The notes under the pieces were generated by a model. It was not told the origin of the DNA, did not search any database, and saw only the letters and a list, made by a program, of their open reading frames with translations. The translations under genes were made by a program, and so were the position numbers. From positions 160,001 to 224,000 of the forward strand of contig OY762911.1 of NCBI GenBank assembly GCA_963666565.1: a stretch of DNA of 64,000 bases, in the 5' to 3' direction. This DNA comes from Thermoanaerobaculia bacterium (GTDB lineage Bacteria > Acidobacteriota > Thermoanaerobaculia > Multivoradales > Multivoraceae). Shown in pieces: positions 1-64,000 of the stretch (position 1 is the stretch's first letter; every line of letters begins with the position of its first letter).

Positions 1-605
1 CCGGCATCATGGGCGTGCCGCGCACCCTGACCGTCGATGGCTTCGAGTCGCAGTTCGGCGTCAATCACCTCGGCACGTTCGCGCTCACCGGCCTGCTCCT
101 GGCGAAGCTGGAGGAAACCGCGGGCAGCCGGATCGTCGTCACGGCCAGCCTCGCCCACCGCGGTGGCCGGATCCACTGGGAGGACATCGACGGCGCCAAG
201 CTCTACTCTCGCCAGGCGCGCTACCAGCAGAGCAAGCTGGCGAACCTGCTGCACATGGCCGAACTCGACCGGCGGCTCAAGGCCCGAGGCTCGCGGACGA
301 TCGCGGTCGCCTGCCATCCCGGCCTGGCGCAGACCGAGATCGGCCGCGGCTTCCCGCTGATCCAGATGGCGGCGCCCCTGATTCGCACCTTCTTCAACAC
401 CCAGGCGGCGGGCGCCTGGCCGACGCTGATGGCGGCGACCGGGCCCGGCGTCGAGGGCGGCGACTACTACGGACCGTCGCGGTTCGGAGAGCTCAGCGGT
501 CCGGCCGTCAAGGCCTGGTCGAATCCGGCGAGCCGCGACCCGGAACTCGGCAGGAGGTTGTGGGAGCTGTCGGTCGAGATGACGGGAGTGGATCCTGGAA
601 TCTGA
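1..605 (+). CDS. Short-chain dehydrogenase/reductase (retinol dehydrogenase-like), 5'-truncated by window edge
   Basis: Frame opens with (NA)GIM; FESQFGVNHLG, RIVVTAS, catalytic YQQSK (YxxxK), CHPG, C-terminal LWELS. Confidence 0.9.
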   Translation, partial: GIMGVPRTLTVDGFESQFGVNHLGTFALTGLLLAKLEETAGSRIVVTASLAHRGGRIHWEDIDGAKLYSRQARYQQSKLANLLHMAELDRRLKARGSRTIAVACHPGLAQTEIGRGFPLIQMAAPLIRTFFNTQAAGAWPTLMAATGPGVEGGDYYGPSRFGELSGPAVKAWSNPASRDPELGRRLWELSVEMTGVDPGI

Positions 606-621
606 ACGCATTGAAACGCAG

Positions 622-2208
622 GTGCTGATCGTCGGCGGCGGTCCGATCGGCCTCATGGGCTCCCTGCTCCTGTCCCGGCTGGGCGTCAGGTCGCTGGTCG
701 TCGACCTGCGGGGACGCACCAGCACGCACCCGCGGTCCCGCCTGCTGGACGCGCCGTCGGTCGAGTTGATGCGCGAGGTGGGCGTGGAGCAGCAGGTGAT
801 CGACACCGGCCTCGGTCCCGACTGGACCGAGTACAACCGCTGGTTCGACTGCCTGGCGGGCAGGGAGATCTGCCGGGTACCCACACCCTCCTTCCACTCG
901 GTCCGGACCGCCCGCAGTTCCTCCATGCCCGTGATGACGGCGCAGGACTGCGTCGAGGCGATCCTCTTCGACAAGGCTGCGTCGGACCCGAACGTCGACC
1001 TCCGCTTCGACACGACCGCGAGCGGACTGGCCCAGGACGACGCCGGCGTCTCCTGCACCATCCGCGACAACCGCACCGGCAGCGCGACCCTCGTCTCCGC
1101 CGGGTTCGCGATCGGCGCCGACGGCCTGCGCAGTTCGACGCGCGCCGCCATCGGCACGACGCTGGAGGCCGACTTCATGGACGTCTTCTTCCAGGACGTC
1201 ATCTTCGAGGCGGACTTCTCGCAACACACCAGCGACCGCCAGGGCGGCCTGCTCTTCATCGCCCACCCGATGGGCGCGGCCGTCTTCCAGCCGCTCGACG
1301 GCGTGCGCCGCTGGCGCTGCCAGATCGGCGGCTTTGACCGCACGCAGGAGGAGATGACAGCAGAGTTCGCCGAGAAGTGGATCCGATCGGCGCTCGGCGC
1401 GGACGATCCGGTGCCGATCGAAGTGCGGACGATGACCGAGTGGCAGTTCCAGCCGGGCCGCGCAGGCCGTCTCGGCAGGGGCCGCATCTTCCTGGCCGGC
1501 GACGCCGCGCATGTGTTCATCCCGACCGGCGGCCTCGGCAACAACACAGGTTTCGTCGGCATCCGCAACCTGGCCTGGAAGATCGCGTTCGTGCTCCGCG
1601 GCGCCTCGCCCGCTTCCCTGCTCGAGACGTACGACCTCGAGCATCAACCGGTCGCCGAGCAGCGCGTCGCCACCGGGCACCGCAACGCGCAACTGTCCGG
1701 AGGGATCTTCCGGGCGTTCCACGAGGCCGGCGACACGGAAGCGGCCGCCCGGAACTGCCGCCAGTACGGGGAGTACGAGGGGCTGATCTACGGCTACGAG
1801 TTGACGTCGGAACTCTGCGCACGCGACGACGAGCCCGGGCCGGAGGTGGAGCATCCCGTCTGCGACTACGTGCCGGTCGTGCGGTCCGGGCGGCGGGCGC
1901 CGAACCTGTGGCTGGACGGGAGCTGGACGCGTTCCGTCCTCGACTGGAACGGCCTGGGCTACACCGCCGTGCTGGGGGCGCGCGTGGACTCCGCGGCGTG
2001 GCGGGCCGCGGCCGGAGCGCTCGCGGCGAGCGGGTTCCCCATGCGCACCGAACGGCTGCCGGAGGTGGATGCCACCTCGCCCTACGACAACGGTGAGATC
2101 GTTCTCATGCGGCCGGACGGCATCGTTGCCGACCATTGGGACGCCGGCAGTGTGCGTGCCGGCGAAGAAGCGGCGCGGCTGCAACGCATGCTGCCGATGG
2201 CAGGGTGA
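622..2208 (+). CDS. FAD-dependent monooxygenase (PheA/TfdB-like aromatic hydroxylase family)
   Basis: VLIVGGGPIG Rossmann motif, GADG, FLAGDAAH..PTGGLG.N.G, SGRRAP, LMRPDG; frame is open upstream to a possible CTG start at 595. Confidence 0.9.
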   Translation: MLIVGGGPIGLMGSLLLSRLGVRSLVVDLRGRTSTHPRSRLLDAPSVELMREVGVEQQVIDTGLGPDWTEYNRWFDCLAGREICRVPTPSFHSVRTARSSSMPVMTAQDCVEAILFDKAASDPNVDLRFDTTASGLAQDDAGVSCTIRDNRTGSATLVSAGFAIGADGLRSSTRAAIGTTLEADFMDVFFQDVIFEADFSQHTSDRQGGLLFIAHPMGAAVFQPLDGVRRWRCQIGGFDRTQEEMTAEFAEKWIRSALGADDPVPIEVRTMTEWQFQPGRAGRLGRGRIFLAGDAAHVFIPTGGLGNNTGFVGIRNLAWKIAFVLRGASPASLLETYDLEHQPVAEQRVATGHRNAQLSGGIFRAFHEAGDTEAAARNCRQYGEYEGLIYGYELTSELCARDDEPGPEVEHPVCDYVPVVRSGRRAPNLWLDGSWTRSVLDWNGLGYTAVLGARVDSAAWRAAAGALAASGFPMRTERLPEVDATSPYDNGEIVLMRPDGIVADHWDAGSVRAGEEAARLQRMLPMAG

Positions 2209-2244
2209 AGCGGAGCGAGGCTGGCGCCTCGCGCGTTTGCCCAG

Positions 2245-2270
2245 GCCGGAGGGGACGCCGGCGCACCCAG
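2245..2270. repeat. REP-like hairpin variant (GCCGG-AGGGGACG-CCGGC-GCACCCAG)
   Basis: Shares the GCGCACCCAG tail with copies at 38.7 and 48.4 kb; preceded by hairpin GCGAGG-N6-CCTCGC (2215-2232). Confidence 0.55.
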
Positions 2271-3022
2271 TGTGGCGCAGATCAGGGGTTGCGGAGCAAA
2301 CTTGCCCGCACTTCTGGAAGGGCGGAGGCAGGAGCTGGGAGACCTTCATCCTCCAGGAGCTGCTGCCCCACGTCCGCAGTCGATACAACGTGGCGCAGGA
2401 CCGGGCCGGCACGGTGATCGGCGGCGGCTCCGCGGGGGGTCAGGGCACGCTCCGGATCGGCCTCCGCAACCCCGAGACGTTCGCGGCCGCGGCGGCCCTC
2501 GAACCGGGATTCCCGCCGGTGGCCTCCTTCGCCGACCTCGACCTCACGCCCTACGGTCCCGGCGCGATGCGGTTCCTGCACGAGCGCTTCGGCGACCCCT
2601 TCGACGAGGAGTACTGGCGGGCCCGGCATCCGCCGACGATCGTCATCGACAGCGCCGACCGGCTCCGCGCCTCCGGCCTGGAGCTCCTGGTCGAGGCCGG
2701 CGACGAGGACGCGAACCTGACGTACCTGAGCGCCGAACTGCTCCACCGGCTGCTCTTCGACGCCGCGATCCCGCACGAGTACCACCTGGTGCAGGGGGCC
2801 GCCCACACCGGACGCTCGGTCCCGCGCCGTCTCAAGAACGTGCTCGGCTTCTTCCAGCGCGCACTGCGTCCCGAAGGGCCCGACCCGGAGGCCGAGGATC
2901 ACCTGGCCAGGGCCAAACGGAGCGGCCGCTACGCGCCGCGGGTGCCGAACCAGCTCGACTTCGAAACCGTCGACTTCCGGCAGGAGGCCGCCGGCAGCGG
3001 CGAAGGCAGCCCGCCGCCTTGA
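2270..3022 (+). pseudogene. Alpha/beta-hydrolase esterase (S-formylglutathione hydrolase-like), apparently N-terminally truncated
   Basis: WETFILQELLP, GGSAGG (GxSxG), GDED and AAH triad elements present; the family's N-terminal LHG region is not visible. Confidence 0.55.
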
Positions 3023-4170
3023 GAATCGACCGCCTCGAGCTGTACCACGTCAGGTCGCCGCTGCCGGCACCGCTCCACGTGGCCGCGCAGCCCGGCCACG
3101 GGCAGACCCACAACAAGTTGACGTTCGTCCGCATGACGACGGACGAAGGCGTCGTCGGCGAGTCGGCCGGGATGACTCTGGGCCGGTTTCACGCAGGCCT
3201 GGGCGACGCCCTGGGACCGTTCATTCTCGGCCGCGACCCGCTCGACATCGAGGACTTCGGCAGCGTCCTCGACGCCGGGGAGGCGCTCGGCATCCGCCTG
3301 GCCTGGCTCGAACCGGCGCTGTGGGACATCGCCGGCAAGGTCGAGGGCCAGCCCGTGTACGAGCTGCTTGGCGGCGGCAGGGACAAGCTCAGGGCCTACG
3401 CATCGACCTCCGAGCTTCGACCGCCCGACGAGCGCGCCGAGAACCTGCTCGAGCTCAAGGAGATGGGCTTCGGCGCCGTCAAGCTCCGCGCCCACTACCC
3501 GGACTGGCGCGACGACGTGGCAGTCATCGAGCGGGCGCGCGAAGCGGTCGGACCCGACCTGGCGCTGATGGTCGACGCGAACCAGGGCTTCCACTTCTCG
3601 CTCCTGCCGGGCGCGCCGCCGAAGTGGGACGTCGACATCGCGGCCGCGTTCGCGAGCGCGATCGAGACCTGCGACATGACCTGGATCGAGGAGCCGCTCG
3701 ACCGCAACGACTACGCGGCGCTCGCCGAACTCCGCCAGCGAACTTCGATTCCGCTAGCCGGAGGGGAGCTGAACTGGCGGCTCAACGAGTACGGACTACT
3801 GCTCGAGAAGCAGTCCCTCGACATCCTCCAGGCCGACGCCATGTTCTTCGGCGGCATCGCGGGATGCCGGAAGGTGGCCGCCCTCGCCGAAGCGAACGGC
3901 CTGGCCTTCGCCGCCCACACATGGAACAACGGCTTCGCCCTGCTCGCCAACCTCCACCTGATGGCCGCCAGCCCCAACTGCGAGTGGTGCGAGTTCCCCT
4001 ACGAACCGCCGGGCTGGACCACGGAGGGCCGCGACGCGCTGCTGGCCGAGACGACCGAGATCGATGAAGACGGCTTCGTCCACCTTCCGCAGCGCCCCGG
4101 CCTCGGCATAGTGCTCGACGAGGACAAGCTGGAGAGCTTCGGCGAACGGTTCTACGACGGCCGCGCGTGA
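3019..4170 (+). CDS. Mandelate racemase/muconate-lactonizing enzyme (enolase superfamily)
   Basis: TTG start overlapping upstream TGA; ALWDIAGK...PVYELLGG, KLR, MVDAN, IEEP, GGE, AAH. Confidence 0.9.
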   Translation: MRIDRLELYHVRSPLPAPLHVAAQPGHGQTHNKLTFVRMTTDEGVVGESAGMTLGRFHAGLGDALGPFILGRDPLDIEDFGSVLDAGEALGIRLAWLEPALWDIAGKVEGQPVYELLGGGRDKLRAYASTSELRPPDERAENLLELKEMGFGAVKLRAHYPDWRDDVAVIERAREAVGPDLALMVDANQGFHFSLLPGAPPKWDVDIAAAFASAIETCDMTWIEEPLDRNDYAALAELRQRTSIPLAGGELNWRLNEYGLLLEKQSLDILQADAMFFGGIAGCRKVAALAEANGLAFAAHTWNNGFALLANLHLMAASPNCEWCEFPYEPPGWTTEGRDALLAETTEIDEDGFVHLPQRPGLGIVLDEDKLESFGERFYDGRA

Positions 4171-4243
4171 GTTCCGGCGAGCGGCAAACCGTCCGCGTGA
4201 AGACCGCGCGTCTCCCACCGGCCCGGTACGCCAGCCCGTTCTT

Positions 4244-7200
4244 CTACGGCGGGAAGTCGGGCGGCATCCACGTTGGCAGGTCGGCAATCGAGTCGCGAGC
4301 CTCCTGAGACGTCGGCACTCCCCAGTTCTCGAAGAACGGACCGAGGTTGCGGCCCACCTGGCGCGAGAAGCGCACGAGCCACTGGTCGCGCTTCTCATCG
4401 TCGCTCTTCGGGCGCTCGTCGTCCGGCAGGTCGCGGTACGTTGCGAACACCTGCCGATAGGCGTCCCAACCGAACGCCTGCTGCATTTGCTGGTACATGA
4501 CCAGGGCCAGGAAGGGTTCGCGCTTCCAAAGCTCGAAGTCCGGGTCGTCGAAGTCGTAGAGCGCCATCTGCTCGGCCTGAAAGGCGGCCGAACCCCGCCA
4601 GTTCTCGGCGACTGGAATCCCGCAAAGGAACTCGTAGACGTAGAGAGTGAAGAGGTTGACGGTCACCTCGACCGTGCCGTCGAAGGTCCAGTCGTAGTTC
4701 TGGTGGTTATGACCCACCTCGTGGAAGAACCCCCAGTTGCTCTGGGTCCAGTCATACCGGCACGTGCGAATGTGCATCGCGTCCACGAGATGGGCAGATT
4801 GATCCAGGTGCGCCATCAAGGGATAGCCGGCGTGCATGTAGCCAACCGAGATCTGCTCGTCGACGACGAACCGCTCCGGATACCGGCGTGCCGACGGGGC
4901 CCAGGCGGCCAGTTCCGCGCTCAGGTCGAGCACCCGGTCCCAGACTTCGGCCACCGCCGCCGCGTCGTCGAGGTCACGCACTTCGCTCGACCTGGTCGTG
5001 ACGATCATGTTCCGCCCGGCGATCTCGGCCCAGGGCGCCGGTGCGTGGCGAATCTCGTTGCGCCAGGCGACCGGGTCCGTCTCGCCCAGCACGAAGAGGG
5101 GCGCCGCGACAGCGCCCGAGATTTCGACCGTGATGCGCCCCAGGCCTGCGTCTTCGGGAACTTCGACGTAGATCAGACCGCCGAAGGCGTTGGCGACAGG
5201 CGTCGTTGTGGCGACGACGGGAAAGGAACGGCTGACCACGGGCATGCGCCGCCACTCCGGCAGCCCGGAGATGTCGTCCGTGTGGGCGCCGACGAGGACG
5301 GAGAACCTCCCGTCCGTTGCCGCGCCGGCCGGCAACTGCACATGCGCCAGTTCTCCCGGCGCGGCGTAGAGTCCGGTCGAGTGCCTGCGAGGAACAGCCG
5401 TGTCGATGGCGAAGCGACGAACAACTCGCGGGGCGTTGGCAGGCACCGGTCCCGGGAAGTCCCCCGCAGTGGGGTGAGCGCGCAACTGCTCGGGAGGAGT
5501 GTGCCGATGGACCGCCGCGCTGAGTGCAGCGGCGAGACGGGATGCCAGGTCCGCGCGGCGTACCGGTCTCTCAACCGAAGGCCACCGCCAGTCGCTCCTG
5601 TCCAGGAGCGCTTGTACGCGCGGCCGAAACAAGGCGTCGTCCCCAGGTGCGCAGACCAGGGCACGCTCCACGCTGTAGAGCGCCAGATCGACCTCGGACT
5701 GCGTCAGAGCGCGGTTGCCGGCGATGTATGCCTCGATCGCCTCGACCGCCTTGCCGGCGTGCGTCAGCAGGTAGCCGGGGTCGGCGATGTTGCCAGCCCG
5801 TGACTCGCGTGCGAGCGGCGCATAGTCATCCCACTGGATGCCGGCAGCCGCGAGCAACGGGTTGCCGGGGAAATCGAGATCGGGGAAGAGCTGGCGCCAG
5901 GCCCAGGCGGTTGTGGCCGTCACCAACCCTCCTCCGCCGCGAACGAACGCCGACAGCGCTTCAAGTTCGGCTGCACTTCGGTTCCACGTCCGCGTACCCA
6001 GGGCTACGACATCGACAGTGCGCAGCGACTCGGGAGTGAAGGCAACCTCTACTGCATCGTAGCCAGCCCGTCGCAGCCAGGGCCGCAGGTCGCCCGCGTC
6101 GACGATGCCGACGGTTGGGCGGCTCTTCCTCCCGGCCCAACGGAGAGCGTTCGTCATCAGGCGCCCGTTGTCCATCGTCTCGAGTCCGAGGCGCGAGATG
6201 TACTCGTCGTGACCCAGGACGACGACGCGACCGGCGGCCCAGGGGCCGGCAGCGACGGCCGGGGCGCGCACGTCGCGTACCGCGGAGACGATGACCGGGA
6301 AGGCCTCCGGGCCATAGACGCAGAGGGGGCCGGGGTAGCCTCGAATGCCGACCTTCGTCACGCCGTCGAGCAGAGCATCAAGGTCGTCTCCGAACCCTTG
6401 ATCGTCGTCGCCGGTGTCGTCGTCACCCGTGTCGTCGTCGCCGGTGTCCTCGTCCGCACAGGGAAAGAACCCCGTGTCGCTTCGGGTAGTTGCCGTCGCG
6501 CCCCCGGAATTGCCATGCGTCCAGCGGCGCCCAGTGGGACCCGTCACCCAAAGATCGAACTCCAGCGTGGTGACCGGCGCCACGAAGACCCAGCGATGAC
6601 CGTTGTGGGAGCAGCCGTCCAGAACCTTCACGAGCACTTCCGCGTTGCCGCGGTCGAAGAACCACAGCAAGCCGGCCTGACCGGAAGACCAGATTCCGGA
6701 CTTGGCCTGACCCATCTCGCCACCAGGAGTGCGATAGCACATGCTGACCGTGTAGCCGCCATCGAACTCGAGTGCCGTCGTCGCCGGCGTACAGCCCGCC
6801 GCGGCAGACGGTTGAAGGTCGCTTGCAAGTCGCCGGGCGCCGCCAGACGACGCGTCTCCAACGGCGACCTCGTCTTCGCACCGGAAGGCGGTCGTGTCGC
6901 TCTTCGCCGAGGCGGTTTCTCCTTGCGCGTTGCTGTGCGACCAACGCTGTCCGGAAGGAGCCGTGACCCGGAGGTTGAACTCGAGAGTCGTGACGGGCGC
7001 CACGAAGACCCAACGGTGGCCGTTGTGGGAACAGCCGTCCAGGACCTTGACCAGCACTTCCGCGTTGCCGCGGTCGAAGAACCAGAGCAGCCCGGCTTGC
7101 CCGGAAGCCCAGATGCCGGCCCTGGCTTGGCCTACTTCTCCGTCCGGTGTTCGATAGCACATGGCGACTTCGTAGCCGCCGTCGAACTGAAGCGCCGTCG

Positions 7201-7387
7201 TCGCCGGCGTACAGCCGGCCACGGACGGTTCGCGGTTCGGGTCGGTTCCCGCGAAGGAGGTTGCCGGCACACGCGGATCTTCCAGCACGAGGAGATCCCG
7301 CCCCCGTTCGTCAGCCAGAAGCGCGCCGAAAGCCAGCGCCAGGAAGACCGGCCCCGACACTACGGCGCACGTACCGTAGACCATCAT
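4244..7387 (-). CDS. Secreted M60-like (TCAF/enhancin) metallopeptidase with two tandem N-terminal Cys-containing domains
   Basis: STGLYAAPGE, APWAEI, GYMHAGYP, WGFFHEVGHNHQ (HExxH) followed by EVTVN; hydrophobic N-terminus. Confidence 0.88.
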   Translation of the reverse strand: MMVYGTCAVVSGPVFLALAFGALLADERGRDLLVLEDPRVPATSFAGTDPNREPSVAGCTPATTALQFDGGYEVAMCYRTPDGEVGQARAGIWASGQAGLLWFFDRGNAEVLVKVLDGCSHNGHRWVFVAPVTTLEFNLRVTAPSGQRWSHSNAQGETASAKSDTTAFRCEDEVAVGDASSGGARRLASDLQPSAAAGCTPATTALEFDGGYTVSMCYRTPGGEMGQAKSGIWSSGQAGLLWFFDRGNAEVLVKVLDGCSHNGHRWVFVAPVTTLEFDLWVTGPTGRRWTHGNSGGATATTRSDTGFFPCADEDTGDDDTGDDDTGDDDQGFGDDLDALLDGVTKVGIRGYPGPLCVYGPEAFPVIVSAVRDVRAPAVAAGPWAAGRVVVLGHDEYISRLGLETMDNGRLMTNALRWAGRKSRPTVGIVDAGDLRPWLRRAGYDAVEVAFTPESLRTVDVVALGTRTWNRSAAELEALSAFVRGGGGLVTATTAWAWRQLFPDLDFPGNPLLAAAGIQWDDYAPLARESRAGNIADPGYLLTHAGKAVEAIEAYIAGNRALTQSEVDLALYSVERALVCAPGDDALFRPRVQALLDRSDWRWPSVERPVRRADLASRLAAALSAAVHRHTPPEQLRAHPTAGDFPGPVPANAPRVVRRFAIDTAVPRRHSTGLYAAPGELAHVQLPAGAATDGRFSVLVGAHTDDISGLPEWRRMPVVSRSFPVVATTTPVANAFGGLIYVEVPEDAGLGRITVEISGAVAAPLFVLGETDPVAWRNEIRHAPAPWAEIAGRNMIVTTRSSEVRDLDDAAAVAEVWDRVLDLSAELAAWAPSARRYPERFVVDEQISVGYMHAGYPLMAHLDQSAHLVDAMHIRTCRYDWTQSNWGFFHEVGHNHQNYDWTFDGTVEVTVNLFTLYVYEFLCGIPVAENWRGSAAFQAEQMALYDFDDPDFELWKREPFLALVMYQQMQQAFGWDAYRQVFATYRDLPDDERPKSDDEKRDQWLVRFSRQVGRNLGPFFENWGVPTSQEARDSIADLPTWMPPDFPP
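6401..6454 (-). repeat. 15-bp tandem repeat encoding (DDDTG)n acidic linker
   Basis: EDTGDDDTGDDDTGDDD in the translation. Confidence 0.85.
6458..7219 (-). repeat. Intragenic duplication of a ~114-aa domain (period 420 nt)
   Basis: Both copies read GCTPATTAL..FDGGY...MCYRTP.G...GQAGLLWFFDRGNAEVLVKVLDGCSHNGHRWVFVAPVTTLEF. Confidence 0.95.
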
Positions 7388-7540
7388 TGAACGTTACCAG
7401 TTGCCCAACGAACGGCACAACGCCCGTTTGGCGGCATCAATCCGGGCTGTCCCTTCGGCGGGCCCGGCACCTCGGGAACTCCGGTCCGCATCGGGGCGGC
7501 AGCCTGCCGGCTCTTCCCGATCGGTGAGAATGTGCGGGCA

Positions 7541-10306
<2,766 letters not shown>

Positions 10307-10386
10307 AGCGCGAGGCCGTCGCACGGTTCCAGCGCTCCCCACCATGTGCGATCGCGTCCCCGCCGCCTTGCGGGCGGCCGGTCCGC

Positions 10387-12105
10387 CTACTCCGCTGCAG
10401 CCGCCAAGAGCTCCGCGGCGGCCGAGCGGGAAACGTCGGTGACCTCTTCGCCGGCCAGCATGCGGGCCACCTCCTCGACCCGGCGTTCGTCATCGAGACT
10501 TTGAACGTCGACCCGGGTGCGGCCGGCGCGGACGTCCTTCCTGACTTCGAGGTGGCGGCTGCCCCGGCTCGCCACCTGGGGCAGGTGGGTCACCGCGAGG
10601 ATCTGGCCGCCATCGGCCAGGCGCTGGAGCTTGCGGCCGACGATCGCCGCCTCGGCGCCGCCGACGCCGGAGTCCACCTCGTCGAAGACGACGGTCGCGG
10701 TCTCCGCCGATCCGCCGCCGCGCACCGCGGTCTGGAGCGCCAGGAACAGGCGCGCCAGTTCGCCGCCCGAAGCGACCCGCGACAGCGGGCGGAGTTCCTC
10801 GCCCGGGTTGGCGCTGAAGCGATAGGCGACCTGGTCGACGCCCTGGCGGCCGAAGGCCACGCGCTCGCCCCCCAGTCCCAGCGGACTATCGGGGCGCGGG
10901 AGCCGCCCAACCTCGACCTCGAACGCGGCCCGCTCGAACGCCAGATCCCGCAGGTGGCCCAGGACCGCCCCCTCCAGCGCCGAGGCCAACTCGCGGCGCG
11001 CGGCGGACAGCGCCTCGGCACGTCCGGCGTACTCCAGAAGCCGGACCTCGGCCTCCCGCTGCACCTCGTCCCGACGCACGTCCGCCGTCTCGAGTTCCAC
11101 CAGCTCCTCGGCCAAGCGCCGGCCGTGCTCCAGCACGTCGGCGCTGGTGCCACCGTACTTCCGGGTCAGGCGCTCGATCACGCTCAGACGTTCTTCGACC
11201 CGGTCGAGCCGTCCGGGATCGTCCGCATCCGAACCGGCGGAGCGCGCCCGCAGATCGGCAGCAACGTCGTTCACCAGGGTGCCCGCCTCGGCCAGGGTGC
11301 CGGCCCAGGCCGCGGCCTCGGGCTGCCAGCGGGCGATGTCGCGCAGCGCGCCGCCGGCCTGCGCGATCCGGCCGTCGGCCGGCTGCTCGTCGTCGCTGAG
11401 CAGGGCGAGCGCCCGGTGCAGGGCGCCGGCGATCGCCTCGGCGTGGCGCAGCGCTTCCCGCTCGGTCCGCAGTTCGTCGTCCTCGCCGGCCACGAGCCGC
11501 GCGCCGTCGATCTCCGATGTCTGGAACTTCAGCAGGTCGATCCGCTCCAGGCGCAGCCGATCGTCGCCGCTCAGGCGCTCGAGCAGATCGGCGGTCTCGC
11601 GCCAGTCGTCCCAGGCGCGGGCGCACGAGGCAGCGAGCGCCGTCAGAGCGTCGCCGCCGGAGCGATCGAGCCAGGACCGCTGGAGATCCGCCGACAGCAT
11701 GCCGAGCTCGTCCCGCTGGCCGAAGATGCGGATCAGCCCGCGGGTCGCCTCCGCGAGAAGCCGCAGGGTCACCGGCTGGTCGTTGACGAACACGCGGTTT
11801 CGTCCGGCCCGGGTCACCTCGCGGCGCACCAGGAGCTCCTTCCCCTCGGCCGCCAGGCCCGCCTCTTCGAGCGGCTGCCGCCAGTCGTCGTCCGCGGGCT
11901 CGAAGACGCCGCTCACGACCAGGGTTTCGGCGCCGGTGCGAATCGCGTCCGAACTCGCGCGCCCTCCCGCCAGCAGGGAAAGCGAGTCCACGACCAGGGA
12001 CTTGCCCGCGCCCGTCTCGCCGGTGACGACGTTGAGCCCCGGCCCGAACTCGAGCTCCGCCCGCTCGATCACGGCCAGGTTGCGAACGTGCAGCGAGCGC
12101 AGCAT
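10387..12105 (-). CDS. recN: DNA repair protein RecN
   Basis: TGETGAGKS Walker A, ASGGELAR signature, VFDEVDSGVGG, VTHLPQVA. Confidence 0.97.
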   Translation of the reverse strand: MLRSLHVRNLAVIERAELEFGPGLNVVTGETGAGKSLVVDSLSLLAGGRASSDAIRTGAETLVVSGVFEPADDDWRQPLEEAGLAAEGKELLVRREVTRAGRNRVFVNDQPVTLRLLAEATRGLIRIFGQRDELGMLSADLQRSWLDRSGGDALTALAASCARAWDDWRETADLLERLSGDDRLRLERIDLLKFQTSEIDGARLVAGEDDELRTEREALRHAEAIAGALHRALALLSDDEQPADGRIAQAGGALRDIARWQPEAAAWAGTLAEAGTLVNDVAADLRARSAGSDADDPGRLDRVEERLSVIERLTRKYGGTSADVLEHGRRLAEELVELETADVRRDEVQREAEVRLLEYAGRAEALSAARRELASALEGAVLGHLRDLAFERAAFEVEVGRLPRPDSPLGLGGERVAFGRQGVDQVAYRFSANPGEELRPLSRVASGGELARLFLALQTAVRGGGSAETATVVFDEVDSGVGGAEAAIVGRKLQRLADGGQILAVTHLPQVASRGSRHLEVRKDVRAGRTRVDVQSLDDERRVEEVARMLAGEEVTDVSRSAAAELLAAAAE

Positions 12106-12125
12106 GGGGGTGCCCTGCCCGCGGG

Positions 12126-12974
12126 CTAGTCGTCGGTCACCAGTTCGCCGGCGCGCGACGCGGCCTCGACGATCGCCTTGATCAGGGTCACCCGCAGGCC
12201 GCCTTCCTCGAGGCGCAGGATGCCGTCGACGGTGCAGCCCGCCGGCGTCGTCACCTCGTCCTTGAGCAGGGCCGGGTGGCGGTCCGTGTCGATCACCATC
12301 TTGCCCGCGCCGAGGCAGGTCTGGGCGGCCAGCTCGATGGCCATCTTGCGCGGCAGGCCGACCTTCACGCCGCCCTCGGCCAGCGCCTCGATCACGACGT
12401 AGAGGAACGCCGGCCCCGAAGCCGAGAGCCCGGTGATCGCGTCCATGTGCTTCTCGTCCGCGACCACGGTGCGCCCGAGGGGAAGGAACAGGCGCGTGGA
12501 CGCCTCCAGGTGCTCGGCGGATGCGTGGCGGCCGGCGCAGATCGCGGTCATGCCGGCGCCGACGCGGCTCGGCGTGTTCGGCATCGACCGCACCACCGGA
12601 ATCGGTCCCGGCAGGCGATCCTCGATGTAGGACGTGGTCACCGAGGCCAGGATCGAGACGACCAGCTGTTCCGGCTCGAGGGCGTCGCCGATCTCGGCCA
12701 GGACCAGGTCGGCGGTCTGCGGCTTGACCGCCAGCATCACGATGTCGGCGCCCCGGACCGCGGCCCGGTTGTCGACCGTGCCGTCGACGCCCAGGTCCCG
12801 CGCCACACGGCGGACCCGGTCGGCATGGCCGGCCGTGGCGACGATCGAACCGGCGTCGACCGCGCCGGCGTCCAGCCAGCCGCCGATCAGGGTCTGGCCC
12901 ATCTTCCCCGCGCCGATCACGGCGACGCGGGGGCCGCCGCTCCGGGCGGCGTCCGTGTCGATATTCGTGGTCAC
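12126..12974 (-). CDS. proC: Pyrroline-5-carboxylate reductase
   Basis: IGAGKMG, LAVKPQ, RSMPNTP, TGLSASGPAF, VTTPAG. Confidence 0.95.
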   Translation of the reverse strand: MTTNIDTDAARSGGPRVAVIGAGKMGQTLIGGWLDAGAVDAGSIVATAGHADRVRRVARDLGVDGTVDNRAAVRGADIVMLAVKPQTADLVLAEIGDALEPEQLVVSILASVTTSYIEDRLPGPIPVVRSMPNTPSRVGAGMTAICAGRHASAEHLEASTRLFLPLGRTVVADEKHMDAITGLSASGPAFLYVVIEALAEGGVKVGLPRKMAIELAAQTCLGAGKMVIDTDRHPALLKDEVTTPAGCTVDGILRLEEGGLRVTLIKAIVEAASRAGELVTDD

Positions 12975-13060
12975 CTTCTCATCTCCCTCCGGGATGAACC
13001 GCGGAACGGGCGCGCCCGCGGAAGGCGACGATTCTGCCCTACTTCAACGTCATCCGGGGC

Positions 13061-13477
13061 TCAGGTTCTCGGGTCCCAGTCAGGCAGGAGACCGGCGGCA
13101 CGGCAGGTGCGGGCCAGATCCTTGTCCAACGTCGCCAAGGAGGCGTCCAGCCGTTGGGCCAGCTCCAAGTACATCGCATCGTAGATCGACAGGCCGTGCG
13201 CTCTGGCCAGGGCGAGAGTCAGCCCCAAGCGCGGGTCGGTGTCCGTCCGCACCGGCAGGTCTCCCAAGCTGCGCAGGCGTTCGTCGACTTCGTCCGAGCG
13301 AATCCGTCCACTTCGTTCCGCGCCGAGCAAGGCGCTTCGTATTTCGACATGCCAGAGCTGCGGAACCAGCGCCTCCTCGGTCTCAAGCCGCGCCAACGCC
13401 GCGTTCGACAGCGTCTCCTCCTCATCGTCCAGGAGCCACGCCGCCGCCACCGACGCTTCGAGCACGAACCCGGACAC
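13061..13477 (-). CDS. vapC: VapC/PIN-domain toxin
   Basis: FVLEASVA, VPQLWHVE, LSIYDAMYLELA, LATLD; GTG start at 13477 just after antitoxin stop. Confidence 0.85.
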   Translation of the reverse strand: MSGFVLEASVAAAWLLDDEEETLSNAALARLETEEALVPQLWHVEIRSALLGAERSGRIRSDEVDERLRSLGDLPVRTDTDPRLGLTLALARAHGLSIYDAMYLELAQRLDASLATLDKDLARTCRAAGLLPDWDPRT

Positions 13478-13484
13478 ATGACAC

Positions 13485-13745
13485 CTAGCGGCGGCCTTCG
13501 TGAATGGCGGCAACGATCTCCTCGGACGTCATCCGGACGCGTCGCCACTGCCGACGGCGCTTCCGGAAGCCCTCCACAGCCGACTTCCGAGCTTCACGCT
13601 CCTGATTCCGCGCCGGAACCAGATGCGCGATGGCCTGGCCATGACGCGTGATCGCGACCGTCTGGCCGTACTCGACGGCCCGCAAGAGCTCCGCCAAGTG
13701 CGCCTTGGCTTCGGTTGTGGAAACGTCCCGAATGGCACCGGTCAT
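13485..13745 (-). CDS. Phd/YefM-family antitoxin
   Basis: EAKAHLAELLRAVEYGQTVAITRHGQAIAHLVP; directly upstream of PIN toxin. Confidence 0.88.
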   Translation of the reverse strand: MTGAIRDVSTTEAKAHLAELLRAVEYGQTVAITRHGQAIAHLVPARNQEREARKSAVEGFRKRRRQWRRVRMTSEEIVAAIHEGRR

Positions 13746-13860
13746 TCTGACCGGGCAAACTACCACGAGATCTCCAGTCGCGACAGCCCTCCGGTCGGTG
13801 GGCCGCAAACCTTCGAGTCCAGCATCCTTCTCTACGACAACGAGCCGGCCGGCACCGATC

Positions 13861-14823
13861 CTAGCGGCCGCCTCCGCGCACCAAGCGCAGGAAGAAGGCC
13901 CGCGCCACGTGGCCGGCGATGCTCGGGTTCTCGCGCAGGCGGCGGGTCGAGTACGCGTACCACTGGCGTCCGTAGGGCACATAGATCCGTACGCGGTGCC
14001 CGGCCCGGACGAGGCGGTCGCGGCGCTCCTCGGTCACGCCCAGCAGCATCTGGAACTCGTAGCGGTCCCGCGCCAGGCCGAGGCGCTCGATCATCCGTCC
14101 CGATTCCCGGAGCAGATAGTCGTCGTGCGTGGCGATGCCGACGTAGGCCCCGCGGTCGAACAGGGCCTCGAGCGAGGCCAGGAAGTTCCGGCGCACCTTG
14201 CCGTAGTCCTGGATCGCCACGCTCGGCGGCTCGACGTAGATGCCCTTGCACAGGCGCGCGTTGGCGCGCTCGGGCAGCGCCGCGATGTCGGCCAGGGTGC
14301 GGTGGAGATAGGCCTGCAGCACGACTCCGACCGCGTCGCCGCCGGCGCCGGAACCGGTCGGCCCGCCGGTCGCCGCGCGCGTGCGCGAAGCGGCCACGGC
14401 CTCCCGGTAGAGATCGAGCGTGGCCGTCGTGCAGGTGTGGTCCTCCATGTCGATGCGGACGAAGTTGCTGCGGGCCTCGGCGCGGCGAACGAGTTCGGAG
14501 AGGTGATCGCGGCAGAGACCGCGCGAGACCTTGAGCCCCAGGAGAGTCAGCTTGACCGAGACGTTGCAGTCGAGATCGCGTTCGGCGAGCGCGTCGAGGA
14601 GGTCGAGATAGAGCCCCGTGCCTTCGCCGGCGAGCTCCGGGCTGTCGATCTCCTCGCCGAGGAGCGCCAGGGTTCCCATGAGCCCCCGGCGGTTGAGCGC
14701 GGCGGCGCAGTCGAGCGCGTCGTCCGGTTCGTCGCCGGCCACGTAGGGTGCCGCCGCCCAGCGCACCAGCGGCGGGGGCATAAGCGGCAGGGACCAGCCG
14801 ACGACCCTCGAGAAGACCGTCAC
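13861..14823 (-). CDS. putB: Monofunctional proline dehydrogenase
   Basis: VSVKLT, VRIDMED, VLQAYL.RT, RLCKG.Y, IATHD, EFQMLLG, YVPYG..WYAY..RRL.E. Confidence 0.92.
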   Translation of the reverse strand: MTVFSRVVGWSLPLMPPPLVRWAAAPYVAGDEPDDALDCAAALNRRGLMGTLALLGEEIDSPELAGEGTGLYLDLLDALAERDLDCNVSVKLTLLGLKVSRGLCRDHLSELVRRAEARSNFVRIDMEDHTCTTATLDLYREAVAASRTRAATGGPTGSGAGGDAVGVVLQAYLHRTLADIAALPERANARLCKGIYVEPPSVAIQDYGKVRRNFLASLEALFDRGAYVGIATHDDYLLRESGRMIERLGLARDRYEFQMLLGVTEERRDRLVRAGHRVRIYVPYGRQWYAYSTRRLRENPSIAGHVARAFFLRLVRGGGR

Positions 14824-14833
14824 GGCGGCGCCA

Positions 14834-15754
14834 TCAGGGGCTGGCAGCCGGAGCGCCCACGTGTTCGTGGGCGTGGTAGCTGCTGCGCACCAGCGGACCC
14901 GACTCGCAGTGGCTGAAGCCCAGGCCGAGGGCGAACCCGCGCAGCCGCGCGAATTCGTCCGGGTGCACGTAGCGGTCGACCGGCAGGTGGTCGCGGGTCG
15001 GCTGCAGGTACTGCCCGATGGTCAGGATCCCGGTTCCCGCCGACCGGATATCCCGGATCGTCGCTTCGAGTTCGGCCGTCGTCTCGCCCAGGCCGACCAT
15101 CAGGCCCGTCTTCACCCGTCCGCCGTAGCTTCCGCTGTCGCGGCGCGACGCCGCTTCCCTCAGCAGCGCCAGACTTCGCTCGTAGTCGCTGCCGGGCCGC
15201 GCCTGCCGGTAGAGCCGCGGAACCGTCTCCATGTTGTGCGAGAACACCTCCGGGCGCTCGGCGAGCACGATGTCCAGCGCGTCGGCGACGCCCCGGAAGT
15301 CCGGCGTCAGGACCTCCACCGCGGCTTCCGGCAGCCGCTCCCGGATCGCCCGGATCGTGTCGGCGAAGTGCCCGGCACCGCCGTCCGGAAGGTCGTCCCG
15401 GTCCACCGAGGTGACGACCACGTGGCGCAGGCCCATCGCCGCCGCGGCCTCCGCAACCCGCGCCGGTTCGTCCTCATCGACGCCCGGGGCGGGCCGGCCG
15501 GTGTGGACGGCGCAGAACCCGCAGCGGCGCGTACAGGTGTCGCCGAGGATCATGAACGTCGCCGTGCCGTGCTCGCCCCAGCACTCGTAGATGTTCGGGC
15601 AGCGCGCCTCCTCGCACACCGTGTTCAGCTTCAGCCCGTCCATCAACCGCCGCACGCGGCGGTACGGCGCCGGCGTGCTGAGCCGAATGCGCAGCCAGTC
15701 CGGCCGCGGCAGGCGGGCGGCACCACCGGCACCGATGGGAACGAGTTCGTCCAC
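14834..15754 (-). CDS. lipA: Lipoyl synthase
   Basis: CEEARCPNIYEC and CTRRCGFC clusters, RSSY. Confidence 0.97.
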   Translation of the reverse strand: MDELVPIGAGGAARLPRPDWLRIRLSTPAPYRRVRRLMDGLKLNTVCEEARCPNIYECWGEHGTATFMILGDTCTRRCGFCAVHTGRPAPGVDEDEPARVAEAAAAMGLRHVVVTSVDRDDLPDGGAGHFADTIRAIRERLPEAAVEVLTPDFRGVADALDIVLAERPEVFSHNMETVPRLYRQARPGSDYERSLALLREAASRRDSGSYGGRVKTGLMVGLGETTAELEATIRDIRSAGTGILTIGQYLQPTRDHLPVDRYVHPDEFARLRGFALGLGFSHCESGPLVRSSYHAHEHVGAPAASP

Positions 15755-15759
15755 GCGAG

Positions 15760-16638
15760 TCAGGACTCCAGCGGCCGACCTTCTCGCGGCCGCGCATCGT
15801 CGATCCTAGTAGCCCGCGCGGCGGAAACCGGGTGCGCCGGCGTCCCCGCCGGCATCCGGCGCGAAGCGCCGGCTTCCGGGTCTTCTGGCGCGCCAGCTCT
15901 GGCGCCGCCGCCCGACTCGCCCGTGACCGGCCAGAGGGCCGCTACGCCGAGCGACTCCGGCTCCACCGTCGCCAGCCGGCGCTCGAAGACCTCAGCGAAG
16001 GTCTCCGCGCAGCGGGCGGCCACCTCGTCCAAGCCGTGACGGCGGCCGGTCAGTTCCTCGATCGAAGTCATCACGCCGGCATCGAACCCGCAGGACAGGA
16101 TGCCGGCGAAGTCGTCCAGGTCGGTGCAGACGTTGAGCGCGAAGCCATGGGTGGTGACCCAGCGCCGGAGGTGGATGCCGATCGAGCCGATCTTCCGGCG
16201 ACCTACCCACACGCCAATGCGCTCCCGCTCTTCGCCGCCCACGGCGGCGACGCCGAACGCCGCCACGGTACGAACCAGGACCTCCTGCAGGTCCCGAACA
16301 TAGCCGCGGACGTTCCGCCGATCCGCCCTCAGATCGATGACCGGGTAGCCGACGAGCTGCCCCGGGCCATGGTAGGTCGCGCGTCCGCCCCGGTCGCACT
16401 CGGCGACCGCTATTCCCCGCTGCCGCAGCCAGTCGGGGTCCGCCAGGACATCGGTCCGGTCACAGTTCCGGCCGACCGTGTAGGTCGGCGGATGCTCAAG
16501 CAGGAGCAACGTATCCGAGGCATCGGGTTCGCTGTCCAGGAGTTCCTGCCGTAGCCGGTGCTGCAGCTCGACGCCGGCCTCATAGCTCACTCGCCCGAGA
16601 TAGACGGAGCGGATCGTTGCGCCGTTGCCCAGTTTCAT
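15760..16638 (-). CDS. lipB: Octanoyltransferase LipB with low-complexity C-terminal extension
   Basis: LLEHPPTYT.G, RGGRATYHGPGQLVGY, KIGSIG, HGFALN; ATG at 16638 chosen as start. Confidence 0.93.
   Translation of the reverse strand: MKLGNGATIRSVYLGRVSYEAGVELQHRLRQELLDSEPDASDTLLLLEHPPTYTVGRNCDRTDVLADPDWLRQRGIAVAECDRGGRATYHGPGQLVGYPVIDLRADRRNVRGYVRDLQEVLVRTVAAFGVAAVGGEERERIGVWVGRRKIGSIGIHLRRWVTTHGFALNVCTDLDDFAGILSCGFDAGVMTSIEELTGRRHGLDEVAARCAETFAEVFERRLATVEPESLGVAALWPVTGESGGGARAGAPEDPEAGASRRMPAGTPAHPVSAARATRIDDARPREGRPLES
15828..15872. repeat. REP-like hairpin pair inside lipB 3' extension
   Basis: CCGGGTGC-GCCGGCG-TCCC-CGCCGGC followed by CCGGCGC-GAA-GCGCCGG; same GGGTGCGC head as intergenic copies. 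Confidence 0.6.
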
Positions 16639-16744
16639 CGTCGGTAAGGCGACTCGAGTCCACTCCCGCAGCGACCGCTCAAACGCCAATGCAGCCGCTC
16701 TCATTCCTATCACTGGCAGCGGAGTGCCGCCGAAGTCCGGCGAG

Positions 16745-18430
16745 CTACGCGCCGTAGCTGGAAGCCTGTTCCTCCGTCACGAAGCCGTTTCGCAGGTCCT
16801 CCGCGATCAACTCGGACAGACGGTCCTCGGGCCTGCCCCAGCCGCCACCCGTCGCCGTCACGCAGCGGACGATGTCGCCCCGCCTGAGCGGAAGCCGGGC
16901 CGCCTTGCCGTAGATCTCCGGCGGGTCGGAGCGTTGGCCCTGCCGGAGGATCTCCACGTAGTTGCGAGAGCCGTCGCGGCCGCCCGCGCTCCCCCAGGGC
17001 GGAAACCTGAAGCGACCGAAACTGCCCGTGAACGTCGCGCTCTCCGAGCGAATTCGGTAGGCGAGCACGACGCCCTTCCCGCCACGATGGCGGCCCTCCC
17101 CTCCGGGTTCGTTGTGAAACGCGTACTCCTCGACGTGGACCCCGTAGCGAGCCTCCGTGATCTCGACCGGGATGTTGTACGTCTCGCCGTCGGCCACCGA
17201 GAACTGGCCGTTCAGCCCGTCGCGGTCGTGCATCGCGCCCCAACCGCCCACCAGGGGGCAGACCAGGATCGTGGGTTCGCCGGTATCGGCATGGTCGCCG
17301 GCGATGATGATGGCGCAAACCGACAGCACGTGCCCGGCCGTCAGACGGTCAGGGACGAGTTCGGCAAGGGCCTTCCAGATCAGATCCTCCGCGTACAGCA
17401 TCGTTTCCCAGTAGGTCGAAACGGGCGCCGGACGCCGGGCGGTGAACACCGTCTCATCCGGGCAGACGACCTCGAGCGCGCGGAAGCAGCCACCGTTGGC
17501 GGGTATCTGCGGATTGGTCAGGGCCTTGAAGATCGTCCGCACAGCTGAAACCAGGCCGGTCCTCGAGTTGTTGATTGGACCTAGCGCCTGAGACGCGCTG
17601 CCGCTGAAGTCGACGAGAAACCTGTCCTCCGAGATCTCGATGCGGACCCGCACCTTCAAGGGTTCGTCGCTCAAGCCGTCGTCGTCAATCCAGTCCTCCG
17701 CCTCGAAGACGCCCTGAGGCAGCTTCCCGAGTTCGGCGGCAACCATCGCCTCGCCGTGGTCGAGCAGTCCGGCCATCGCCGCCAGCACGGCGTCACGCCC
17801 GTAGCGTTCGAGCAGACCGTGAAGACGCGCTTCGCCTACGGAGCAGGCAGCGGTGGCCGCCCGCAGGTCGCCCATCGAGTCCTGGGGCAGCCTGATGTTG
17901 GATCGGAGGATCTCGAAGACCGCTTCCTGCTCCCGACCCTCGTCGATCAGCTTCACCGTCGGAATCTGCAGGCCCTCTTGGAAGATCTCGGTGGCATCCG
18001 TCGTGAAACTCCCGGGAGACATGCCGCCGACGTCCACCCAGTGGGCCTTGTTGACCGTGAAGGCGATGAGCTCCCCTTCCCAGAAGACGGGCTTCGCGAA
18101 GGCGATGTCGGAGAGATGAGTGCCGCCGCCCTCGTACGGATCGTTGCTGATGAAGATGTCGCCCGGGCGAATGTCGCCCCGCTCGCCGAACTTGGCGAGG
18201 ATGTCCCGCACCAGCGAGTCGATCATCCCCAGAAAGACGGTAGTTCCGTTTCCTTGGGCGATCAGATCGCCCCTGCCGTCCGTGACGCCGACCGAGTAGT
18301 CCAGAGCCTCGTAGATGATCGGGCTCATGCTGGTACGCGCCATGGCATCGAACATCTCATCCCCCACGGCGACCAGGGCGTTCCTGATGATCTCCTGGTC
18401 GTAGGGATCCTGCCGCGTTCCGTCCGTCAC
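16745..18430 (-). CDS. Hydantoinase B/5-oxoprolinase family subunit
   Basis: GTG start overlapping upstream stop; RTSMSPIIYEALD, NDPYEGGGTHLSD, HWVDVGG..PGS, EIFQEG, GGGWG. Confidence 0.92.
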   Translation of the reverse strand: MTDGTRQDPYDQEIIRNALVAVGDEMFDAMARTSMSPIIYEALDYSVGVTDGRGDLIAQGNGTTVFLGMIDSLVRDILAKFGERGDIRPGDIFISNDPYEGGGTHLSDIAFAKPVFWEGELIAFTVNKAHWVDVGGMSPGSFTTDATEIFQEGLQIPTVKLIDEGREQEAVFEILRSNIRLPQDSMGDLRAATAACSVGEARLHGLLERYGRDAVLAAMAGLLDHGEAMVAAELGKLPQGVFEAEDWIDDDGLSDEPLKVRVRIEISEDRFLVDFSGSASQALGPINNSRTGLVSAVRTIFKALTNPQIPANGGCFRALEVVCPDETVFTARRPAPVSTYWETMLYAEDLIWKALAELVPDRLTAGHVLSVCAIIIAGDHADTGEPTILVCPLVGGWGAMHDRDGLNGQFSVADGETYNIPVEITEARYGVHVEEYAFHNEPGGEGRHRGGKGVVLAYRIRSESATFTGSFGRFRFPPWGSAGGRDGSRNYVEILRQGQRSDPPEIYGKAARLPLRRGDIVRCVTATGGGWGRPEDRLSELIAEDLRNGFVTEEQASSYGA

Positions 18431-20478
18431 GGCGCCGCCCGCATGTCGATGTGGATGTTGCCGAAGTCGTCCATCGCGGCCTCCTTTCGCGGCGGCACCA
18501 GCACCGCGGCCGTGCCGTCCTCGATCACCGCCGGCCCCTCGATCCTCATGCCGGGCCGGAAGCGGGAGCAGTCGTAGGCGTCCGCCCTCCATTCGCTGTC
18601 CTGGTCGAAGTCGACCAGGCGCGCTCCGGTACGGGCGGCGTCCGCGTCCATCTCGCCCGCGGGAAGTCGGGCCAGCTCCGACCTGCCTGCCCGGGCGGTC
18701 ACCACGACGTGGAAGTTGACGAGTTCGACCGGGTTCGAGAGCCGGTACGTGAACTCCTGTTCGTGCGCCGCATGGAATCGGATCATTGCCTCCTCGACGG
18801 CGCCTTCGTCGATCTTCCCCGAGGGAACGGCCACCTTGACCGTGTGCTCCTGTCCCCGATACCTGAGATCGGCGAACCGCGCCGTGGAGCAGTCCTCAAG
18901 CGTCATACCCTCGCTCTGGCACTGCTGAAGAGCCTCCGCCTCCATCGTCAGGAAGGTCTTCCTCACCGAGCGGACGGGAAGCCTGCTCAAGTTCTCCACC
19001 CGTGTCCGGACGAAGTCGCGCCGCAGGTCCGACATCAGCATGCCCCAGGCCGAAAACACGGACGACTGGGCGGGCACGATGACCCTGGGGATCATGAGCT
19101 CCCGGGCCAGAAACGCGGCGTGCATGCCGCCGCCCCCGCCGAACGCCACGAGCGCGAAGTCCCTCGTGTCCCGGCCGCGGTTGAGCGACACCAGCTTGAG
19201 CGCGTTCACCATGTTGGCGTTGGCAATCCGGACGACCCCCCGAGCCACGTCCTTCAGGCTGCCGCCCAGTCGCCGCCTGAGACCGGCGAACGCTCTCTCG
19301 ACGGCTTCCATGTCCGGCCGTCGCTCCCCGCCCAGGAACAGGTCCGGGTTGATCCGGCCCAGCAGCAGGTTGGCGTCGGTCGTCGTGGGTTCCGTGCCGC
19401 CCTGTCCGTAGGCCGCCGGACCCGGTTCCGCGCCCGCGCTGACCGGACCGACGTGCAGGCTGCCTCCCTCGTCGATCCAGGCGATCGATCCCCCGCCATT
19501 GCCGATCTCGACCAGATCCACGACCGGGATACGGATCGGATAGCCGGGGTTCGTTCGATCCCACTCGATCCTGTAGTCGGACGAGATGCGGACCTTCCCG
19601 TCCGCGATCAGGGCCGTCTTGGCCGTCGTGCCGCCGATGTCCAGGGCGAGAACGTTCGGCTCGCCGATCTGGCGGCCGAGTTCGGCGGCGCCCAGCATCC
19701 CGCTCGCCGGTCCGGACTCGACCATGGAGATCGGATTGTTCAAGGCGCCCCGCACTGTCGCGACTCCGCCGTTCGACTGCATGACCAGCAGTTCGGACTC
19801 CACTTCACGGACGCGGAGTTCGGTCGACAGGGCGCCCAGATACGACGTCGCCAGCGGATGAACGTATGCCGACAGAACGGCGGTGCTCGTCCGCTCGTAC
19901 TCGCGCCACTCCCGGCAGACGCTGTACGAGCTGACGACCGACAGCTCCGGAAACCTCTGGCGGAGAAAGGACTCGACCGCGATCTCGTGGGCCGGATTCA
20001 GGTAGGCGTGGAGGAAGCAGATGGCGACGGCTTCGACGTTCGCCCGCGCGATCTGCTCCGCCAGCTCTTGAAGGGCGTCGTCGCCGACCGGTCGCTTGAC
20101 CTTTCCCTGGTAGTCGATTCGCTCATCGACCTCGAAGCGGCGCGCTCGGGGCACGAACGGTCGCGGCTTCGCGAACGCGAAGTTGAACAGATCCGGCCTG
20201 TTGCCGCGGGCGATCTCCAGCACGTCGCGAAACCCGGCCGTCGTCACCAGGGCCGTCTTCGCGCCACGGCGCGAGAGCAGCGCGTTGATCACCACCGTCG
20301 TGCCGTGAGCGAAGAACTCGATGTCCTTGCCGTCGAGCCCCGAACCATCGATGGCCGCGAGCAGTCCCCGCTCGAAGTCCGGCGGCGTCGTGTGCGCCTT
20401 GGCGACGCGCAGGCCCCGATCGTCCAGGTACACGAGGTCGGTGAAGGTACCTCCGACATCCGTGGCGACCCGGATCAT
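18427..20478 (-). CDS. Hydantoinase A/5-oxoprolinase family subunit
   Basis: DVGGTFTD, HGTT, EYERTST, SGPASG, DIGGTT, GPVSAGAEPGP, RYRGQEH. Confidence 0.93.
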   Translation of the reverse strand: MIRVATDVGGTFTDLVYLDDRGLRVAKAHTTPPDFERGLLAAIDGSGLDGKDIEFFAHGTTVVINALLSRRGAKTALVTTAGFRDVLEIARGNRPDLFNFAFAKPRPFVPRARRFEVDERIDYQGKVKRPVGDDALQELAEQIARANVEAVAICFLHAYLNPAHEIAVESFLRQRFPELSVVSSYSVCREWREYERTSTAVLSAYVHPLATSYLGALSTELRVREVESELLVMQSNGGVATVRGALNNPISMVESGPASGMLGAAELGRQIGEPNVLALDIGGTTAKTALIADGKVRISSDYRIEWDRTNPGYPIRIPVVDLVEIGNGGGSIAWIDEGGSLHVGPVSAGAEPGPAAYGQGGTEPTTTDANLLLGRINPDLFLGGERRPDMEAVERAFAGLRRRLGGSLKDVARGVVRIANANMVNALKLVSLNRGRDTRDFALVAFGGGGGMHAAFLARELMIPRVIVPAQSSVFSAWGMLMSDLRRDFVRTRVENLSRLPVRSVRKTFLTMEAEALQQCQSEGMTLEDCSTARFADLRYRGQEHTVKVAVPSGKIDEGAVEEAMIRFHAAHEQEFTYRLSNPVELVNFHVVVTARAGRSELARLPAGEMDADAARTGARLVDFDQDSEWRADAYDCSRFRPGMRIEGPAVIEDGTAAVLVPPRKEAAMDDFGNIHIDMRAAP

Positions 20479-20559
20479 AGGAGTTCGCCGCCGATCGGGA
20501 GAGGCCGCCGCGCTTCAGATCCCCGCGTCCGTTGGTAGGGTCCGAAGGCGGAGGCGGCG

Positions 20560-21144
20560 ATGTTGCAGCGAGAGGGCAAGGCGGCTTCACGGGATCTCCT
20601 GCAGGCTGGGCAGATGATCCGGGCGCGACGCGTCCAGCTCGGGCTCACGCTCCAGCGACTTGGCGAGATGGCCGGTCTCTCCCCGGCCTTCATCTCTCTC
20701 GTCGAGCGCAACAAGGCGGTTCCGTCGCTTGTATCCCTGGTGAACCTGGCACGGGCGCTGGAGGTCAACGTCTCGACGTTCATGGAGGTTCCGGCGGGCG
20801 AGGCGCATGTGCGTCGCCGCTCCGACCCGCAGCAGATCGAAGTCGATTCGCCCGTGGAGTACCACCAGTTGAGCGCCTGCATGCGGTTCCAGCAGATGGA
20901 CGCCATCTTCATGAAGATACCGCCCGGCCACGTCTTTCCCGACGACCAGCGGGAGGGGGAGGACTTCCTGTACGTCATCAAGGGCGAGCTCTACTGCGAG
21001 TTGGGGGACGAGAAGGTGACTCTGTCGGAAGGCGATTCGATGCACTTCAACGCGCGGACCGTCCACAACGCGAGCAACCTGTCGGACTCCGAGGTCGAGC
21101 TGCTCTACGTCGGCACACCAAGCGTGTTCGGCCAGGGCGAGTAG
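20560..21144 (+). CDS. XRE-family HTH/cupin transcriptional regulator
   Basis: IRARR..LGLTLQRL..AGLS.AFIS.VER...PS; cupin EGEDFLYVIKGE, GDSMHF. Confidence 0.9.
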   Translation: MLQREGKAASRDLLQAGQMIRARRVQLGLTLQRLGEMAGLSPAFISLVERNKAVPSLVSLVNLARALEVNVSTFMEVPAGEAHVRRRSDPQQIEVDSPVEYHQLSACMRFQQMDAIFMKIPPGHVFPDDQREGEDFLYVIKGELYCELGDEKVTLSEGDSMHFNARTVHNASNLSDSEVELLYVGTPSVFGQGE

Positions 21145-21156
21145 CAGCCAAGGTGC

Positions 21157-21759
21157 TCATTCCGCGTCGCTCAGCATCCGGGCGCGGATGATCCGGACGC
21201 GACGGCTGAGGAACTCCGATTCCTCGGCTCGTGCGTAGATCGCCTGGAGGACGGAGAAACCGGCGATCACACGACCGAAGGCGGCGAACCCCTGTCCGTC
21301 CGGTTGGCGGCGTCCGCCGTAATCCAGCTCCGGCTCGTCTCGCATGCAGACGAAGAAGCTGCCGTACGGCTCGCCGGCCTTGAATCTCGACATGGAGACG
21401 GACCATCGCTCGTGCCTCAGGCCCGTCGCGACGGTCGGTTCGTGGCCGATGACGGGCCGGACGGGAACGTCCTCGGCCGCCAAACCGGCCTGGATGATCT
21501 CGATCGGACAGGCCGCCTGGCCCGCCTGGTTCTTCCGGGTCGCGATGCGGTAGACGGAGGACCCGTCGAGTCCCCCCGCCTGGACCAGCCCGATGAAGTA
21601 GGCCGACGTGATCGGTGCTCGGCCGATCGAGAGTTCGAGGCGGAAGTCGCCAACCTCGGTGGACACGCCGCAGAGCGCGGGAACCGGCGATTCCGGAGGA
21701 CGAAGCCGCGAGCGCCCGTTCTCCAGGACCACGCGGGCCGACCTGCGCCGACGGCCCAC
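21157..21759 (-). CDS. Cyclophilin-type peptidyl-prolyl isomerase
   Basis: AP.T, YRI, IIQAG, HEPT..TGLRH, SMSR, FFVC, PDGQGFAAFGRV; exact start uncertain. Confidence 0.8.
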   Translation of the reverse strand: MGRRRRSARVVLENGRSRLRPPESPVPALCGVSTEVGDFRLELSIGRAPITSAYFIGLVQAGGLDGSSVYRIATRKNQAGQAACPIEIIQAGLAAEDVPVRPVIGHEPTVATGLRHERWSVSMSRFKAGEPYGSFFVCMRDEPELDYGGRRQPDGQGFAAFGRVIAGFSVLQAIYARAEESEFLSRRVRIIRARMLSDAE

Positions 21760-21765
21760 GCCCCG

Positions 21766-24117
21766 CTAGAAGTCGTAGGAGAACTCGACGCCATACGACC
21801 TCGGGCGGCCCTGGTAGTTGTAGTCGGGCGCCACGACCTCCTCGTAGTACCGCTCGTCGAGCAGGTTCTTGCCCCAGAAGGCGAAGCTCCAGACACTCCT
21901 CCGGAAGGCCAGCCGGGCGGCGACCAGGTCGAGGGGATCCCGAACAGGGACGCCGACGATCGTCCCGCCTTCGTGAAACCAGGTCTTGCCCCGGCGCTCC
22001 CAGTCGAGCCGCGCCGTCAGGTCCACGGTCGCCGACAGGGAGCGCTCGAGCTGCCAGCCGAGGTTCGACGTCAGCTTCGTGGTGTACGGAACCTGGTTGC
22101 CGACCGCCAGCGGATTCGCCGCGTACTCGACGATCTCCGCCTCGTTCCAGCCGACGCCGCCGTGCACGGAAAAGCCCGTCGCCGCGAGCCAGGTGAACTC
22201 GACCTCGGCGCCGGAGATGTCCACCGCGTCGACGTTGTTCACGATCTGCGCATTGACCGCGCCGTTGAAGTTGAAGGTCTGCAGGTCGTCGGCTTCCGCG
22301 ACGAAGACGGCGCCGTTCAGGATCAGGTTGGCCGCGGGCCACACCGTCTTGAAGCCCGCCTCCAGGTTGCGGGACTCCTCCTGTTCGTACACCGAATCGG
22401 CGATGGGCTCGCCGGTGAACGGGGCGATCTCGGTTCCCGGCGCGTTGAAGCCGCCGGAGCGGAAGCCCTCGGCGTAGGTGAGATAGAGGGTCGAGTAGTC
22501 CGAAGTGGTCCAGCGCAGAGTCGCCTTGGGCTGCAACTTCGAGAACGTCGCCTCCCGCATGGCCGGCCCCGCGATCGGGATGCCGTAGCCGTCCACCCTG
22601 TACCCGTCCGGCCGGGGATCCGTCTGCTCCCTTCGATCTTCGTCGTACCGGCCCGAAAGGGTGAGCTCGACATCCTCACCCAGGTCGAAGCTGGCCTGGC
22701 CGAACAGGGCGAAGGCCGCGTCGTCGTTCTCCTCAGCGAAGTAGGAGCGCGTGGATTGCGGCGTCGCGGGGTCGAAGTCCAGGGACGTGAGGATGGCGCC
22801 GCCAAGGTCTTCGCTGGTGCCGGTCACGAGGGAGCGGTCCCGCTGCAGGGCATAGGCGCCCAGGATGTAGCGCACCCGCCGGTCGACGGCGGACGTCAGC
22901 CGGATCTCCTGGCTGGACGAACGGATCGCGTTGTCCTGGAAGGTCGTGTTGAAGCCGGCCGGGAACAGCGCGTCGTCTCCGTCGGGGTCGCCGCTCGGCC
23001 CCAGGAAGAGGAGCCGCGGCCGGTCGCATGGAACCAGCGCATCCGAGACGAGACTGAAGCCGTACAGGTAGCACCGCGTGTTGTCCGAGTAGTCGAAGCC
23101 GTCGAAGGCGACCAGGTGGTCCACCTCGCTCCAGGCCCCGATCATCCGCAGTTGACCCGCCGGCGTCTCGAGGTCGAACTTCAGAGAGAAGTCCAACAGG
23201 TCGCGGTCGTCGAACCCGGTGACGTTGGATTCCGGCGGCACAACGACGTTCGCCACGTCGAGATCGACCGGGGGATCCAGGAACGGGACGCCGGAAACCT
23301 GCAGCAGGGGACGAGCGAAGTACGCCGCGCCCCCCTCGCGCGCGTTGGCGAACGCCCGGAAGTCCAGATTCGCCCGCTCCGACGCGTTCCAGTCGGCGCG
23401 AAACCGCACCGTCTCGTCCTCGAAGTCGTCGACGGTCTCGCCGGTCGCCGCGTTCTCGATCAGGCCGTCCGACCTGGCCCAGGCGGCCCCACCGCGCAGC
23501 GACAGGTTTTCGCTCGCCGGTCCGCCCAGCGACAAGGACGCGCTGGCCGAACTCCCCGCACCGGCGCCCAGCCTGAGCGCGCCGGCTAGACGGTCCCCCG
23601 GCCCACGCGTAGTGACGTTGATTGCGCCAGCGATCGCATTGCGCCCGTAGAGCGCGCCCTGCGGTCCCCGAAGAACCTCGATCTGCTCGATGTCGAAGAG
23701 CTCCTGGTTGAACTGGAGGGGACTGGCCAGCAGGACGCCGTCGACCGAGATGGCGACCGGGGTCTCGCCGTTCCGGATCTGGCCGACGCCCCGGACGTTG
23801 ATTGCGACGTTCCCGGAATCCTGCGCGTCCGCGATCGTCACGTTCGGCGTGAGAGCGATGAAGTCCGCCGCGCGGCGCACAGCCGCGGTCTCGATGACCT
23901 CCGACGTGATCGCCGTCACCGCGACGGGTGCTTCCTGAAGGTTCTCCTCCCGAGCCCGGGGCGTGACCACGATCGTCTCGCTCACGATCGCCGGCGACGT
24001 CGATTCACCCTCCGTCTTCTCGTCTTCCTGAGCTGACGCCGCCGCCGGCAGCAGTAGCACCGGACTCAGTACCAGGGAACCGAAGCCGAGTCCGTTCCCG
24101 CCACACAGTCGCATCAT
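21766..24117 (-). CDS. TonB-dependent receptor
   Basis: ETIVVT TonB box, IEVLRGPQGALYGRNA.AGAIN plug, GFRSGGFN, KNLLDE.Y, terminal Phe; SD GGAGG upstream of ATG 24117. Confidence 0.95.
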   Translation of the reverse strand: MMRLCGGNGLGFGSLVLSPVLLLPAAASAQEDEKTEGESTSPAIVSETIVVTPRAREENLQEAPVAVTAITSEVIETAAVRRAADFIALTPNVTIADAQDSGNVAINVRGVGQIRNGETPVAISVDGVLLASPLQFNQELFDIEQIEVLRGPQGALYGRNAIAGAINVTTRGPGDRLAGALRLGAGAGSSASASLSLGGPASENLSLRGGAAWARSDGLIENAATGETVDDFEDETVRFRADWNASERANLDFRAFANAREGGAAYFARPLLQVSGVPFLDPPVDLDVANVVVPPESNVTGFDDRDLLDFSLKFDLETPAGQLRMIGAWSEVDHLVAFDGFDYSDNTRCYLYGFSLVSDALVPCDRPRLLFLGPSGDPDGDDALFPAGFNTTFQDNAIRSSSQEIRLTSAVDRRVRYILGAYALQRDRSLVTGTSEDLGGAILTSLDFDPATPQSTRSYFAEENDDAAFALFGQASFDLGEDVELTLSGRYDEDRREQTDPRPDGYRVDGYGIPIAGPAMREATFSKLQPKATLRWTTSDYSTLYLTYAEGFRSGGFNAPGTEIAPFTGEPIADSVYEQEESRNLEAGFKTVWPAANLILNGAVFVAEADDLQTFNFNGAVNAQIVNNVDAVDISGAEVEFTWLAATGFSVHGGVGWNEAEIVEYAANPLAVGNQVPYTTKLTSNLGWQLERSLSATVDLTARLDWERRGKTWFHEGGTIVGVPVRDPLDLVAARLAFRRSVWSFAFWGKNLLDERYYEEVVAPDYNYQGRPRSYGVEFSYDF

Positions 24118-24156
24118 GAAAGCGCCCTCCTCCAGGTTCCGATGGTCGGTTCCAAG

Positions 24157-24186
24157 GACTCTAGTAAAATCTTCACTATGAGTCAA
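24157..24186 (-). promoter_or_regulatory. Putative sigma70 promoter of the TonB receptor with overlapping inverted repeat
   Basis: TTGACT-17-TAGAGT on minus strand; imperfect palindrome GACTCTAGT...ACTATGAGTC in an AT-rich patch. Confidence 0.6.
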
Positions 24187-24214
24187 CTATTCTCTCCAGC
24201 AAACCGCGGCGCCG

Positions 24215-24243
24215 TTGACATGTTCTCCACATGAAACTACTGT
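24215..24243 (+). promoter_or_regulatory. Putative sigma70 promoter/operator of the second vapBC module
   Basis: TTGACA-17-TACTGT, 7 nt before ATG 24251; CATGT-N5-ACATG inverted repeat at 24219-24233. Confidence 0.7.
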
Positions 24244-24250
24244 TCGGGGC

Positions 24251-24487
24251 ATGTCCAAGATGCTCCAGATCCGGAACGTGCCCGAGGAGACCCACCGCCT
24301 GCTGAAGAGCCGCGCCGCGCTGGAAGGGGTGTCCATGTCCCACTTCGTGCTGCGGGAGATCGAGCGGATCGTGCGCCGGCCGAGCCGCCGGGAGGTGCTG
24401 GACACGATCCGCGGCCTGCCGCCGGTGACGCTGGAGGAAGCGCCGGCGGACGTCCTGCGGGAGGAGAGAGAGTCCCGCGAATGGTGA
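24251..24487 (+). CDS. FitA-like ribbon-helix-helix antitoxin
   Basis: LQIRNVPEETHRLLKSRAALEGVSMS; overlaps downstream PIN toxin. Confidence 0.85.
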   Translation: MSKMLQIRNVPEETHRLLKSRAALEGVSMSHFVLREIERIVRRPSRREVLDTIRGLPPVTLEEAPADVLREERESREW

Positions 24488-24870
24488 TCGACGCTTCCGC
24501 CGCCGTCGAGATGTTGCTGGGCACCCCGCGGGGCCGCCGCCTGAGCGGGAGACTGGAGGCGGAGTCGGTCGAGATTCACGTTCCCCACCTCGTGGACCTG
24601 GAGATCGCGCAGACGCTCCGCGGCTACGTGGGGCGCGGGGCGTTCGACGCCGAACGGGGTGCCCTGGCCCTGCGCCTCTGGCGCAATCTCCGGGCGGAAC
24701 GCTACGGGCACCACCGGTTCCTGGACCGGATATGGGAACTCCGGCACAACGTCTCGGCATACGATGCGGTCTACGTTGCCCTCGCCGAGGCCCTGTCCAC
24801 CGTCCTGCTGACGGCGGACCGCAAGCTCGCCGGCGCTCCGGGCCTCGAAGACCGCATCGAGTCGATCTGA
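24481..24870 (+). CDS. vapC: VapC/PIN-domain toxin
   Basis: VIDASA, PHLVDLE, AYDAVYVALAE, LLTAD. Confidence 0.9.
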   Translation: MVIDASAAVEMLLGTPRGRRLSGRLEAESVEIHVPHLVDLEIAQTLRGYVGRGAFDAERGALALRLWRNLRAERYGHHRFLDRIWELRHNVSAYDAVYVALAEALSTVLLTADRKLAGAPGLEDRIESI

Positions 24871-24903
24871 ACTTGGCCGCCATCCAGAGCCGACCGCCCG
24901 TCG

Positions 24904-26085
24904 ATGACGACTGAAGGCGCCCGCCAACGGTCCGGTCACGCCGGCGACCCGACCCGAGGGTGCCGAATCGGCCTCGTCCTCACCGGCGGCGGGGCGCGCG
25001 CGGCCTATCAGGTCGGACTGGTCCGGCATCTGGCGAAGCGGCTGCCGGAGTTCCATTTCGACGTGCTGACCGGCGTCTCGGCCGGCGCGATCAACGCCTC
25101 GTTTCTCGCGTCCCACCCGGGCAGCGCCGCCGAGGCGACGGAAGAACTGAGCCGGGTCTGGCTCGAACTGACGCCCGATCACGTCTTCCGCGACGATGGC
25201 TGGTCGCTGGGCAAGATCGTTGTCCGCTGGCTGCTGAACCTGGCCTCGGGCGGCCTGCGCTACCGGCCGCAGGTTCGCGGCCTGGTCGACGCGTCGCCGC
25301 TCGGAGGCCACCTGGCGAATGTCCTTCATGTCGAGCCGGGTAGCGGCCGCGTGCTGCCCGGCATCGCCCGGAACCTGGAGCGCGGCCGGCTCGACGCGGT
25401 GGCCGTGACGACGGTCGAGTGGTCGACGGGGCACACGGTCACCTGGGTCCAGGGACGCGACATCGAGACCTGGGAACGTCCCAAGCGGCGCTCGGAGCGG
25501 GCGCTGCTGACCCTCGACCACGTCCTGGCCTCCGCCTCGCTGCCGTTCATCTTCCCCGCCGTCCGCATCGGCGACGCCTGGCACGGCGACGGCGGCGTCC
25601 GCCTGACGTCGCCGTTGTCGCCGGCCCTGCACTTGGGCTGCGACCGCCTGATCGCCGTCTCGACCCGGCACGAACCGCCGGTCCCGAGAGCCGCCGCCGC
25701 GGCCTACCCGCCGCCGGCCCAGTTCGCCGGCGTGCTGCTGAACGCCGTGTTCCTGGATCAGCTCGACCAGGACGCGAACCGCCTGGAACTCGTCAACCGG
25801 CTGCTGGCGCGGCTGCCGGAGTCGGAGCGCGGAGCGCTACGGCTCGTCGACCTCGTGGTGCTCCGGCCGTCAGAAGACCTCGGCCGGCTGGCCAGCCGCT
25901 TCGAGCCCCGGCTGCCCAAGGCGTTCCGCTTCATGACCCGCGGTCTGGGCACCCGGGACACGGCAAGCCCGGACCTGCTCAGTCTCCTGATGTTCCAGCC
26001 CGACTACATCCGGGCGCTGATTGAGGTCGGAGAGCGGGACGCTGAAGCTCGCCACGAGGAGATCGCCGAACTGGTTCGCAGATAG
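24904..26085 (+). CDS. Patatin-like phospholipase
   Basis: GGGARAAYQ, GVSAG (GxSxG), DGG. Confidence 0.9.
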   Translation: MTTEGARQRSGHAGDPTRGCRIGLVLTGGGARAAYQVGLVRHLAKRLPEFHFDVLTGVSAGAINASFLASHPGSAAEATEELSRVWLELTPDHVFRDDGWSLGKIVVRWLLNLASGGLRYRPQVRGLVDASPLGGHLANVLHVEPGSGRVLPGIARNLERGRLDAVAVTTVEWSTGHTVTWVQGRDIETWERPKRRSERALLTLDHVLASASLPFIFPAVRIGDAWHGDGGVRLTSPLSPALHLGCDRLIAVSTRHEPPVPRAAAAAYPPPAQFAGVLLNAVFLDQLDQDANRLELVNRLLARLPESERGALRLVDLVVLRPSEDLGRLASRFEPRLPKAFRFMTRGLGTRDTASPDLLSLLMFQPDYIRALIEVGERDAEARHEEIAELVRR

Positions 26086-26109
26086 CGCGGTGCGTCGTCC
26101 AGCCCAGCC

Positions 26110-26269
26110 GGGTCAGGAGGGGTCGGCGTCCAGGTGCCTCTGAACGAGCGACGGCCGACGACGTTGCAGTCACCGACACCCAACCGGAGCGAGTGAAGCG
26201 GAGCAAGCGCAACCCTGCCCTTCTCCTCTCGAGCGCGCGCGTCACCTGGGCGCCGACCCCTCCTGACCC
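26110..26269 (+). repeat. Structured intergenic element, diverged copy (27-bp closing stem, 106-nt core)
   Basis: 26110-26136 pairs with 26243-26269 (one G-T); core shares motifs with copies at 48.2 and 52.1 kb. Confidence 0.75.
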
Positions 26270-26309
26270 AAGACGGGCGAGTCCGTCCTCCGCCGCGCCG
26301 GGTGGCGGC

Positions 26310-26376
26310 GGCCTGACGGCCGCCCGTCTTCTCGCCGCCTTCGGCGGCAAGCGGGTCGGAAGACCCGCGCACCCGG
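26310..26376. repeat. REP-like double-hairpin element
   Basis: GCCGCC-TTC-GGCGGC then GCGGGTC-GGAA-GACCCGC-GCACCC; near-identical copies at 38730 and 48434/48520. Confidence 0.85.
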
Positions 26377-26389
26377 CGCGTCCACGCGG

Positions 26390-27451
26390 CTACGCGACGG
26401 TGACGTCGTCGCAGAGGTAGACGTCCTGGATGTGGTTCAGGAGCTCCACGCCCTCCGCCATCGGCCGCTGGAACGCCTTGCGGCCGGAAATCAGTCCCTG
26501 GCCGCCGGCGCGGCGGTTGATGACGGCGGTCCGCACGGCGGCTTCGAGGTCGCCGGCGCCGCTGGAGGAACCGCCCGAGTTGATCAGGCCGATCCGGCCC
26601 ATGTAGCAGTTCGCGACCTGCCAGCGCACGAGGTCGACGGGATGGTCGGACACCAGATCGCTGTAGACCAGGTCGTGAGTCTTGCCGAAGCCGACCGCCG
26701 GGAAGCCGCCGTTCTTTGTCGCCTGCTTCTGCTTGACGACGTCCGCCTCGATCGTCACGCCGAGGTGGTTCGCCTGGCCGGTCAGGTCGGCCGAGTCGTG
26801 GTAGTCGACGCCGTCCACGACGAACGCGCTGTTGCGGAGGTAGCACCAGAGAATGCAGGCCATGCCGAGTTCGTGGGCCTGCTGGAAGCACTCGGCGATC
26901 TCCACCAGCTCTTCCCGACACACCTCGGCGCCGAAGTAGACCGTGGCCCCAACCGCGGCCGCACCCAGATCCCAGGCCTGCTCCACCTGGGAGAACAGAA
27001 CCTGGTGGTACGTGTGGGGATGGGTCAGGCTCTCGTTGTGGTTGATCTTGACGATGAACGGGATCTTGTGGGCGTAGCGCCGGCCGATGCTGCCCAGCAC
27101 GCCGAGGGTGGAGGCGACGCCGTTGCAGCCGCCCTCCATCGCCAACCGGACGATGTTCTCGGGATCGAAGTAGATCGGGTTCGGCGCGAACGACGCCGCG
27201 CCCGAGTGCTCGATCCCCTGGTCCACGGGCAGGATGGAGAGATAGCCGGTGCCGCCGAGACGGCCGTGCCCGAGTAGCCGCTGCAGACTCGCCAGGGTGC
27301 GGTTGTTGCGGTCCGAGGGACCGAACGCGCGGTCGACGATGTCGGGCCCCGGCGCCGTCAGGTGGTCCTTCGGTATCCCGGTGCAGACGTGGCCGAGAAG
27401 GCTCTCCGCCTCGCTGCCGAGAAGCTGTTCGATGCGCGCGATGTCGGCCAT
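26390..27451 (-). CDS. fbaB: Class I fructose-bisphosphate aldolase (DhnA/FbaB type)
   Basis: [51 protein letters not shown]; SD GGAG before ATG 27451. Confidence 0.95.
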
Positions 27452-27541
27452 GGTTCTCCTCCGGTTCAGCGACCCGGCGGGTCGGATCGGCGGCATTCTA
27501 GTAGCTGAACCGACACCGGCGGGAGGCGGCCGTCCGAAGCG

Positions 27542-28117
27542 TCAGTTCAGGCTGGAGGCGGGCGGCGGCGCCGTTTCGGGGCGGTCGAGCACGGCCAGGA
27601 GCTGGAGCAGCACGTCGAGCGCCGGACCCCACAGCCGGTGCCGGCCGAGGTGGTAGACGGCGAGCGGCACGGGCTGTCCCTCGATCTCGAAGGTCCTCTC
27701 CTCGACCAGCCGGGGCTGCCGGAGCGCCGACAGCGGCAGCCGCACGCCCGGCGCCTCCGCGTTGCTGCCGTCGTCTTCGGGAGACGGAACGGCGACGACG
27801 CAGGCCCGCAGCCGGAAGCCGCCGCTGCCGCCGACCTCGTCCAGCTCGCCGAGGCGGAGGATCCGCGACGGGTCGACGCCGAGACCGACGCTGCCGAGCC
27901 GCGCCACGGTCGGCCAGGGGTCGTCGCCCTCGAAGGCGGCCGCCGGGAAGCTGAGCGGCGGCGACTCGTTCGGCTCTTCCCGCAGCAGCGTCCAGAGTTC
28001 GGCCGACTCGACGTACAGCGGCACCACGACCGCGACCCTGGCGCCGTCGCCGTCCGGCGCCGCGGGCAGCCGCCTCGAACCCTCGAGCCGGCGCCGAACT
28101 TCGAGGATCCAGCTCAC
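27542..28117 (-). CDS. Degenerate CoA-pyrophosphatase-like Nudix protein
   Basis: AVVVPL, SFP, LGELD, LWG remnants of the NudL-type fold; Nudix-box Gly/Glu residues absent. Confidence 0.5.
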   Translation of the reverse strand: MSWILEVRRRLEGSRRLPAAPDGDGARVAVVVPLYVESAELWTLLREEPNESPPLSFPAAAFEGDDPWPTVARLGSVGLGVDPSRILRLGELDEVGGSGGFRLRACVVAVPSPEDDGSNAEAPGVRLPLSALRQPRLVEERTFEIEGQPVPLAVYHLGRHRLWGPALDVLLQLLAVLDRPETAPPPASSLN

Positions 28118-28148
28118 GGAGCCGACCCTATCCGCGGCGCGCCGCGCT

Positions 28149-29792
28149 TCACAGCTCGCGGTCGCAGGCGATGGCGCCGCAGAGGCTCATCGAGCCGCCG
28201 CCGAAGAGGTGCGGCTCGAACCGAAGCCGCGCCGGTCCGATCGGCCGCCGGATCCTGAGGGGGATCCGGCAGGAGTCGCCCGGCGGAAGGTCGCGCGGCA
28301 GCGGAATCCAGGGCCTGCCCCGGAGCAGGTCCCGTCCGCCGCTCCAGAGCTGGGGCTCCAGCACGACGCCGCCGTCCTCGTTGCGGCCCGAAAGCCAGGT
28401 GGCGAAGCCCGTGTTCGTGACGACGAGTTCGACCGACCGCCGCTCGCCCTCCCGCCAGGGCGGCTCGCAACCCTCGACGTCGATTCGCCCCGGCAACCAG
28501 CCCCAGGTCAGCGACGTGGGCGGCGAAGGCTCGGGCGCGAGGAACGCCTCGGGCTTCCCGGCCGGCGCGACGGACCACTCGTCCAGCACCTCGACCACCG
28601 CCCGCGCCGCCGCCGCCGGCTCGTGCTCGCGCTCGATGAAGGTCCGCGCCGCGGCGCCCATCTCCGCCAGCCGCTCCGGCGCCGCGAGAAGGCCCCGCAG
28701 CAGACCGGCGAGCGCGCCGGCCTCGGCGGCCGGATCGTCCTCCAGCGGCGCCTTGATCGCGACGCCGTCCGGCAGCTCGACGAACTGCGCGTAGTCCGAC
28801 ACGACCGCGGCCCGGCCCAGCGCCAGGATGCGCAGCAGCGACGCCGACGTCTCGCCCGCGCTCGGGTAGCGCAGGTTCAGGCACAGGTCGCAGGCGGCGA
28901 TGGCGGTCGGGAAGGTCCCGGGATCGAGAAAGCCGGTCATCGCGACCCGTTCCCGGACCCCCAGGTCCCGGGCCAGCGCCGCGAGATCGAACTCCGCCGC
29001 CACGTCTCCCACCACCAGCGCATGCGCCTCCTCCATCCCCGGCTCGGCGAGGATGCGAAGCAGCACGTCCGTGCGCTTGATCGGGGTCTGGAAGCCGAAG
29101 GAACCGATCAGCACGGCCGACGCGGGAATGCCGGCCTGACGCCGCCAGGCGGCCGCCCGCTCGGGCGCGGGCAGCTCGGGCGCCGGCATCGGCATCGGCA
29201 CCCGGCGCATCGGCGGCAGCCGGCCGTCGGCGAACTCCCCCAGCTCCTCCTCCAGGAACCGGAGACCCCAGTCGCTGTGGGTCAGCAGTCCCCGCTGCCG
29301 GAGCAGCAGCGACCGGTGCGCCGGCATCTCGAACAGACGCGCCCGGCCGTGGCCGCCCCAGCGGATCGAGAGCGCCGCGGCGGCGCCCTCCCAGCCGTGC
29401 TCGGCGCCCAGTCCGTCCACGTAGGCGTCCAGGTCGCCGGAAGCCAGCGTCGACTCGACCAGCAGGTGGTGCAGGCGCAGGTCGTGTACGGTCACCACCC
29501 CCGGAAACTCCATCGCCAACCGCCGCACGCCCTCGTGGTAGACGTTGTTGCCCATCTGGTAGAAGGGCAGGCGGCCGACGGGGTCCAGCGCCTCCGCGTC
29601 GACCGCCGGATAGCGGCTCAGGACCTCCGGCGCGACCTCCTGCCCCGGCAGGCGCACCAGGCGCAGGTCGCACAGGGGCGCGAGTTCGTCCAGCAGGTCG
29701 ACGCTGTAGTCGGCGATGCCCGATCTGACCGGCGGCAACGGCGACACGAAGTCGACCGCCGGGGATTTGCCGGCACTAGGCCCGATCGCCAT
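28149..29792 (-). CDS. Glycosyltransferase family 4 protein
   Basis: SPLPP..SGIADYS, YQMGNN.YH, LRYPSAGETSA. Confidence 0.85.
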   Translation of the reverse strand: MAIGPSAGKSPAVDFVSPLPPVRSGIADYSVDLLDELAPLCDLRLVRLPGQEVAPEVLSRYPAVDAEALDPVGRLPFYQMGNNVYHEGVRRLAMEFPGVVTVHDLRLHHLLVESTLASGDLDAYVDGLGAEHGWEGAAAALSIRWGGHGRARLFEMPAHRSLLLRQRGLLTHSDWGLRFLEEELGEFADGRLPPMRRVPMPMPAPELPAPERAAAWRRQAGIPASAVLIGSFGFQTPIKRTDVLLRILAEPGMEEAHALVVGDVAAEFDLAALARDLGVRERVAMTGFLDPGTFPTAIAACDLCLNLRYPSAGETSASLLRILALGRAAVVSDYAQFVELPDGVAIKAPLEDDPAAEAGALAGLLRGLLAAPERLAEMGAAARTFIEREHEPAAAARAVVEVLDEWSVAPAGKPEAFLAPEPSPPTSLTWGWLPGRIDVEGCEPPWREGERRSVELVVTNTGFATWLSGRNEDGGVVLEPQLWSGGRDLLRGRPWIPLPRDLPPGDSCRIPLRIRRPIGPARLRFEPHLFGGGSMSLCGAIACDREL

Positions 29793-30901
29793 CGGGAGCT
29801 TCGAGCTGCTGGCCCAGCCAGGCGTCGATGAACGGATCGAGGTCGCCGTCGAGCACGCGCTCCACCGCCGACACCTCGAGCCGGGTCCGGTGGTCCTTGA
29901 CCATGCGGTACGGGTGCAGGACGTAGCTGCGGATCTGGGACCCGAAGCCGATCTCCATCTTCTGGCCCTCGCGCTCCGCCTGTTCCTCGCGCCGCTTCTG
30001 CACTTCCCGGTCGTAGAGCCGCGCCTTGAGAATCTTCATCGCCATCGCGCGGTTCTTGATCTGGCTGCGCTCGTTCTGACAACTGACCACGATGCCGCTC
30101 GGCAGGTGGGTGATCCGCACCGCCGAGTCCGTCACGTTGACGTGCTGGCCGCCGGCGCCGGACGACCGGAAGGTATCGATGCGGATGTCCTTGTCCTCGA
30201 CCTCGACGTCGATGTCGTCCTCCACCTCGGGGTAGGCGTAGACGGAGGCGAACGAGGTGTGGCGCCGCTTCGCCGCGTCGAAGGGCGAGATGCGAACCAG
30301 CCGGTGGACGCCGTTCTCGCCGCGCAGGCGGCCGAAGGCGTAGTCGCCCCGCACCGCCACCGTAGCGCTCTTGAGCCCGGCCTCGTCGCCGTCCAGCCGC
30401 TCCAGCAGGGTGACGTCGAACCCGCTCCGCTCGGCCCAGCGCAGGTACATCCGCAGCAGGATCTCCGCCCAGTCCTGCGAGTCGGTCCCGCCCTCGCCGG
30501 GATGGATGGCGAGCAGGGCGCTGCGGTCGTCGTCCTCGCCGGAGAGCTTCAGTTCCAGGTCGAGCGCCGTCGACTCGCGCTCCACGCGGTCGATGAACGC
30601 GTCGAGTTCCGCGCCGTCCTCGTCGCCGAGGGCGTCCTCGGCGAGCAGTTCGAGCCAGGCCCCGATCTCGTCCCGGTCGGCGTCCAGCCGCGTCAGCGTC
30701 GCCCGCCGGCGTTCGAGGGCGCGGCGGCGGCGCAGGAGCGGCGCGCTCTTCCTCGGCTCGTCCCAGAAACCGGGCTGCTGCATCTCGTGATCCAGCGCGG
30801 CCAGCTGTTCCTCGAGCTCGGCCGGGTCAAAGATACCTCCGCAGGCCGTCGAGACGGACCCCGAGGTCGGAAAGCGAGCGGTTCGCGTCGGCGGCGATCA
30901 T
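29776..30901 (-). CDS. prfB: Peptide chain release factor 2, +1 programmed frameshift
   Basis: 24-codon ORF 30901-30830 ends GG AGG TAT CTT TGA C; downstream frame carries SPF and GGQ. Confidence 0.96.
30826..30840 (-). promoter_or_regulatory. RF2 frameshift cassette (internal SD + CTT TGA C)
   Basis: Minus strand GGAGGTATCTTTGAC. Confidence 0.95.
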
Positions 30902-32478
30902 CGGCGCAGTATGGCAAAGGCGGCGAGCGCGACGCAAAGCAGGGGCACGAGCAGGGGCGCCCGCGAGAAGGGAGTCGTCCCGCCGAGCGGGCCGATCCGG
31001 GCCTGCATGACGGTCGCCTCGTCGATCCCCGTGGCGGCCAGCACCTGGCCGCGCCGGTCGATCACGGCCGAGATGCCGGTGATCGCGGCCCGGACGAGCG
31101 GCCGCCCGTTCTCGGCGGCGCGGAAGCGGGCGGGCCGCAGGTGCTGGTGCGGCGCCCAGGTCCGGCCGTACCAGGAGTCGTTGGTGATCGTCACGAGCAG
31201 GTCGGCCCCGCGCCGCACCCGCGCCGCCACCTGCTCCGGGAAGACGATCTCGAAGCAGATCGACACGCCGAGCCGGGCGCCGTCCGCGTCGAGCAGACGG
31301 ACCTCGTCGCCCGGAGAGAAGCCGCCGGCCTGGCGCGCCAACTGCCGCACCGCCGGCAGGTAGCGGCCGAGCGGAACGTACTCCCCGAACGGAACGAGGT
31401 GCATCTTGTCGTAGGTCTGCCGCCCGGCGCGCGAGGCGCCGTCCGCTCCGGGCGTCAGCAGGTAGGCGGCGTTGAAGGCCCGGTCCTCTTCGCCCGACCG
31501 GTCCCGGCGCGCGCTGTTCAGGAGCAGGGAGCAGCCGCCGGCAACGAGCTCCTCGAGGTCGCGGGCGAAGCCGCCGTCCCGCTCCACTTCGTACGGCCAG
31601 GCGGCGCTCTCCGGCCAGAGGACGAGCCGGCCCGGTTCGCAAGCCTGGCGGCTGAGCGCGAAGAGCCGCCGGTAGTTCTCGGCGAGGTCGGCGAACCGCT
31701 CGTCCGGGCCGCCATCGACCATCTCGGCGGTCGCCATGTGGATGTTCGGCTGCACGACGGCCACCTCGAGGCTGCGTTCGTCGCCCAGCCGCCGGTCGAG
31801 GTTGGTCCAGCGGGCGAGCGCAAGGATCGCCGCGACCGCGGCCAGGACGGCCAGGGCCGCCCGGCGCGTCTCCCGGTCGCCGAGGCGGAGCAGGGCGAGA
31901 CCGGCTGCGGCGACCAGGAGCGAGAGGCCGTGGCTGCCGATCCAGCGGGTGGCGTCGAGGGCGCCGGGGACGTCCACCCAGGCGTAGCCCAGCAGGTTCC
32001 AGGGGAAGCCGAACGGGCCCAGCCCACGGACCCACTCCAGCGCCACCCAGACGGCCGGCGCGAGCAGCAGGGAGAGCGCGTCGCCGCGGGCGAACAGCCG
32101 GCCGGCAAGCCAGCAGAACAGGCCGTGGAAGAGCCCCAGGTAGAGCGCCAGCAGGCCGAGCAACAGCGCCGACGCCGCGCCCGGCAATCCGCCGTAGACC
32201 TCGAGCGTGGAGGCGATCCACGGCACGGCGACGAGCCACGCCACGGCGCCGTGCAGCCAGCCCAGCCACAGCCGGCGCCAGGCCGTGCCCGGCGCCGAGG
32301 CGATCGCGAACAGCGGCGCCGCCGCGGCCAGCGGCAGCAGCAACCCGGGCCGCCGGTCGAAGCAGAACGCCCACCAGACGCCTCCGCCGGCGCTCAGGGC
32401 GAGCTGGAACCAGACCGACGCAAGCAGCGACGGCGGGTCTCCGCCGCACGGCGGCAGGTCGGACGACTGGCCGTTCAG
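30898..32478 (-). CDS. lnt: Apolipoprotein N-acyltransferase
   Basis: GFPW..LGY, VQPN, WPESA, YDKMHLVPFGEY, ICFE, TNDSW; frame open to CTG 32478 overlapping upstream TGA (first standard start 32343). Confidence 0.93.
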   Translation of the reverse strand: MNGQSSDLPPCGGDPPSLLASVWFQLALSAGGGVWWAFCFDRRPGLLLPLAAAAPLFAIASAPGTAWRRLWLGWLHGAVAWLVAVPWIASTLEVYGGLPGAASALLLGLLALYLGLFHGLFCWLAGRLFARGDALSLLLAPAVWVALEWVRGLGPFGFPWNLLGYAWVDVPGALDATRWIGSHGLSLLVAAAGLALLRLGDRETRRAALAVLAAVAAILALARWTNLDRRLGDERSLEVAVVQPNIHMATAEMVDGGPDERFADLAENYRRLFALSRQACEPGRLVLWPESAAWPYEVERDGGFARDLEELVAGGCSLLLNSARRDRSGEEDRAFNAAYLLTPGADGASRAGRQTYDKMHLVPFGEYVPLGRYLPAVRQLARQAGGFSPGDEVRLLDADGARLGVSICFEIVFPEQVAARVRRGADLLVTITNDSWYGRTWAPHQHLRPARFRAAENGRPLVRAAITGISAVIDRRGQVLAATGIDEATVMQARIGPLGGTTPFSRAPLLVPLLCVALAAFAILRR

Positions 32479-33086
32479 TTGTTCGGCGTGATCCAGGTCT
32501 CGAGCCCGTACTGTTTGGCGAGTTGCTCGGCGGCGGCGGCCGCGGCGGCCTGGCCGTCGAACGGTCCCACGCGCACCCGCTGCATCACCTGGCCGTCCAG
32601 CGTCTGCGGCGACAGGAACGCGCGGTGCCCGTCCGCCCGCAGCCTTCGCTCCACCGACGCCGCCTGCTCGAGGTCGGCGCTCGAGAAGACCTGAACCACC
32701 AGCGCGTTCGCCGCGGCCGGAATCGGATCGCCGGCCGCTGCGCCGTCGCCGTTGGCGACCGTCTCATCGCCGGCAGCGGCGGCTTCCTCGCTGGCGGCGC
32801 CGTCCTCGTCGTCGGTTTCGCCGCCGAAGAAGCGGACGACCTCGGCCGGCGCCACTGGCGACGCCAGCGACGCGCCGGCGGCGGGCTGTTCGGCCGCCGG
32901 CAGGCTCGGCGCCGCTGGGGCCGGCGCACCGTCCGGCGCCGCGGCGAGGTCGGCGGCTCTCGACTGGCCCCACCACGAACCCGCCGCGAACGCGGCCACG
33001 ATCGCCAACGCCAGAAGTGCTACGAACGCGGCAATCTGGGTGTTGCCGAGGCTGACCTCATACGGTTCGTAGGGTTCGCGGCTCAC
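32475..33086 (-). CDS. SPOR-domain membrane protein (FtsN/DedD-like)
   Basis: GTG start overlapping SPFH stop; TM segment, Pro/Ala linker, VQVFS...RVRVGPF. Confidence 0.8.
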
Positions 33087-33862
33087 TCTTTCGGTTCTTG
33101 CGGCTTCCCGCCCAGGAACGAACCGAAGGCTCTCAGCAGCTCGAGCGGCAGCGGGAAGAGAATGGTCGAGTTCCGTTCCGTGGCGATGTCCGAGAGGGTC
33201 TGCAGGTAGCGCAGTTGCAGGGTGACCGGGTTGGCGCTGATCGCGTTGGCCGCCTGGGCCAGCGACTCGGAAGCCTGGAGCTCGCCGCTGGCGTGGATCA
33301 CCTTGGCGCGCTTCTCGCGCTCCGCCTCGGCCTGCTTGGCCATCGCGCGTTGCATCTCCTGCGGCAGATCGACGTGCTTGACCTCGACCATGGAGACCTT
33401 GATGCCCCAGGGATCGGTCTGCTGGTCGATCACCGTCTGGAGCTGGTCGTTCAGCGTCTCCCGTTCGCTCAGCAGTTGGTCGAGCTCGGTCTGGCCCAGA
33501 ATCGAGCGCAGCGTGGTCTGCGCCAACTGGCTCGTCGCGAACAGGAAGTTCTCGACCTCGACGATCGCCTTCGTCGGTTCCAGCACGCGGAAGTAGACGA
33601 CCGCGTTCACCTTCACGGAGACGTTGTCCTTCGTGATGATGTCCTGGGGCGGAACGTCCAGAACCACCGTGCGCAGCGAGACCTTGACCATGCGGTCGAT
33701 CGGCCAGAGGATGAGCACCAAGCCGGGGCCCTTCGGCTTCTCCAGGATCCGGCCGAGCCGGAACACGACGGCGCGCTCGTACTCGGCCATGATGTTGATC
33801 CACCTGGTGAGCAGGAACAGGCCCGCGACGACGAGGAAGCCAATGAACGGAAGGGTGGTCAT
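33083..33862 (-). CDS. SPFH/stomatin-like (slipin) protein
   Basis: [36 protein letters not shown]. Confidence 0.93.
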
Positions 33863-33891
33863 GCGGATTCAGGTCCTTTCTGCAGTGTGAT

Positions 33892-35361
33892 TCACGAGTC
33901 GCCGACCGGTTCCACGCGCAGGGTCATCCCGTCCACCTGGACCACCCGGACACGGTCGCCCTCGGCGACGGCGACGTCCGCCTCCGCGTTCCAGATCTCG
34001 CCGTGCAGCCGGACCTTTCCCGGCGCGCCGGCGTCGATGCCGGCGCTCACCAGCCCGAGTTCGTCGAGGAGTCCCTCGCTGCCCGTCGCCACACGCCTGA
34101 ATTGCGCCTTGAGCGCCAAACGGCCCAGGCCGAGCGTCACCAGCCCGATCGTGATGCCGATCGCGACGATCAGGTTCAGGCTCGCCCGCAGCGCCGGATC
34201 GGCGTCGCGGAACAGCATCATCGCCCCCAGGCAGAACGAGATCGCGCCGGCCAGGGTCAACATGCCGAAGCTCGGGATCTTGATCTCCAGCACCCAGAGG
34301 ACGCCGGCCAGCAGCAGCAGCGCCAGTCCGGCGTAGTTGATGGGCAGCACGGACATCGCCCAGAGACCGAGGATCAGGCAGATGGCGCCGACCACGCCGG
34401 GGAAGATCGCGCCCGGGTGGGTGATCTCGAAGATGAGGCCGATCGAGCCCAGCGACATGAGCATGATCGCGATGTTCGGATGAGCGATCGTCGAACGGAT
34501 CCGCTGGAAGGCCGACATCTCGACCCGGCGCACGGAGGCGTCGCGGGTCCTGAGCGTCCTCTCGCTGCCGCCCTTCTCGACGACGCGGCCGTCGAGTTCG
34601 ACCAGTAGCGACTGCAGGCTCGGAGCGACCAGATCGACGAGCCCCGCTTCCAGCGCCTCCTCGGCGGAGTACGACCTGCTCTCCGTCACCGCCTCTTCGG
34701 CGAGCTTCTGGTCGCGGCCGCGGCGGGCCGCGAGCGAACGGGCGGTCGCCGCCGCGTCCTGGGTCACCTTGTCGCCCATCGCGCCGGGGATGTCGCCGCC
34801 GCCGCCGGCCACGGGGTGTGCGGCGCCCGTGTTCGTGCCGGGCGCCATCGCGGCCACGTCCGCGCCGAGCAGAATGAAGAAACCGGCGGACGCGGCCTGG
34901 GCGCCGCTCGGCGAGACGTAGACGACGACCGGCGTGTCGGCCTCCAGGAACGCCGTGAAGACCGCGCGCATCGCCTGCATCTCGCCGCCCGGCGTCGACA
35001 GCTCCACGATCAGCGCCTCGGCGCCGGCCAGGTCCGCCTCCTCGGTGACCTGCTCCATGAACTCGGCCACGACGACCTGAATCGCCGAGTCGATCGCGGC
35101 GACGAGGACTTCCGGGCCGGCTTCCGTTTCGAGGTCGGACGCGTCGGCGGACGCGCCTTCGGCGGGCGCGTCTCCGGCGACCGCGGCCGACTCTTCCGGC
35201 GTCCCCTCGCCTTCCGGGTCTACGGAACCTGCCGGCGCAAGGGAAACGCCTTCGTCTCCCTCTTCCGGCGCAGGAGCGGCGGCAAGCAGCGCCAGCGAGA
35301 GGAGGATCGGGATGAAGGCGAGGACCGGCCGCGCCGAACCCGCGAGCTTCGGAGCGTTCAT
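33892..35361 (-). CDS. nfeD: NfeD-family membrane-bound serine protease
   Basis: STPGG, AASAG, GAAHPV, TM bundle, C-terminal HGEIW.A OB domain; adjacent to SPFH gene. Confidence 0.9.
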   Translation of the reverse strand: MNAPKLAGSARPVLAFIPILLSLALLAAAPAPEEGDEGVSLAPAGSVDPEGEGTPEESAAVAGDAPAEGASADASDLETEAGPEVLVAAIDSAIQVVVAEFMEQVTEEADLAGAEALIVELSTPGGEMQAMRAVFTAFLEADTPVVVYVSPSGAQAASAGFFILLGADVAAMAPGTNTGAAHPVAGGGGDIPGAMGDKVTQDAAATARSLAARRGRDQKLAEEAVTESRSYSAEEALEAGLVDLVAPSLQSLLVELDGRVVEKGGSERTLRTRDASVRRVEMSAFQRIRSTIAHPNIAIMLMSLGSIGLIFEITHPGAIFPGVVGAICLILGLWAMSVLPINYAGLALLLLAGVLWVLEIKIPSFGMLTLAGAISFCLGAMMLFRDADPALRASLNLIVAIGITIGLVTLGLGRLALKAQFRRVATGSEGLLDELGLVSAGIDAGAPGKVRLHGEIWNAEADVAVAEGDRVRVVQVDGMTLRVEPVGDS

Positions 35362-35396
35362 CGCCGGCAGTCTACTTGACGGCGGTCTCGGAGGAA

Positions 35397-35473
35397 TGGT
35401 CGGGGCGAGAGGATTTGAACCTCCGGCCTCACGGTCCCGAACCGTGCGCTCTACCAGGCTGAGCTACGCCCCG
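35397..35473 (-). tRNA. tRNA-Pro (anticodon CGG)
   Basis: CGGGGCGTAGCTCAGCCTGGTAGAGCG-CACGG-TTCGGGA-CCGTG-...GGTTCAAATCC...CGCCCCGACCA. Confidence 0.97.
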
Positions 35474-35558
35474 CCGCACCGAACCCGAACGGCGCGGTCC
35501 GCGCCGTTCGTGAACCAGTCCGCGCGGTCCGCCGTCGGGCACGCGGATGGAACGCCGC

Positions 35559-35587
35559 AGGATACGGCCAGCCGGCCCGGAAGTCCA
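35559..35587 (-). promoter_or_regulatory. Putative promoter for tRNA-Pro
   Basis: TGGACT-17-TATCCT on minus strand, about 85 nt upstream of the tRNA. Confidence 0.45.
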
Positions 35588-35680
35588 GCTTTCCCGGCCG
35601 CCCGCGGCGGCAAGCGAGTCGGGCGCCCGGGTGGCGCGTTCCGCAGCACCCGTGAACCGGTCCCGGCGGCCCGCAAGCCG

Positions 35681-36454
35681 TCAGGGGGAAGGGCGCCGCG
35701 CCGGCGCAGGGATCACGATCTCCTCGTCGTCGGCCGCCCCGTGCTCGAACGGCTCGCCGTTCACTTCGATCGTCGTCGCCTCCACGCTGCTCAGCGTGAG
35801 CCGCACCTCTTCGTCGGCGGCGACGGTCAGGGACTCGCCCTGGACCCGCAGTTCGCTGACCGTGCGCTCGCCGTCCGCGTAGGCGTCGACCCAGCTCGTC
35901 CCTTGAAAGTCCATCGTGACGCGCAGGGTCGTCGCGGGCGCCGGTTCCGCCAGCACGAGCTCCGGCGCCGGTTCGGTCAGCGGCGGCGCCATCGCCTCCA
36001 CGACCTCGCCTTCGTCAGGGTTCAGAGCGGGAAGCCAGACGATCGCCGCCACGACCGCGGCAACGCCAAGAAGCACCGCCACCGTGCGCCCGACGGGCCA
36101 GGTCGGCGTCGGTCTTGCGGCGCTTTCCGTGGTCCGCCCGTAGTCGCCTCCCGAGACCGCCAGGTAGAAGTTGAGGACTTCGTCCGGATCGAGTCCGACG
36201 ATCCTGGCGTACTCCCGAAGGAACCCCCGGACGAAGATGGACGCCGGCAGCAGGTCGAACCTGTCCTCTTCCAACAGTTCCAGATAGCGGATGTTGATCT
36301 TGCTGGTCTGGACGATCGCCTCGAGGTCGACGCCCCGGACCTCGCGCTGGCTGCGAAGCCAGGCGCCGAACGACTCCCGTCCGCGCCCGGTTTCGGGCGT
36401 CCGGACCCCTTCGGACGCCTCAGGCTGCTCTGGCGCCGAAGCCCGCTCGCTCAT
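35681..36454 (-). CDS. rodZ: RodZ-like HTH membrane protein
   Basis: FGAWLRSQRE.RG, KINIRYLE.LEE, FVRGFLREYA..VGLD, TM segment, SWV...DG periplasmic domain. Confidence 0.85.
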   Translation of the reverse strand: MSERASAPEQPEASEGVRTPETGRGRESFGAWLRSQREVRGVDLEAIVQTSKINIRYLELLEEDRFDLLPASIFVRGFLREYARIVGLDPDEVLNFYLAVSGGDYGRTTESAARPTPTWPVGRTVAVLLGVAAVVAAIVWLPALNPDEGEVVEAMAPPLTEPAPELVLAEPAPATTLRVTMDFQGTSWVDAYADGERTVSELRVQGESLTVAADEEVRLTLSSVEATTIEVNGEPFEHGAADDEEIVIPAPARRPSP

Positions 36455-36633
36455 CCCGCCGCCCTGCGTTTAGCTTTAGCGAAGCACACGCTCGCGATCA
36501 TTGTACTCCGTCAAGGGAACTTGCACTCCGGTCGCGCACGCCCCGCGCGACGGCTGATACCATCCTGGGTCCCGTTGACGCACCGTCGCCGTAGTCGTGC
36601 TCGCATCGGCGCCCGGGCGCTGCCGGCCAACGC

Positions 36634-38700
36634 ATGAGGATCCCCCAAGGCACCCAGGAGAGTCTGGCGCGAGGCGACATCGACGCAGTAGAGGCGGACT
36701 GGCTGGCCGCGATCGACGGCGAGATCGAGGTCGGCCAGTTCCTCGCCGTCACCAAGGGTCTCATCCGCCTGGGCGAGGAGGACCGGGTGGGAACCCTCCT
36801 CGAGCTGCTGGACGATCAACTGCGGGAACGCGGCATGTGGGCCCAGCGCCTGGACCTCGTCCGCGGCGCGGCGCACCACTTCGTCCGCAGCGGACAGGTC
36901 TACGACACGGTTCTCGACACGCTCCGCGAGCTCTACAGCGACCGCGAATCCGACCTGAACGGCCTGCTCCAGGACCTCAACCTCGATCAGGGACGGCAGC
37001 ACGCCAACAAGCTCTGGGACAAGGTGGACCGGCTGCGCAACCTGCTGGCGTTCCGGCCCGGCGACATCGTCGAGATGGAGGGTCGCGGCGTGGGCCGCAT
37101 CGCCGACGTCAACATGCCGCTCCACGTCTTCAAGGTGGATCTTGAGACGGCGAAGGGGGTTTCGGTCGGGTTCCGCGCCGCGGGCAAGATGCTCCGGCTG
37201 CTCCCGGAAGGGCACGTCCTCCGCCAGAAGCTGGAACAACCGGAGCAACTGGAGGGACTCAAGCCCACCGAGCTGCTGGAACGCACGCTCACCAGCTACG
37301 ACCGCCCCCTGACCGGCGCCGAAGTCAAGGCGATCGTCGTCGGCATCATCCCGGCTCGCCGCTGGTCGAGCTGGTGGACCAGCGCCCGCAAGCAGCCGCA
37401 GGTGCTGTCCTCCGGCGGCCCCCGGCAGACCTACCGCTGGGTCGCGGCGACGGACGCGGAGGAGTCGCTGTGGCGCGAGTTCGAGGACGCGCCGGACCGC
37501 CAGAAGGTCGGCCTCCTCCGGCGGGCCGCGAACCAGTCGCAGGAACTGCGGGAGCGGATGGCGGCGGCGCTCGACCGCCTGAGCCGCGCCCTGACGGACG
37601 AGCGGCCCGCGCTTGCCTTCGAGCTCCGCTACGCGCTGGAACGCTACGGCAACGAGCCCTCCTGGCCAGCCGAGGACCTCCTGGCCAATCTGGCGGATCC
37701 GCTCGACTTCTTCGTCGCGGTCGAACAGCGTCCGGCCCGCGAACAGGCCTACGCCCTGCTTCCCGCCTGCCGGGACGACTGGCTCGACGTGCTGGAGCGG
37801 CGCTTCCTGCTGGAAACCGATACGAAGGCGATCGACGCGATCGCCCGCGCGCTGGACGAGGAGACGCTGAGGCGCTGCGCCGCCCGCTCGCAGGTCCAGC
37901 CCCACCGGACGCCGGCGGCTTTCACCTGGCTGGTGGAACGGGCCGCCGACGAGCCGTCGTTCCGCGAGGGCCGCCAGAGCCGCCTCCTGAACCTGCTGAT
38001 CCAGGCGCTCCGGCACGACGCCTTCGCGCCCTTCCGGCCCCGGATCAAGGCCCTGTTCGACTCCGGCGGCACGGCGCCCAGGCTGCTTCCCGAACTGTCG
38101 CTGGACGAGGCCCGTCAGGCGGAAGTCGCGATCCGCCACGCGGCGCTCGAGGACTACCGGCGCGAACCGCTGCTGGCGTCGCTGCACCTGAAGTTCCCCG
38201 ACCTGCAGGCCGACGGGGACGCCGACAGCGACGAGCTCTACGCGCTGCCGGCCTCGATCGAAGCGCAGCGGGAGAAGCTGCGGGAGCTGGTCGAGGAGGA
38301 GATTCCGGCCAACCGCAAGGCGATCGAGGAGGCGAGGGCGCTCGGCGACCTGCGCGAGAACTTCGAGTACAAGTCCGCGCGGCAGCGGCACGAGTACCTC
38401 ACCGCCCGGGCGACGGAGTTGCAGCAGGATCTGCAGCGCTCGACTCCGATCGACCTCGCGGCCGCGGCCTGCGACCGGCTGCGCATCGGCAACCGGGCGA
38501 CCTTCGAGTCGGAGAACGGCGAGCGGCGCACGGTGGCCATCCTCGGCCCCTGGGAGAGCGCGCCGGAGCGGGGAATCGTCTCGTACGAGTCGGACCTCGC
38601 CGGCCGGCTGCTCGGGTCGGCGCCGGGAGCGCGCGTGGAGCTGGACGGCGAGACGTTCACCCTGCGCGCGATCGAGGCGATTCCAGCCGACGGCTGGTAG
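36634..38700 (+). CDS. Large GreA/GreB-family protein with ~520-aa N-terminal extension
   Basis: C-terminal IEEARALGDLRENFEYKSA, ILGPWE, VSYES.LA..LLG. Confidence 0.85.
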   Translation: MRIPQGTQESLARGDIDAVEADWLAAIDGEIEVGQFLAVTKGLIRLGEEDRVGTLLELLDDQLRERGMWAQRLDLVRGAAHHFVRSGQVYDTVLDTLRELYSDRESDLNGLLQDLNLDQGRQHANKLWDKVDRLRNLLAFRPGDIVEMEGRGVGRIADVNMPLHVFKVDLETAKGVSVGFRAAGKMLRLLPEGHVLRQKLEQPEQLEGLKPTELLERTLTSYDRPLTGAEVKAIVVGIIPARRWSSWWTSARKQPQVLSSGGPRQTYRWVAATDAEESLWREFEDAPDRQKVGLLRRAANQSQELRERMAAALDRLSRALTDERPALAFELRYALERYGNEPSWPAEDLLANLADPLDFFVAVEQRPAREQAYALLPACRDDWLDVLERRFLLETDTKAIDAIARALDEETLRRCAARSQVQPHRTPAAFTWLVERAADEPSFREGRQSRLLNLLIQALRHDAFAPFRPRIKALFDSGGTAPRLLPELSLDEARQAEVAIRHAALEDYRREPLLASLHLKFPDLQADGDADSDELYALPASIEAQREKLRELVEEEIPANRKAIEEARALGDLRENFEYKSARQRHEYLTARATELQQDLQRSTPIDLAAAACDRLRIGNRATFESENGERRTVAILGPWESAPERGIVSYESDLAGRLLGSAPGARVELDGETFTLRAIEAIPADGW

Positions 38701-38729
38701 GGGCCGCCTGGCGCCACCGGGACGAAGCT

Positions 38730-38797
38730 GGCCTGACGGTCGGTGCGCTTCCTGGCCGCCTCCGGCGGCAGCGGGTCAGAAGACCCGCGCACCCAGC
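38730..38797. repeat. REP-like double-hairpin element
   Basis: GGCCTGACGG...GCCGCCTCCGGCGGC-A-GCGGGTCAGAAGACCCGC-GCACCCAGC. Confidence 0.85.
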
Positions 38798-38842
38798 GGG
38801 AGGCAGGCTGCAAGTCGCTGAAAGTGCTACACTTATAGCGAA

Positions 38843-39160
38843 GTGTCTCTGGCTGTAGAAGAGGTTCGGCGAATCGCCGAACTGGCGAGACTGCGGATCT
38901 CGGCGCGGGAAGAAGCGACGTTCGCCAGCCAACTGTCCGACATCGTCGACTACATCGACCAGCTCCGGGCGTTCGACGACGGCGCTGTTTCCCCGGAGGA
39001 CGCCGACGCCGCGGTCGACGCCGCCGACAACGATCTTCCCCGGCCGACGGGAGCGGGCGACCGTCCGCTGCTCGACCGGTTTCTCGACAACGCGCCCGCC
39101 TCCCTGGACCGTTTCCTGCTCGTGCCCCAGGTCAAGGCGGCGCAGGGCGCCGACGAATGA
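38843..39160 (+). CDS. gatC: Glu/Asp-tRNA amidotransferase subunit C
   Basis: EVRRIAELARL, LSDIVDYIDQL, NAP....FLLVP.V; upstream of gatA. Confidence 0.88.
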   Translation: MSLAVEEVRRIAELARLRISAREEATFASQLSDIVDYIDQLRAFDDGAVSPEDADAAVDAADNDLPRPTGAGDRPLLDRFLDNAPASLDRFLLVPQVKAAQGADE

Positions 39161-40617
39161 TGCGCTCGACGACGGCGGAGGGACTGGCGGAAGCGATCCG
39201 TTCCGGCGAACGGACCGCGGTCGAGACGGTCGAGGCCGCGTTCGCCCGCATCGACGAGATCGACGGGGCCGTCGGCGCCTTCCTGGAACTCTGGCGGGAC
39301 GAGGCGGCCGAACGGGCCGCCGGCATCGACCGCCGCCGGGACGAAGGGCAGCCGCTCGGTCCGCTCGCCGGCGTGCCGACGGCGCTGAAGGACAACATGT
39401 CGCTGGCCGGGCACGAACTCAACTGCGGCTCGCGCATCCTCGCCGGCTACCGGGCGCCGTACACGGCCGGCGCCGTCGAACGCCTGCTGGCGGCCGACGC
39501 CGTGCCCGTCGGCCGCGTGAACATGGACGAGTTCGCGATGGGTTCCTCGTGCGAGAACTCGGCGCTGGCGGTGACCCGCAACCCGTGGAACCTGGACATG
39601 GCGCCGGGCGGCTCGAGCGGCGGCTCGGCGGCCGCGGTCGCCGCCGCCGAGACGCCTCTGGCGCTCGGCTCGGACACCGGCGGCTCGATCCGGCAGCCGG
39701 CGGCCTTCTGCGGCGTCGTCGGCGTCAAGCCGACCTACGGCCGCGTCTCGCGCTACGGCCTGGTCGCCTTCGCCTCCTCGCTCGACCAGATCGGGCCGCT
39801 GGCGCGCAACGTGCGCGACGCGGCCCTGGCCCTCGGCGCCATCGCCGGACCCGACCCCCGGGACGCGACCTGCAGCGACGCCCCGGTCGACGACTACCTG
39901 AAGACGATCGAGGACGGCATCGAAGGGATGAGGATCGGCACGATCCGCGAGGTCAGGACCTCGGCGCTCGAGGGCGACGCCGCGCGCGGCTTCGAGCGGG
40001 CGCTTGCGGCGCTCGAGCGCCGCGGCGCCGAGCTCGTCGAGGTCAGCGTCCCGTTGATCGAAGCGGCGGTCGCCACCTACTACGTGCTCGCCAACAGCGA
40101 GGCGAGCGCCAATCTCGCCCGGTTCGACGGCAGCCGCTATGGCCACCGCGCCGCGCAGGCACGCTCGCTCGGCGAGATGTACGCCGGCAGCCGCAGCGAG
40201 GGGTTCGGCCCCGAGGTGAAGCGGCGCATCATCCTCGGGACCTTCGCCCTGTCGTCCGGCTACTACGACGCCTACTACGGAAGAGCAGCGCGGATCGCCG
40301 GCGCGCTGCGGCGGCAGTTCGCCGAGGCCTTCGGCGCGGCCGACCTGCTGGTGACCCCGACCTGCCCGGGCAGCGCCTTCGAGCTCGGCGAACGGGTCGA
40401 CGACCCGCTGGCGATGTACCTCTCCGACGTGTTCACGACGCCCACCAGCCTGGCCGGCATCCCGGGCGTCTCGGTTCCCTGCGGCCTCGACGGCCGGGGG
40501 CTTCCCCTCGGGCTCCAGATCCTGGCGCCGCCCTTCGCCGACGCCGCCGCCCTGCGGGCGGCCCGCGCGCTCGAACGGGAAACGGGCTTCGAGTGCCGGC
40601 CGGAGGCCGTCCGATGA
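39157..40617 (+). CDS. gatA: Glu/Asp-tRNA amidotransferase subunit A
   Basis: KDN, NMDEFAMGSS.ENS, GGSSGGS, GSDTGGSIRQPA, EVKRRIILG. Confidence 0.96.
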   Translation: MMRSTTAEGLAEAIRSGERTAVETVEAAFARIDEIDGAVGAFLELWRDEAAERAAGIDRRRDEGQPLGPLAGVPTALKDNMSLAGHELNCGSRILAGYRAPYTAGAVERLLAADAVPVGRVNMDEFAMGSSCENSALAVTRNPWNLDMAPGGSSGGSAAAVAAAETPLALGSDTGGSIRQPAAFCGVVGVKPTYGRVSRYGLVAFASSLDQIGPLARNVRDAALALGAIAGPDPRDATCSDAPVDDYLKTIEDGIEGMRIGTIREVRTSALEGDAARGFERALAALERRGAELVEVSVPLIEAAVATYYVLANSEASANLARFDGSRYGHRAAQARSLGEMYAGSRSEGFGPEVKRRIILGTFALSSGYYDAYYGRAARIAGALRRQFAEAFGAADLLVTPTCPGSAFELGERVDDPLAMYLSDVFTTPTSLAGIPGVSVPCGLDGRGLPLGLQILAPPFADAAALRAARALERETGFECRPEAVR

Positions 40618-42410
40618 AGGTTCGCCCCGCCGTCGTCGCCGCGGCCGCCCTCGCGGCCGTCCTCGCCCTGCTCCTGCCGGCGGCGAGCGACGCCGCCACC
40701 CGCCGCGTGGCCGTGCCGGAGATCGGCTCGCCCGCGCCGGTCGCCGTGCTCGCTTCCTCCGGCAGGATCCACATCGAGGCCAAGCCGCGGCCGAACGAGG
40801 GGCTGCTGGCCTTCGCGCAGCGGCTCTGCGGCAGTCCCCGGCACGCTTCCGCGATCAGCCGGGCGAACCGTGGCGTCCGCCGTCTGAAGCGCGGCGTCCG
40901 CTACAAGGTGCCCTTCGACCTGCTGCCCGAGCGGCACCAGCAGGCCGCCGTCCGCGCGCTGCTGCCGAGAGACCGGGCCACGGCCGACGGCTGGCGGCAC
41001 CGCGTCGCCTCCTCGGCGCGCGGGGCCAGGGCGGAGAGCCTGTGGAGCATCGCGGAGCGGTTCACCGGCAAGGGCGAGAACCACGGAGCGCTGCGGCGGG
41101 CGAACGGCCTGAAGAGCAGCGTCATCCGGCCGGGGCAGGTCATCCTCATCCCGCGCGGCATCCTCTCCCGGCCCTACGCCGGCATGCTGCCGGCGGCAGC
41201 GGCAGCGACCCGGGCCGCGGCGGCGCCGCCGGCGGCGGACGCCGGGCCGAGCCCCTTCGTCCGCTACAGCACCGACGACCGGGGCGAGTACGCCAGCTAC
41301 CGCCTGAAAGCCGGCGAAGCCCTCTACTCCAGCGTCGTCATGCGGTTCACCGGCCGGCTCCTCGCCGCCGACGTGAACGAACTCGTCGACCGGATCAGGA
41401 AGCGCAACGCGATCCGCGACGTGCGCGACCTGCCGGTCGGCTACGAGGTCAGGATTCCGCTCGACCTGCTTTCCGCCCGCTACCTGCCGCCGGACGACCC
41501 GCGGCGCCGGGAATGGGAGGCGGAGCGCGCCGCCGCGGAACAGATCGAGAACGAGTACCTGGCCCTCGATCTCGACGGCGTGACGGTCGTGCTCGACGCC
41601 GGCCACGGCGGGCGCGACACGGGGGCGCCCGTCGGCGGCCTGTGGGAGAGCAACTACGTCTACGACATCATGCTGCGCACCAAGAAGGTGCTCGAGAGCC
41701 GCACCGCCGCCACCGTCATCCCGACCACCCGCGAGGGTTCGACGTTCCAGATCGACGACCGGGACGTGCTGCCCAAGTCCCGGGGCCATGCCGTGCTCAC
41801 CGAGCCTCCGTACCGGATCGACAACGCCGTGGTGGCGACGAACTTCCGCTGGTACCTGTCGAACTCGATCTACCGGCAGCGCCGGCGGGAGGGCGCCGAA
41901 CCGGGCCAGGTCGTCTTCATCTCGATCCACGCGGACTCGCTGCATCCCTCCCTCGGCGGCGCGATGGTCTATATCCCGGGGCTCGTCGGCATCACGAACA
42001 ACTACGGGAAGTCGGGCAGCGTCTACAACGCCCGCCGCGAAGTCCGGGCCGAACCCCGCGTCTCGTTCACGCGGACCGAACGCACCACGAGCAAGGGCCT
42101 GTCGAGCGACCTCGCCGAGCACATCCTGAACAGCTTCCGCCGAAGCGATCTGGATGTACACCACAACAGCCCGATCCGCGACCGGATCTGGCGCGGGCGC
42201 CGGGTCTACGTGCCGGCGCAGCTCCGCTTCAACCGGATACCGGCCAAGATCCTGCTCGAGGTGTGCAACCTGAGCAACGAACGCGACCGCCGCCTGATGA
42301 AGACCCGCGCCTACCGTCAGCGGGTCGCGGAAGCGATCGTGGACGGCATCCTGTCCTACTACGGGGTGTCCGGGCCGGGCGCCGACCGCGCGGTCACCGC
42401 CGGCAGTTGA
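40614..42410 (+). CDS. N-acetylmuramoyl-L-alanine amidase (Amidase_3) with LysM-like N-terminal modules
   Basis: ATG overlapping gatA stop; signal peptide; ESLWSIAERF..LRRANGL; DAGHGG, E, SIHAD, LLEV. Confidence 0.88.
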   Translation: MKVRPAVVAAAALAAVLALLLPAASDAATRRVAVPEIGSPAPVAVLASSGRIHIEAKPRPNEGLLAFAQRLCGSPRHASAISRANRGVRRLKRGVRYKVPFDLLPERHQQAAVRALLPRDRATADGWRHRVASSARGARAESLWSIAERFTGKGENHGALRRANGLKSSVIRPGQVILIPRGILSRPYAGMLPAAAAATRAAAAPPAADAGPSPFVRYSTDDRGEYASYRLKAGEALYSSVVMRFTGRLLAADVNELVDRIRKRNAIRDVRDLPVGYEVRIPLDLLSARYLPPDDPRRREWEAERAAAEQIENEYLALDLDGVTVVLDAGHGGRDTGAPVGGLWESNYVYDIMLRTKKVLESRTAATVIPTTREGSTFQIDDRDVLPKSRGHAVLTEPPYRIDNAVVATNFRWYLSNSIYRQRRREGAEPGQVVFISIHADSLHPSLGGAMVYIPGLVGITNNYGKSGSVYNARREVRAEPRVSFTRTERTTSKGLSSDLAEHILNSFRRSDLDVHHNSPIRDRIWRGRRVYVPAQLRFNRIPAKILLEVCNLSNERDRRLMKTRAYRQRVAEAIVDGILSYYGVSGPGADRAVTAGS

Positions 42411-42493
42411 ACCCGCCGGCCGGCCCCGGCGCGGGCCGGGCCGAGGAGGCGCTCCGCGTCGAGCGGAAGCGGCCGCGGCGGTCGGACACGCCG

Positions 42494-42519
42494 CCGGGTG
42501 CGCGAGCCTTCCGGCCCGC
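42494..42519. repeat. REP-like hairpin variant between convergent genes
   Basis: CCGGGTGCGCGAGCCTTCCGGCCCGC resembles CTGGGTGCGCGGGTCTTCCGACCCGC. Confidence 0.6.
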
Positions 42520-42525
42520 CGCCGG

Positions 42526-43149
42526 TCAGTACCGGCGCATCAGGCCGACGACGACGCCCTGGACGCGGAGCCGGTCCGCGGCCACGTAGAACGGTTCCAT
42601 CTCCCGGTTCGCGGGCTGCAATCGGACCGAATCGCCCTCGGGGAAGTACCGCTTGAGCGTCGCCTCGTCGTCGACCAGGGCGACGACCACCTGGCCCGAC
42701 CGGGCCTCCTCCCGCCTGGCGACGACCACCAGGTCGCCGTCGCAGATGCCGTCGTCGATCATCGAGTCTCCCTCCACCTGGAGAACGTAGTGACGGCCGG
42801 CGGCGCCACGCTCCAGCAGGTGCTCGGGAACGGACAGATCGTCCACGCCGGGCACCGCCTCGATCGGCCTCCCGGCGGCGATGCGGCCGTGGAAGGGAAC
42901 GGAGTTCGTCGAGGGACGCCGGGAACGCAGCGTCTTCGCCGTCAGTTCCAGGCCGCGCTTCTGGTTCCAGCCGCCCCGCAGGTAGCCCTTCTGCCGCAGC
43001 AGCTTCAGGTGCTTGTGGACGGTGCCGTAAGACGAGAAGCCGAAACGGCGGCGGATCTCCAGGTGGGTGGGCGCAATGCCCCGGGCCTGGTGGAACTCGC
43101 ACACGAAGTCCAGAACCTGCTTCTGGCGCTCGGTCAGGAAGTCGTCCAT
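42526..43149 (-). CDS. lexA: SOS repressor LexA
   Basis: LTERQ..V, PT..EI...FG..S, IAAG cleavage site, GDSM (Ser), ATLKR (Lys). Confidence 0.95.
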   Translation of the reverse strand: MDDFLTERQKQVLDFVCEFHQARGIAPTHLEIRRRFGFSSYGTVHKHLKLLRQKGYLRGGWNQKRGLELTAKTLRSRRPSTNSVPFHGRIAAGRPIEAVPGVDDLSVPEHLLERGAAGRHYVLQVEGDSMIDDGICDGDLVVVARREEARSGQVVVALVDDEATLKRYFPEGDSVRLQPANREMEPFYVAADRLRVQGVVVGLMRRY

Positions 43150-43158
43150 GGCCCTCCG

Positions 43159-43187
43159 ATACTAGACGCAAATCCAGCGTAAGCCAA
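43159..43187 (-). promoter_or_regulatory. Putative lexA promoter with ACGC-N7-GCGT palindrome in the spacer
   Basis: TTGGCT-17-TAGTAT on minus strand; palindrome at 43166-43180. Confidence 0.55.
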
Positions 43188-43223
43188 GCGCGACCGCCTT
43201 CCTCCGCATACACTACGCCGCCG

Positions 43224-44516
43224 ATGCCGGAACACCTCGAACAGCACGAACTCGGGAACGGCCTGCGCGTCGTGCTCCACGAGGACCGCCGGCTGCCCCT
43301 GGCCGCCGTCAACGTCTGGTACCACGTCGGCTCGAAGAACGAGGAGACGGGACGCACCGGACTGGCCCACCTGTTCGAGCACATGCTGTTCCAGGGGTCG
43401 GCGAACGTCTCGGAGAACGGACACTTCGAGCACGTCCAGAAGGTCGGCGGCGTGGCGAACGGCTCGACCTGGTACGACCGCACGAACTACTACGAGACCC
43501 TGCCCGCGAACCGCCTCGAACTCGGCCTGTGGCTGGAGTCCGACCGCCTGGGCTTCCTGCTCGAGGCGCTCACCGAGGAGAAGTTCGAGAACCAGCGCTC
43601 CGTCGTGATGAACGAGCGCCTGCAGCGTGTGAACAACCAGCCCTACGGCCTGGCCGGCGAGCGCCTGAGCGAGCTCCTCTATCGGCGACCGGACGGGACG
43701 GATCATCCGTACGCCTGGCCGGTCATCGGCTACATGGACGACCTCGAGGCCGCCGACCTCGACGGCGTCCGGGATTTCTTCCGCACCTGGTACCGGCCGA
43801 ACAACGCGGTCCTCACCCTGGCCGGCGACATCGACCGCGAAGCGGCCCTCGAACAGGTCGAGCGCTACTTCGGCGACCTGCCCGCCGGGACCCTGCCGCC
43901 GCCGCCCGCCGTCGAGCCGGCGGGCGAGATCGGCCCCCGCGGCGCCTCGCGGGAGATCCTTGAGGACTCGATCGAGCTGCCCCGCACCTACTCCGCCTGG
44001 TGCCTCGACGGCTACGGCAGCGACGACTGGTACGCCGGAGAGCTGCTGGCGACGATCCTCTCGTCGGGCCGGATGAGCCGGCTCCATCGCGACCTCGTCT
44101 ATGAGCGCCAGATCGCGCAGTCCGTCTCGGCGGTCGTCCTGCCGACCGAGATCTGCGCCACCTTCGCCGTGATCGCAACCTGCCAGAGCCGCGAGCCGGA
44201 TCCGCTGGCGAACGCGGAGACCCTGGAATCGGCGGCGCTCGAGCACGTCGAGGCGCTGGCGTCGGCCGGGCCGACCGCGGAGGAACTCGAGCGGGCGCGC
44301 CGGGGCCTCCTGCTCGCCCACCACGACAGCCGGCAGGACCTCGCCCTGTGCGCCGACCGGCTGTCCTGCGCGGCGACCTACTTCGACGATCCGTCCCGGG
44401 CCTGGACCGAGCCGGAGCGCCTGCTCGCCGTCGAGGCCGACCAGGTCCGCGACCTGGCGCGGCGCGCGCTCGGCCCGGAACGCCGCGCGGCCGTCATCGT
44501 GGTGCCCAGAACGTGA
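43224..44516 (+). CDS. M16B zinc peptidase, catalytic subunit
   Basis: GLAHLFEHM (HxxEH), NGST..DRTNYY, HPY.WP.IG, WYRPNNA. Confidence 0.92.
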   Translation: MPEHLEQHELGNGLRVVLHEDRRLPLAAVNVWYHVGSKNEETGRTGLAHLFEHMLFQGSANVSENGHFEHVQKVGGVANGSTWYDRTNYYETLPANRLELGLWLESDRLGFLLEALTEEKFENQRSVVMNERLQRVNNQPYGLAGERLSELLYRRPDGTDHPYAWPVIGYMDDLEAADLDGVRDFFRTWYRPNNAVLTLAGDIDREAALEQVERYFGDLPAGTLPPPPAVEPAGEIGPRGASREILEDSIELPRTYSAWCLDGYGSDDWYAGELLATILSSGRMSRLHRDLVYERQIAQSVSAVVLPTEICATFAVIATCQSREPDPLANAETLESAALEHVEALASAGPTAEELERARRGLLLAHHDSRQDLALCADRLSCAATYFDDPSRAWTEPERLLAVEADQVRDLARRALGPERRAAVIVVPRT

Positions 44517-45898
44517 GCGCGGAAGGACGGCCCGCCCTGGACCGCAGCCGGCCGCCGGTTCCCGGTCCCGGCCGGAGCTGCTCGTTCCCGGGCTTCGAGG
44601 TCGAGGAGCTTGCGTCCGGCGCGCGCCTGTGGACGCTCGACGTTCCCGGCTGCGGCCTGGTCACCGCCGTGCTGCTCATGCCCGGCGGCAGCGAACTCGA
44701 CGCGCCCGGGCGCGCCGGTCTCGCCTCGTTCACGGCGGGGCTCCGCGGCGCCGGCACGAAGCGCCGCGGCGCCCTCGAGTTCGCGGCCGCGGCGGAGAAC
44801 CTGGGAACCGCCGTCAGGACCTCGTGCGGCTGGGAGAACGCCGCGGTCGCCGCCACGATCGGCGCCGGCGACGTCCCGGCCGGCCTGGACCTGGTCGCCG
44901 AAGCCGCCGCCGAGCCGGCCTTCCTGGACGAGGAAGTCGAGCGCCGCCGTCGACGCCGCCTGGCCGAGATCGAGCGGCGGCGCAGCGATCCCGCCGCGCT
45001 GGCCGGGACCGCCTTCGCCCGGGCCATCTACGGCGGCACGCCCTACGGGCACCCGGCGATCGGCGACCGCGGAACGACCGAGGCGATCGCCCGGGACGAC
45101 ATCGCCCGTTTCCACGCGCGGGCCCTCGCCGCGGGCTCGTGCCATCTGATCGCGGTCGGCGACCTCGGAGCGGGCGCGGTGCGGCGGGCGATCGAGGACA
45201 CGGTCGAACCCCGGCTCCGGGACCACGCCCGGAGCTTCGACGGCGCGCCGGAGAGCCTCGAGCCCGACTTTCCGGCGCCGGCGGCGTGCCGGGTCGTCGT
45301 CGTCGACCGGCCCGGCGCCGCGCAGACCGAACTGCGTGTCGGCCACTCCGGCGTTCCGCGCAGCCACCCCGACCGCGTCCGCCTCCAGGTCGCCAACTCG
45401 ATCCTCGGAGGCAAGTTCATGAGCCGGTTGAACCTGACTCTCAGGGAGAAGCACGGCTACACCTACGGCGTCTCCAGCGCCTTCGCCTTCCGCCGCGGCC
45501 CCGGCCCCTTCGCGGTGTCGACGGCGGTGGCCAACGACGTCGCGGGCGCCGCCGCCCGGAAGATCGTGGAGGAAGTCGAGCGGATGTGCGCCGAACCGCC
45601 GGCCGCGGCTGAACTCGACGACGCCCGCAACTACATGGTCGGCGTCTTCCCGTACACGCTGCAGACGATCCAGGGCCTCTCCTCCCGCCTGCAGACGCTG
45701 GCCGCGTTCGGCCTCGACCGCGACGAGTACCACCGTTGGCCCGAGCGGGTCCGCGCCACCTCGCGCGAAGACGTGCTCGAGGTCTGCCGGCGCCACCTGT
45801 TCCCGGACCGGCTGACGGTCGTCGCCGTGGGACCGGCGGAGGATCTCCTGCCGCAACTCGAAGGGCTCGGAACGGCCGAGGTGCAGGCGGCCGCCTGA
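44513..45898 (+). CDS. M16B peptidase, non-catalytic partner subunit
   Basis: GTG overlapping upstream TGA; no HxxEH; LGG.FMSRL...LREKHGYTYG R/Y motif. Confidence 0.88.
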   Translation: MSAEGRPALDRSRPPVPGPGRSCSFPGFEVEELASGARLWTLDVPGCGLVTAVLLMPGGSELDAPGRAGLASFTAGLRGAGTKRRGALEFAAAAENLGTAVRTSCGWENAAVAATIGAGDVPAGLDLVAEAAAEPAFLDEEVERRRRRRLAEIERRRSDPAALAGTAFARAIYGGTPYGHPAIGDRGTTEAIARDDIARFHARALAAGSCHLIAVGDLGAGAVRRAIEDTVEPRLRDHARSFDGAPESLEPDFPAPAACRVVVVDRPGAAQTELRVGHSGVPRSHPDRVRLQVANSILGGKFMSRLNLTLREKHGYTYGVSSAFAFRRGPGPFAVSTAVANDVAGAAARKIVEEVERMCAEPPAAAELDDARNYMVGVFPYTLQTIQGLSSRLQTLAAFGLDRDEYHRWPERVRATSREDVLEVCRRHLFPDRLTVVAVGPAEDLLPQLEGLGTAEVQAAA

Positions 45899-46044
45899 GC
45901 GCGGGAGAACGCCGCTCGCGTGGTATCTTCTCCGGCTGTTTCCAACCCCGGGATCCGTGCCGCGGCACGCGGCCGGCGTCCCGCACAGCCCGAATCGCGC
46001 GGGCCCGGGAGACGGGCCCGCGACCCCTTGCGACCGGAGCGTCG

Positions 46045-48141
46045 ATGCAACTCGAGAACTCGGAACAGATACGCAACCTCGCCGTCGTCGGACACAACGA
46101 CACGGGCAAGACGACCCTGCTCGCCGGCCTGCTCTACACCGGCGGCGTCTTCAACCGGCAGAACCGCGTGGAGGACGGGAACACGGTCACCGACTTCGAC
46201 GACGAGGAGGTCCGGCGCGGCATCTCGATCGGCCTCGCCGTCTGCTACGCGCCCTGGTCGGACGGGGCCGCCAACTGCAAGGTCAACCTGATCGACTGTC
46301 CGGGTTCCGGGATCTTCGTCCACGAGAGCAGCTCCGGCATGCGCGCGGCCGACGCCGCCCTGCTCTGCGTGAACGCGGCCTCGCCGACCCAGGTCATGGC
46401 CGAGAAGGCCTGGGAGATCGCCGGCGAGATGAACCAGCCGGTGATGTTCCACCTGACGAAGATGGACCGCGACAACATCGACTTCGCCGGCTGCATCGCC
46501 GAACTCCAGGAGAACTTCGACCGCATGGCGCTGCCCGTGCAGATACCGATCGGCGACGGCAAGGACTTCACCGGCGTCGTCGACCTGCTGAGCCGCAAGG
46601 CCTACGCGTACGACCGGGACGGCGCCGGCCGCAGCCAGGCGTCCGAGCCGCCGGCGGAACTCGCGGACGAGATCGACGAATGGCGCAACAACCTGACCGA
46701 AGCGGTCGCCGAGAGCGACGACGAGTTGATGGAGGCCTACTTCGAGAACGGCGACTTGACCCGGGAGCAGTTGATCCAGGGGCTGAAGGCAGCGATCCGG
46801 TCCCGCTCCCTGTTTCCGGTCACGATGTCGTCCGGCGCCCACGGCATCGGCAACTCCGCCCTGCTCGACGCGGTGGTCCGGCTGCTGCCCTCGCCGGTCG
46901 ACGCGCCGCCGATTCCCGCCGGCGACCTCGGCGGAGAGCCCGTGGAGCTCGACCGCGGCGAGGAAGCGCCGGTCAGCGCGATCGTCTTCAAGACGATGAA
47001 CGATCCCTTCACCGGCCGCATCTCGCTCCTGCGCGTCGCCGGCGGCAACATGAGTTCGGACACCGTCTACTGGAACGCCGGCCGCGAGGAGGCCGAGCGC
47101 GTCGGCCACCTGATGCACATGCAGGGCAAGACGGGCGAGGACGTCCCCAGGCTGGTCGAGGGCGACATCGGCGGCGTCGCCAAGCTGAAATCGAGCGCCA
47201 CCGGCGATTCGCTCACGAGCCGGGAGCGGCCGGTGAAGCTCGACTTCCCCACTGCCCCGGTCGCGGCGATCTCGTTCGCGATCGAGCCGAAGACGAAGGG
47301 CGACGAGGAGAAGATCGGCGAGGCGGTGTCGCGCCTGCTCGAGGAGGATCCCAGCCTGCACGCCGGCCGCGACCCGCAGACCGGCGAGTTCCTGCTCTCC
47401 GGCGCCGGCCAGCTTCACGTCGAGATCGCCGTGTCCAAGCTGAAGAGCCGGTCGAAGGTCGAGGTCATCCTGCACCCGCCGAAGGTGCCCTACCGGGAGG
47501 CGATCCGGAGGACCGCGGTCGGCCACGGCCGGCACAAGAAGCAGAGCGGCGGCCGCGGCCAGTTCGCGGACTGCACGATTACGATGGAACCCGTCGCCAC
47601 CCCCGAGGAGTACGAGTTCGTCGACGAGATCTTCGGCGGCTCCATCCCCCAGAACTACCGCCCGGCGGTCGAGAAGGGCCTGCTCGAAGCCGCCGGCCGC
47701 GGCTATCTGGCGGGCTACCCGGTCGGCAACTTCCGCGTCCGGCTGCAGGACGGCAAGTTCCACGATGTCGACTCGTCGGAGATGGCCTTCAAGGTCGCCG
47801 GCTCGCTCGCCTTCAAGGACGCGATGGCCAAGGCCGCGCCGACGCTCCTGGAACCCGTCATGCAGGTCGACATCAACACGACGGAAGACTTCATGGGCGA
47901 CATCATGAGCGACCTCTCCTCACGCCGGGGCCGCCCCCAGGGCATGGAGGCCAAGGGCAACGCCCAGATCGTCAAGGCCACCGTCCCCATGGCCGAAATG
48001 CTGACCTACGCCCCGGCCCTTCGCTCCATGACCCAGGGCCGCTCCAGTTTCACGATGGCCTTCTCCCACTACGAGGAGGTCCCGCGCCAGATCCAGGAGA
48101 AGATCATCGCCGAGGCGAAGCGGGAGGAAGAGGACGGATAG
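46045..48141 (+). CDS. fusA2: Elongation factor G paralogue (EF-G2 type)
   Basis: GHNDTGKTT, RGISI, DCPGSG, TKMD, KKQSGGRGQF, HDVDSSEMAF, LRSMTQGR. Confidence 0.9.
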   Translation: MQLENSEQIRNLAVVGHNDTGKTTLLAGLLYTGGVFNRQNRVEDGNTVTDFDDEEVRRGISIGLAVCYAPWSDGAANCKVNLIDCPGSGIFVHESSSGMRAADAALLCVNAASPTQVMAEKAWEIAGEMNQPVMFHLTKMDRDNIDFAGCIAELQENFDRMALPVQIPIGDGKDFTGVVDLLSRKAYAYDRDGAGRSQASEPPAELADEIDEWRNNLTEAVAESDDELMEAYFENGDLTREQLIQGLKAAIRSRSLFPVTMSSGAHGIGNSALLDAVVRLLPSPVDAPPIPAGDLGGEPVELDRGEEAPVSAIVFKTMNDPFTGRISLLRVAGGNMSSDTVYWNAGREEAERVGHLMHMQGKTGEDVPRLVEGDIGGVAKLKSSATGDSLTSRERPVKLDFPTAPVAAISFAIEPKTKGDEEKIGEAVSRLLEEDPSLHAGRDPQTGEFLLSGAGQLHVEIAVSKLKSRSKVEVILHPPKVPYREAIRRTAVGHGRHKKQSGGRGQFADCTITMEPVATPEEYEFVDEIFGGSIPQNYRPAVEKGLLEAAGRGYLAGYPVGNFRVRLQDGKFHDVDSSEMAFKVAGSLAFKDAMAKAAPTLLEPVMQVDINTTEDFMGDIMSDLSSRRGRPQGMEAKGNAQIVKATVPMAEMLTYAPALRSMTQGRSSFTMAFSHYEEVPRQIQEKIIAEAKREEEDG

Positions 48142-48152
48142 CGCGCCGGCAG

Positions 48153-48222
48153 CGTGACGGCGCAGGCGCAGCGGCGCAGGCGCAGCGGCGGAGGCGTAGC
48201 GGCGGAGGCGTGACGGCGGAGG
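48153..48222 (+). repeat. Five tandem 14-bp units (CGYRRCGGCGSAGG)
   Basis: cgtgacggcgcagg/cgcagcggcgcagg/cgcagcggcggagg/cgtagcggcggagg/cgtgacggcggagg. Confidence 0.85.
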
Positions 48223-48230
48223 ACGTTCCC

Positions 48231-48424
48231 GCCGGCTTTCGGTTCCGAGGAGAGGGGTCCCAGGGGACGCTCGCACTCTCTTGGTAGAGGGGAACGGGAG
48301 TGCTCGCTTCGGTCGGCTGCGTTTCACGTCGGCGTCGGTTTCGGGTACGACGCCGGGAGTCACTTGCCTCCAGCCCCCTGGGACCCTCTCCTCGGGACCT
48401 GCGCCGGCTGGACGTCGTCGTCGG
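48231..48424 (-). repeat. Structured intergenic element, left flank of the R-M cassette
   Basis: 48241-48266 pairs with 48375-48399; reverse complement aligns with 52109-52296. Confidence 0.9.
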
Positions 48425-48433
48425 GGTGCGTGG

Positions 48434-48580
48434 GCTGGGTGCGCGGGTCTTCCGACCCGCTGACGCCGAAGGCGGCCAGAAGAAGAAGCGCGCCGGGCCG
48501 CCAGGCCGGCACCGCTCTGGCTGGGTGCGCGGGTCTTCTGACCCGCTGACGCCGAAGGCGGCCAGAGAAGAACGCGCCGA
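48434..48580. repeat. Two tandem REP-like elements (period 86 bp)
   Basis: GCTGGGTGCGCGGGTCTTCYGACCCGCTGACGCCGAAGGCGGCCAGA at 48434 and 48520. Confidence 0.92.
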
Positions 48581-48616
48581 CAAGTTCCATGCACATGCCG
48601 TTGCTACGATCCATGC

Positions 48617-50245
48617 ATGGTCGTGGAGCCCAGCCACGCGGCGGCCGCCGGCGGCTTCATCCCCCCTCCAGCGCCGGGGGAGCGACCGACCGAGTACGCC
48701 GACCGAATCGGCGAGTACCACGTCGCCGGCAGGACGGAAGCGCACCGAAAGCAGCACGGGCTCTACCTGACGCCTGTCGCGGCGGCCGACTTCATGGCGG
48801 GTCAGATCCGGGCCGCAGGCGACCGCCTTCGGGTTCTGGATCCTGCTGCGGGCGCGGGCATCCTGTGCTGTGCGGCGGTCGAGGCGCTCGCGGGACGCGA
48901 CCGGCCACCGGGCCGGATCGAGCTGGTCGCCTACGAAGTGGACGCCGAGTTGATGGCGCCGCTGGAGGCGGTCCTCGGCTACCTCAAGGAATGGTGTCGC
49001 GACGAGCAAGGGATCAGGCTCGAAGCGCGAATCGAGTCAACGGACTTCGTGCTGGCGCACGCCGAGGCACTTCGGCGTGAAGACAGCCTGCTGCCCGGCA
49101 ACTCGGACGACCCGGAGTTCGACGTCGCCATCTCCAACCCGCCGTACTTCAAGATCAACAAGAGCGACCCGAGGGCGGTTCTCGCTTCAAGCGTAGTCCA
49201 CGGTCAGCCGAACATCTATGCCCTGTTCATGGCGGTCAGCGCGGCCCTGGTCCGTCCCGGCGGCGACTTCATTTCCATCACGCCCCGAAGCTTCACGTCC
49301 GGCCTCTACTTCCGGCGGTTCCGCAGGGTCTTCTTCAGCCTTGTTCGGCCCACCCTGGTGCATGCGTTCGGATCGCGCCGGGAGGCGTTTCAACGGGACG
49401 ATGTCCTTCAGGAAAACGTCATTCTCCACGGCGTTCGGCTGAACTCCCAGCCCCAAGATCGTCAGGCTCCCCTGGTGATCTCCAGCAGCCGTGGCGTTGG
49501 CGATCTGGATGACTCCAACCGGCGCACGACTCCGCTTCAAGCGGCCCTCGATCTCGACGACCGTGACCGCGTACTCCGACTTCCCGTCTCCGAGGAGGAC
49601 GCTCGCGTTCTTGACCTGGTCGACTCATGGCCGAACACCTTGGCCAGCCTTGGCCTCGCCATCTCTACCGGGCCCGTGGTCCCCTTCCGTGCGAGGGACC
49701 TGGTCGAGCGCGAAGGCCAGGTGCCCGAGTCGCACGTTCCCCTCCTCTGGATGAACCATGTGCAGCCAATGCAGGTCACCTGGCCATTGCATCGGCACAA
49801 GCCGGAGTACATCAAGCGTGAGGGCGCCGAGAAACTCCTCCTGTCGAACCGCAACTACGTTCTCCTGCGCCGCTTCACTGCGAAGGAGGAAGTTCGGAGG
49901 CTCTCGGCGGCGCCCTACGTGGCCCAGTCGATGCCCATTCCCCAAGTGGGCCTGGAGAACCACTTGAACTATGTCCACCGGCCGGCCGGCTCTCTCACCG
50001 ACGAAGAGGCATGGGGTCTGGCGGCGCTCTACAACAGCCGCCTGCTCGACACCTACTTCAGGTGCCTGAACGGGCACACCCAGGTGAACGCGACGGAGCT
50101 ACGCGCCATGCCGCTGCCCGCAAGGGACCTCATCGTCGAACTCGGCGAGCAAGTCCAGCAACTCGCCAACCCGATCGACCATCTCGACCCGCTGATAGCG
50201 GACATGCTGTCAGCCGACCTCCCTCGGAAGCGCACCGTTGGTTAG
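48617..50245 (+). CDS. N6-adenine DNA methyltransferase (BsuBI/PstI, Eco57I-like gamma class)
   Basis: GLYLTP, LDPAAGAG motif I, SNPPY motif IV, QENVI, STGPVV.FR, ENHLN, NGHTQVNATELR. Confidence 0.92.
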   Translation: MVVEPSHAAAAGGFIPPPAPGERPTEYADRIGEYHVAGRTEAHRKQHGLYLTPVAAADFMAGQIRAAGDRLRVLDPAAGAGILCCAAVEALAGRDRPPGRIELVAYEVDAELMAPLEAVLGYLKEWCRDEQGIRLEARIESTDFVLAHAEALRREDSLLPGNSDDPEFDVAISNPPYFKINKSDPRAVLASSVVHGQPNIYALFMAVSAALVRPGGDFISITPRSFTSGLYFRRFRRVFFSLVRPTLVHAFGSRREAFQRDDVLQENVILHGVRLNSQPQDRQAPLVISSSRGVGDLDDSNRRTTPLQAALDLDDRDRVLRLPVSEEDARVLDLVDSWPNTLASLGLAISTGPVVPFRARDLVEREGQVPESHVPLLWMNHVQPMQVTWPLHRHKPEYIKREGAEKLLLSNRNYVLLRRFTAKEEVRRLSAAPYVAQSMPIPQVGLENHLNYVHRPAGSLTDEEAWGLAALYNSRLLDTYFRCLNGHTQVNATELRAMPLPARDLIVELGEQVQQLANPIDHLDPLIADMLSADLPRKRTVG

Positions 50246-51203
50246 TATTGAGGAAGCGCGCAGAATCCTCCGAGCCTTGGGGATGCCGTCACCGCAGTCG
50301 AATCGGATGGCCGGCCTGACTCTGCTTGCGCTGTGCGGGCTGGCGCCGGGCGGCTCCTGGTCGAACGCGTCCCGCAGCCGAAGGACGGTGACCAAGGGCA
50401 TCATGGACCACGCCCGCGACCACTTTGGCCAAGGCTACGCCCCAAACACCCGGGAGACGTTCCGCCGCCAGGTACTTCACCAGTTCGTGCTCGGGGGCAT
50501 CGCCGAGCACAACCCCTTCGAACCTGACCTGCCAACCAACAGTCCCCGCTCGCACTACGCCATCAGCGAGGCCGCGCTCCGGGTCGTCCAGTCCTTCGGC
50601 ACCCCGGAGTGGGAACGAAACGCGGTCGAGTTCCGCCGCGACCTCCCAGCTTGGCTCGCAGAGTACGAAGACTCGCGATCCCGGAATCTGGTCCCCATCC
50701 GCTTCCCCGACGGCCAGGAGGTGCGACTCTCGCCAGGCTCGCACAACGAGCTTCAGAAGGCAGTGATCGAGGACTTCGCTCCGCGCTTCGCCCCTGGCGC
50801 CCATGTGCTCTACCTCGGCGACACCGCCAGAAAGGACCTCCACGTCGACCAGCAGCGCCTGCTTGACGTCGGCCTCCCGCTCACGGAGCACGACAAACTG
50901 CCCGACATCGTCCTCCACGACCGTGCCCGCGACAGGCTGTTCCTAATCGAGGCCGTAACGTCACACGGTCCAGTCGACCGAAAGCGCCTCGCAGAGTTCG
51001 AGGGCCTCCTGCACTCCTGTCGCGCCAAGCCCGTCTACGTGAGCGCCTTCCCGGACTTCAACGAGTTCCGCAAGCACCTGACCTCCATTGCCTGGGAGAC
51101 CGACGTCTGGCTCGCCGAGGTGCCCGGCCACCTGATCCACTTCGACGGCGACAAGTTCCTGGATCCGGTGGTCCAGGATCAAGGAGCAAGCACAGGACGA
51201 TGA
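50238..51203 (+). CDS. BsuBI/PstI-family type II restriction endonuclease
   Basis: YAPNTRETFRRQ.LHQF, TNSP, LSPG.HN.LQ..IE.FAPRF, KLPD, IEAVTSHGP, IAWET.VW; TTG start overlapping MTase end. Confidence 0.92.
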   Translation: MVSIEEARRILRALGMPSPQSNRMAGLTLLALCGLAPGGSWSNASRSRRTVTKGIMDHARDHFGQGYAPNTRETFRRQVLHQFVLGGIAEHNPFEPDLPTNSPRSHYAISEAALRVVQSFGTPEWERNAVEFRRDLPAWLAEYEDSRSRNLVPIRFPDGQEVRLSPGSHNELQKAVIEDFAPRFAPGAHVLYLGDTARKDLHVDQQRLLDVGLPLTEHDKLPDIVLHDRARDRLFLIEAVTSHGPVDRKRLAEFEGLLHSCRAKPVYVSAFPDFNEFRKHLTSIAWETDVWLAEVPGHLIHFDGDKFLDPVVQDQGASTGR

Positions 51204-52051
51204 CGAACCTCGTAGCGCCGCCACCGTTCACGTTTCTCGTGCCTGAGTCCCGCCAGGAGCCGATCATCGTCGAACAGAGTCACTCCGCGCTGAGGATGGC
51301 GATCGTCGAGCGCTCCCAGGTGGCGGCCACCGTACGCGACTGGGCAACCTTGTCCGGAGTCTACGTGTTGATCTGCAACGCTGGCGAGGATGGTAAATGG
51401 CACGCCTACGTCGGCGAGGCGTCAGGAGGGCTGGGAAACCGACTGCGCACTCACAACTCCCAACGTCCTGACTGGAATCGGGCCCTGCTCGTCCACCGCG
51501 ACGCGACACGCGGCTTCACCTCTACCGAAGCCGCATGGCTGGAGGGTGAACTCCACGACCACCTCGGAAACGCCGCGAACGTCCGGCTCCAGAACAAGAA
51601 ACAGCCTAGGGACAGGACGCTTCCAAGGCACGATCAGGCTCCGCTTAGCACCGTCGTTGGAGTCGTGGTCGCGGTGCTGCGAGCAATCGGGTGCGATCTC
51701 GGGCCCCTCAGCGGGAAGGATCGGGCCATGGCCGAAGAACGGCTGGCACCGCAAGCGCGACGCCCCAAATCACCCAAGATCCAGCTTCGGGATCTCCTGG
51801 AACAGAACTTCACACCGCTTGGCACGGTCCTCGTGTCGGTGAGTCCATCGTGGCCGGCGACTGCGACGGTCCTTCCCGACGGCAGAATCGACTTTGGGGG
51901 AAGGGCCTACAAGACCCCTTCGGCCGCCGGCAAGGCGGCCCGGAAAGGGAAGGCGACGAACGGCTGGGACTTCTGGGCAGTTGAAACGCCGCAAGGCCTC
52001 GTACGACTCTCCGAGCTGCGCTCCCGGTGCGCCGAAGGTGCCGCCGTCTGA
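51200..52051 (+). CDS. GIY-YIG nuclease fused to C-terminal RAMA/DUF4357-like domain
   Basis: GVYVL...AYVGE...NRL.TH...DW, WLE, N; C-terminal TPSAAG...TNGWDFW. Confidence 0.78.
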   Translation: MTNLVAPPPFTFLVPESRQEPIIVEQSHSALRMAIVERSQVAATVRDWATLSGVYVLICNAGEDGKWHAYVGEASGGLGNRLRTHNSQRPDWNRALLVHRDATRGFTSTEAAWLEGELHDHLGNAANVRLQNKKQPRDRTLPRHDQAPLSTVVGVVVAVLRAIGCDLGPLSGKDRAMAEERLAPQARRPKSPKIQLRDLLEQNFTPLGTVLVSVSPSWPATATVLPDGRIDFGGRAYKTPSAAGKAARKGKATNGWDFWAVETPQGLVRLSELRSRCAEGAAV

Positions 52052-52108
52052 TCCGCTCACGGACGCAACGGCAAACCAAGTCAGTGGGCACTGCCGCTGT
52101 CAGGGTAG

Positions 52109-52303
52109 CCGACGACGCCCAGCCAGCAGCGGGCCGGAGGAGGGGGTCCCTGCGGGCTGGAGGCAAGTGACTCCCGACGCCGTGCCCGAAGCCTCCGCCG
52201 ACGTGAAACGCAGCCGACCGAAGCGAGCACTTCCCTTTCATCTACTCAGAAAGTGCGAGCGTCCGCAGGGACCCCCTCCTTCGGCCCGCTGCTGGCGGGT
52301 GTC
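52109..52303 (+). repeat. Structured intergenic element, right flank of the R-M cassette
   Basis: 34-bp stem 52122-52155/52263-52296 (one G-T), 107-nt core; inverted relative to the 48.2 kb copy. Confidence 0.9.
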
Positions 52304-52322
52304 ACCAACGCCGCCATCCGGC

Positions 52323-52368
52323 CGCCGAAAGCGTCCAGAAACACGCGCCGGCCGAAGGCCGGCACCGC
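52323..52368. repeat. Partial REP-like copy
   Basis: CGCCGAAAGCGTCCAGAA...GCGCCGG...GGCCGGCACCGC resembles 48464-48515. Confidence 0.6.
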
Positions 52369-52731
52369 TTACTCGTCGGCGTCGACGAACTCGATGACGG
52401 CGAGCTCGGCGGCGTCGCCCTTGCGGGGGCCGAGCTTGGTGATGCGAAGGTAGCCGCCGGGGCGGTCCGCGTAGCGGGGGGCGATCTCGTCGAAGAGCTT
52501 CTTCACGTGAGCGCGGTTGGGGAGCCAGCGGCGGACGAGGCGACGGGCGTGGACGGTGTCCTCGCGGCCGCGGGTGATCATCCTCTCGGCGACCGGCCGC
52601 AGGGCCTTGGCCTTGGCCAGCGTGGTCCGGATGCGGCCGTGCTCGACCAGCGACGCAAGCTGGTTGCGGAACATCGCCCGGCGGTGGGCCGTCGTCCGGC
52701 CGAGTTTCTTGTAGCCGATTCCGTGACGCAT
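52369..52731 (-). CDS. rplQ: 50S ribosomal protein L17
   Basis: MRH...KLGRTTAHRRAM, RPGGYLRI, RKGDAA. Confidence 0.97.
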   Translation of the reverse strand: MRHGIGYKKLGRTTAHRRAMFRNQLASLVEHGRIRTTLAKAKALRPVAERMITRGREDTVHARRLVRRWLPNRAHVKKLFDEIAPRYADRPGGYLRITKLGPRKGDAAELAVIEFVDADE

Positions 52732-52775
52732 CTTCGCTCCTTCCCGTGGAAGCTCGGAGACGGTGCGGCGGCCTC

Positions 52776-53771
52776 CTAGGCCTGCACCTCGCCGCTCTCC
52801 GCGTTCTCCGGAACCTCCATGCCGAAGGACAGTCCCATCTTGTCGAGCACCTCCTGGATTTCCTCCAGGGACTTCTGCCCGAAGTTCTTGGTCTCCAGCA
52901 TCTCCTTCTCGCTGCGCACCACCAGGTCCCCGACCGTGTTGATGTTGGCGTTCCTCAGGCAGTTCGCGGACCGGACGCTCAGCTCGAGTTCGTCGATCGC
53001 CTTCTGCAGCAGGACGCTCACGTCGCCGCCGTCGATCTCCTCCTCTTCCGCGACGTCCGCGACGAGGCTCTCCTCCGCGTTGATGAAGATCGTCAGGTGG
53101 TCGCGCAGCAAAGTGCCGGCGCGCGACACCGCCTCTTCGGGGGTGACCGTCCCGTCCGTCCAGACTTCCACGATCAGCCGCTCGTAGTCCGTGGTGCGGC
53201 CGAGTCGAGCCGCCTCCACCTGGTAGTTCACCCGCTTTACCGGACTGTGTACCGAGTCGAGCGGAATCCAGCCGATTCCCATCGACGGCTCGAGGTTGCG
53301 GTCCGCGCTGATGTAGCCGCGGCCGTTCCTGACCTGCGCCTCGATGCGGAGGCGGCCCCGTTCGTTGAGCGTCGCGACCTTGCTCGCCGCGTCCCGGATC
53401 TCGACGCTGGCGTCGGTGTCGAAGTCGCCCGCCGTCACTTCCCGCGGGCCGGTGACGTCCAGCGAGATCACACGGGGCGAGCCGTCGGAAGAACGCAGCG
53501 GCACCTGCTTCAGGTTCAGAATGATGTCCGTCACGTCCTCGACGACTCCTTCGATCGACGAGAACTCGTGCAGCGCGCCATCGATGCGCACCGCCGTGAT
53601 CGCGGGACCTTCGATCGCCGCCAGCAGACTGCGGCGCAGTGCGTTGCCGACCGTGGCGCCGAAGCCGCGTTCGAACGGCTGCGCCGAGAACTTTCCGTAG
53701 CTGTCGGTCAGGGTCTCAGTGTCGATTTCGACGCGCTTGGGGCGTTGGAATCCCTTCCAGAGCATGTTCAC
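52776..53771 (-). CDS. rpoA: RNA polymerase alpha subunit
   Basis: PFERGFG.T.GNALRR.LL, HEFS, LELSVRSANCL, NFGQKSL. Confidence 0.98.
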   Translation of the reverse strand: MNMLWKGFQRPKRVEIDTETLTDSYGKFSAQPFERGFGATVGNALRRSLLAAIEGPAITAVRIDGALHEFSSIEGVVEDVTDIILNLKQVPLRSSDGSPRVISLDVTGPREVTAGDFDTDASVEIRDAASKVATLNERGRLRIEAQVRNGRGYISADRNLEPSMGIGWIPLDSVHSPVKRVNYQVEAARLGRTTDYERLIVEVWTDGTVTPEEAVSRAGTLLRDHLTIFINAEESLVADVAEEEEIDGGDVSVLLQKAIDELELSVRSANCLRNANINTVGDLVVRSEKEMLETKNFGQKSLEEIQEVLDKMGLSFGMEVPENAESGEVQA

Positions 53772-53844
53772 TCCTACGTATCTCGATTGCGTTCCAGGTG
53801 GAAACGTTGATCTCTTGCGAACTGTCGGGGCGGCGGCGCCGGCT

Positions 53845-54222
53845 TCAGACGCGGCGCCGCTTGCGGGGACGGCAGCCGTTGTGCGGAATCGGCGTGACGT
53901 CGCGAATCGAACGGATGCTGATGCCGGTCGCCTGCAGTGCCCGGACCGCGGACTCGCGGCCGCCGCCCGGCCCCTTGACCAGCACGTCGACCGTCCGCAC
54001 GCCCATGTCCTTGGCCTGGTAGCCGACCGCCTGGGCCGCCACCTGCGCCGCGAAGGGCGTTCCCTTGCGGGAACCCTTGAAGCCGTTGCGACCCGACGAC
54101 GACCACGTCAGGACGTTGCCGTCCGGATCCGCGATGCAGACCAGGGTGTTGTTGAAGGTCGCGTTGACGTGCGCCACCGCGTGGGGCACGACGCGCTTCT
54201 CCTTCTTCCTCGCCTTTGCCAT
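53845..54222 (-). CDS. rpsK: 30S ribosomal protein S11
   Basis: [30 protein letters not shown]. Confidence 0.98.
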
Positions 54223-54242
54223 CTGTCCTCTTCCCCTTCCCT

Positions 54243-54623
54243 CTACTTCTTGGCCTTCTTCTTGCCCGCGACGGTGGCCCGCCGCGGTCCCTTGCGGGTA
54301 CGCGCGTTGGTATGAGTGCGCTGGCCGCGAACGGGCAGGCTCTTGCGGTGCCTGACCCCGCGGTAGCTGCCGATTTCCATCAACCGCTTGATGCTCTGGG
54401 TGACTTCCTTGCGCAGGTCGCCCTCGACCGAGCCGGCGTCCTGGACAACCTGGCGAATGCGCCCGGTCTCGTCCTCCGTGAGGTCCTTGACCTTGATCGT
54501 CCCGTCCACGCCGGCCTGGCCCAGAAGCGCCTGGGCGCGGGAGCGCCCGATGCCGTAGATGTAGGTCAGGCCGATGCCGACCTGCTTGTTCTGCGGTAGA
54601 TCGATCCCCGCGATTCTCGCCAT
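54243..54623 (-). CDS. rpsM: 30S ribosomal protein S13
   Basis: [35 protein letters not shown]. Confidence 0.98.
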
Positions 54624-54643
54624 GAGCCTTCTCCTGTTCCCCT

Positions 54644-54757
54644 TCAGCCCTGCCGCTGCTTGTGCTTGGGGTTTTCGCAGATGACGCGGATGACGCCGCG
54701 ACGCCTGACCACCTTGCACTTCACGCACATTCTCTTGACTGACGCTCGCACCTTCAT
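54644..54757 (-). CDS. rpmJ: 50S ribosomal protein L36 (zinc-binding C+ form); absent from ORF track
   Basis: Manual translation [37 protein letters not shown]. Confidence 0.97.
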
Positions 54758-54789
54758 GATGAACCTCCTCTGAACGCCGACCGCGGCCG

Positions 54790-55011
54790 TCAGGTTCTCA
54801 GCCTGTACACGATCCGGCCGCGGCCAGGATCGTAGGGCGAAAGCTCGACCAGTACCCGGTCTCCCGGAAGAATGCGGATGAAGTGCTTGCGCATCTTGCC
54901 CGAGATGTGGGCCAGGGCTTGGTGCTTGTTGTCGAGCTCCACCTTGAAGACCGCGTTCGGCAGCGTCTCCACCACCATGGCCTCGACCTCGATCGCTTCT
55001 TCCTTCTTCAC
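54790..55011 (-). CDS. infA: Translation initiation factor IF-1
   Basis: ETLPNA.F.V.L.N, HISGKMR, GDRV.VELSPYD. Confidence 0.97.
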
Positions 55012-55060
55012 GTCAGCGTTCCCTTCGTTCCCATCTGCCCTTCTCGCTCCAACTCTCGAT

Positions 55061-55621
55061 TCAGGCCGCCAGAGCGGCTTCGATCGAGGCCGTCACGTCC
55101 TCGATCGGCACATTGCCGTCGACCCGGCGCAACAACCCCAGGCCGTCGTAGCGGGCGATCAGGGGCTCGGTCTGCGCGGCGTAGACCTGCAGCCGCTCCC
55201 GCACGACTTCCTCCCGGTCGTCCGCGCCCCGGCCGCGAAGCACGATCCGGTGGATCAGCTCCTCGTCCGGCACGTCGATCGTCACGACATGGTCGATCTC
55301 GCGCCCGTCGAGAATATCCTGCAGCGTCTCGGCCTGCGGCGCCGTGCGCGGATAGCCGTCGAGCAGGAAGCCCGCGGCGGCATCCCGCTGGCCCAGCCTG
55401 TCCCGCACCACCTCGGCCATCAGGTCGTCGTCCACCAGCGCGCCCGAAGCCATCACGCCCTCGACGCGGCGGCCCAGTTCGCTGCCGGCGGCGACCGCCG
55501 CGCGCAGCATGTCGCCAGTGGAGATGGCGGGGATGCCGAGCGTCGCCGCCAGGCGCGCGGCCTGGGTGCCCTTGCCGCAGCCCGGCGCCCCGAGCAGCAC
55601 GATGCGCAGCGAATCAGCCAC
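55061..55621 (-). CDS. adk: Adenylate kinase (short, LID-less type)
   Basis: [27 protein letters not shown] directly after RG. Confidence 0.95.
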
Positions 55622-56999
55622 GGCGCCCCCGGATCCGGCCGCGCTTCATGAAGCCCTCGTAGTTCCGCATGACGAGCTGGCTCTCGATCTGCTGGAGCGT
55701 GTCCATCGCCACGCTGACCACGATGAGCAGCGAAGTGCCGCCGAAGTAGAAGTTGATCCCCATGCCCTCCGTCAACCAGAGCGGCGCGTAGTTGTCCAGC
55801 GTCGAGCCGACGAAGGGAATGCCCCCGACCTTGAAGCCCGCAATCATGAACTCGGGCAGGACGGAAACTCCCGCCAGGTACAGGGAGCCGACCAGGGTCA
55901 GGCGGGTCAGCACCCGGTCGATGTACTCCGAAGTCCGCCGGCCGGAGCGGATGCCGGGGATGAACCCGCCGTACTTCCGCATGTTCTCGGCCAGGTCGTT
56001 CGGGTTGAAGATGATCGAGACGTAGAAGTACGAGAAGAAGATGATCGCCGCGACGTAGAGCAGGTAGTAGACCGGCTGGCCCCACTGCATGGCGGCGGCG
56101 ACCTGCTGGATCGGCTCGTACTGGATCATCCCGGCGACCGTCGCCGGCACGGTGACGACGGAACTGGCGAAGATGACCGGAATCACGCCGCCCGTGTTCA
56201 CCCTCAGGGGAAGGTAGGTGCTCTGCCCGCCGTACTGCCTGCGGCCGACGATCCGCTTGGCGTACTGCACCGGAATCCGCCGCTGGGCCCGCTCCATGTA
56301 GACGATGAAGGCCACGACGACCAGCATGAAGACGGACAGCAGAAGGATCTTGATCAGTGACATCGCGCCGCTCTGGAGCTGGCCGAAGAGCCCCAGCACC
56401 GCGCCGGGCAGCCCGACCACGATGCCGGCGAAGATGATGAGCGAGATGCCGTTGCCGATCCCGCGCTCGCTGATCTGCTCGCCGAGCCACATGACGAAGG
56501 CGCAGCCGGTGGTGAGCGAGAGCACGGTGACGAACTTGAACCCGAGGCCCGGGTCGAGCACGAGGGGCGCGCCGCCGGGCGACGTCAGGTTCTCCAGGAA
56601 GAAAGCGATGCTCGTGCCCTGGATGATCGAGATGACGACCGTGCCGTAGCGCGTGTACTGGGTGATCTTGCGCCGGCCCATCTCGCCTTCCTTGGAGAGC
56701 TTCTCGAGATAGGGAACGACGACGGTCAACAGTTGCAGGATGATGGACGCCGAGATGTAGGGCATGATGCCGAGGGCGAAGAGCGCCACCCGGCCCAGGC
56801 TGCCGCCCGTAAAGGTGTTGACGAAGCCCAGCACGGTGCCCTGCATCTGGTCCATGAACTCGCTCAGGGCCTGGGGATCGATGCCCGGAGTCGGAATGAT
56901 GCAGCCGATGCGGTAGACCGCCAGCAGGCCGAACATGAACAGCAACCGGTTCCGGAGATCCGGAATCGCGAAGATGTTGCGAAAACTCTCGACGCCCAC
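55614..56999 (-). CDS. secY: Preprotein translocase SecY
   Basis: LGIMPYISASII, GIGNGISLII, FIPGIR.G, FGGTSLLIVV. Confidence 0.98.
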   Translation of the reverse strand: MGVESFRNIFAIPDLRNRLLFMFGLLAVYRIGCIIPTPGIDPQALSEFMDQMQGTVLGFVNTFTGGSLGRVALFALGIMPYISASIILQLLTVVVPYLEKLSKEGEMGRRKITQYTRYGTVVISIIQGTSIAFFLENLTSPGGAPLVLDPGLGFKFVTVLSLTTGCAFVMWLGEQISERGIGNGISLIIFAGIVVGLPGAVLGLFGQLQSGAMSLIKILLLSVFMLVVVAFIVYMERAQRRIPVQYAKRIVGRRQYGGQSTYLPLRVNTGGVIPVIFASSVVTVPATVAGMIQYEPIQQVAAAMQWGQPVYYLLYVAAIIFFSYFYVSIIFNPNDLAENMRKYGGFIPGIRSGRRTSEYIDRVLTRLTLVGSLYLAGVSVLPEFMIAGFKVGGIPFVGSTLDNYAPLWLTEGMGINFYFGGTSLLIVVSVAMDTLQQIESQLVMRNYEGFMKRGRIRGRRG

Positions 57000-57010
57000 G
57001 GCCCGCTCCC

Positions 57011-57445
57011 TCAGTCGATCGTTTCGCAGGCGCCGCCGGCGGCCTCGATCTTGGCCCGCGCGGAGGCGCTGAACCGGTGCGCCTTCACCGTCACCCCGGA
57101 CGGCGCGTCGCCGTCGCCGAGGACCTTCAGCTTCATGCCGCGCCGCACCCGGCCGCGCGAGACGAGGAGCTCGACGTCGATCGCGTCGCCGAGACCTTCC
57201 AGGTCGCCGACGTTGATCACCGTGTACTCGGTACGGAAGATGTTCGTGAACCCGCGCTTCGGAACGCGCCGGATCAGGGGCATCTGACCGCCCTCGAAGC
57301 CGGCGCGGCGCGAGAAGCCGGCACGCGAGCGCTGGCCCTTGTGGCCGCGCCCGGCGGTCTTGCCGGTTCCCGAACCCGGCCCGCGGCCGACCCGCTTGCG
57401 CGGGCGGCGGCTGGCCTTCGCCGGTCTGAGATCGTGCAGCTTCAT
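57011..57445 (-). CDS. rplO: 50S ribosomal protein L15
   Basis: RVGRG.GSG.GKT.GRGHKGQ, FEGGQMPL.RR.PKRGF. Confidence 0.98.
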   Translation of the reverse strand: MKLHDLRPAKASRRPRKRVGRGPGSGTGKTAGRGHKGQRSRAGFSRRAGFEGGQMPLIRRVPKRGFTNIFRTEYTVINVGDLEGLGDAIDVELLVSRGRVRRGMKLKVLGDGDAPSGVTVKAHRFSASARAKIEAAGGACETID

Positions 57446-57446
57446 T

Positions 57447-57632
57447 TCAATCCTCCAGGACCTGGACGAGATGCGGGATTTTCCGCACCATCCCGCGTAC
57501 CGCCTGGGTGTCCTCGCGCTCGACGACGTGCCGGATTCGCCTCAGACCCAGGCCGCGCAGGACCTCACGTTGCGGCCTCGGCCTCCCGATCGCGCTCCGC
57601 ACCTGCTGAATCCGTATCGTCTTGCCTGCCAC
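57447..57632 (-). CDS. rpmD: 50S ribosomal protein L30
   Basis: [24 protein letters not shown]; GTG 57632 has SD GGAGG at 8 nt. Confidence 0.93.
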
Positions 57633-58182
57633 TTTCGGCACCTCCCCCGTCTTCCTGTGTTGACCTGCCTCCGTTCGTCGAACCGCCCAGGCCGTCGAGC
57701 GACTCCAGGCCCCTCAGCGTCCGGACCTGCTTCTCGTTGCGCAGCGACATGAGTCCGGCGAAGGTGGCCTTGACCACGTTCTGCGGATTCGTCGTCCCCA
57801 GCGACTTGGTCAGGATGTCCTGGATGCCCGCGCCCTCGACCACCGCGCGCACCGCGCCGCCGGCGATCACGCCGGTGCCCTCCGAGGCCGGCTTGAGCAT
57901 CACCCGCCCCGCGCCGAACACGCCCACGGTTTCGTGCGGAATCGTGGTTCCGGCAAGCGGTATCCGCACCAGGTTGCGCTTGGCGATCTGGATTCCCTTG
58001 CGGATGGCCGCCGGAACCTCCTTCGCCTTGCCCGAGCCGTAGCCCACGCGGCCGGCGCCGTCGCCGATCACGACCAGGGCGGTGAACGAGAAGTTCTTGC
58101 CGCCCTTGACGACCTTCGTCACGCGGTTGATGTCGACAACCTGCTCGAAGAACTCGCTGTCGAGATCGATGTTCCTAGCCAC
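57565..58182 (-). CDS. rpsE: 30S ribosomal protein S5 (C-terminal extension overlaps rpmD)
   Basis: [34 protein letters not shown]. Confidence 0.96.
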
Positions 58183-58224
58183 TGCTCACTCCTTTGCTCC
58201 CTTGCCGCTCCGGCGCCATGCTCA

Positions 58225-58611
58225 TCAGAACTCGAGGCCTCCCTCGCGTGCGCTGTCCGCCAGCGCCCGGATCCTGCCGTGATAGAGGAACCCGCCCCGG
58301 TCGAAAACGACCACGCGGAAGCCCTTGTCCCGGGCGCGCTCGGCCAGCACCTGACCCACGGCCTGCGCCGCCCTGCAGCTTCCGGTCGAACCCTCGAGCG
58401 CCCCCTGGAGCTCCGACTCGAGCGAACTCGCGAAGGCCAGGGTGCGGCCCGCCCGATCGTCGATCAACTGGGCGTAGATGTGGCGGCGGCTCTTGTGGAC
58501 GGCCAGACGCGGCCTCTCCTGCGAGCCGCGCAGCTTCTTGCGGACGCGGTAGCGCGCCCGCTGCCGCCGCCGGCTGCGGTCGAGGGTTCTCTTTCTGCGC
58601 AGGTCGCTCAT
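58225..58611 (-). CDS. rplR: 50S ribosomal protein L18
   Basis: RPRL.V.KS..HIYAQ.IDD, VVFDRGG..YHGR. Confidence 0.97.
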
Positions 58612-58640
58612 GCCTCGTGTCCCCGTTTCCCGAACCTGTC

Positions 58641-59186
58641 CTATGCGGTCGCCGCCGCCTTGCCGACCTTGAGCCGGACGACCTCGTCGCGGTAGCGGAT
58701 GCCCTTGCCCTTGTACGCATCGGGCTTGCGCAGGCTGCGCAGGTCGGCCGCGACCTGCCCCACCTGCTGCTTGTCGTTGCCGGAGACGGCGATGCGATTG
58801 GCCCGATCGTCGATCGACACCTCGACGCCCTCCGGCACCGGGTAGACCACCGGGTGGGAGTACCCGAGCGCGAGATGAACTTCCCGGCCCTTCACTTCTC
58901 CCCGGTAGCCGACGCCGACGATCTCGAGCTCGCGCCGGAAACCCTCGGTGACGCCGACCACCGCGTTCGCCAGCAGCGCCCGCGCCAGACCGTGCCGGGC
59001 GCGCTCCTCGCCGGTCGAACCGGAGCGGTGAAGCGTCACCACGCCGTCCTCGACCCGCACCTCGATGCCCGACTGAAGCGGCTGCTCCAGCTTGCCCCGA
59101 GGTCCTTCGATCGTGACCGTGCCGCCGTCGACCGCGACCGTCGTCTTCTCCGGCAGCGGAATCGGCGCCTTTCCTATGCGCGACAT
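58641..59186 (-). CDS. rplF: 50S ribosomal protein L6
   Basis: [30 protein letters not shown]. Confidence 0.98.
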
Positions 59187-59189
59187 CGT

Positions 59190-59588
59190 CTAGTACACCT
59201 CACACAGCACCTCGCCGCCGACCCGCTGCCGGCGCGCCTGGGCGTCGGTCAGAAGGCCCTGCGAGGTGGACAGGATGGCGACCCCCAGCCCGTTCAGCAC
59301 GGGCTTCAGGTCGTCGGCCGCGCGGTAGACGCGACGGCCCGGCTTGCTGATCTTGCGCACCCTGGTGATCGCCGGCACGCCTTCGCGATCGTACGCGAGG
59401 AAGATCCTCAGCGTGCGGCCCGGAGGCGAATCGAACACCTCGTAGTCGCTGATGTAGCCCTGGTCGCGAAGCACCCGGCACAGCGCGATCTTCAGCTTCG
59501 ACGCCGGCGCCTCGGTGCGATCGTGCTTGACGATCAGGGCGTTGCGGATCGTGGTCAGAAGATCCGCGATGGGGTCGGTTACGGTCAT
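59190..59588 (-). CDS. rpsH: 30S ribosomal protein S8
   Basis: [33 protein letters not shown]. Confidence 0.97.
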
Positions 59589-59626
59589 CGGTCAGTCCTT
59601 GGATTCTCGGTTCTGGTGGCGAAGAT

Positions 59627-60175
59627 TCAACTCGCGAACGGCATGCCGAGGCCGCGCAGCAGGTGCAGCGCCTGGGCGTCCGACTCGGCCGACGTGACCA
59701 GCGTCACGTTGATTCCCTTGGAGCCGTCGCTCTTCGAGTAGTCGACCTCGGGAAAGATGAGGTGATCGCGAATGCCCAGGGTGTAGCTGCCCCGGCCGTC
59801 GAAACTCCGGTCCGAAATGCCGCGGAAGTCCCGCACCCGCGGCAGCGCGACGGTGATCAGCCGGTCGAGGAAGTACCACATCCGGTTGCGGCGCAGCGTC
59901 ACGCGGCAGCCGATCGGCATGCCCGCGCGCAGCTTGAAGGCGGCGATCGACTTGCGGGCGCGGGTGATCACGGGCTGCTGCCCGGCGATCGACGCCAGCT
60001 CGGGCACCGCGTTCTCCAGCACCTTGATGTTCTGGATCGCTTCGCCGATGCCCATGTTGAGGACGATCTTCTCCAGCCGCGGCACCGCCATCGGGTTGGC
60101 GATGCCGAACTCCTGCTGGAGGCTCGTCACGACCTCCTCCTGGTACAGGGTCTTCAATCGGGGAACCATCGTCAT
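59627..60175 (-). CDS. rplE: 50S ribosomal protein L5
   Basis: [35 protein letters not shown]. Confidence 0.98.
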
Positions 60176-60179
60176 GTCC

Positions 60180-60521
60180 TCAGCTCAGCACCGCGCCGCT
60201 GACCTTCGCGTAGCGGGTCAGCTTGCCGTCCTCGAGGCGGCGCCGCCCGACCCGCGTCGGCTTGTCCGTGTCCGGGCAGATCACCATCAGGTTCGAGATG
60301 TGGATCGGCGCCTCCCGCTCCAGGATGCCGCCCTGGACCTGGCGTTGCGGGTTCGGCCGCTCGTGCTTCTTGACCATGTTGACGCGCTCGACGATGGCCC
60401 GCTCCGAACCCGGGAGCACGCGCAGCACCCGGCTGCGCGTGCCGCGGTTGCGGCCCGCGATGACCAGGACTTCGTCGCCCTTCTTGATCTTCGGTCTCTT
60501 CCTGTCCTTCGCCCTGGGCAC
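60180..60521 (-). CDS. rplX: 50S ribosomal protein L24
   Basis: [18 protein letters not shown]. Confidence 0.96.
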
Positions 60522-60522
60522 G

Positions 60523-60891
60523 TCAGATCACCTCCGGCGCCAGCGACACGATCCGCATGAAGCGGCGCTCGCGCAGTTCCCGGGCAACCGGCCCGAAGAC
60601 ACGGGTGCCGATCGGCTCGCGGGCCTCGTTGATCAGGACCGCGGCGTTGTTGTCGAACCGGATGTAGCTGCCGTCCCGCCGGCGGCGCTCCTTGCGGGTG
60701 CGCACGATGACCGCGCGGACCACCTGGCCCTTCTTGACGGCGCCTTCGGGCGTCGCCTCCTTGACCGAGGCCGTGATCACGTCGCCCAGTACGCCGTACT
60801 GGCCCGAAGAACCGCCCCGCAGCTTGATGCAGGAGATGCGCTTCGCGCCGGAGTTGTCGGCGACGTCGAGCATCGTTCCCATCTGGATCAT
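60523..60891 (-). CDS. rplN: 50S ribosomal protein L14
   Basis: [31 protein letters not shown]. Confidence 0.98.
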
Positions 60892-60899
60892 GGTCCCGC

Positions 60900-61184
60900 C
60901 TACCCTTCCGCCCGCTTGACGACCCGCTGCACGCGCCAGCGCTTCCGGCGCGAGATCGGCCGGGTCGAGACGAGGGACACGATGTCTCCCTCGCGGCAGT
61001 CGTTCGCCTCGTCGTGGGCGAGGAAGCGGGACGACTTCTTCATCAGCCGGTGGTACAGCCGATGCATGACCGTCTTCTCGACCGCCACGACGACAGTCTT
61101 GTCCATCTTCGCGCTCACGACCTTGCCTACCCGGACCTGCCGGCGGCCGCGCGGCGCCTGTTGCTCAGCGTTCATGTCATTCAC
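60900..61184 (-). CDS. rpsQ: 30S ribosomal protein S17
   Basis: [25 protein letters not shown]. Confidence 0.96.
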
Positions 61185-61368
61185 TTCGCCTCTCCCGCAG
61201 AACGGTCAGAACCCGCGCCAGGTCGACCCGGGCGTTCCTGATCCTGCTCGGCTTCTCGAGCTGTCCGATCGACTTCTGGAGCCGCAGCGCGAACAGCCGG
61301 TCGGCCAGTTCCTCCTCCTTCTGCCGGAGTTCGTCCTCCGTCAACTCCCTGAGTTCGCTAGCCTTCAT
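61177..61368 (-). CDS. rpmC: 50S ribosomal protein L29
   Basis: MKASELR, LF.LR.Q...GQL, AR..T. Confidence 0.95.
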   Translation of the reverse strand: MKASELRELTEDELRQKEEELADRLFALRLQKSIGQLEKPSRIRNARVDLARVLTVLRERRSE

Positions 61369-61381
61369 CGCGCGGTCACCT

Positions 61382-61801
61382 TCACATCCGCACGCCGTGG
61401 CGCGCGACGAACTTCGTCTTGATTCCGAGCTTGTGGGAGGCGAGCCGCATCGCCGACCTGGCGAGTTCCGGCGGCACGCCCTCCAGCTCGTAGAGGATCC
61501 GGGCGGGACGAACGACGGCGACCCACTCCTCGGGGTTGCCCTTGCCCTTGCCCATCCTCGTCTCCAGGGGCTTCTTCGTGATCGGCTTGTCCGGGAAGAT
61601 CCGGATCCAGACCTTGCCCGTCCGCTTGATGTGGCGGGTGATCGCGATTCGCGCGGCCTCGATCTGACGCGCGGTGACCCAGCCGGCCTCCTGCGCCTGC
61701 AGCCCGTACTCGCCGAAGGACACCGTGTTGCCGCCCTTCGCCAGACCGCGGCGGCGGCCGCGGTGGTGCTTGCGGAACTTGACTTTCTTCGGCATCAACA
61801 T
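61382..61801 (-). CDS. rplP: 50S ribosomal protein L16
   Basis: [32 protein letters not shown]. Confidence 0.98.
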
Positions 61802-61834
61802 CGCTGATCGCTCCTTCGAATCCCCGTGCCGGCC

Positions 61835-62485
61835 CTAGGCGGCGGTCCGGCGGCCGCGCTCGCGCGACAGGTCGCCCCGGTAGACCCAGACCTTCACTCC
61901 GATCACCCCGTAGGTCGTGTACGACTCGGCGAACCCGTAGTCGATGTCGGCCTTCAGGGTGTGCAGCGGCAGACGCCCTTCCTGGTACCACTCGGTACGG
62001 GCGATCTCGTTGCCGCCGAGCCGGCCCGACACCATGATCTTGACGCCCTTGGCGCCGAAGCGGAACGCCGATTCCATCGCCTTCTTCATCGCCCGGCGGA
62101 AGGCGATGCGGCGCAGGAGCTGGTTGGCGATCCCCTCGGCGACGAGCTGGGCGTCGAGCTCGGGACGCTGGATCTCCTGGATGTTGATGTGGACTTCCTG
62201 CCCCATCTGCCGGCTCAGGTCGTCGCGCAGCTTGTCGACCTCCGCGCCCTTGCGGCCGATGATGATGCCGGGGCGCGAGGTGTAGATCGTCACCCGCAGC
62301 TTGTCCGCCGCGCGCTCGATGTCGATCTGGCTGACGCCCGCGTGCATGAGGCGCTTCTTCAGACCGGTGCGGAGTTCGATGTCCGACTTCAGGGTGCCGG
62401 CGTAGTCGCGCTCGGCGTACCAGCGCGAGTGCCAGCCCTGGTTGTAGACCAGCCGAAAACCGTAGGGATGTGTCTTCTGACCCAT
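61835..62485 (-). CDS. rpsC: 30S ribosomal protein S3
   Basis: MGQK.HP.GFRL, RPG.IIG.KG, SGRLGG.EIAR, PLHTL.ADIDY. Confidence 0.98.
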
Positions 62486-62493
62486 GAGCGCTC

Positions 62494-62844
62494 CTAGCCT
62501 GCCCGCTCGCCGCGGGAATCGAGCTTGATCGTGACGTGACTCTGCCGCTTGAGGATCCGGAAGGCGCGTCCCATCGGCTGCGGCCGCAGCCGCTTCAGGG
62601 TGGGCCCGCCGTCGACGAAGATCTCCTTGACGTAGAGCTCGCCCAGGTCGACTTCCGGCGCCCGGTTCTCGGCGTTGGCGACCGCCGACCGGAGCAGCTT
62701 GTAAACCGGCCGCGCCGCCGACTTCGTGCTCAACTGGAGCAGGGTCGAGGCCTCCTCCACATCGCGGCCGCGGATCAGGTCCGCCACCAGGCGCACCTTC
62801 TGCGGCGACGCCTGCAGGTACTTGAGTCGTGCGATCGCTTCCAT
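62494..62844 (-). CDS. rplV: 50S ribosomal protein L22
   Basis: [31 protein letters not shown]. Confidence 0.97.
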
Positions 62845-62877
62845 CGTTCTCTCTCTGTCTTCCGGTTCCGTTCGTCG

Positions 62878-63165
62878 CTACCGGGGACGCGCCCGGCGCT
62901 CCCGCTTGCCGCCCGCGTGGCCCCGGAAGGTCCGCGTCTGGGCGAACTCTCCGAGCTTGTGGCCGACCATGTTCTCGCTGACGAAGACCGGAATGAACCG
63001 CATGCCGTTGTGAACGGCGACGGTGTGACCCACCATGTCGGGGATGATCGTGGAGCGGCGCGACCAGGTCTTGATGACCCGGCGGTCGCCCGTCGCGTTC
63101 ATCGCCGCCACCTTGTCGTACAGGTGGTTGTCGATGAAGAAGCCCTTCCTGAGTGAACGTCCCAT
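62878..63165 (-). CDS. rpsS: 30S ribosomal protein S19
   Basis: [22 protein letters not shown]. Confidence 0.98.
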
Positions 63166-63191
63166 GCTGTCCCCCGCTCCGTGCCGCCGGC

Positions 63192-64000
63192 CTACTTGCG
63201 GCGTCCCCGCCGCCGGACGATCATGCCGGTCGTGCGCTTGTTGCTGCGTGTCTTGTAGCCCTTGGTCGGCTTGCCCCAGGGCGTCGTGGGATGCCGCCCG
63301 CCCGACGCCTTGCCCTCGCCGCCGCCCATCGGATGGTCGACCGGGTTCATCGATACGCCGCGGTTGTGCGGCCGCCGGCCCCGCCAGCGGTTCCGGCCCG
63401 CCTTGCCGAGCGAGATGTTCGAGTGCTCCGAGTTGCCGACCTGGCCGATCGTGGCCGAGCAGTCGATGTGGACGCGGCGCACCTCTCCCGAGGGAAGCCG
63501 GACCTGGGCGTAGGACCCCTCCTTCGCCATCAACTGGGCGCCCGCGCCGGCGCTGCGGACCATCTGGCCGCCGGCGCCGATCTTCAGTTCGATGTTGTGG
63601 ACGATCGTGCCGAGGGGGATGAACCGGATCGGCAGGCAGTTGCCGACGTCGATCTCCGCTCCTTCGCCGGACTGCACCGTGGCGCCGACCTTGAGTCCCT
63701 GGGGATGGAGGATGTAGCGCTTCTCGCCGTCGGCGTAGTGCAGCAGCGAGATCAGCGCGGTCCGGTTCGGGTCGTACTCGATGCTGGCCACCTTCGCCGG
63801 CACGCCGACCTTGTCGCGCCGGAAGTCGATCCGCCGGTAGCGGCGCTTGTGGCCGCCGCCGCGGAACCAGATCGTCTGCCAGCCCTTGTTGTTCCGGCCG
63901 CTGATCCGCTTCTTGCCTTCGACCAGAGGCTTGTGCGGCCGGTTCGTCGTGACCTCTTCCCGCCGGGCGTACTCCTGGAAGCGGCTCGCGGGATTCGTCG
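63192..64000 (-). CDS. rplB: 50S ribosomal protein L2, 5'-truncated by window edge
   Basis: [31 protein letters not shown]. Confidence 0.98.

Follow-up and report, generated by a model that had tools for sequence, protein, structure and literature searches.

Imperfect palindromes of 100-200 nt, located in intergenic regions beside gene ends, are known from several bacterial lineages as the ERIC/IRU, Yersinia YPAL, Neisseria Correia and REP/BIME repeats, and are often co-transcribed, with orientation-dependent effects on the mRNA. The REP/BIME sequences that go with RAYT consist of short palindromic units of 20-40 nt, often arranged as inverted doublets, in genomes that have a RAYT gene. Integron attC arrays are made of directly oriented recombination sites between cassettes, next to intI, while in integron mobilization units and the MITE-flanked integrons of Acinetobacter two short non-coding elements bracket accessory genes and no transposase is present in cis. 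Such MITE-bounded composite units occupy various sites, show target duplications and depend on mobilisation in trans. Hotspots flanked by core genes are reportedly another setting for defence genes, the defence islands of E. coli being a case.

The core defence hotspots (cDHS) of P. aeruginosa are bounded by conserved flanking genes, and their transfer by recombination in these flanks is suggested in the available text of Johnson et al. 2023 (PMC10250203), which compares thousands of genomes. Restriction-modification (R-M) units that carry inverted repeats, or are inserted with a long target duplication, were described by Furuta, Abe and Kobayashi 2010 (PMC2853133); in the accessible part of that paper, a unit is transposon-like if its inverted repeats occur nowhere else and have no counterpart when the empty-site genome is aligned. 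Here we analyze a window of 64,000 nucleotides from a Thermoanaerobaculia bacterium, in which R-M genes between an EF-G gene and rplQ are bracketed by two inverted structured elements, termed E below. As in the cDHS, to the extent that the available text of PMC10250203 describes them, conserved core flanks enclose a defence content that varies among close relatives, with empty sites and often no mobility gene. The flanks here, unlike those of the cDHS in that text, are the end of a ribosomal-protein operon and an EF-G paralogue, each with a structured repeat, and the comparison comprises five genomes only.

Results

Organization of the locus

An earlier note on this DNA had described a defence cassette bracketed by two inverted structured elements of ~190 nt, with fusA2 and rplQ as the flanking genes. 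The repeat search, MAFFT alignment, shuffles and folds all agree on such a pair at this place, and both flanks were recovered (Table 1). The full extent of the copies, as set by a profile of 19 copies, is slightly larger than first given.

Table 1. Coordinates of the features in the EF-G/rplQ interval, with the third copy of element E
Feature	Position	Strand	Evidence
EF-G family GTPase gene (fusA2 of the earlier note)	45957..48141	+	Pfam GTP_EFTU, EF-G_D2, EFG_III, EFG_IV, EFG_C
14-nt tandem repeat, 4.6 copies	48158..48222	+	TRF score 88, 92% matches
Left structured element, EF-G side	48214..48424	sense +	nhmmer E = 7.6e-55; inverted repeat with right copy
REP-like dispersed 48-nt repeat, two copies	48433-48480, 48519-48566	+	Repeat search
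Eco57I-like type II N6-adenine DNA methyltransferase (MTase)	48617..50245	+	Pfam Eco57I, N6_Mtase; PADLOC MTase_II E = 1e-104
BsuBI/PstI-family type II restriction endonuclease (REase)	50238..51203	+	Pfam BsuBI_PstI_RE E = 3e-57
RAMA-domain protein, PADLOC candidate defence family PDC-S14	51200..52051	+	PDC-S14 E = 5e-85
Right structured element, rplQ side	52100..52313	sense -	nhmmer E = 2.9e-59
Intrinsic-terminator-like hairpin, T-rich tail	52345..52365	-	Consensus scan; between rplQ stop and right element
rplQ (52369-52731) and rpoA (52776-53771)	52369..53771	-	Pfam Ribosomal_L17, RNA_pol_A domains
Third, diverged element copy	26092..26294	-	nhmmer E = 8.8e-8, profile positions 4-204

The EF-G gene, which starts at 45736 or 45957, has 91% nucleotide identity to its L002 and L010 orthologues, and the tandem repeat behind it reiterates the motif of the 5' tail of the left element. 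On the other side, the ribosomal-protein operon ends with rpoA and rplQ, and ribosomal genes extend to the right end of the window at 64000. The left and right copies are inverted and ~86% identical (mean column identity of 86% when the reverse-complemented left copy is aligned with the right one by MAFFT). Their arms were matched by the repeat search at 48293-48420 and 52110-52237 (128 nt, 86% complementary), with a second match at 48245-48288 and 52241-52284. Two identical blocks, of 36 and 22 nt, are found nowhere in the window but in these two copies, once in each and on opposite strands, and none of 100 dinucleotide shuffles gave two or more matches to them; a block of 13 nt is likewise identical in the alignment. 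Each copy on its own folds into a long hairpin. For the right copy the minimum free energies of the two strands are -128.5 and -131.9 kcal/mol (z = -9.0 and -7.5), equalled by none of 200 shuffles, and the third copy in the window (-117.7 kcal/mol) has the same long outer stem.

The contents first assigned to the space between the copies, namely two REP-like units followed by MTase, REase and GIY-YIG/RAMA genes, were found as described except for the GIY-YIG label, the N-terminal match of which is below threshold (E = 0.037, 14.7 bits against a Pfam cut-off of 22.6). The 48-nt repeat has four copies in the window by blastn, and a sequence resembling the rplQ terminator (48484-48516) directly follows the first copy in the interval. 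The three cargo genes form a probable operon and overlap, the REase start by 8 nt with the MTase stop. The REase, which also matches PADLOC REase_II (E = 1.5e-102), contains the N-terminal HTH domain of its family (Pfam E = 2e-38), and with both of its domains above cut-off and an N6-adenine MTase adjoining, these genes constitute a BsuBI/PstI type II R-M system. The window shows no depletion of CTGCAG, with 28 sites against 33.8 expected. The third protein matches PDC-S14, a candidate defence family, over residues 9-279 of 283, that is, at full length, and also has a RAMA domain (Pfam E = 3.5e-16). Nucleotide identity is 83% both between the REase gene and L008:11-826 and between the PDC-S14 gene and L014:2246-2665.

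Structure and distribution of element E

Element E, of ~215 nt, is an undescribed structured repeat. Rfam gave no match to it, the only match at gathering score in the 64 kb being a tRNA-Pro, and at E up to 10 the region 48100-48650 returned three chance-level matches only. E comprises a stem of ~30 pairs, at 18 of which changes are compensatory, and a non-palindromic, sequence-invariant core of ~110 nt. The 53 predicted pairs are 95.5% paired over 19 copies; changes on both sides occur at 19 pairs versus 12.8 +/- 1.3 in shuffles (0 of 500 reach 19) and fall to 2-8 when the pairing partners are slid, this covariation being informative for the outer stem only, as the core helices are invariant. 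Because the copies were picked up through an exact 21-mer, the apparent conservation of the core is inflated and the family is undercounted; in block 48359-48376, outside the ascertainment sequence, 17 of 18 positions are invariant in all 19 copies. A near-invariant core combined with a covarying stem implies selection on each copy.

In one scan of 185,579 species genomes, the family was detected at 15 loci in seven Acidobacteriota MAGs, which belong to a clade of Holophagales/Thermoanaerobaculia. The window and these MAGs together hold 19 full-length, two diverged and two partial copies, 21 of which (17 full-length, two diverged and two partial) lie beyond the window pair; the family recurs at no fewer than six sites besides the EF-G/rplQ site. 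E had no match in plasmid or phage collections, and no IS with ends matching it was found in the window or the 15 loci. Had copies been abundant and randomly oriented, as the earlier note allowed, bracketing would be expected by chance; the element is instead low-copy (three in 64 kb) and its orientation is non-random.

The maximum-likelihood tree of 19 copies groups them by site, and none of these groups follows the genome: the EF-G-site copies of three genomes (window, L002 and L010) form a clade with support of 99/99, the coxM-site copies one with 100/98, L001 and L015 one with 100/99, and the acyl-CoA-DH-site copies one with 88/88. Clustering by genomic site indicates that the copies are old and orthologous; orthologues of the right copy are present in L002, L006, L008 and L014. 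Above this level, the rplQ-site copies group with the EF-G-site copies (94/94) and the coxM-site with the acyl-CoA-DH-site copies (89/90), and the family has subfamilies. Seven pairs were seen, at four sites, all inverted with the same end outward, and at three of these sites genes are enclosed: the defence cargo of the present locus (site A), a TPR gene (L007, L012) and a 409-aa ORF (L015), with a GC3 of 0.76-0.79 against 0.86-0.95 in their neighbours. Orthologous sites also conserve single copies that have neither partner nor cargo (L009/L011; L004). A copy differs in presence in one case only, between L003 and L007, where an internal deletion in L003 left a remnant of the left arm; the TPR gene is still in place there.

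The EF-G/rplQ interval in related genomes

Both outcomes that the earlier note had proposed to look for in this interval, an empty site and different cargo between the same flanks, were found among five genomes, the window included; one is empty and four differ in content. The empty site, L002, has the order rpoA, rplQ, E, 336 nt, E, EF-G, with the elements in the same orientation and positions beside EF-G and rplQ as in the window; its flanks are 88-89% identical to those of the window (blastn), and homology ends at the inner ends of the elements. The rplQ-side element is present in three further genomes (L006, L008 and L014) whatever the cargo inside. The MTase-REase-PDC-S14 cassette of the window is replaced by PDC-S14 in L014, where the contig ends; by PDC-M48B (E = 2.6e-114), a PstI-like REase and unknown ORFs in the 6,047 nt of L010 and L008; and by unrelated ORFs with no Pfam or PADLOC match in L006. 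L006 and L014 differ in cargo although their rpoA-rplQ sequences are 98.7% identical. Conserved flanking genes, varying defence content and an empty site are the marks of a core defence hotspot, and all three are found in these five genomes.

The cargo breakpoints vary, lying ~0-16, 65 or 300 nt inside the element ends: the cargo side begins 0-16 nt from the element in the window, L006 and L014 diverge ~65 nt inside it, and in the relative SB0665 ~300 nt of the spacer known from the empty site precede the cargo. A junction scar in SB0665 joins 25 nt from the outer end of an rplQ-type element to the final 58 nt of an EF-G-type element; the bases that follow are the same as in the window, and the island is surrounded by a direct duplication of ~25 nt of element sequence. 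The scar fits recombination or illegitimate joining and not cut-and-paste.

The earlier note was right that no transposase or integrase accompanies the cassette: none, nor any HUH gene, was found among the ORFs scanned over all 64 kb (8 + 5 + 43). The RAYT/IS200-type genes that it proposed to look for beside the copies were not seen among these ORFs nor, like transposases, integrases and HUH genes, among those of the 15 loci with their 2-kb flanks (34 + 17 ORFs).

Discussion

Both elements are probably old, resident and vertically inherited, and the cassette between them occupies a variable defence hotspot with exchangeable cargo; a mobile unit bounded by ends of its own is not supported. One copy directly follows the EF-G gene and the other rplQ, and since these genes converge, the copies are inverted. 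The space between them is probably a permissive spot in which defence genes are gained, replaced and lost, with cargo presumably moving by ordinary homologous recombination in the highly conserved flanks (EF-G, E and the ribosomal operon), to which illegitimate joins and deletions between element parts may also contribute.

Tentatively, E may act as RNA, at the 3' end of the transcript of its upstream gene. The predicted RNA would have a covarying stem of ~30 pairs, which lengthens when single sequences are folded together with their tails, and the invariant core as its cap. In the manner of REP and ERIC-type repeats, it could stabilise 3' ends, be a site of processing or insulate, and would not act as a transposon end. 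In 20 of 21 copies the better-folding strand is that of the upstream gene (mean -14.9 kcal/mol), and by a derived count a stop codon precedes the element by 0-95 nt, in the sense orientation, in all 20 copies for which the flank is usable, also in three co-directional contexts (L004; L007/L012; L015). Pairs with the same end outward are also expected of a symmetric mobile unit and thus add little to the orientation argument, for which only ~3 independent co-directional cases remain, and the outer helix gives no strand call, G-U (13) and A-C (14) cells being equal. Against this reading counts the third copy, which follows a DeoC-family aldolase gene at 95 nt, whereas only 7 nt separate it from the stop codon of a patatin-like gene that converges on it. 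The consensus terminator between rplQ and the right element is seen in the window alone, with none at the corresponding position in the L014/L006 alignment and none between rplQ and E in L002, L006 or L014, and the right copy of the window may therefore be poorly transcribed from rplQ.

E resembles the ERIC/IRU, YPAL, Correia and REP/BIME repeats in being a long-hairpin intergenic repeat by gene ends. It differs from these repeats in having no sequence or Rfam relationship to them, a larger invariant non-palindromic core, a low copy number and no sign of recent transposition. The REP/BIME-RAYT type does not apply to an element of ~215 nt with such a core, and no Y1/HUH transposase occurs among the ORFs scanned in the window and loci.

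The sister relationship of pair members across sites suggests that each pair originated either as one unit or through a local inverted duplication; on the tree, this counts against a model of one element per gene end, which does not predict it. Such pairs could alternatively be folded-ssDNA recognition sites between which a recombinase encoded elsewhere inserts or exchanges cassettes. This is unlikely, and it is a little more doubtful still that E pairs represent a new kind of cassette-docking module, inverted structured sites marking a slot for accessory, mostly defence, genes; if true, such a module would be functionally analogous to the integron platform, with inverted sites and no linked integrase. 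In its favour are the uniform orientation of all seven pairs, the sister lineages of pair partners at two of three testable sites, the low-GC3 genes enclosed, the better folding of one strand, as single-strand recognition would expect, and the fast turnover of cargo. Opposed to this are cargo boundaries that are not fixed relative to E, the conserved partnerless and cargo-free copies, the persistence of the TPR gene in L003 despite the deletion of one element, and the failure to find a recombinase in the 64 kb or any locus flank; target duplications were not seen either. An integron attC array is a poor match, with no direct pair among the seven and no integrase among the ORFs scanned. The earlier idea of a repeat-defined hotspot thus survives in weak form only: the differing cargo and the empty site agree with a hotspot, whereas no evidence points to an enzyme that would act on E.

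Very improbably, E is a selfish MITE family that landed by chance on both sides of the cassette. Its long terminal inverted arms (a paired stem of ~30 bp in every copy), dispersed copies and subfamilies are those of a MITE, one copy was lost by deletion, and assemblies break at E, with a copy within ~610 nt of a contig end in four of the 15 loci (within ~130 nt in three of them). Clean empty alleles and target duplications were not seen, however; every site common to two genomes has either a copy or a deletion scar, so that no insertion polymorphism is seen, and neither the selection implied for each copy nor the low copy number favours a selfish family. The pair is fixed at the EF-G/rplQ site in five genomes, which excludes chance co-insertion around the cargo; MITE-bounded composite units differ from E in the same respect, as its copies are fixed at one orthologous site.

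That the elements are the terminal inverted repeats of a composite non-autonomous transposon, as the earlier note had considered, and arrived with the R-M cassette is most improbable: inverted repeats around R-M genes with no linked transposase do recall the units in the available part of PMC2853133, yet both repeats align with the empty site L002, which contradicts the idea, the copies are orthologous between genomes, the cassette adjoins none of the 21 other copies or fragments at any other site, and the alignments, in which the outer ends of the elements are fuzzy and old, showed no conspicuous short direct repeat on either side of the unit. The ~25-nt duplication in SB0665 is likewise reminiscent of those units but is shorter than the 30 bp required in the accessible text of PMC2853133. 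With inverted repeats that pre-exist at the empty site and recur at six or more others, the hotspot that we favour would be classed, within the scheme as given in that text, as an insertion between repeated sequences rather than as a transposon-like unit.

Inverted repeat pair and enclosed cassette

The cassette in the window lies between two inverted copies of E, a ~215-nt structured intergenic repeat. The inverted ~190-nt repeats described in an earlier note on this sequence were recovered by a repeat search, the longer arms spanning 128 nt with 86% complementarity. Pairwise alignment of the left and right copies gives 86% identity, and identical blocks of 36 and 22 nt are confined to the two copies in 64 kb (2 matches in 0/100 shuffles). 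Their description as structured is also borne out, since each copy folds as a long hairpin (strand z ~ -9 and -7.5). The flanks are those named in the note, an EF-G family gene (its fusA2) and the convergent rplQ, which together with rpoA ends a ribosomal-protein operon occupying the remaining window.

The pair encloses two 48-nt repeat units and an operon of three genes that overlap at their ends. The note's MTase, REase and RAMA assignments hold, and its GIY-YIG label corresponds to a below-threshold match in the RAMA-domain protein, for which the sole match among PDB sequences is a weak one to the C-terminal (RAMA) region of CcrM. An ordinary type II restriction-modification system and a candidate defence gene make up the cassette. 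Neither the cargo nor the unfamiliar ORFs of related loci received a name from NCBIfam above its cut-off. Foreign origin is not indicated by GC content, as the cassette (0.63-0.67) is not below the rpoA region (0.64-0.68); the interiors of loci L006, L008 and L010 have 0.61-0.64.

Two side observations concern defence more generally. The PvuII-type palindrome CAGCTG occurs 3 times in the whole window against 19.3 expected (maximal-order Markov estimate), and five other GC-rich palindromes are near or moderately below expectation (observed/expected 0.76-0.95; CTGCAG 28 vs 33.8); a further restriction system encoded elsewhere in the genome may explain the scarcity of CAGCTG. A PIN-domain (VapC-like) gene with upstream space for a small partner is probably half of a toxin-antitoxin pair.

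Coordinates of repeats, cassette genes and compared features in the window and in E-bearing loci (L) of other Acidobacteriota genomes
Feature	Sequence	Position	Strand	Remark
E, left copy	window	48214-48424	+	EF-G side
E, right copy	window	52100-52313	-	rplQ side
E, diverged full-length copy	window	26092-26294	-	
E, diverged full-length copy	L015	3534-3733		
E, partial copy	L005	31-157		
E, partial copy	L010	2424-2484		
Inverted arms, longer	window	48293-48420 / 52110-52237		
Inverted arms, further	window	48245-48288 / 52241-52284		
Conserved E block	window	48359-48376		outside search word
Eco57I-like N6-adenine MTase	window	48617-50245		first gene of cassette
BsuBI/PstI-family REase	window	50238-51203		second gene of cassette
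RAMA-domain protein	window	51200-52051		PADLOC candidate family PDC-S14, E-value = 5e-85
PIN-domain gene	window	13064-13528	-	
48-nt REP-like units	window	48433-48480, 48519-48566	+	
48-nt REP-like units	window	38752-38797, 26327-26374	-	
48-nt REP-like fragment	L009	2214-2239		
14-nt tandem repeat	window	48158-48222		4.6 copies, 92% matches
rplQ terminator region	window	52337-52369		
Direct copy of terminator region	window	48484-48516		73% identical
Consensus terminator	window	52345-52365		between rplQ and E
Scar	L010	2399-2482		
Bases shared with scar continuation	window	48425-48440		
coxM-side deletion, deleted / full	L003 / L007	1000-1290 / 1780-2330		
PDC-M48B match	L010	3308-4021		
ORFs without Pfam, NCBIfam or PADLOC match	L006, L010, L008	275-1444 (390 aa), 2583-3323, 969-1400		
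Cargo without family match (Pfam, PADLOC, NCBIfam)	L006, L008	1-1908, 834-1905		

Distribution of the repeat family

By searching a genome collection (185,579 species) with an exact 21-nt word from the E core, we found 15 loci. They come from 7 Acidobacteriota MAGs, which bear the labels Holophagales, Thermoanaerobaculia, Acidobacteriota or Candidatus Multivorans; as overlapping stretches of a single contig, L012 and L013 were counted once. With an exact 21-mer as query, the sample understates the size of the family, and the conservation of the core is partly built in. Analysis by blastn and an nhmmer profile yielded 19 full-length copies (2 in the window, 17 in the loci), two diverged full-length copies and two partial ones. 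The diverged copies have derived core features in common, which suggests a second subfamily; the one in the window has a DeoC-family aldolase gene on one side and a convergent patatin-like gene on the other. In 4 of the 15 loci a copy lies within ~610 nt of a contig end (within ~130 nt in three of those), which suggests that E breaks assemblies, and copy numbers in MAGs would therefore be underestimates.

No Rfam family matches E, whether at gathering score over the whole window or at E-values up to 10 over 48100-48650, and blastn in distant mode matched the right copy to nothing in the plasmid and phage collections. A search on MITEs in sponge-associated Acidobacteria found no relevant literature, although E could still be published. 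E belongs to the broad class of structured intergenic repeats, and as far as Rfam and the literature search reach, which is no proof of absence from print, it appears to be undescribed.

Comparison of the EF-G/rplQ interval across relatives

The interval was compared in five genomes, and both an empty site and differing cargo, for which the note had proposed to look, were found. Isolate RHO1_bin_33 (L002) has the arrangement rpoA, rplQ, E, 336 nt, E, EF-G, with both E copies oriented as in the window and homology to the window of 88-89% (blastn) that stops at the inner E edges. Isolate SB0665_bin_19 has both copies on a single contig with 6,047 nt between them (EF-G in L010, rplQ in L008), and the rplQ-side copy is also present in L006 and L014. 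In a maximum-likelihood tree, copies from the same site cluster together rather than those from the same genome (EF-G-site 99/99, coxM-site 100/98, acyl-CoA-DH-site 88/88; L001 with L015 100/99). In local alignments of rpoA-rplQ and EF-G the window shares ~90-91% identity with the other four genomes, and these share 93-99% with one another. The empty site, the site-wise tree and the flank identities together indicate that the E copies occupied these sites before the lineages split.

The contents of the interval vary. The 336-nt spacer of L002 is empty, and L014 carries the 3' part of a PDC-S14 gene (83% nucleotide identity to that of the window) followed by the contig end. The SB0665 island, known from its two ends with the middle 2,256 nt outside the data, has on the EF-G side a 247-aa ORF without a family match and then PDC-M48B (E-value = 2.6e-114), a metallo-beta-lactamase-fold protein and PADLOC candidate system component; on the rplQ side it has a PstI-like REase 83% identical to that of the window and then ~1 kb of unfamiliar ORFs. 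L006 contains ORFs without Pfam, PADLOC or NCBIfam match. Its rpoA-rplQ region is 98.7% identical to that of L014, and the two are fully identical in E and for ~65 nt past it before complete divergence. Shared cargo genes are 83% identical versus ~90% for the flanks, and where these genes occur departs from the flank relationships.

These comparisons support a variable defence hotspot. Of the hotspot proposed in the note, the differing cargo stands, and the enzyme acting on E finds no support: junctions are not fixed and no recombinase was found among the window and locus ORFs. The comparison defines, for a clade of uncultured Acidobacteriota, a defence hotspot where a ribosomal-protein operon ends, and the hotspot ORFs without family match are candidates for new defence genes.

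Cargo junctions and alternative explanations

The position of the cargo junction relative to E varies among genomes. In SB0665 the first ~300 nt inside the EF-G-side E are homologous to the empty-site spacer and a scar follows, in which 25 nt from the outer end of an E of rplQ type are fused to the final 58 nt of one of EF-G type, continuing with the same bases as in the window. These 25 nt recur (23/25) where the full rplQ-side E starts in L008, and the island is therefore bracketed by a short direct duplication. In the simplest reading, an island directly abutting the EF-G-side E, as in the window, would have entered an empty-type site by a homologous crossover on the rplQ side and an illegitimate join inside the resident E. 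Conversely, an SB0665-like arrangement could have given rise to that of the window through a deletion between the two direct E parts.

All seven E pairs, at four sites, have the same end outward, and such pairs could serve as a docking platform for accessory genes. We consider this improbable. It keeps some probability because the two members of a pair form sister lineages at two sites (rplQ-site with EF-G-site 94/94, coxM-site with acyl-CoA-DH-site 89/90) and genes enclosed by pairs at three sites have GC3 below their neighbours. Against it are the variable junctions, the conserved solo copies (L009/L011 and L004) and the absence of a recombinase among the window and locus ORFs. No transposase, integrase or HUH gene was found among 56 ORFs in the window or 51 in the loci; the note had seen neither of the first two with the cassette and had named a HUH/RAYT-type transposase as an example of an enzyme acting in trans. 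The result agrees with the proposal made for core defence hotspots between conserved genes (PMC10250203). At the coxM site RHO1_bin_33 has lost E by an internal deletion leaving ~37 nt of the left arm, with the enclosed TPR gene retained and flanks otherwise nearly identical to those of SB0666_bin_22.

The composite mobile unit offered as one reading in the note is rejected, since the empty site already holds both copies as residents, copies group by site, and the pair does align with the empty-site genome, which the inverted repeats of a transposon-like restriction-modification unit fail to do according to Furuta et al. 2010 (PMC2853133). The locus provides a counter-example in which transposase-free inverted repeats around a defence cassette mimic a non-autonomous transposon, yet are residents.

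Conserved structure

RNAalifold predicts for the 19 copies a long outer stem and a branched core, with 95.5% of cells paired. Two-sided changes are seen in 19 of 53 pairs, compared with 12.8 +/- 1.3 in shuffles (reached by 0/500), and with 2-8 pairs after partners were offset by 1-3 columns. Eighteen of these 19 covarying pairs belong to the outer stem and one to a core hairpin; the other core helices are invariant, and covariation speaks neither for nor against them. In the conserved block, 17 of 18 positions are invariant in 19/19 copies, the eighteenth being C in 17 copies and T in 2. Since a covarying stem surrounds an invariant core across paralogues predating the divergence of the genomes, the alignment points to selection on each copy rather than to a decaying selfish repeat. 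E is a well-supported new structured motif without an Rfam family. Inspection of one frame by eye speaks against a coding role, as the two window copies differ by a frame-shifting indel and synonymous changes do not predominate among their substitutions.

Orientation and possible role at RNA 3' ends

With sense defined as the strand of the gene whose stop codon precedes E, all 20 copies with usable flank lie 0-95 nt past the stop in sense orientation, a count that is largely uninformative because convergent genes make either orientation sense and symmetric pairs show the same end outward. The informative cases are three co-directional contexts, all in sense: outer-membrane protein, E, sulfatase (L004); coxM, E, TPR (L007 and L012); and a gene without assigned identity, E, 409-aa ORF (L015). 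The sense strand has the lower minimum free energy in 20/21 copies, with a mean difference of -14.9 kcal/mol (Wilcoxon p = 9e-5, optimistic since copies are related). The opposite strand also yields a consensus fold (-70.9 vs -81.1 kcal/mol), and the balance of G-U (13) and A-C (14) in the outer stem is uninformative as to strand.

A consensus terminator precedes E behind rplQ in the window and is missing from L006 and L014; none was called between rplQ and E, which starts 26-34 nt past the stop, in L002, L006 and L014. A terminator-like hairpin seen by eye ~45 nt beyond E in L014 and L006 was not called by the consensus scan and is given no weight. Our tentative proposal, held at somewhat below even confidence, is that E may be a co-transcribed 3'-end RNA element acting as stabiliser, processing site or insulator. 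Its fixed position behind central genes such as rplQ means that metatranscriptomes could test it.

Other repeats adjoin E. The 48-nt REP-like repeat has four window copies (93-98% identity), all intergenic and three immediately beside E, with no consistent orientation relative to the upstream gene; the direct copy of the rplQ terminator region lies in the first such unit, across the cassette. The 14-nt tandem repeat lies directly 5' of the left E and repeats the motif of its 5' tail.

Follow-up and report, generated by a model that had tools for sequence, protein, structure and literature searches.

The stretch of DNA analysed here (the window; G000:C1:160001-224000, 64,000 nucleotides) belongs to a genome, G000, that consists of a single 4.79-Mb contig with 70% G+C; four DNA contig runs agree with the sequence of the stretch and no joints were seen. 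Between the gene for EF-G (45736-48141) and rplQ (52369-52731) lie, in this order, a palindromic sequence of ~190 nt on the minus strand (48229-48419), two copies of a separate repeat that we call REP B, three plus-strand genes (48617-52051) and a second, inverted copy of the palindrome (52111-52300), on the plus strand in the orientation of our model. By their Pfam matches the three genes, hereafter the cargo, encode an Eco57I-type methylase, a BsuBI/PstI restriction endonuclease and a RAMA-domain protein. The palindrome, element A, is a real and previously undescribed family of structured repeats. The window carries three of the genome's copies, the third of which belongs to a different subfamily and occupies 26093-26282 (plus strand) between convergent genes for a patatin-like protein and a DeoC-family aldolase. 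The copy at 48229-48419, recovered by inverted-repeat and nhmmer matches, is the closest paralogue of 52111-52300 in the genome (82%, mutual best match), with 88 nt between its 3' end and the stop codon of EF-G. Downstream of EF-G, 48150-48228 is a tandem array of GC-rich units, an instance of the CCG-rich simple-repeat tail (GCCGCC or GTCGCC-like units) that often follows the 3' end of element A and varies in length among orthologous copies (24, 33 and 45 nt; loci L133, L136 and L130). Unrelated to element A are eight tandem-spaced 52-nt repeats at 9025-10192 that encode DxDGDGxxD-type motifs and read as FG-GAP/VCBS-like in a large protein, with a ninth weak match at 38193.

The copy at 52111-52300 matches positions 1-190 of the nhmmer profile of the family (E 2.3e-42) and scores 147.1 bits with our covariance model, CM R1. 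Its inverted arms of 37 nt (52119-52155 and 52263-52299) show 95% complementarity and are separated by 107 nt, just where the original prediction had placed an inverted repeat. The plus strand of this copy folds to -127.3 kcal/mol compared to -83.0 +/- 4.4 kcal/mol in 200 shuffled sequences (z = -10.1), none of which folds as well, and the reverse strand likewise folds beyond its shuffles (z = -8.9). The closing stem, P1, is delimited by the inverted repeat and by alignment helices. Its 5' strand (52119-52157, plus strand; helices 1-2, with an extension that is 93% paired) has a conserved CCAGCC end containing an unpaired or mismatched A, a hypervariable middle and a conserved inner part, GGAGGGGGTCCCTGCGG; its 3' strand (52261-52299, plus strand) ends in GGCGGGT. 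Within P1 lie two arms on the same strand. P2 (52163-52214; helices 3 and 4, coordinates mapped by hand) pairs GCAAGTGAC with GAAACGCAGC across internal loops that include a tandem purine mismatch, and holds a variable region of ~33 nt. P3 (52223-52260; helix 5) pairs GC-GA-GCACTT with AAGTGC-GA-GC, has a tandem G.A inside the helix and is capped by a pyrimidine-rich loop.

An iterated nhmmer search over G000 built the element A profile and returned 98 matches, comprising 83 near-full copies, 13 partial ones and two reverse-strand self-hits of the most palindromic copies. The 83 copies were used to build CM R1 (152 positions, 29 pairs). They are highly diverged from one another, with a median pairwise identity of 0.66 (5-95% range 0.57-0.81), and subfamilies are recognizable. 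The structured nature of the sequence had been anticipated correctly, but "ncRNA or ssDNA motif" does not describe it well, since 98 matches in one genome make it a high-copy dispersed repeat.

The fold of this family is maintained by compensatory change, both among paralogues and at orthologous loci. RNAalifold applied to a MAFFT alignment of the 83 copies finds 34 pairs, 29 of which show compensatory change. In the model-fitted alignment of the same copies, which follows the structure and therefore flatters pairing, 98.3% of 2373 cells pair compared to 77.3% after shuffling, a level that none of 500 shuffles reaches; 24 of the 29 model pairs change on both sides, again beyond all 500 shuffles. 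The covariation score is 0.543, as against 0.151 when shuffled and 0.045-0.085 when the partners are slid by one to three columns. The MAFFT result and the tests on orthologues described below are independent of fitting. What this analysis supports is an architecture of P1, P2 and P3: a closing stem of ~45 bp and two inner arms. Family-wide, P1 has conserved ends (CCAGCC with its unpaired A, opposite GGCGGG), a hypervariable yet complementary middle and a conserved inner part. The consensus of P2 (helices 3 and 4) is GC-AA-GY-GA-C paired with G-GA-RC-GCA-GC, and that of P3 is GC-GA-GCGC paired with GCGC-GA-GC with the tandem G.A within the helix. Individual pairs illustrate the exchange of one Watson-Crick state for another: in P2, pair 35-88 is GC in 47 copies, AU in 27 and CG in 6, and pair 40-82 is CG in 68 and UA in 13; in P3, pair 103-135 (helix 5) is GC in 63, CG in 16 and AU in 3.

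These data allow the fold originally drawn by eye to be judged part by part. The quoted outer stems do differ in sequence between copies while retaining complementarity, as had been noted, and cores of 107 and 108 nt can be read off for two copies, in keeping with the near-constant core length that was claimed. Only one of the four proposed inner helices survives, the GCACT/AGTGC arm with its GA flanks, which is P3 (helix 5) and the sole inner arm drawn correctly. The GGCTG/CAGCC helix, which competes with the supported pair 35-88, is paired in 77% of cells and does not covary (its level is reached in 436-500 of 500 shuffles), and the CGT-GAA-ACG and GGAG/CTCC hairpins, paired in 58% and 60% of cells, show none either; all three are confined to the subfamily of the copy at 52111-52300. 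The second supported arm, P2, is a different helix. The broader proposal, that selection acts on structure and that the copies are not the product of mere duplication, is borne out by the covariation in 83 copies together with the comparison of orthologues. Neither of the outcomes named beforehand as refuting it, a match to a known family or a core lacking significant covariation, was obtained.

The copy downstream of rplQ is found in the same place in eight other species. Its identity to G000 in these species is 0.89-0.94 at paired positions and 0.58-0.83 at unpaired ones, compared to 0.55-0.73 at four-fold degenerate sites of the adjacent rplQ and rpoA. Extending the comparison to 14 orthologous pairs from many loci gave 425 base-pair comparisons, of which 356 are unchanged; pairing is kept by 41 double and 12 single changes, and broken by 15 single changes and one double. 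Three of the 14 orthologous pairs have low stem identity (0.69-0.76) and may represent replacement by another subfamily, not evolution in place. Stems that change less quickly than four-fold sites show that the copies are more than decaying junk, and pairing that is kept after insertion requires either selection in place, at the level of the host, or conversion from paralogues. A dead or decaying selfish insert would not show such stem conservation.

Element A is a high-copy, lineage-restricted family. Of the 41 other genomes of the genus, 39 have matches to CM R1 (40 of 42 with G000), with dozens of matches per genome as a lower bound, since the best 53 candidates were scored in each. No matches were found in 15 genomes from 12 other genera of the same family, and in a draw across the class they occurred in 20 of 21 genomes of the genus and in one of 129 others, so that among the genomes searched its distribution is patchy. 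The one exception, G039, comes from another family of the order; at E <= 0.1 it gives 17 matches, 15 of which span the whole model at 28-46 bits. Two G039 alignments retain the core motifs with a closing stem that is wholly different in sequence, and in P3 they have GGGC/GCCC instead of GCGC/GCGC, which are compensatory changes. Judged from these alignments, the matches are a diverged sister family with the same length and architecture, and the existence of this diverged version means that the fold of element A is older than the genus.

We found no known family to which element A belongs, in line with the original prediction. In Rfam 15 at gathering scores the sole match in the window is a tRNA (35400-35473), and at E <= 10 the region 52000-52400 matches just miRNA-precursor hairpin models, at 36 bits compared to a gathering score of 268. 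Collections of plasmids and phages searched with blastn contain no match to element A, and the family is absent from the titles and abstract openings brought up by full-text searching. Both the absence of matches to known families and the branched fold with its invariant unpaired purines would suit a free-standing structured non-coding RNA, or a family of self-cleaving ribozymes, transcribed from a promoter of its own. This idea is hard to square with ~85 copies per genome that differ by truncation, flipping and presence or absence, with pairing that is almost purely Watson-Crick, and with the failure to find either a promoter-like site in 47900-52600 or conserved sequence upstream of element A. 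We consider it very improbable.

The composition of the pairs bears on the molecule in which the fold is read. Across the 29 model pairs, G.U occupies 32 of 2407 cells (1.3%) and A.C 14 of 2407; among states that a copy does not share with its nearest paralogue there are 17 G.U, 12 A.C and 30 other mismatches. By comparison, G.U accounts for 86 of 1225 pairs (7.0%) in the stems of 56 tRNA records of G000. The avoidance of G.U is thus comparable to that of A.C, as expected of pairing read in DNA or in both strands and unlike a typical RNA, and the near absence of G.U points to DNA more than to RNA. Covariation almost free of G.U argues for a branched fold selected in DNA. The invariant tandem G.A motifs sit on the plus strand of the model. 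Two other guides to the strand were tried and set aside. The reverse strand folds more stably in 76 of 83 copies, but reverse shuffles are also ~9 kcal/mol more stable, so the difference reflects composition and the criterion was rejected. An apparent preference of G.U wobbles for the plus strand (63 versus 35 in the outer stem; 32 versus 14 in the model pairs, inflated by inherited states) was dropped because the private states give 17 versus 12.

Gene context was assigned with a crude GC3-based gene caller, and tallies within 150 nt were made by hand. A stop codon faces the 3' end of element A in 57 of 83 copies; within 150 nt of this end 47 copies are stop-facing versus 9 start-facing, and the same tally at the 5' end is 20 versus 12. 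In tandem gene contexts the element is antisense in 32 cases versus sense in 14. From this context, a co-transcript, if any, would come from the strand opposite to the plus strand of the model. With the same caller, several copies fall inside long open reading frames (G000 2208015-2210810, 2405654-2409916 and 2916560-2919766), which may be high-G+C artefacts or reflect in-frame intragenic copies.

The stop-codon polarity would also be expected of a co-transcribed RNA element, and a tentative alternative, which we think possible but rather unlikely, is that element A is a cis-acting RNA element of 3' untranslated regions. ERIC and bcr1 would be the precedents, being described in passages of PMC3184786 as co-transcribed, with compensatory changes at the RNA level. 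The RNA would be the reverse complement of our model, transcribed together with the gene that ends at the element's 3' side, and its hairpin would define the 3' ends of mRNAs, stop exonucleases or provide a site for an RNase. The constraint on stems at orthologous loci fits this proposal, which is also compatible with mobility as DNA: the family could have spread as DNA and been retained for its effect in RNA. However, selection at the level of RNA should tolerate G.U on the transcribed strand, where it is as rare as A.C, and the tandem G.A motifs are conserved on the strand that transcription from the upstream gene would leave uncopied into RNA of the same sense. At our locus, moreover, a terminator-like hairpin with a T-rich tail (52345-52365, minus strand) stands between the rplQ stop codon (52369) and the 3' end of element A and separates the gene from the copy; it has nine pairs, read from 52365 to 52345, followed by GTGTTTCTGG. 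No T-run follows either arm of the copy at 52111-52300 itself. As a separate observation, a further motif is repeated at 52321-52370, just after rplQ, and at 48489-48515. It is a terminator-like hairpin, GCCGGCC-TTCG-GGCCGGC with a T-rich tail behind it, and its summed word depth in contigs ranges from several hundred to ~1670 compared to ~40 in the flanks; depth of this order shows that the motif is common in the sampled community or genome.

Species differ in element A by presence, truncation and core inversion. We compared 48 loci from relatives, holding 47 full-length elements, with G000. Both 400-nt flanks of 25 of these elements map within 2.5 kb of each other in G000, where the element is present in 14 cases and missing in 11 (nine sites). 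At G000 1440817 there is a clean empty site between two overlapping genes (GTGA), and three other species have ~235 nt here, made up of element A, a CCG-rich tail of 24-45 nt and ~20 nt next to the element's 5' end; CGTGAG and CGTGCG, an imperfect 5-6-nt repeat, border the insert. At 2204139 (L165), ~255 nt are replaced by 4 nt and there is no direct repeat. Other losses leave part of the element behind: the terminal 6-7 nt remain as a stub at 3724430, ~20 nt remain at 2562986, where a small neighboring gene of G001 is also absent, and a 3' remnant (model positions 118-190) lies near 4299000. At the G001 locus that corresponds to 2562986 (L162, ~1700-1980), a small open reading frame beside element A reads as a candidate AbrB/SpoVT-like antitoxin, and is missing from G000. 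Inversions occur as well. At G000 3398555, comparison with G001 shows an inverted core between outer arms and flanks that align directly, and in G003 a whole segment between two inverted copies is inverted relative to G000 (L163). Polymorphism of these kinds, in presence, truncation and orientation, places element A among structured small mobile or repetitive DNAs such as REPINs, MITEs, ERIC and bcr1, and apart from ribozymes or RNA genes of a single function.

Several expected signs of a mover were sought in G000. The longest direct repeat flanking the 83 copies averages 6.27, equal to the null of 6.27 from shuffled pairs of flanks (108 of 200 nulls are as high), providing no sign of a target-site duplication. 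No parent element was found: there are no left or right half-copies that flank a transposase or bracket a gene, all 98 matches are at most ~195 nt long, and those that are partial stand alone or in tandem as fragments. At the rplQ locus no empty site was found either, the region downstream of rplQ being non-syntenic in the five genomes of the genus poor in element A. With the origin at ~0.886 Mb and the terminus at ~3.208 Mb by cumulative GC skew, the model strand is leading in 36 of 83 copies, and thus shows no bias between leading and lagging strands.

A candidate mover in G000 is its one RAYT-type gene (749057-749932; Pfam Y1_Tnp, 36 bits), in which the HUH and tyrosine motifs can be read. 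The end of its reading frame runs into copies of REP B, not of element A. REP B has a GGGTGC tag, a hairpin GCGGGTC-N4-GACCCGC and then a second hairpin GCCGCC-GAAG-GGCGGC, is separate from element A, and has 809 hairpins in G000. The two copies at 48433-48577 (48433-48491 and 48519-48577, minus strand) adjoin the 5' end of the element A copy at 48229-48419, and repeat analysis places more at 26310-26378 and 38730-38798. REP B tags within 150 nt of element A number 29 on the 5' side (28 of which share one orientation) versus 6 on the 3' side. By eye, the 3' end of element A and its flank (GGCGGGTGCGTCCGACGCCGCC) resemble a gapped REP B. A RAYT homologue is present in 25 of 42 genomes of the genus, as against 40 of 42 for element A, and at least ten genomes rich in element A have no homologue, including several complete genomes with many high-scoring matches. 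The five genomes of the genus with few or no matches have neither RAYT nor REP B (0-6 hairpins). Because these genomes are kin and the group was chosen after the counts were seen, the association with RAYT is a lead and not a result. With co-occurrence only partial, the RAYT is at most a candidate for the mover of element A.

Close copies form inverted pairs that are able to bracket genes. Among matches less than 5 kb apart, ten pairs are in the (-,+) arrangement with 5' ends inward, none is (+,-) and three are (+,+). Nine inverted pairs consist of full-length members, and three of these, including the pair in the window, are mutual best matches among 82 possible partners; the remaining six join unrelated subfamilies. 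The restriction-modification cassette in the window is absent from two relatives, one of which has two copies of element A 339 nt apart (G003) and the other a single copy (G006). The RAMA gene is diverged or replaced in four genomes (G015, G019, G020 and G023). Other pairs bracket ruvB, identified by reading its translation, and candidates identified by their N-termini: a gatB region, tatA, an alcohol-dehydrogenase-like gene and toxin-antitoxin-like genes.

Pairs of this kind could be recombination sites for cassettes, with an inverted pair and its cargo moved as a unit by a structure-specific recombinase or transposase. The excess of (-,+) over (+,-) pairs, the restriction-modification cassette that is missing in G003 and G006, and the inversion between two inverted copies in G003 would all follow, and there is a precedent in the MITE-flanked integron mobilization unit (IMU) described in passages of PMC3184786. 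We nonetheless judge this explanation improbable. The pairs enclose housekeeping genes too (ruvB, gatB and tatA, by reading), two-thirds of the full-length pairs are made of unrelated subfamilies, no recombinase is associated with them and none of the pair-plus-cargo units was seen a second time. Furthermore, deletion breakpoints fall at differing places in the stem, which suggests illegitimate or homologous recombination and not a fixed crossover site.

The reading we favor, with about even confidence, is that element A is a non-autonomous dispersed repeat that acts at the level of DNA, is mobilized in trans and also drives rearrangements. Near-pure Watson-Crick pairing, turnover of copies and inverted pairs able to flank cargo lead us to it. 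We envision a scenario in which the ~45-bp stem and three-way junction act in DNA, as a single-stranded hairpin or an extruded cruciform, and the fold serves as substrate for a putative trans-acting enzyme that copies, removes or flips the element. Element A would be actively mobilized now or have been so formerly, and the polarity that sets its 3' end against the stop codon of the upstream gene could reflect either target choice or the positions that are tolerated. Once established, copies would also serve as substrates for recombination, giving rise to inversions and to the gain or loss of cassettes. Some of our findings count against mobile DNA: no target-site duplication, parent element or element-tied enzyme was found in the searches described above, the absence of a leading or lagging bias is unlike what IS200/IS605-type single-strand transposition predicts, and the slow evolution of stems at orthologous loci argues against a purely selfish element.

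By analogy, element A works most like a REPIN or a structured MITE. It falls in neither class because it lacks the build of a REP doublet, a target-site duplication and a parent element. As described in passages of Bertels and Rainey (2011, PMC3116915), REPINs are REP doublets that form hairpins and are mobilized by RAYT tyrosine transposases, with compensatory changes in a single-stranded DNA hairpin that has conserved ends and with asymmetric excision footprints. As far as that description extends, the likenesses are many: both are intergenic, occur in many copies and persist vertically within a lineage; both form a long hairpin whose ends are conserved and whose variable middle stays complementary through compensation, and both make no target-site duplication; losses leave part of the element; and G000 also has one RAYT-type gene and ~800 REPs. 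However, element A has about twice the length, its arms do not correspond to a pair of REP hairpins, and its center is a 107-nt conserved and asymmetric core with two supported helices. Unlike in a REPIN system, the REP unit of G000 (REP B) differs in sequence from element A, no RAYT is flanked by element A and many genomes rich in it have no RAYT homologue.

The bcr1 repeat of the Bacillus cereus group and ERIC, at 127-155 nt, adopt a cruciform-like fold with compensatory changes according to passages of PMC3184786. On that account they share with element A a fold kept by compensation, a position at the 3' ends of genes and a distribution that is not conserved between relatives. In the same source bcr1 has 5-bp direct repeats and known transcription, whereas direct repeats were not detected for element A, and in the Rfam, plasmid and phage collections we found no sequence relation between element A and either repeat. 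MITEs and IMUs, in the passages of PMC3184786 that treat them, are likewise small, non-coding and multi-copy, with inverted termini and the capacity to fold, and pairs of them can bracket cargo. The differences are that element A, unlike a MITE derived from a DDE insertion sequence, has neither a target-site duplication nor a related insertion sequence, and that its "terminal repeats" vary between copies and yet stay complementary. A further point of comparison is the integron. The attC sites of integrons form direct arrays after cassette genes, next to an integrase, and have the core sites RYYYAAC and GTTRRRY. Element A is instead dispersed over the whole chromosome, its close pairs are inverted and not direct, and its termini read GTCCAGCC and GGCGGGT.

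A bolder extension, to which we attach little probability, is that the three-way junction is recognized in single-stranded DNA or a cruciform by a putative structure-specific enzyme and that the inverted pairs constitute a new type of cassette vehicle. If this were true, element A would be functionally analogous to attC sites or IMUs but have a new fold as its basis, and its inverted pairs would move or exchange cassettes such as the PstI-type restriction-modification unit in the window.

Few parts of bacterial genomes are as poorly understood as small structured repeats. Element A is unusually informative: a genome has ~85 diverged copies, the family occurs in more than 40 related genomes and it has a distant sister, a combination that makes its fold, turnover and constraint measurable without experiments. 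For annotation, its covariance model would mask more than 1000 intergenic "hairpins" that otherwise resemble candidate RNAs. Finally, the flips, the stubs and the inverted pairs around accessory genes link element A to rearrangement in an uncultured lineage.
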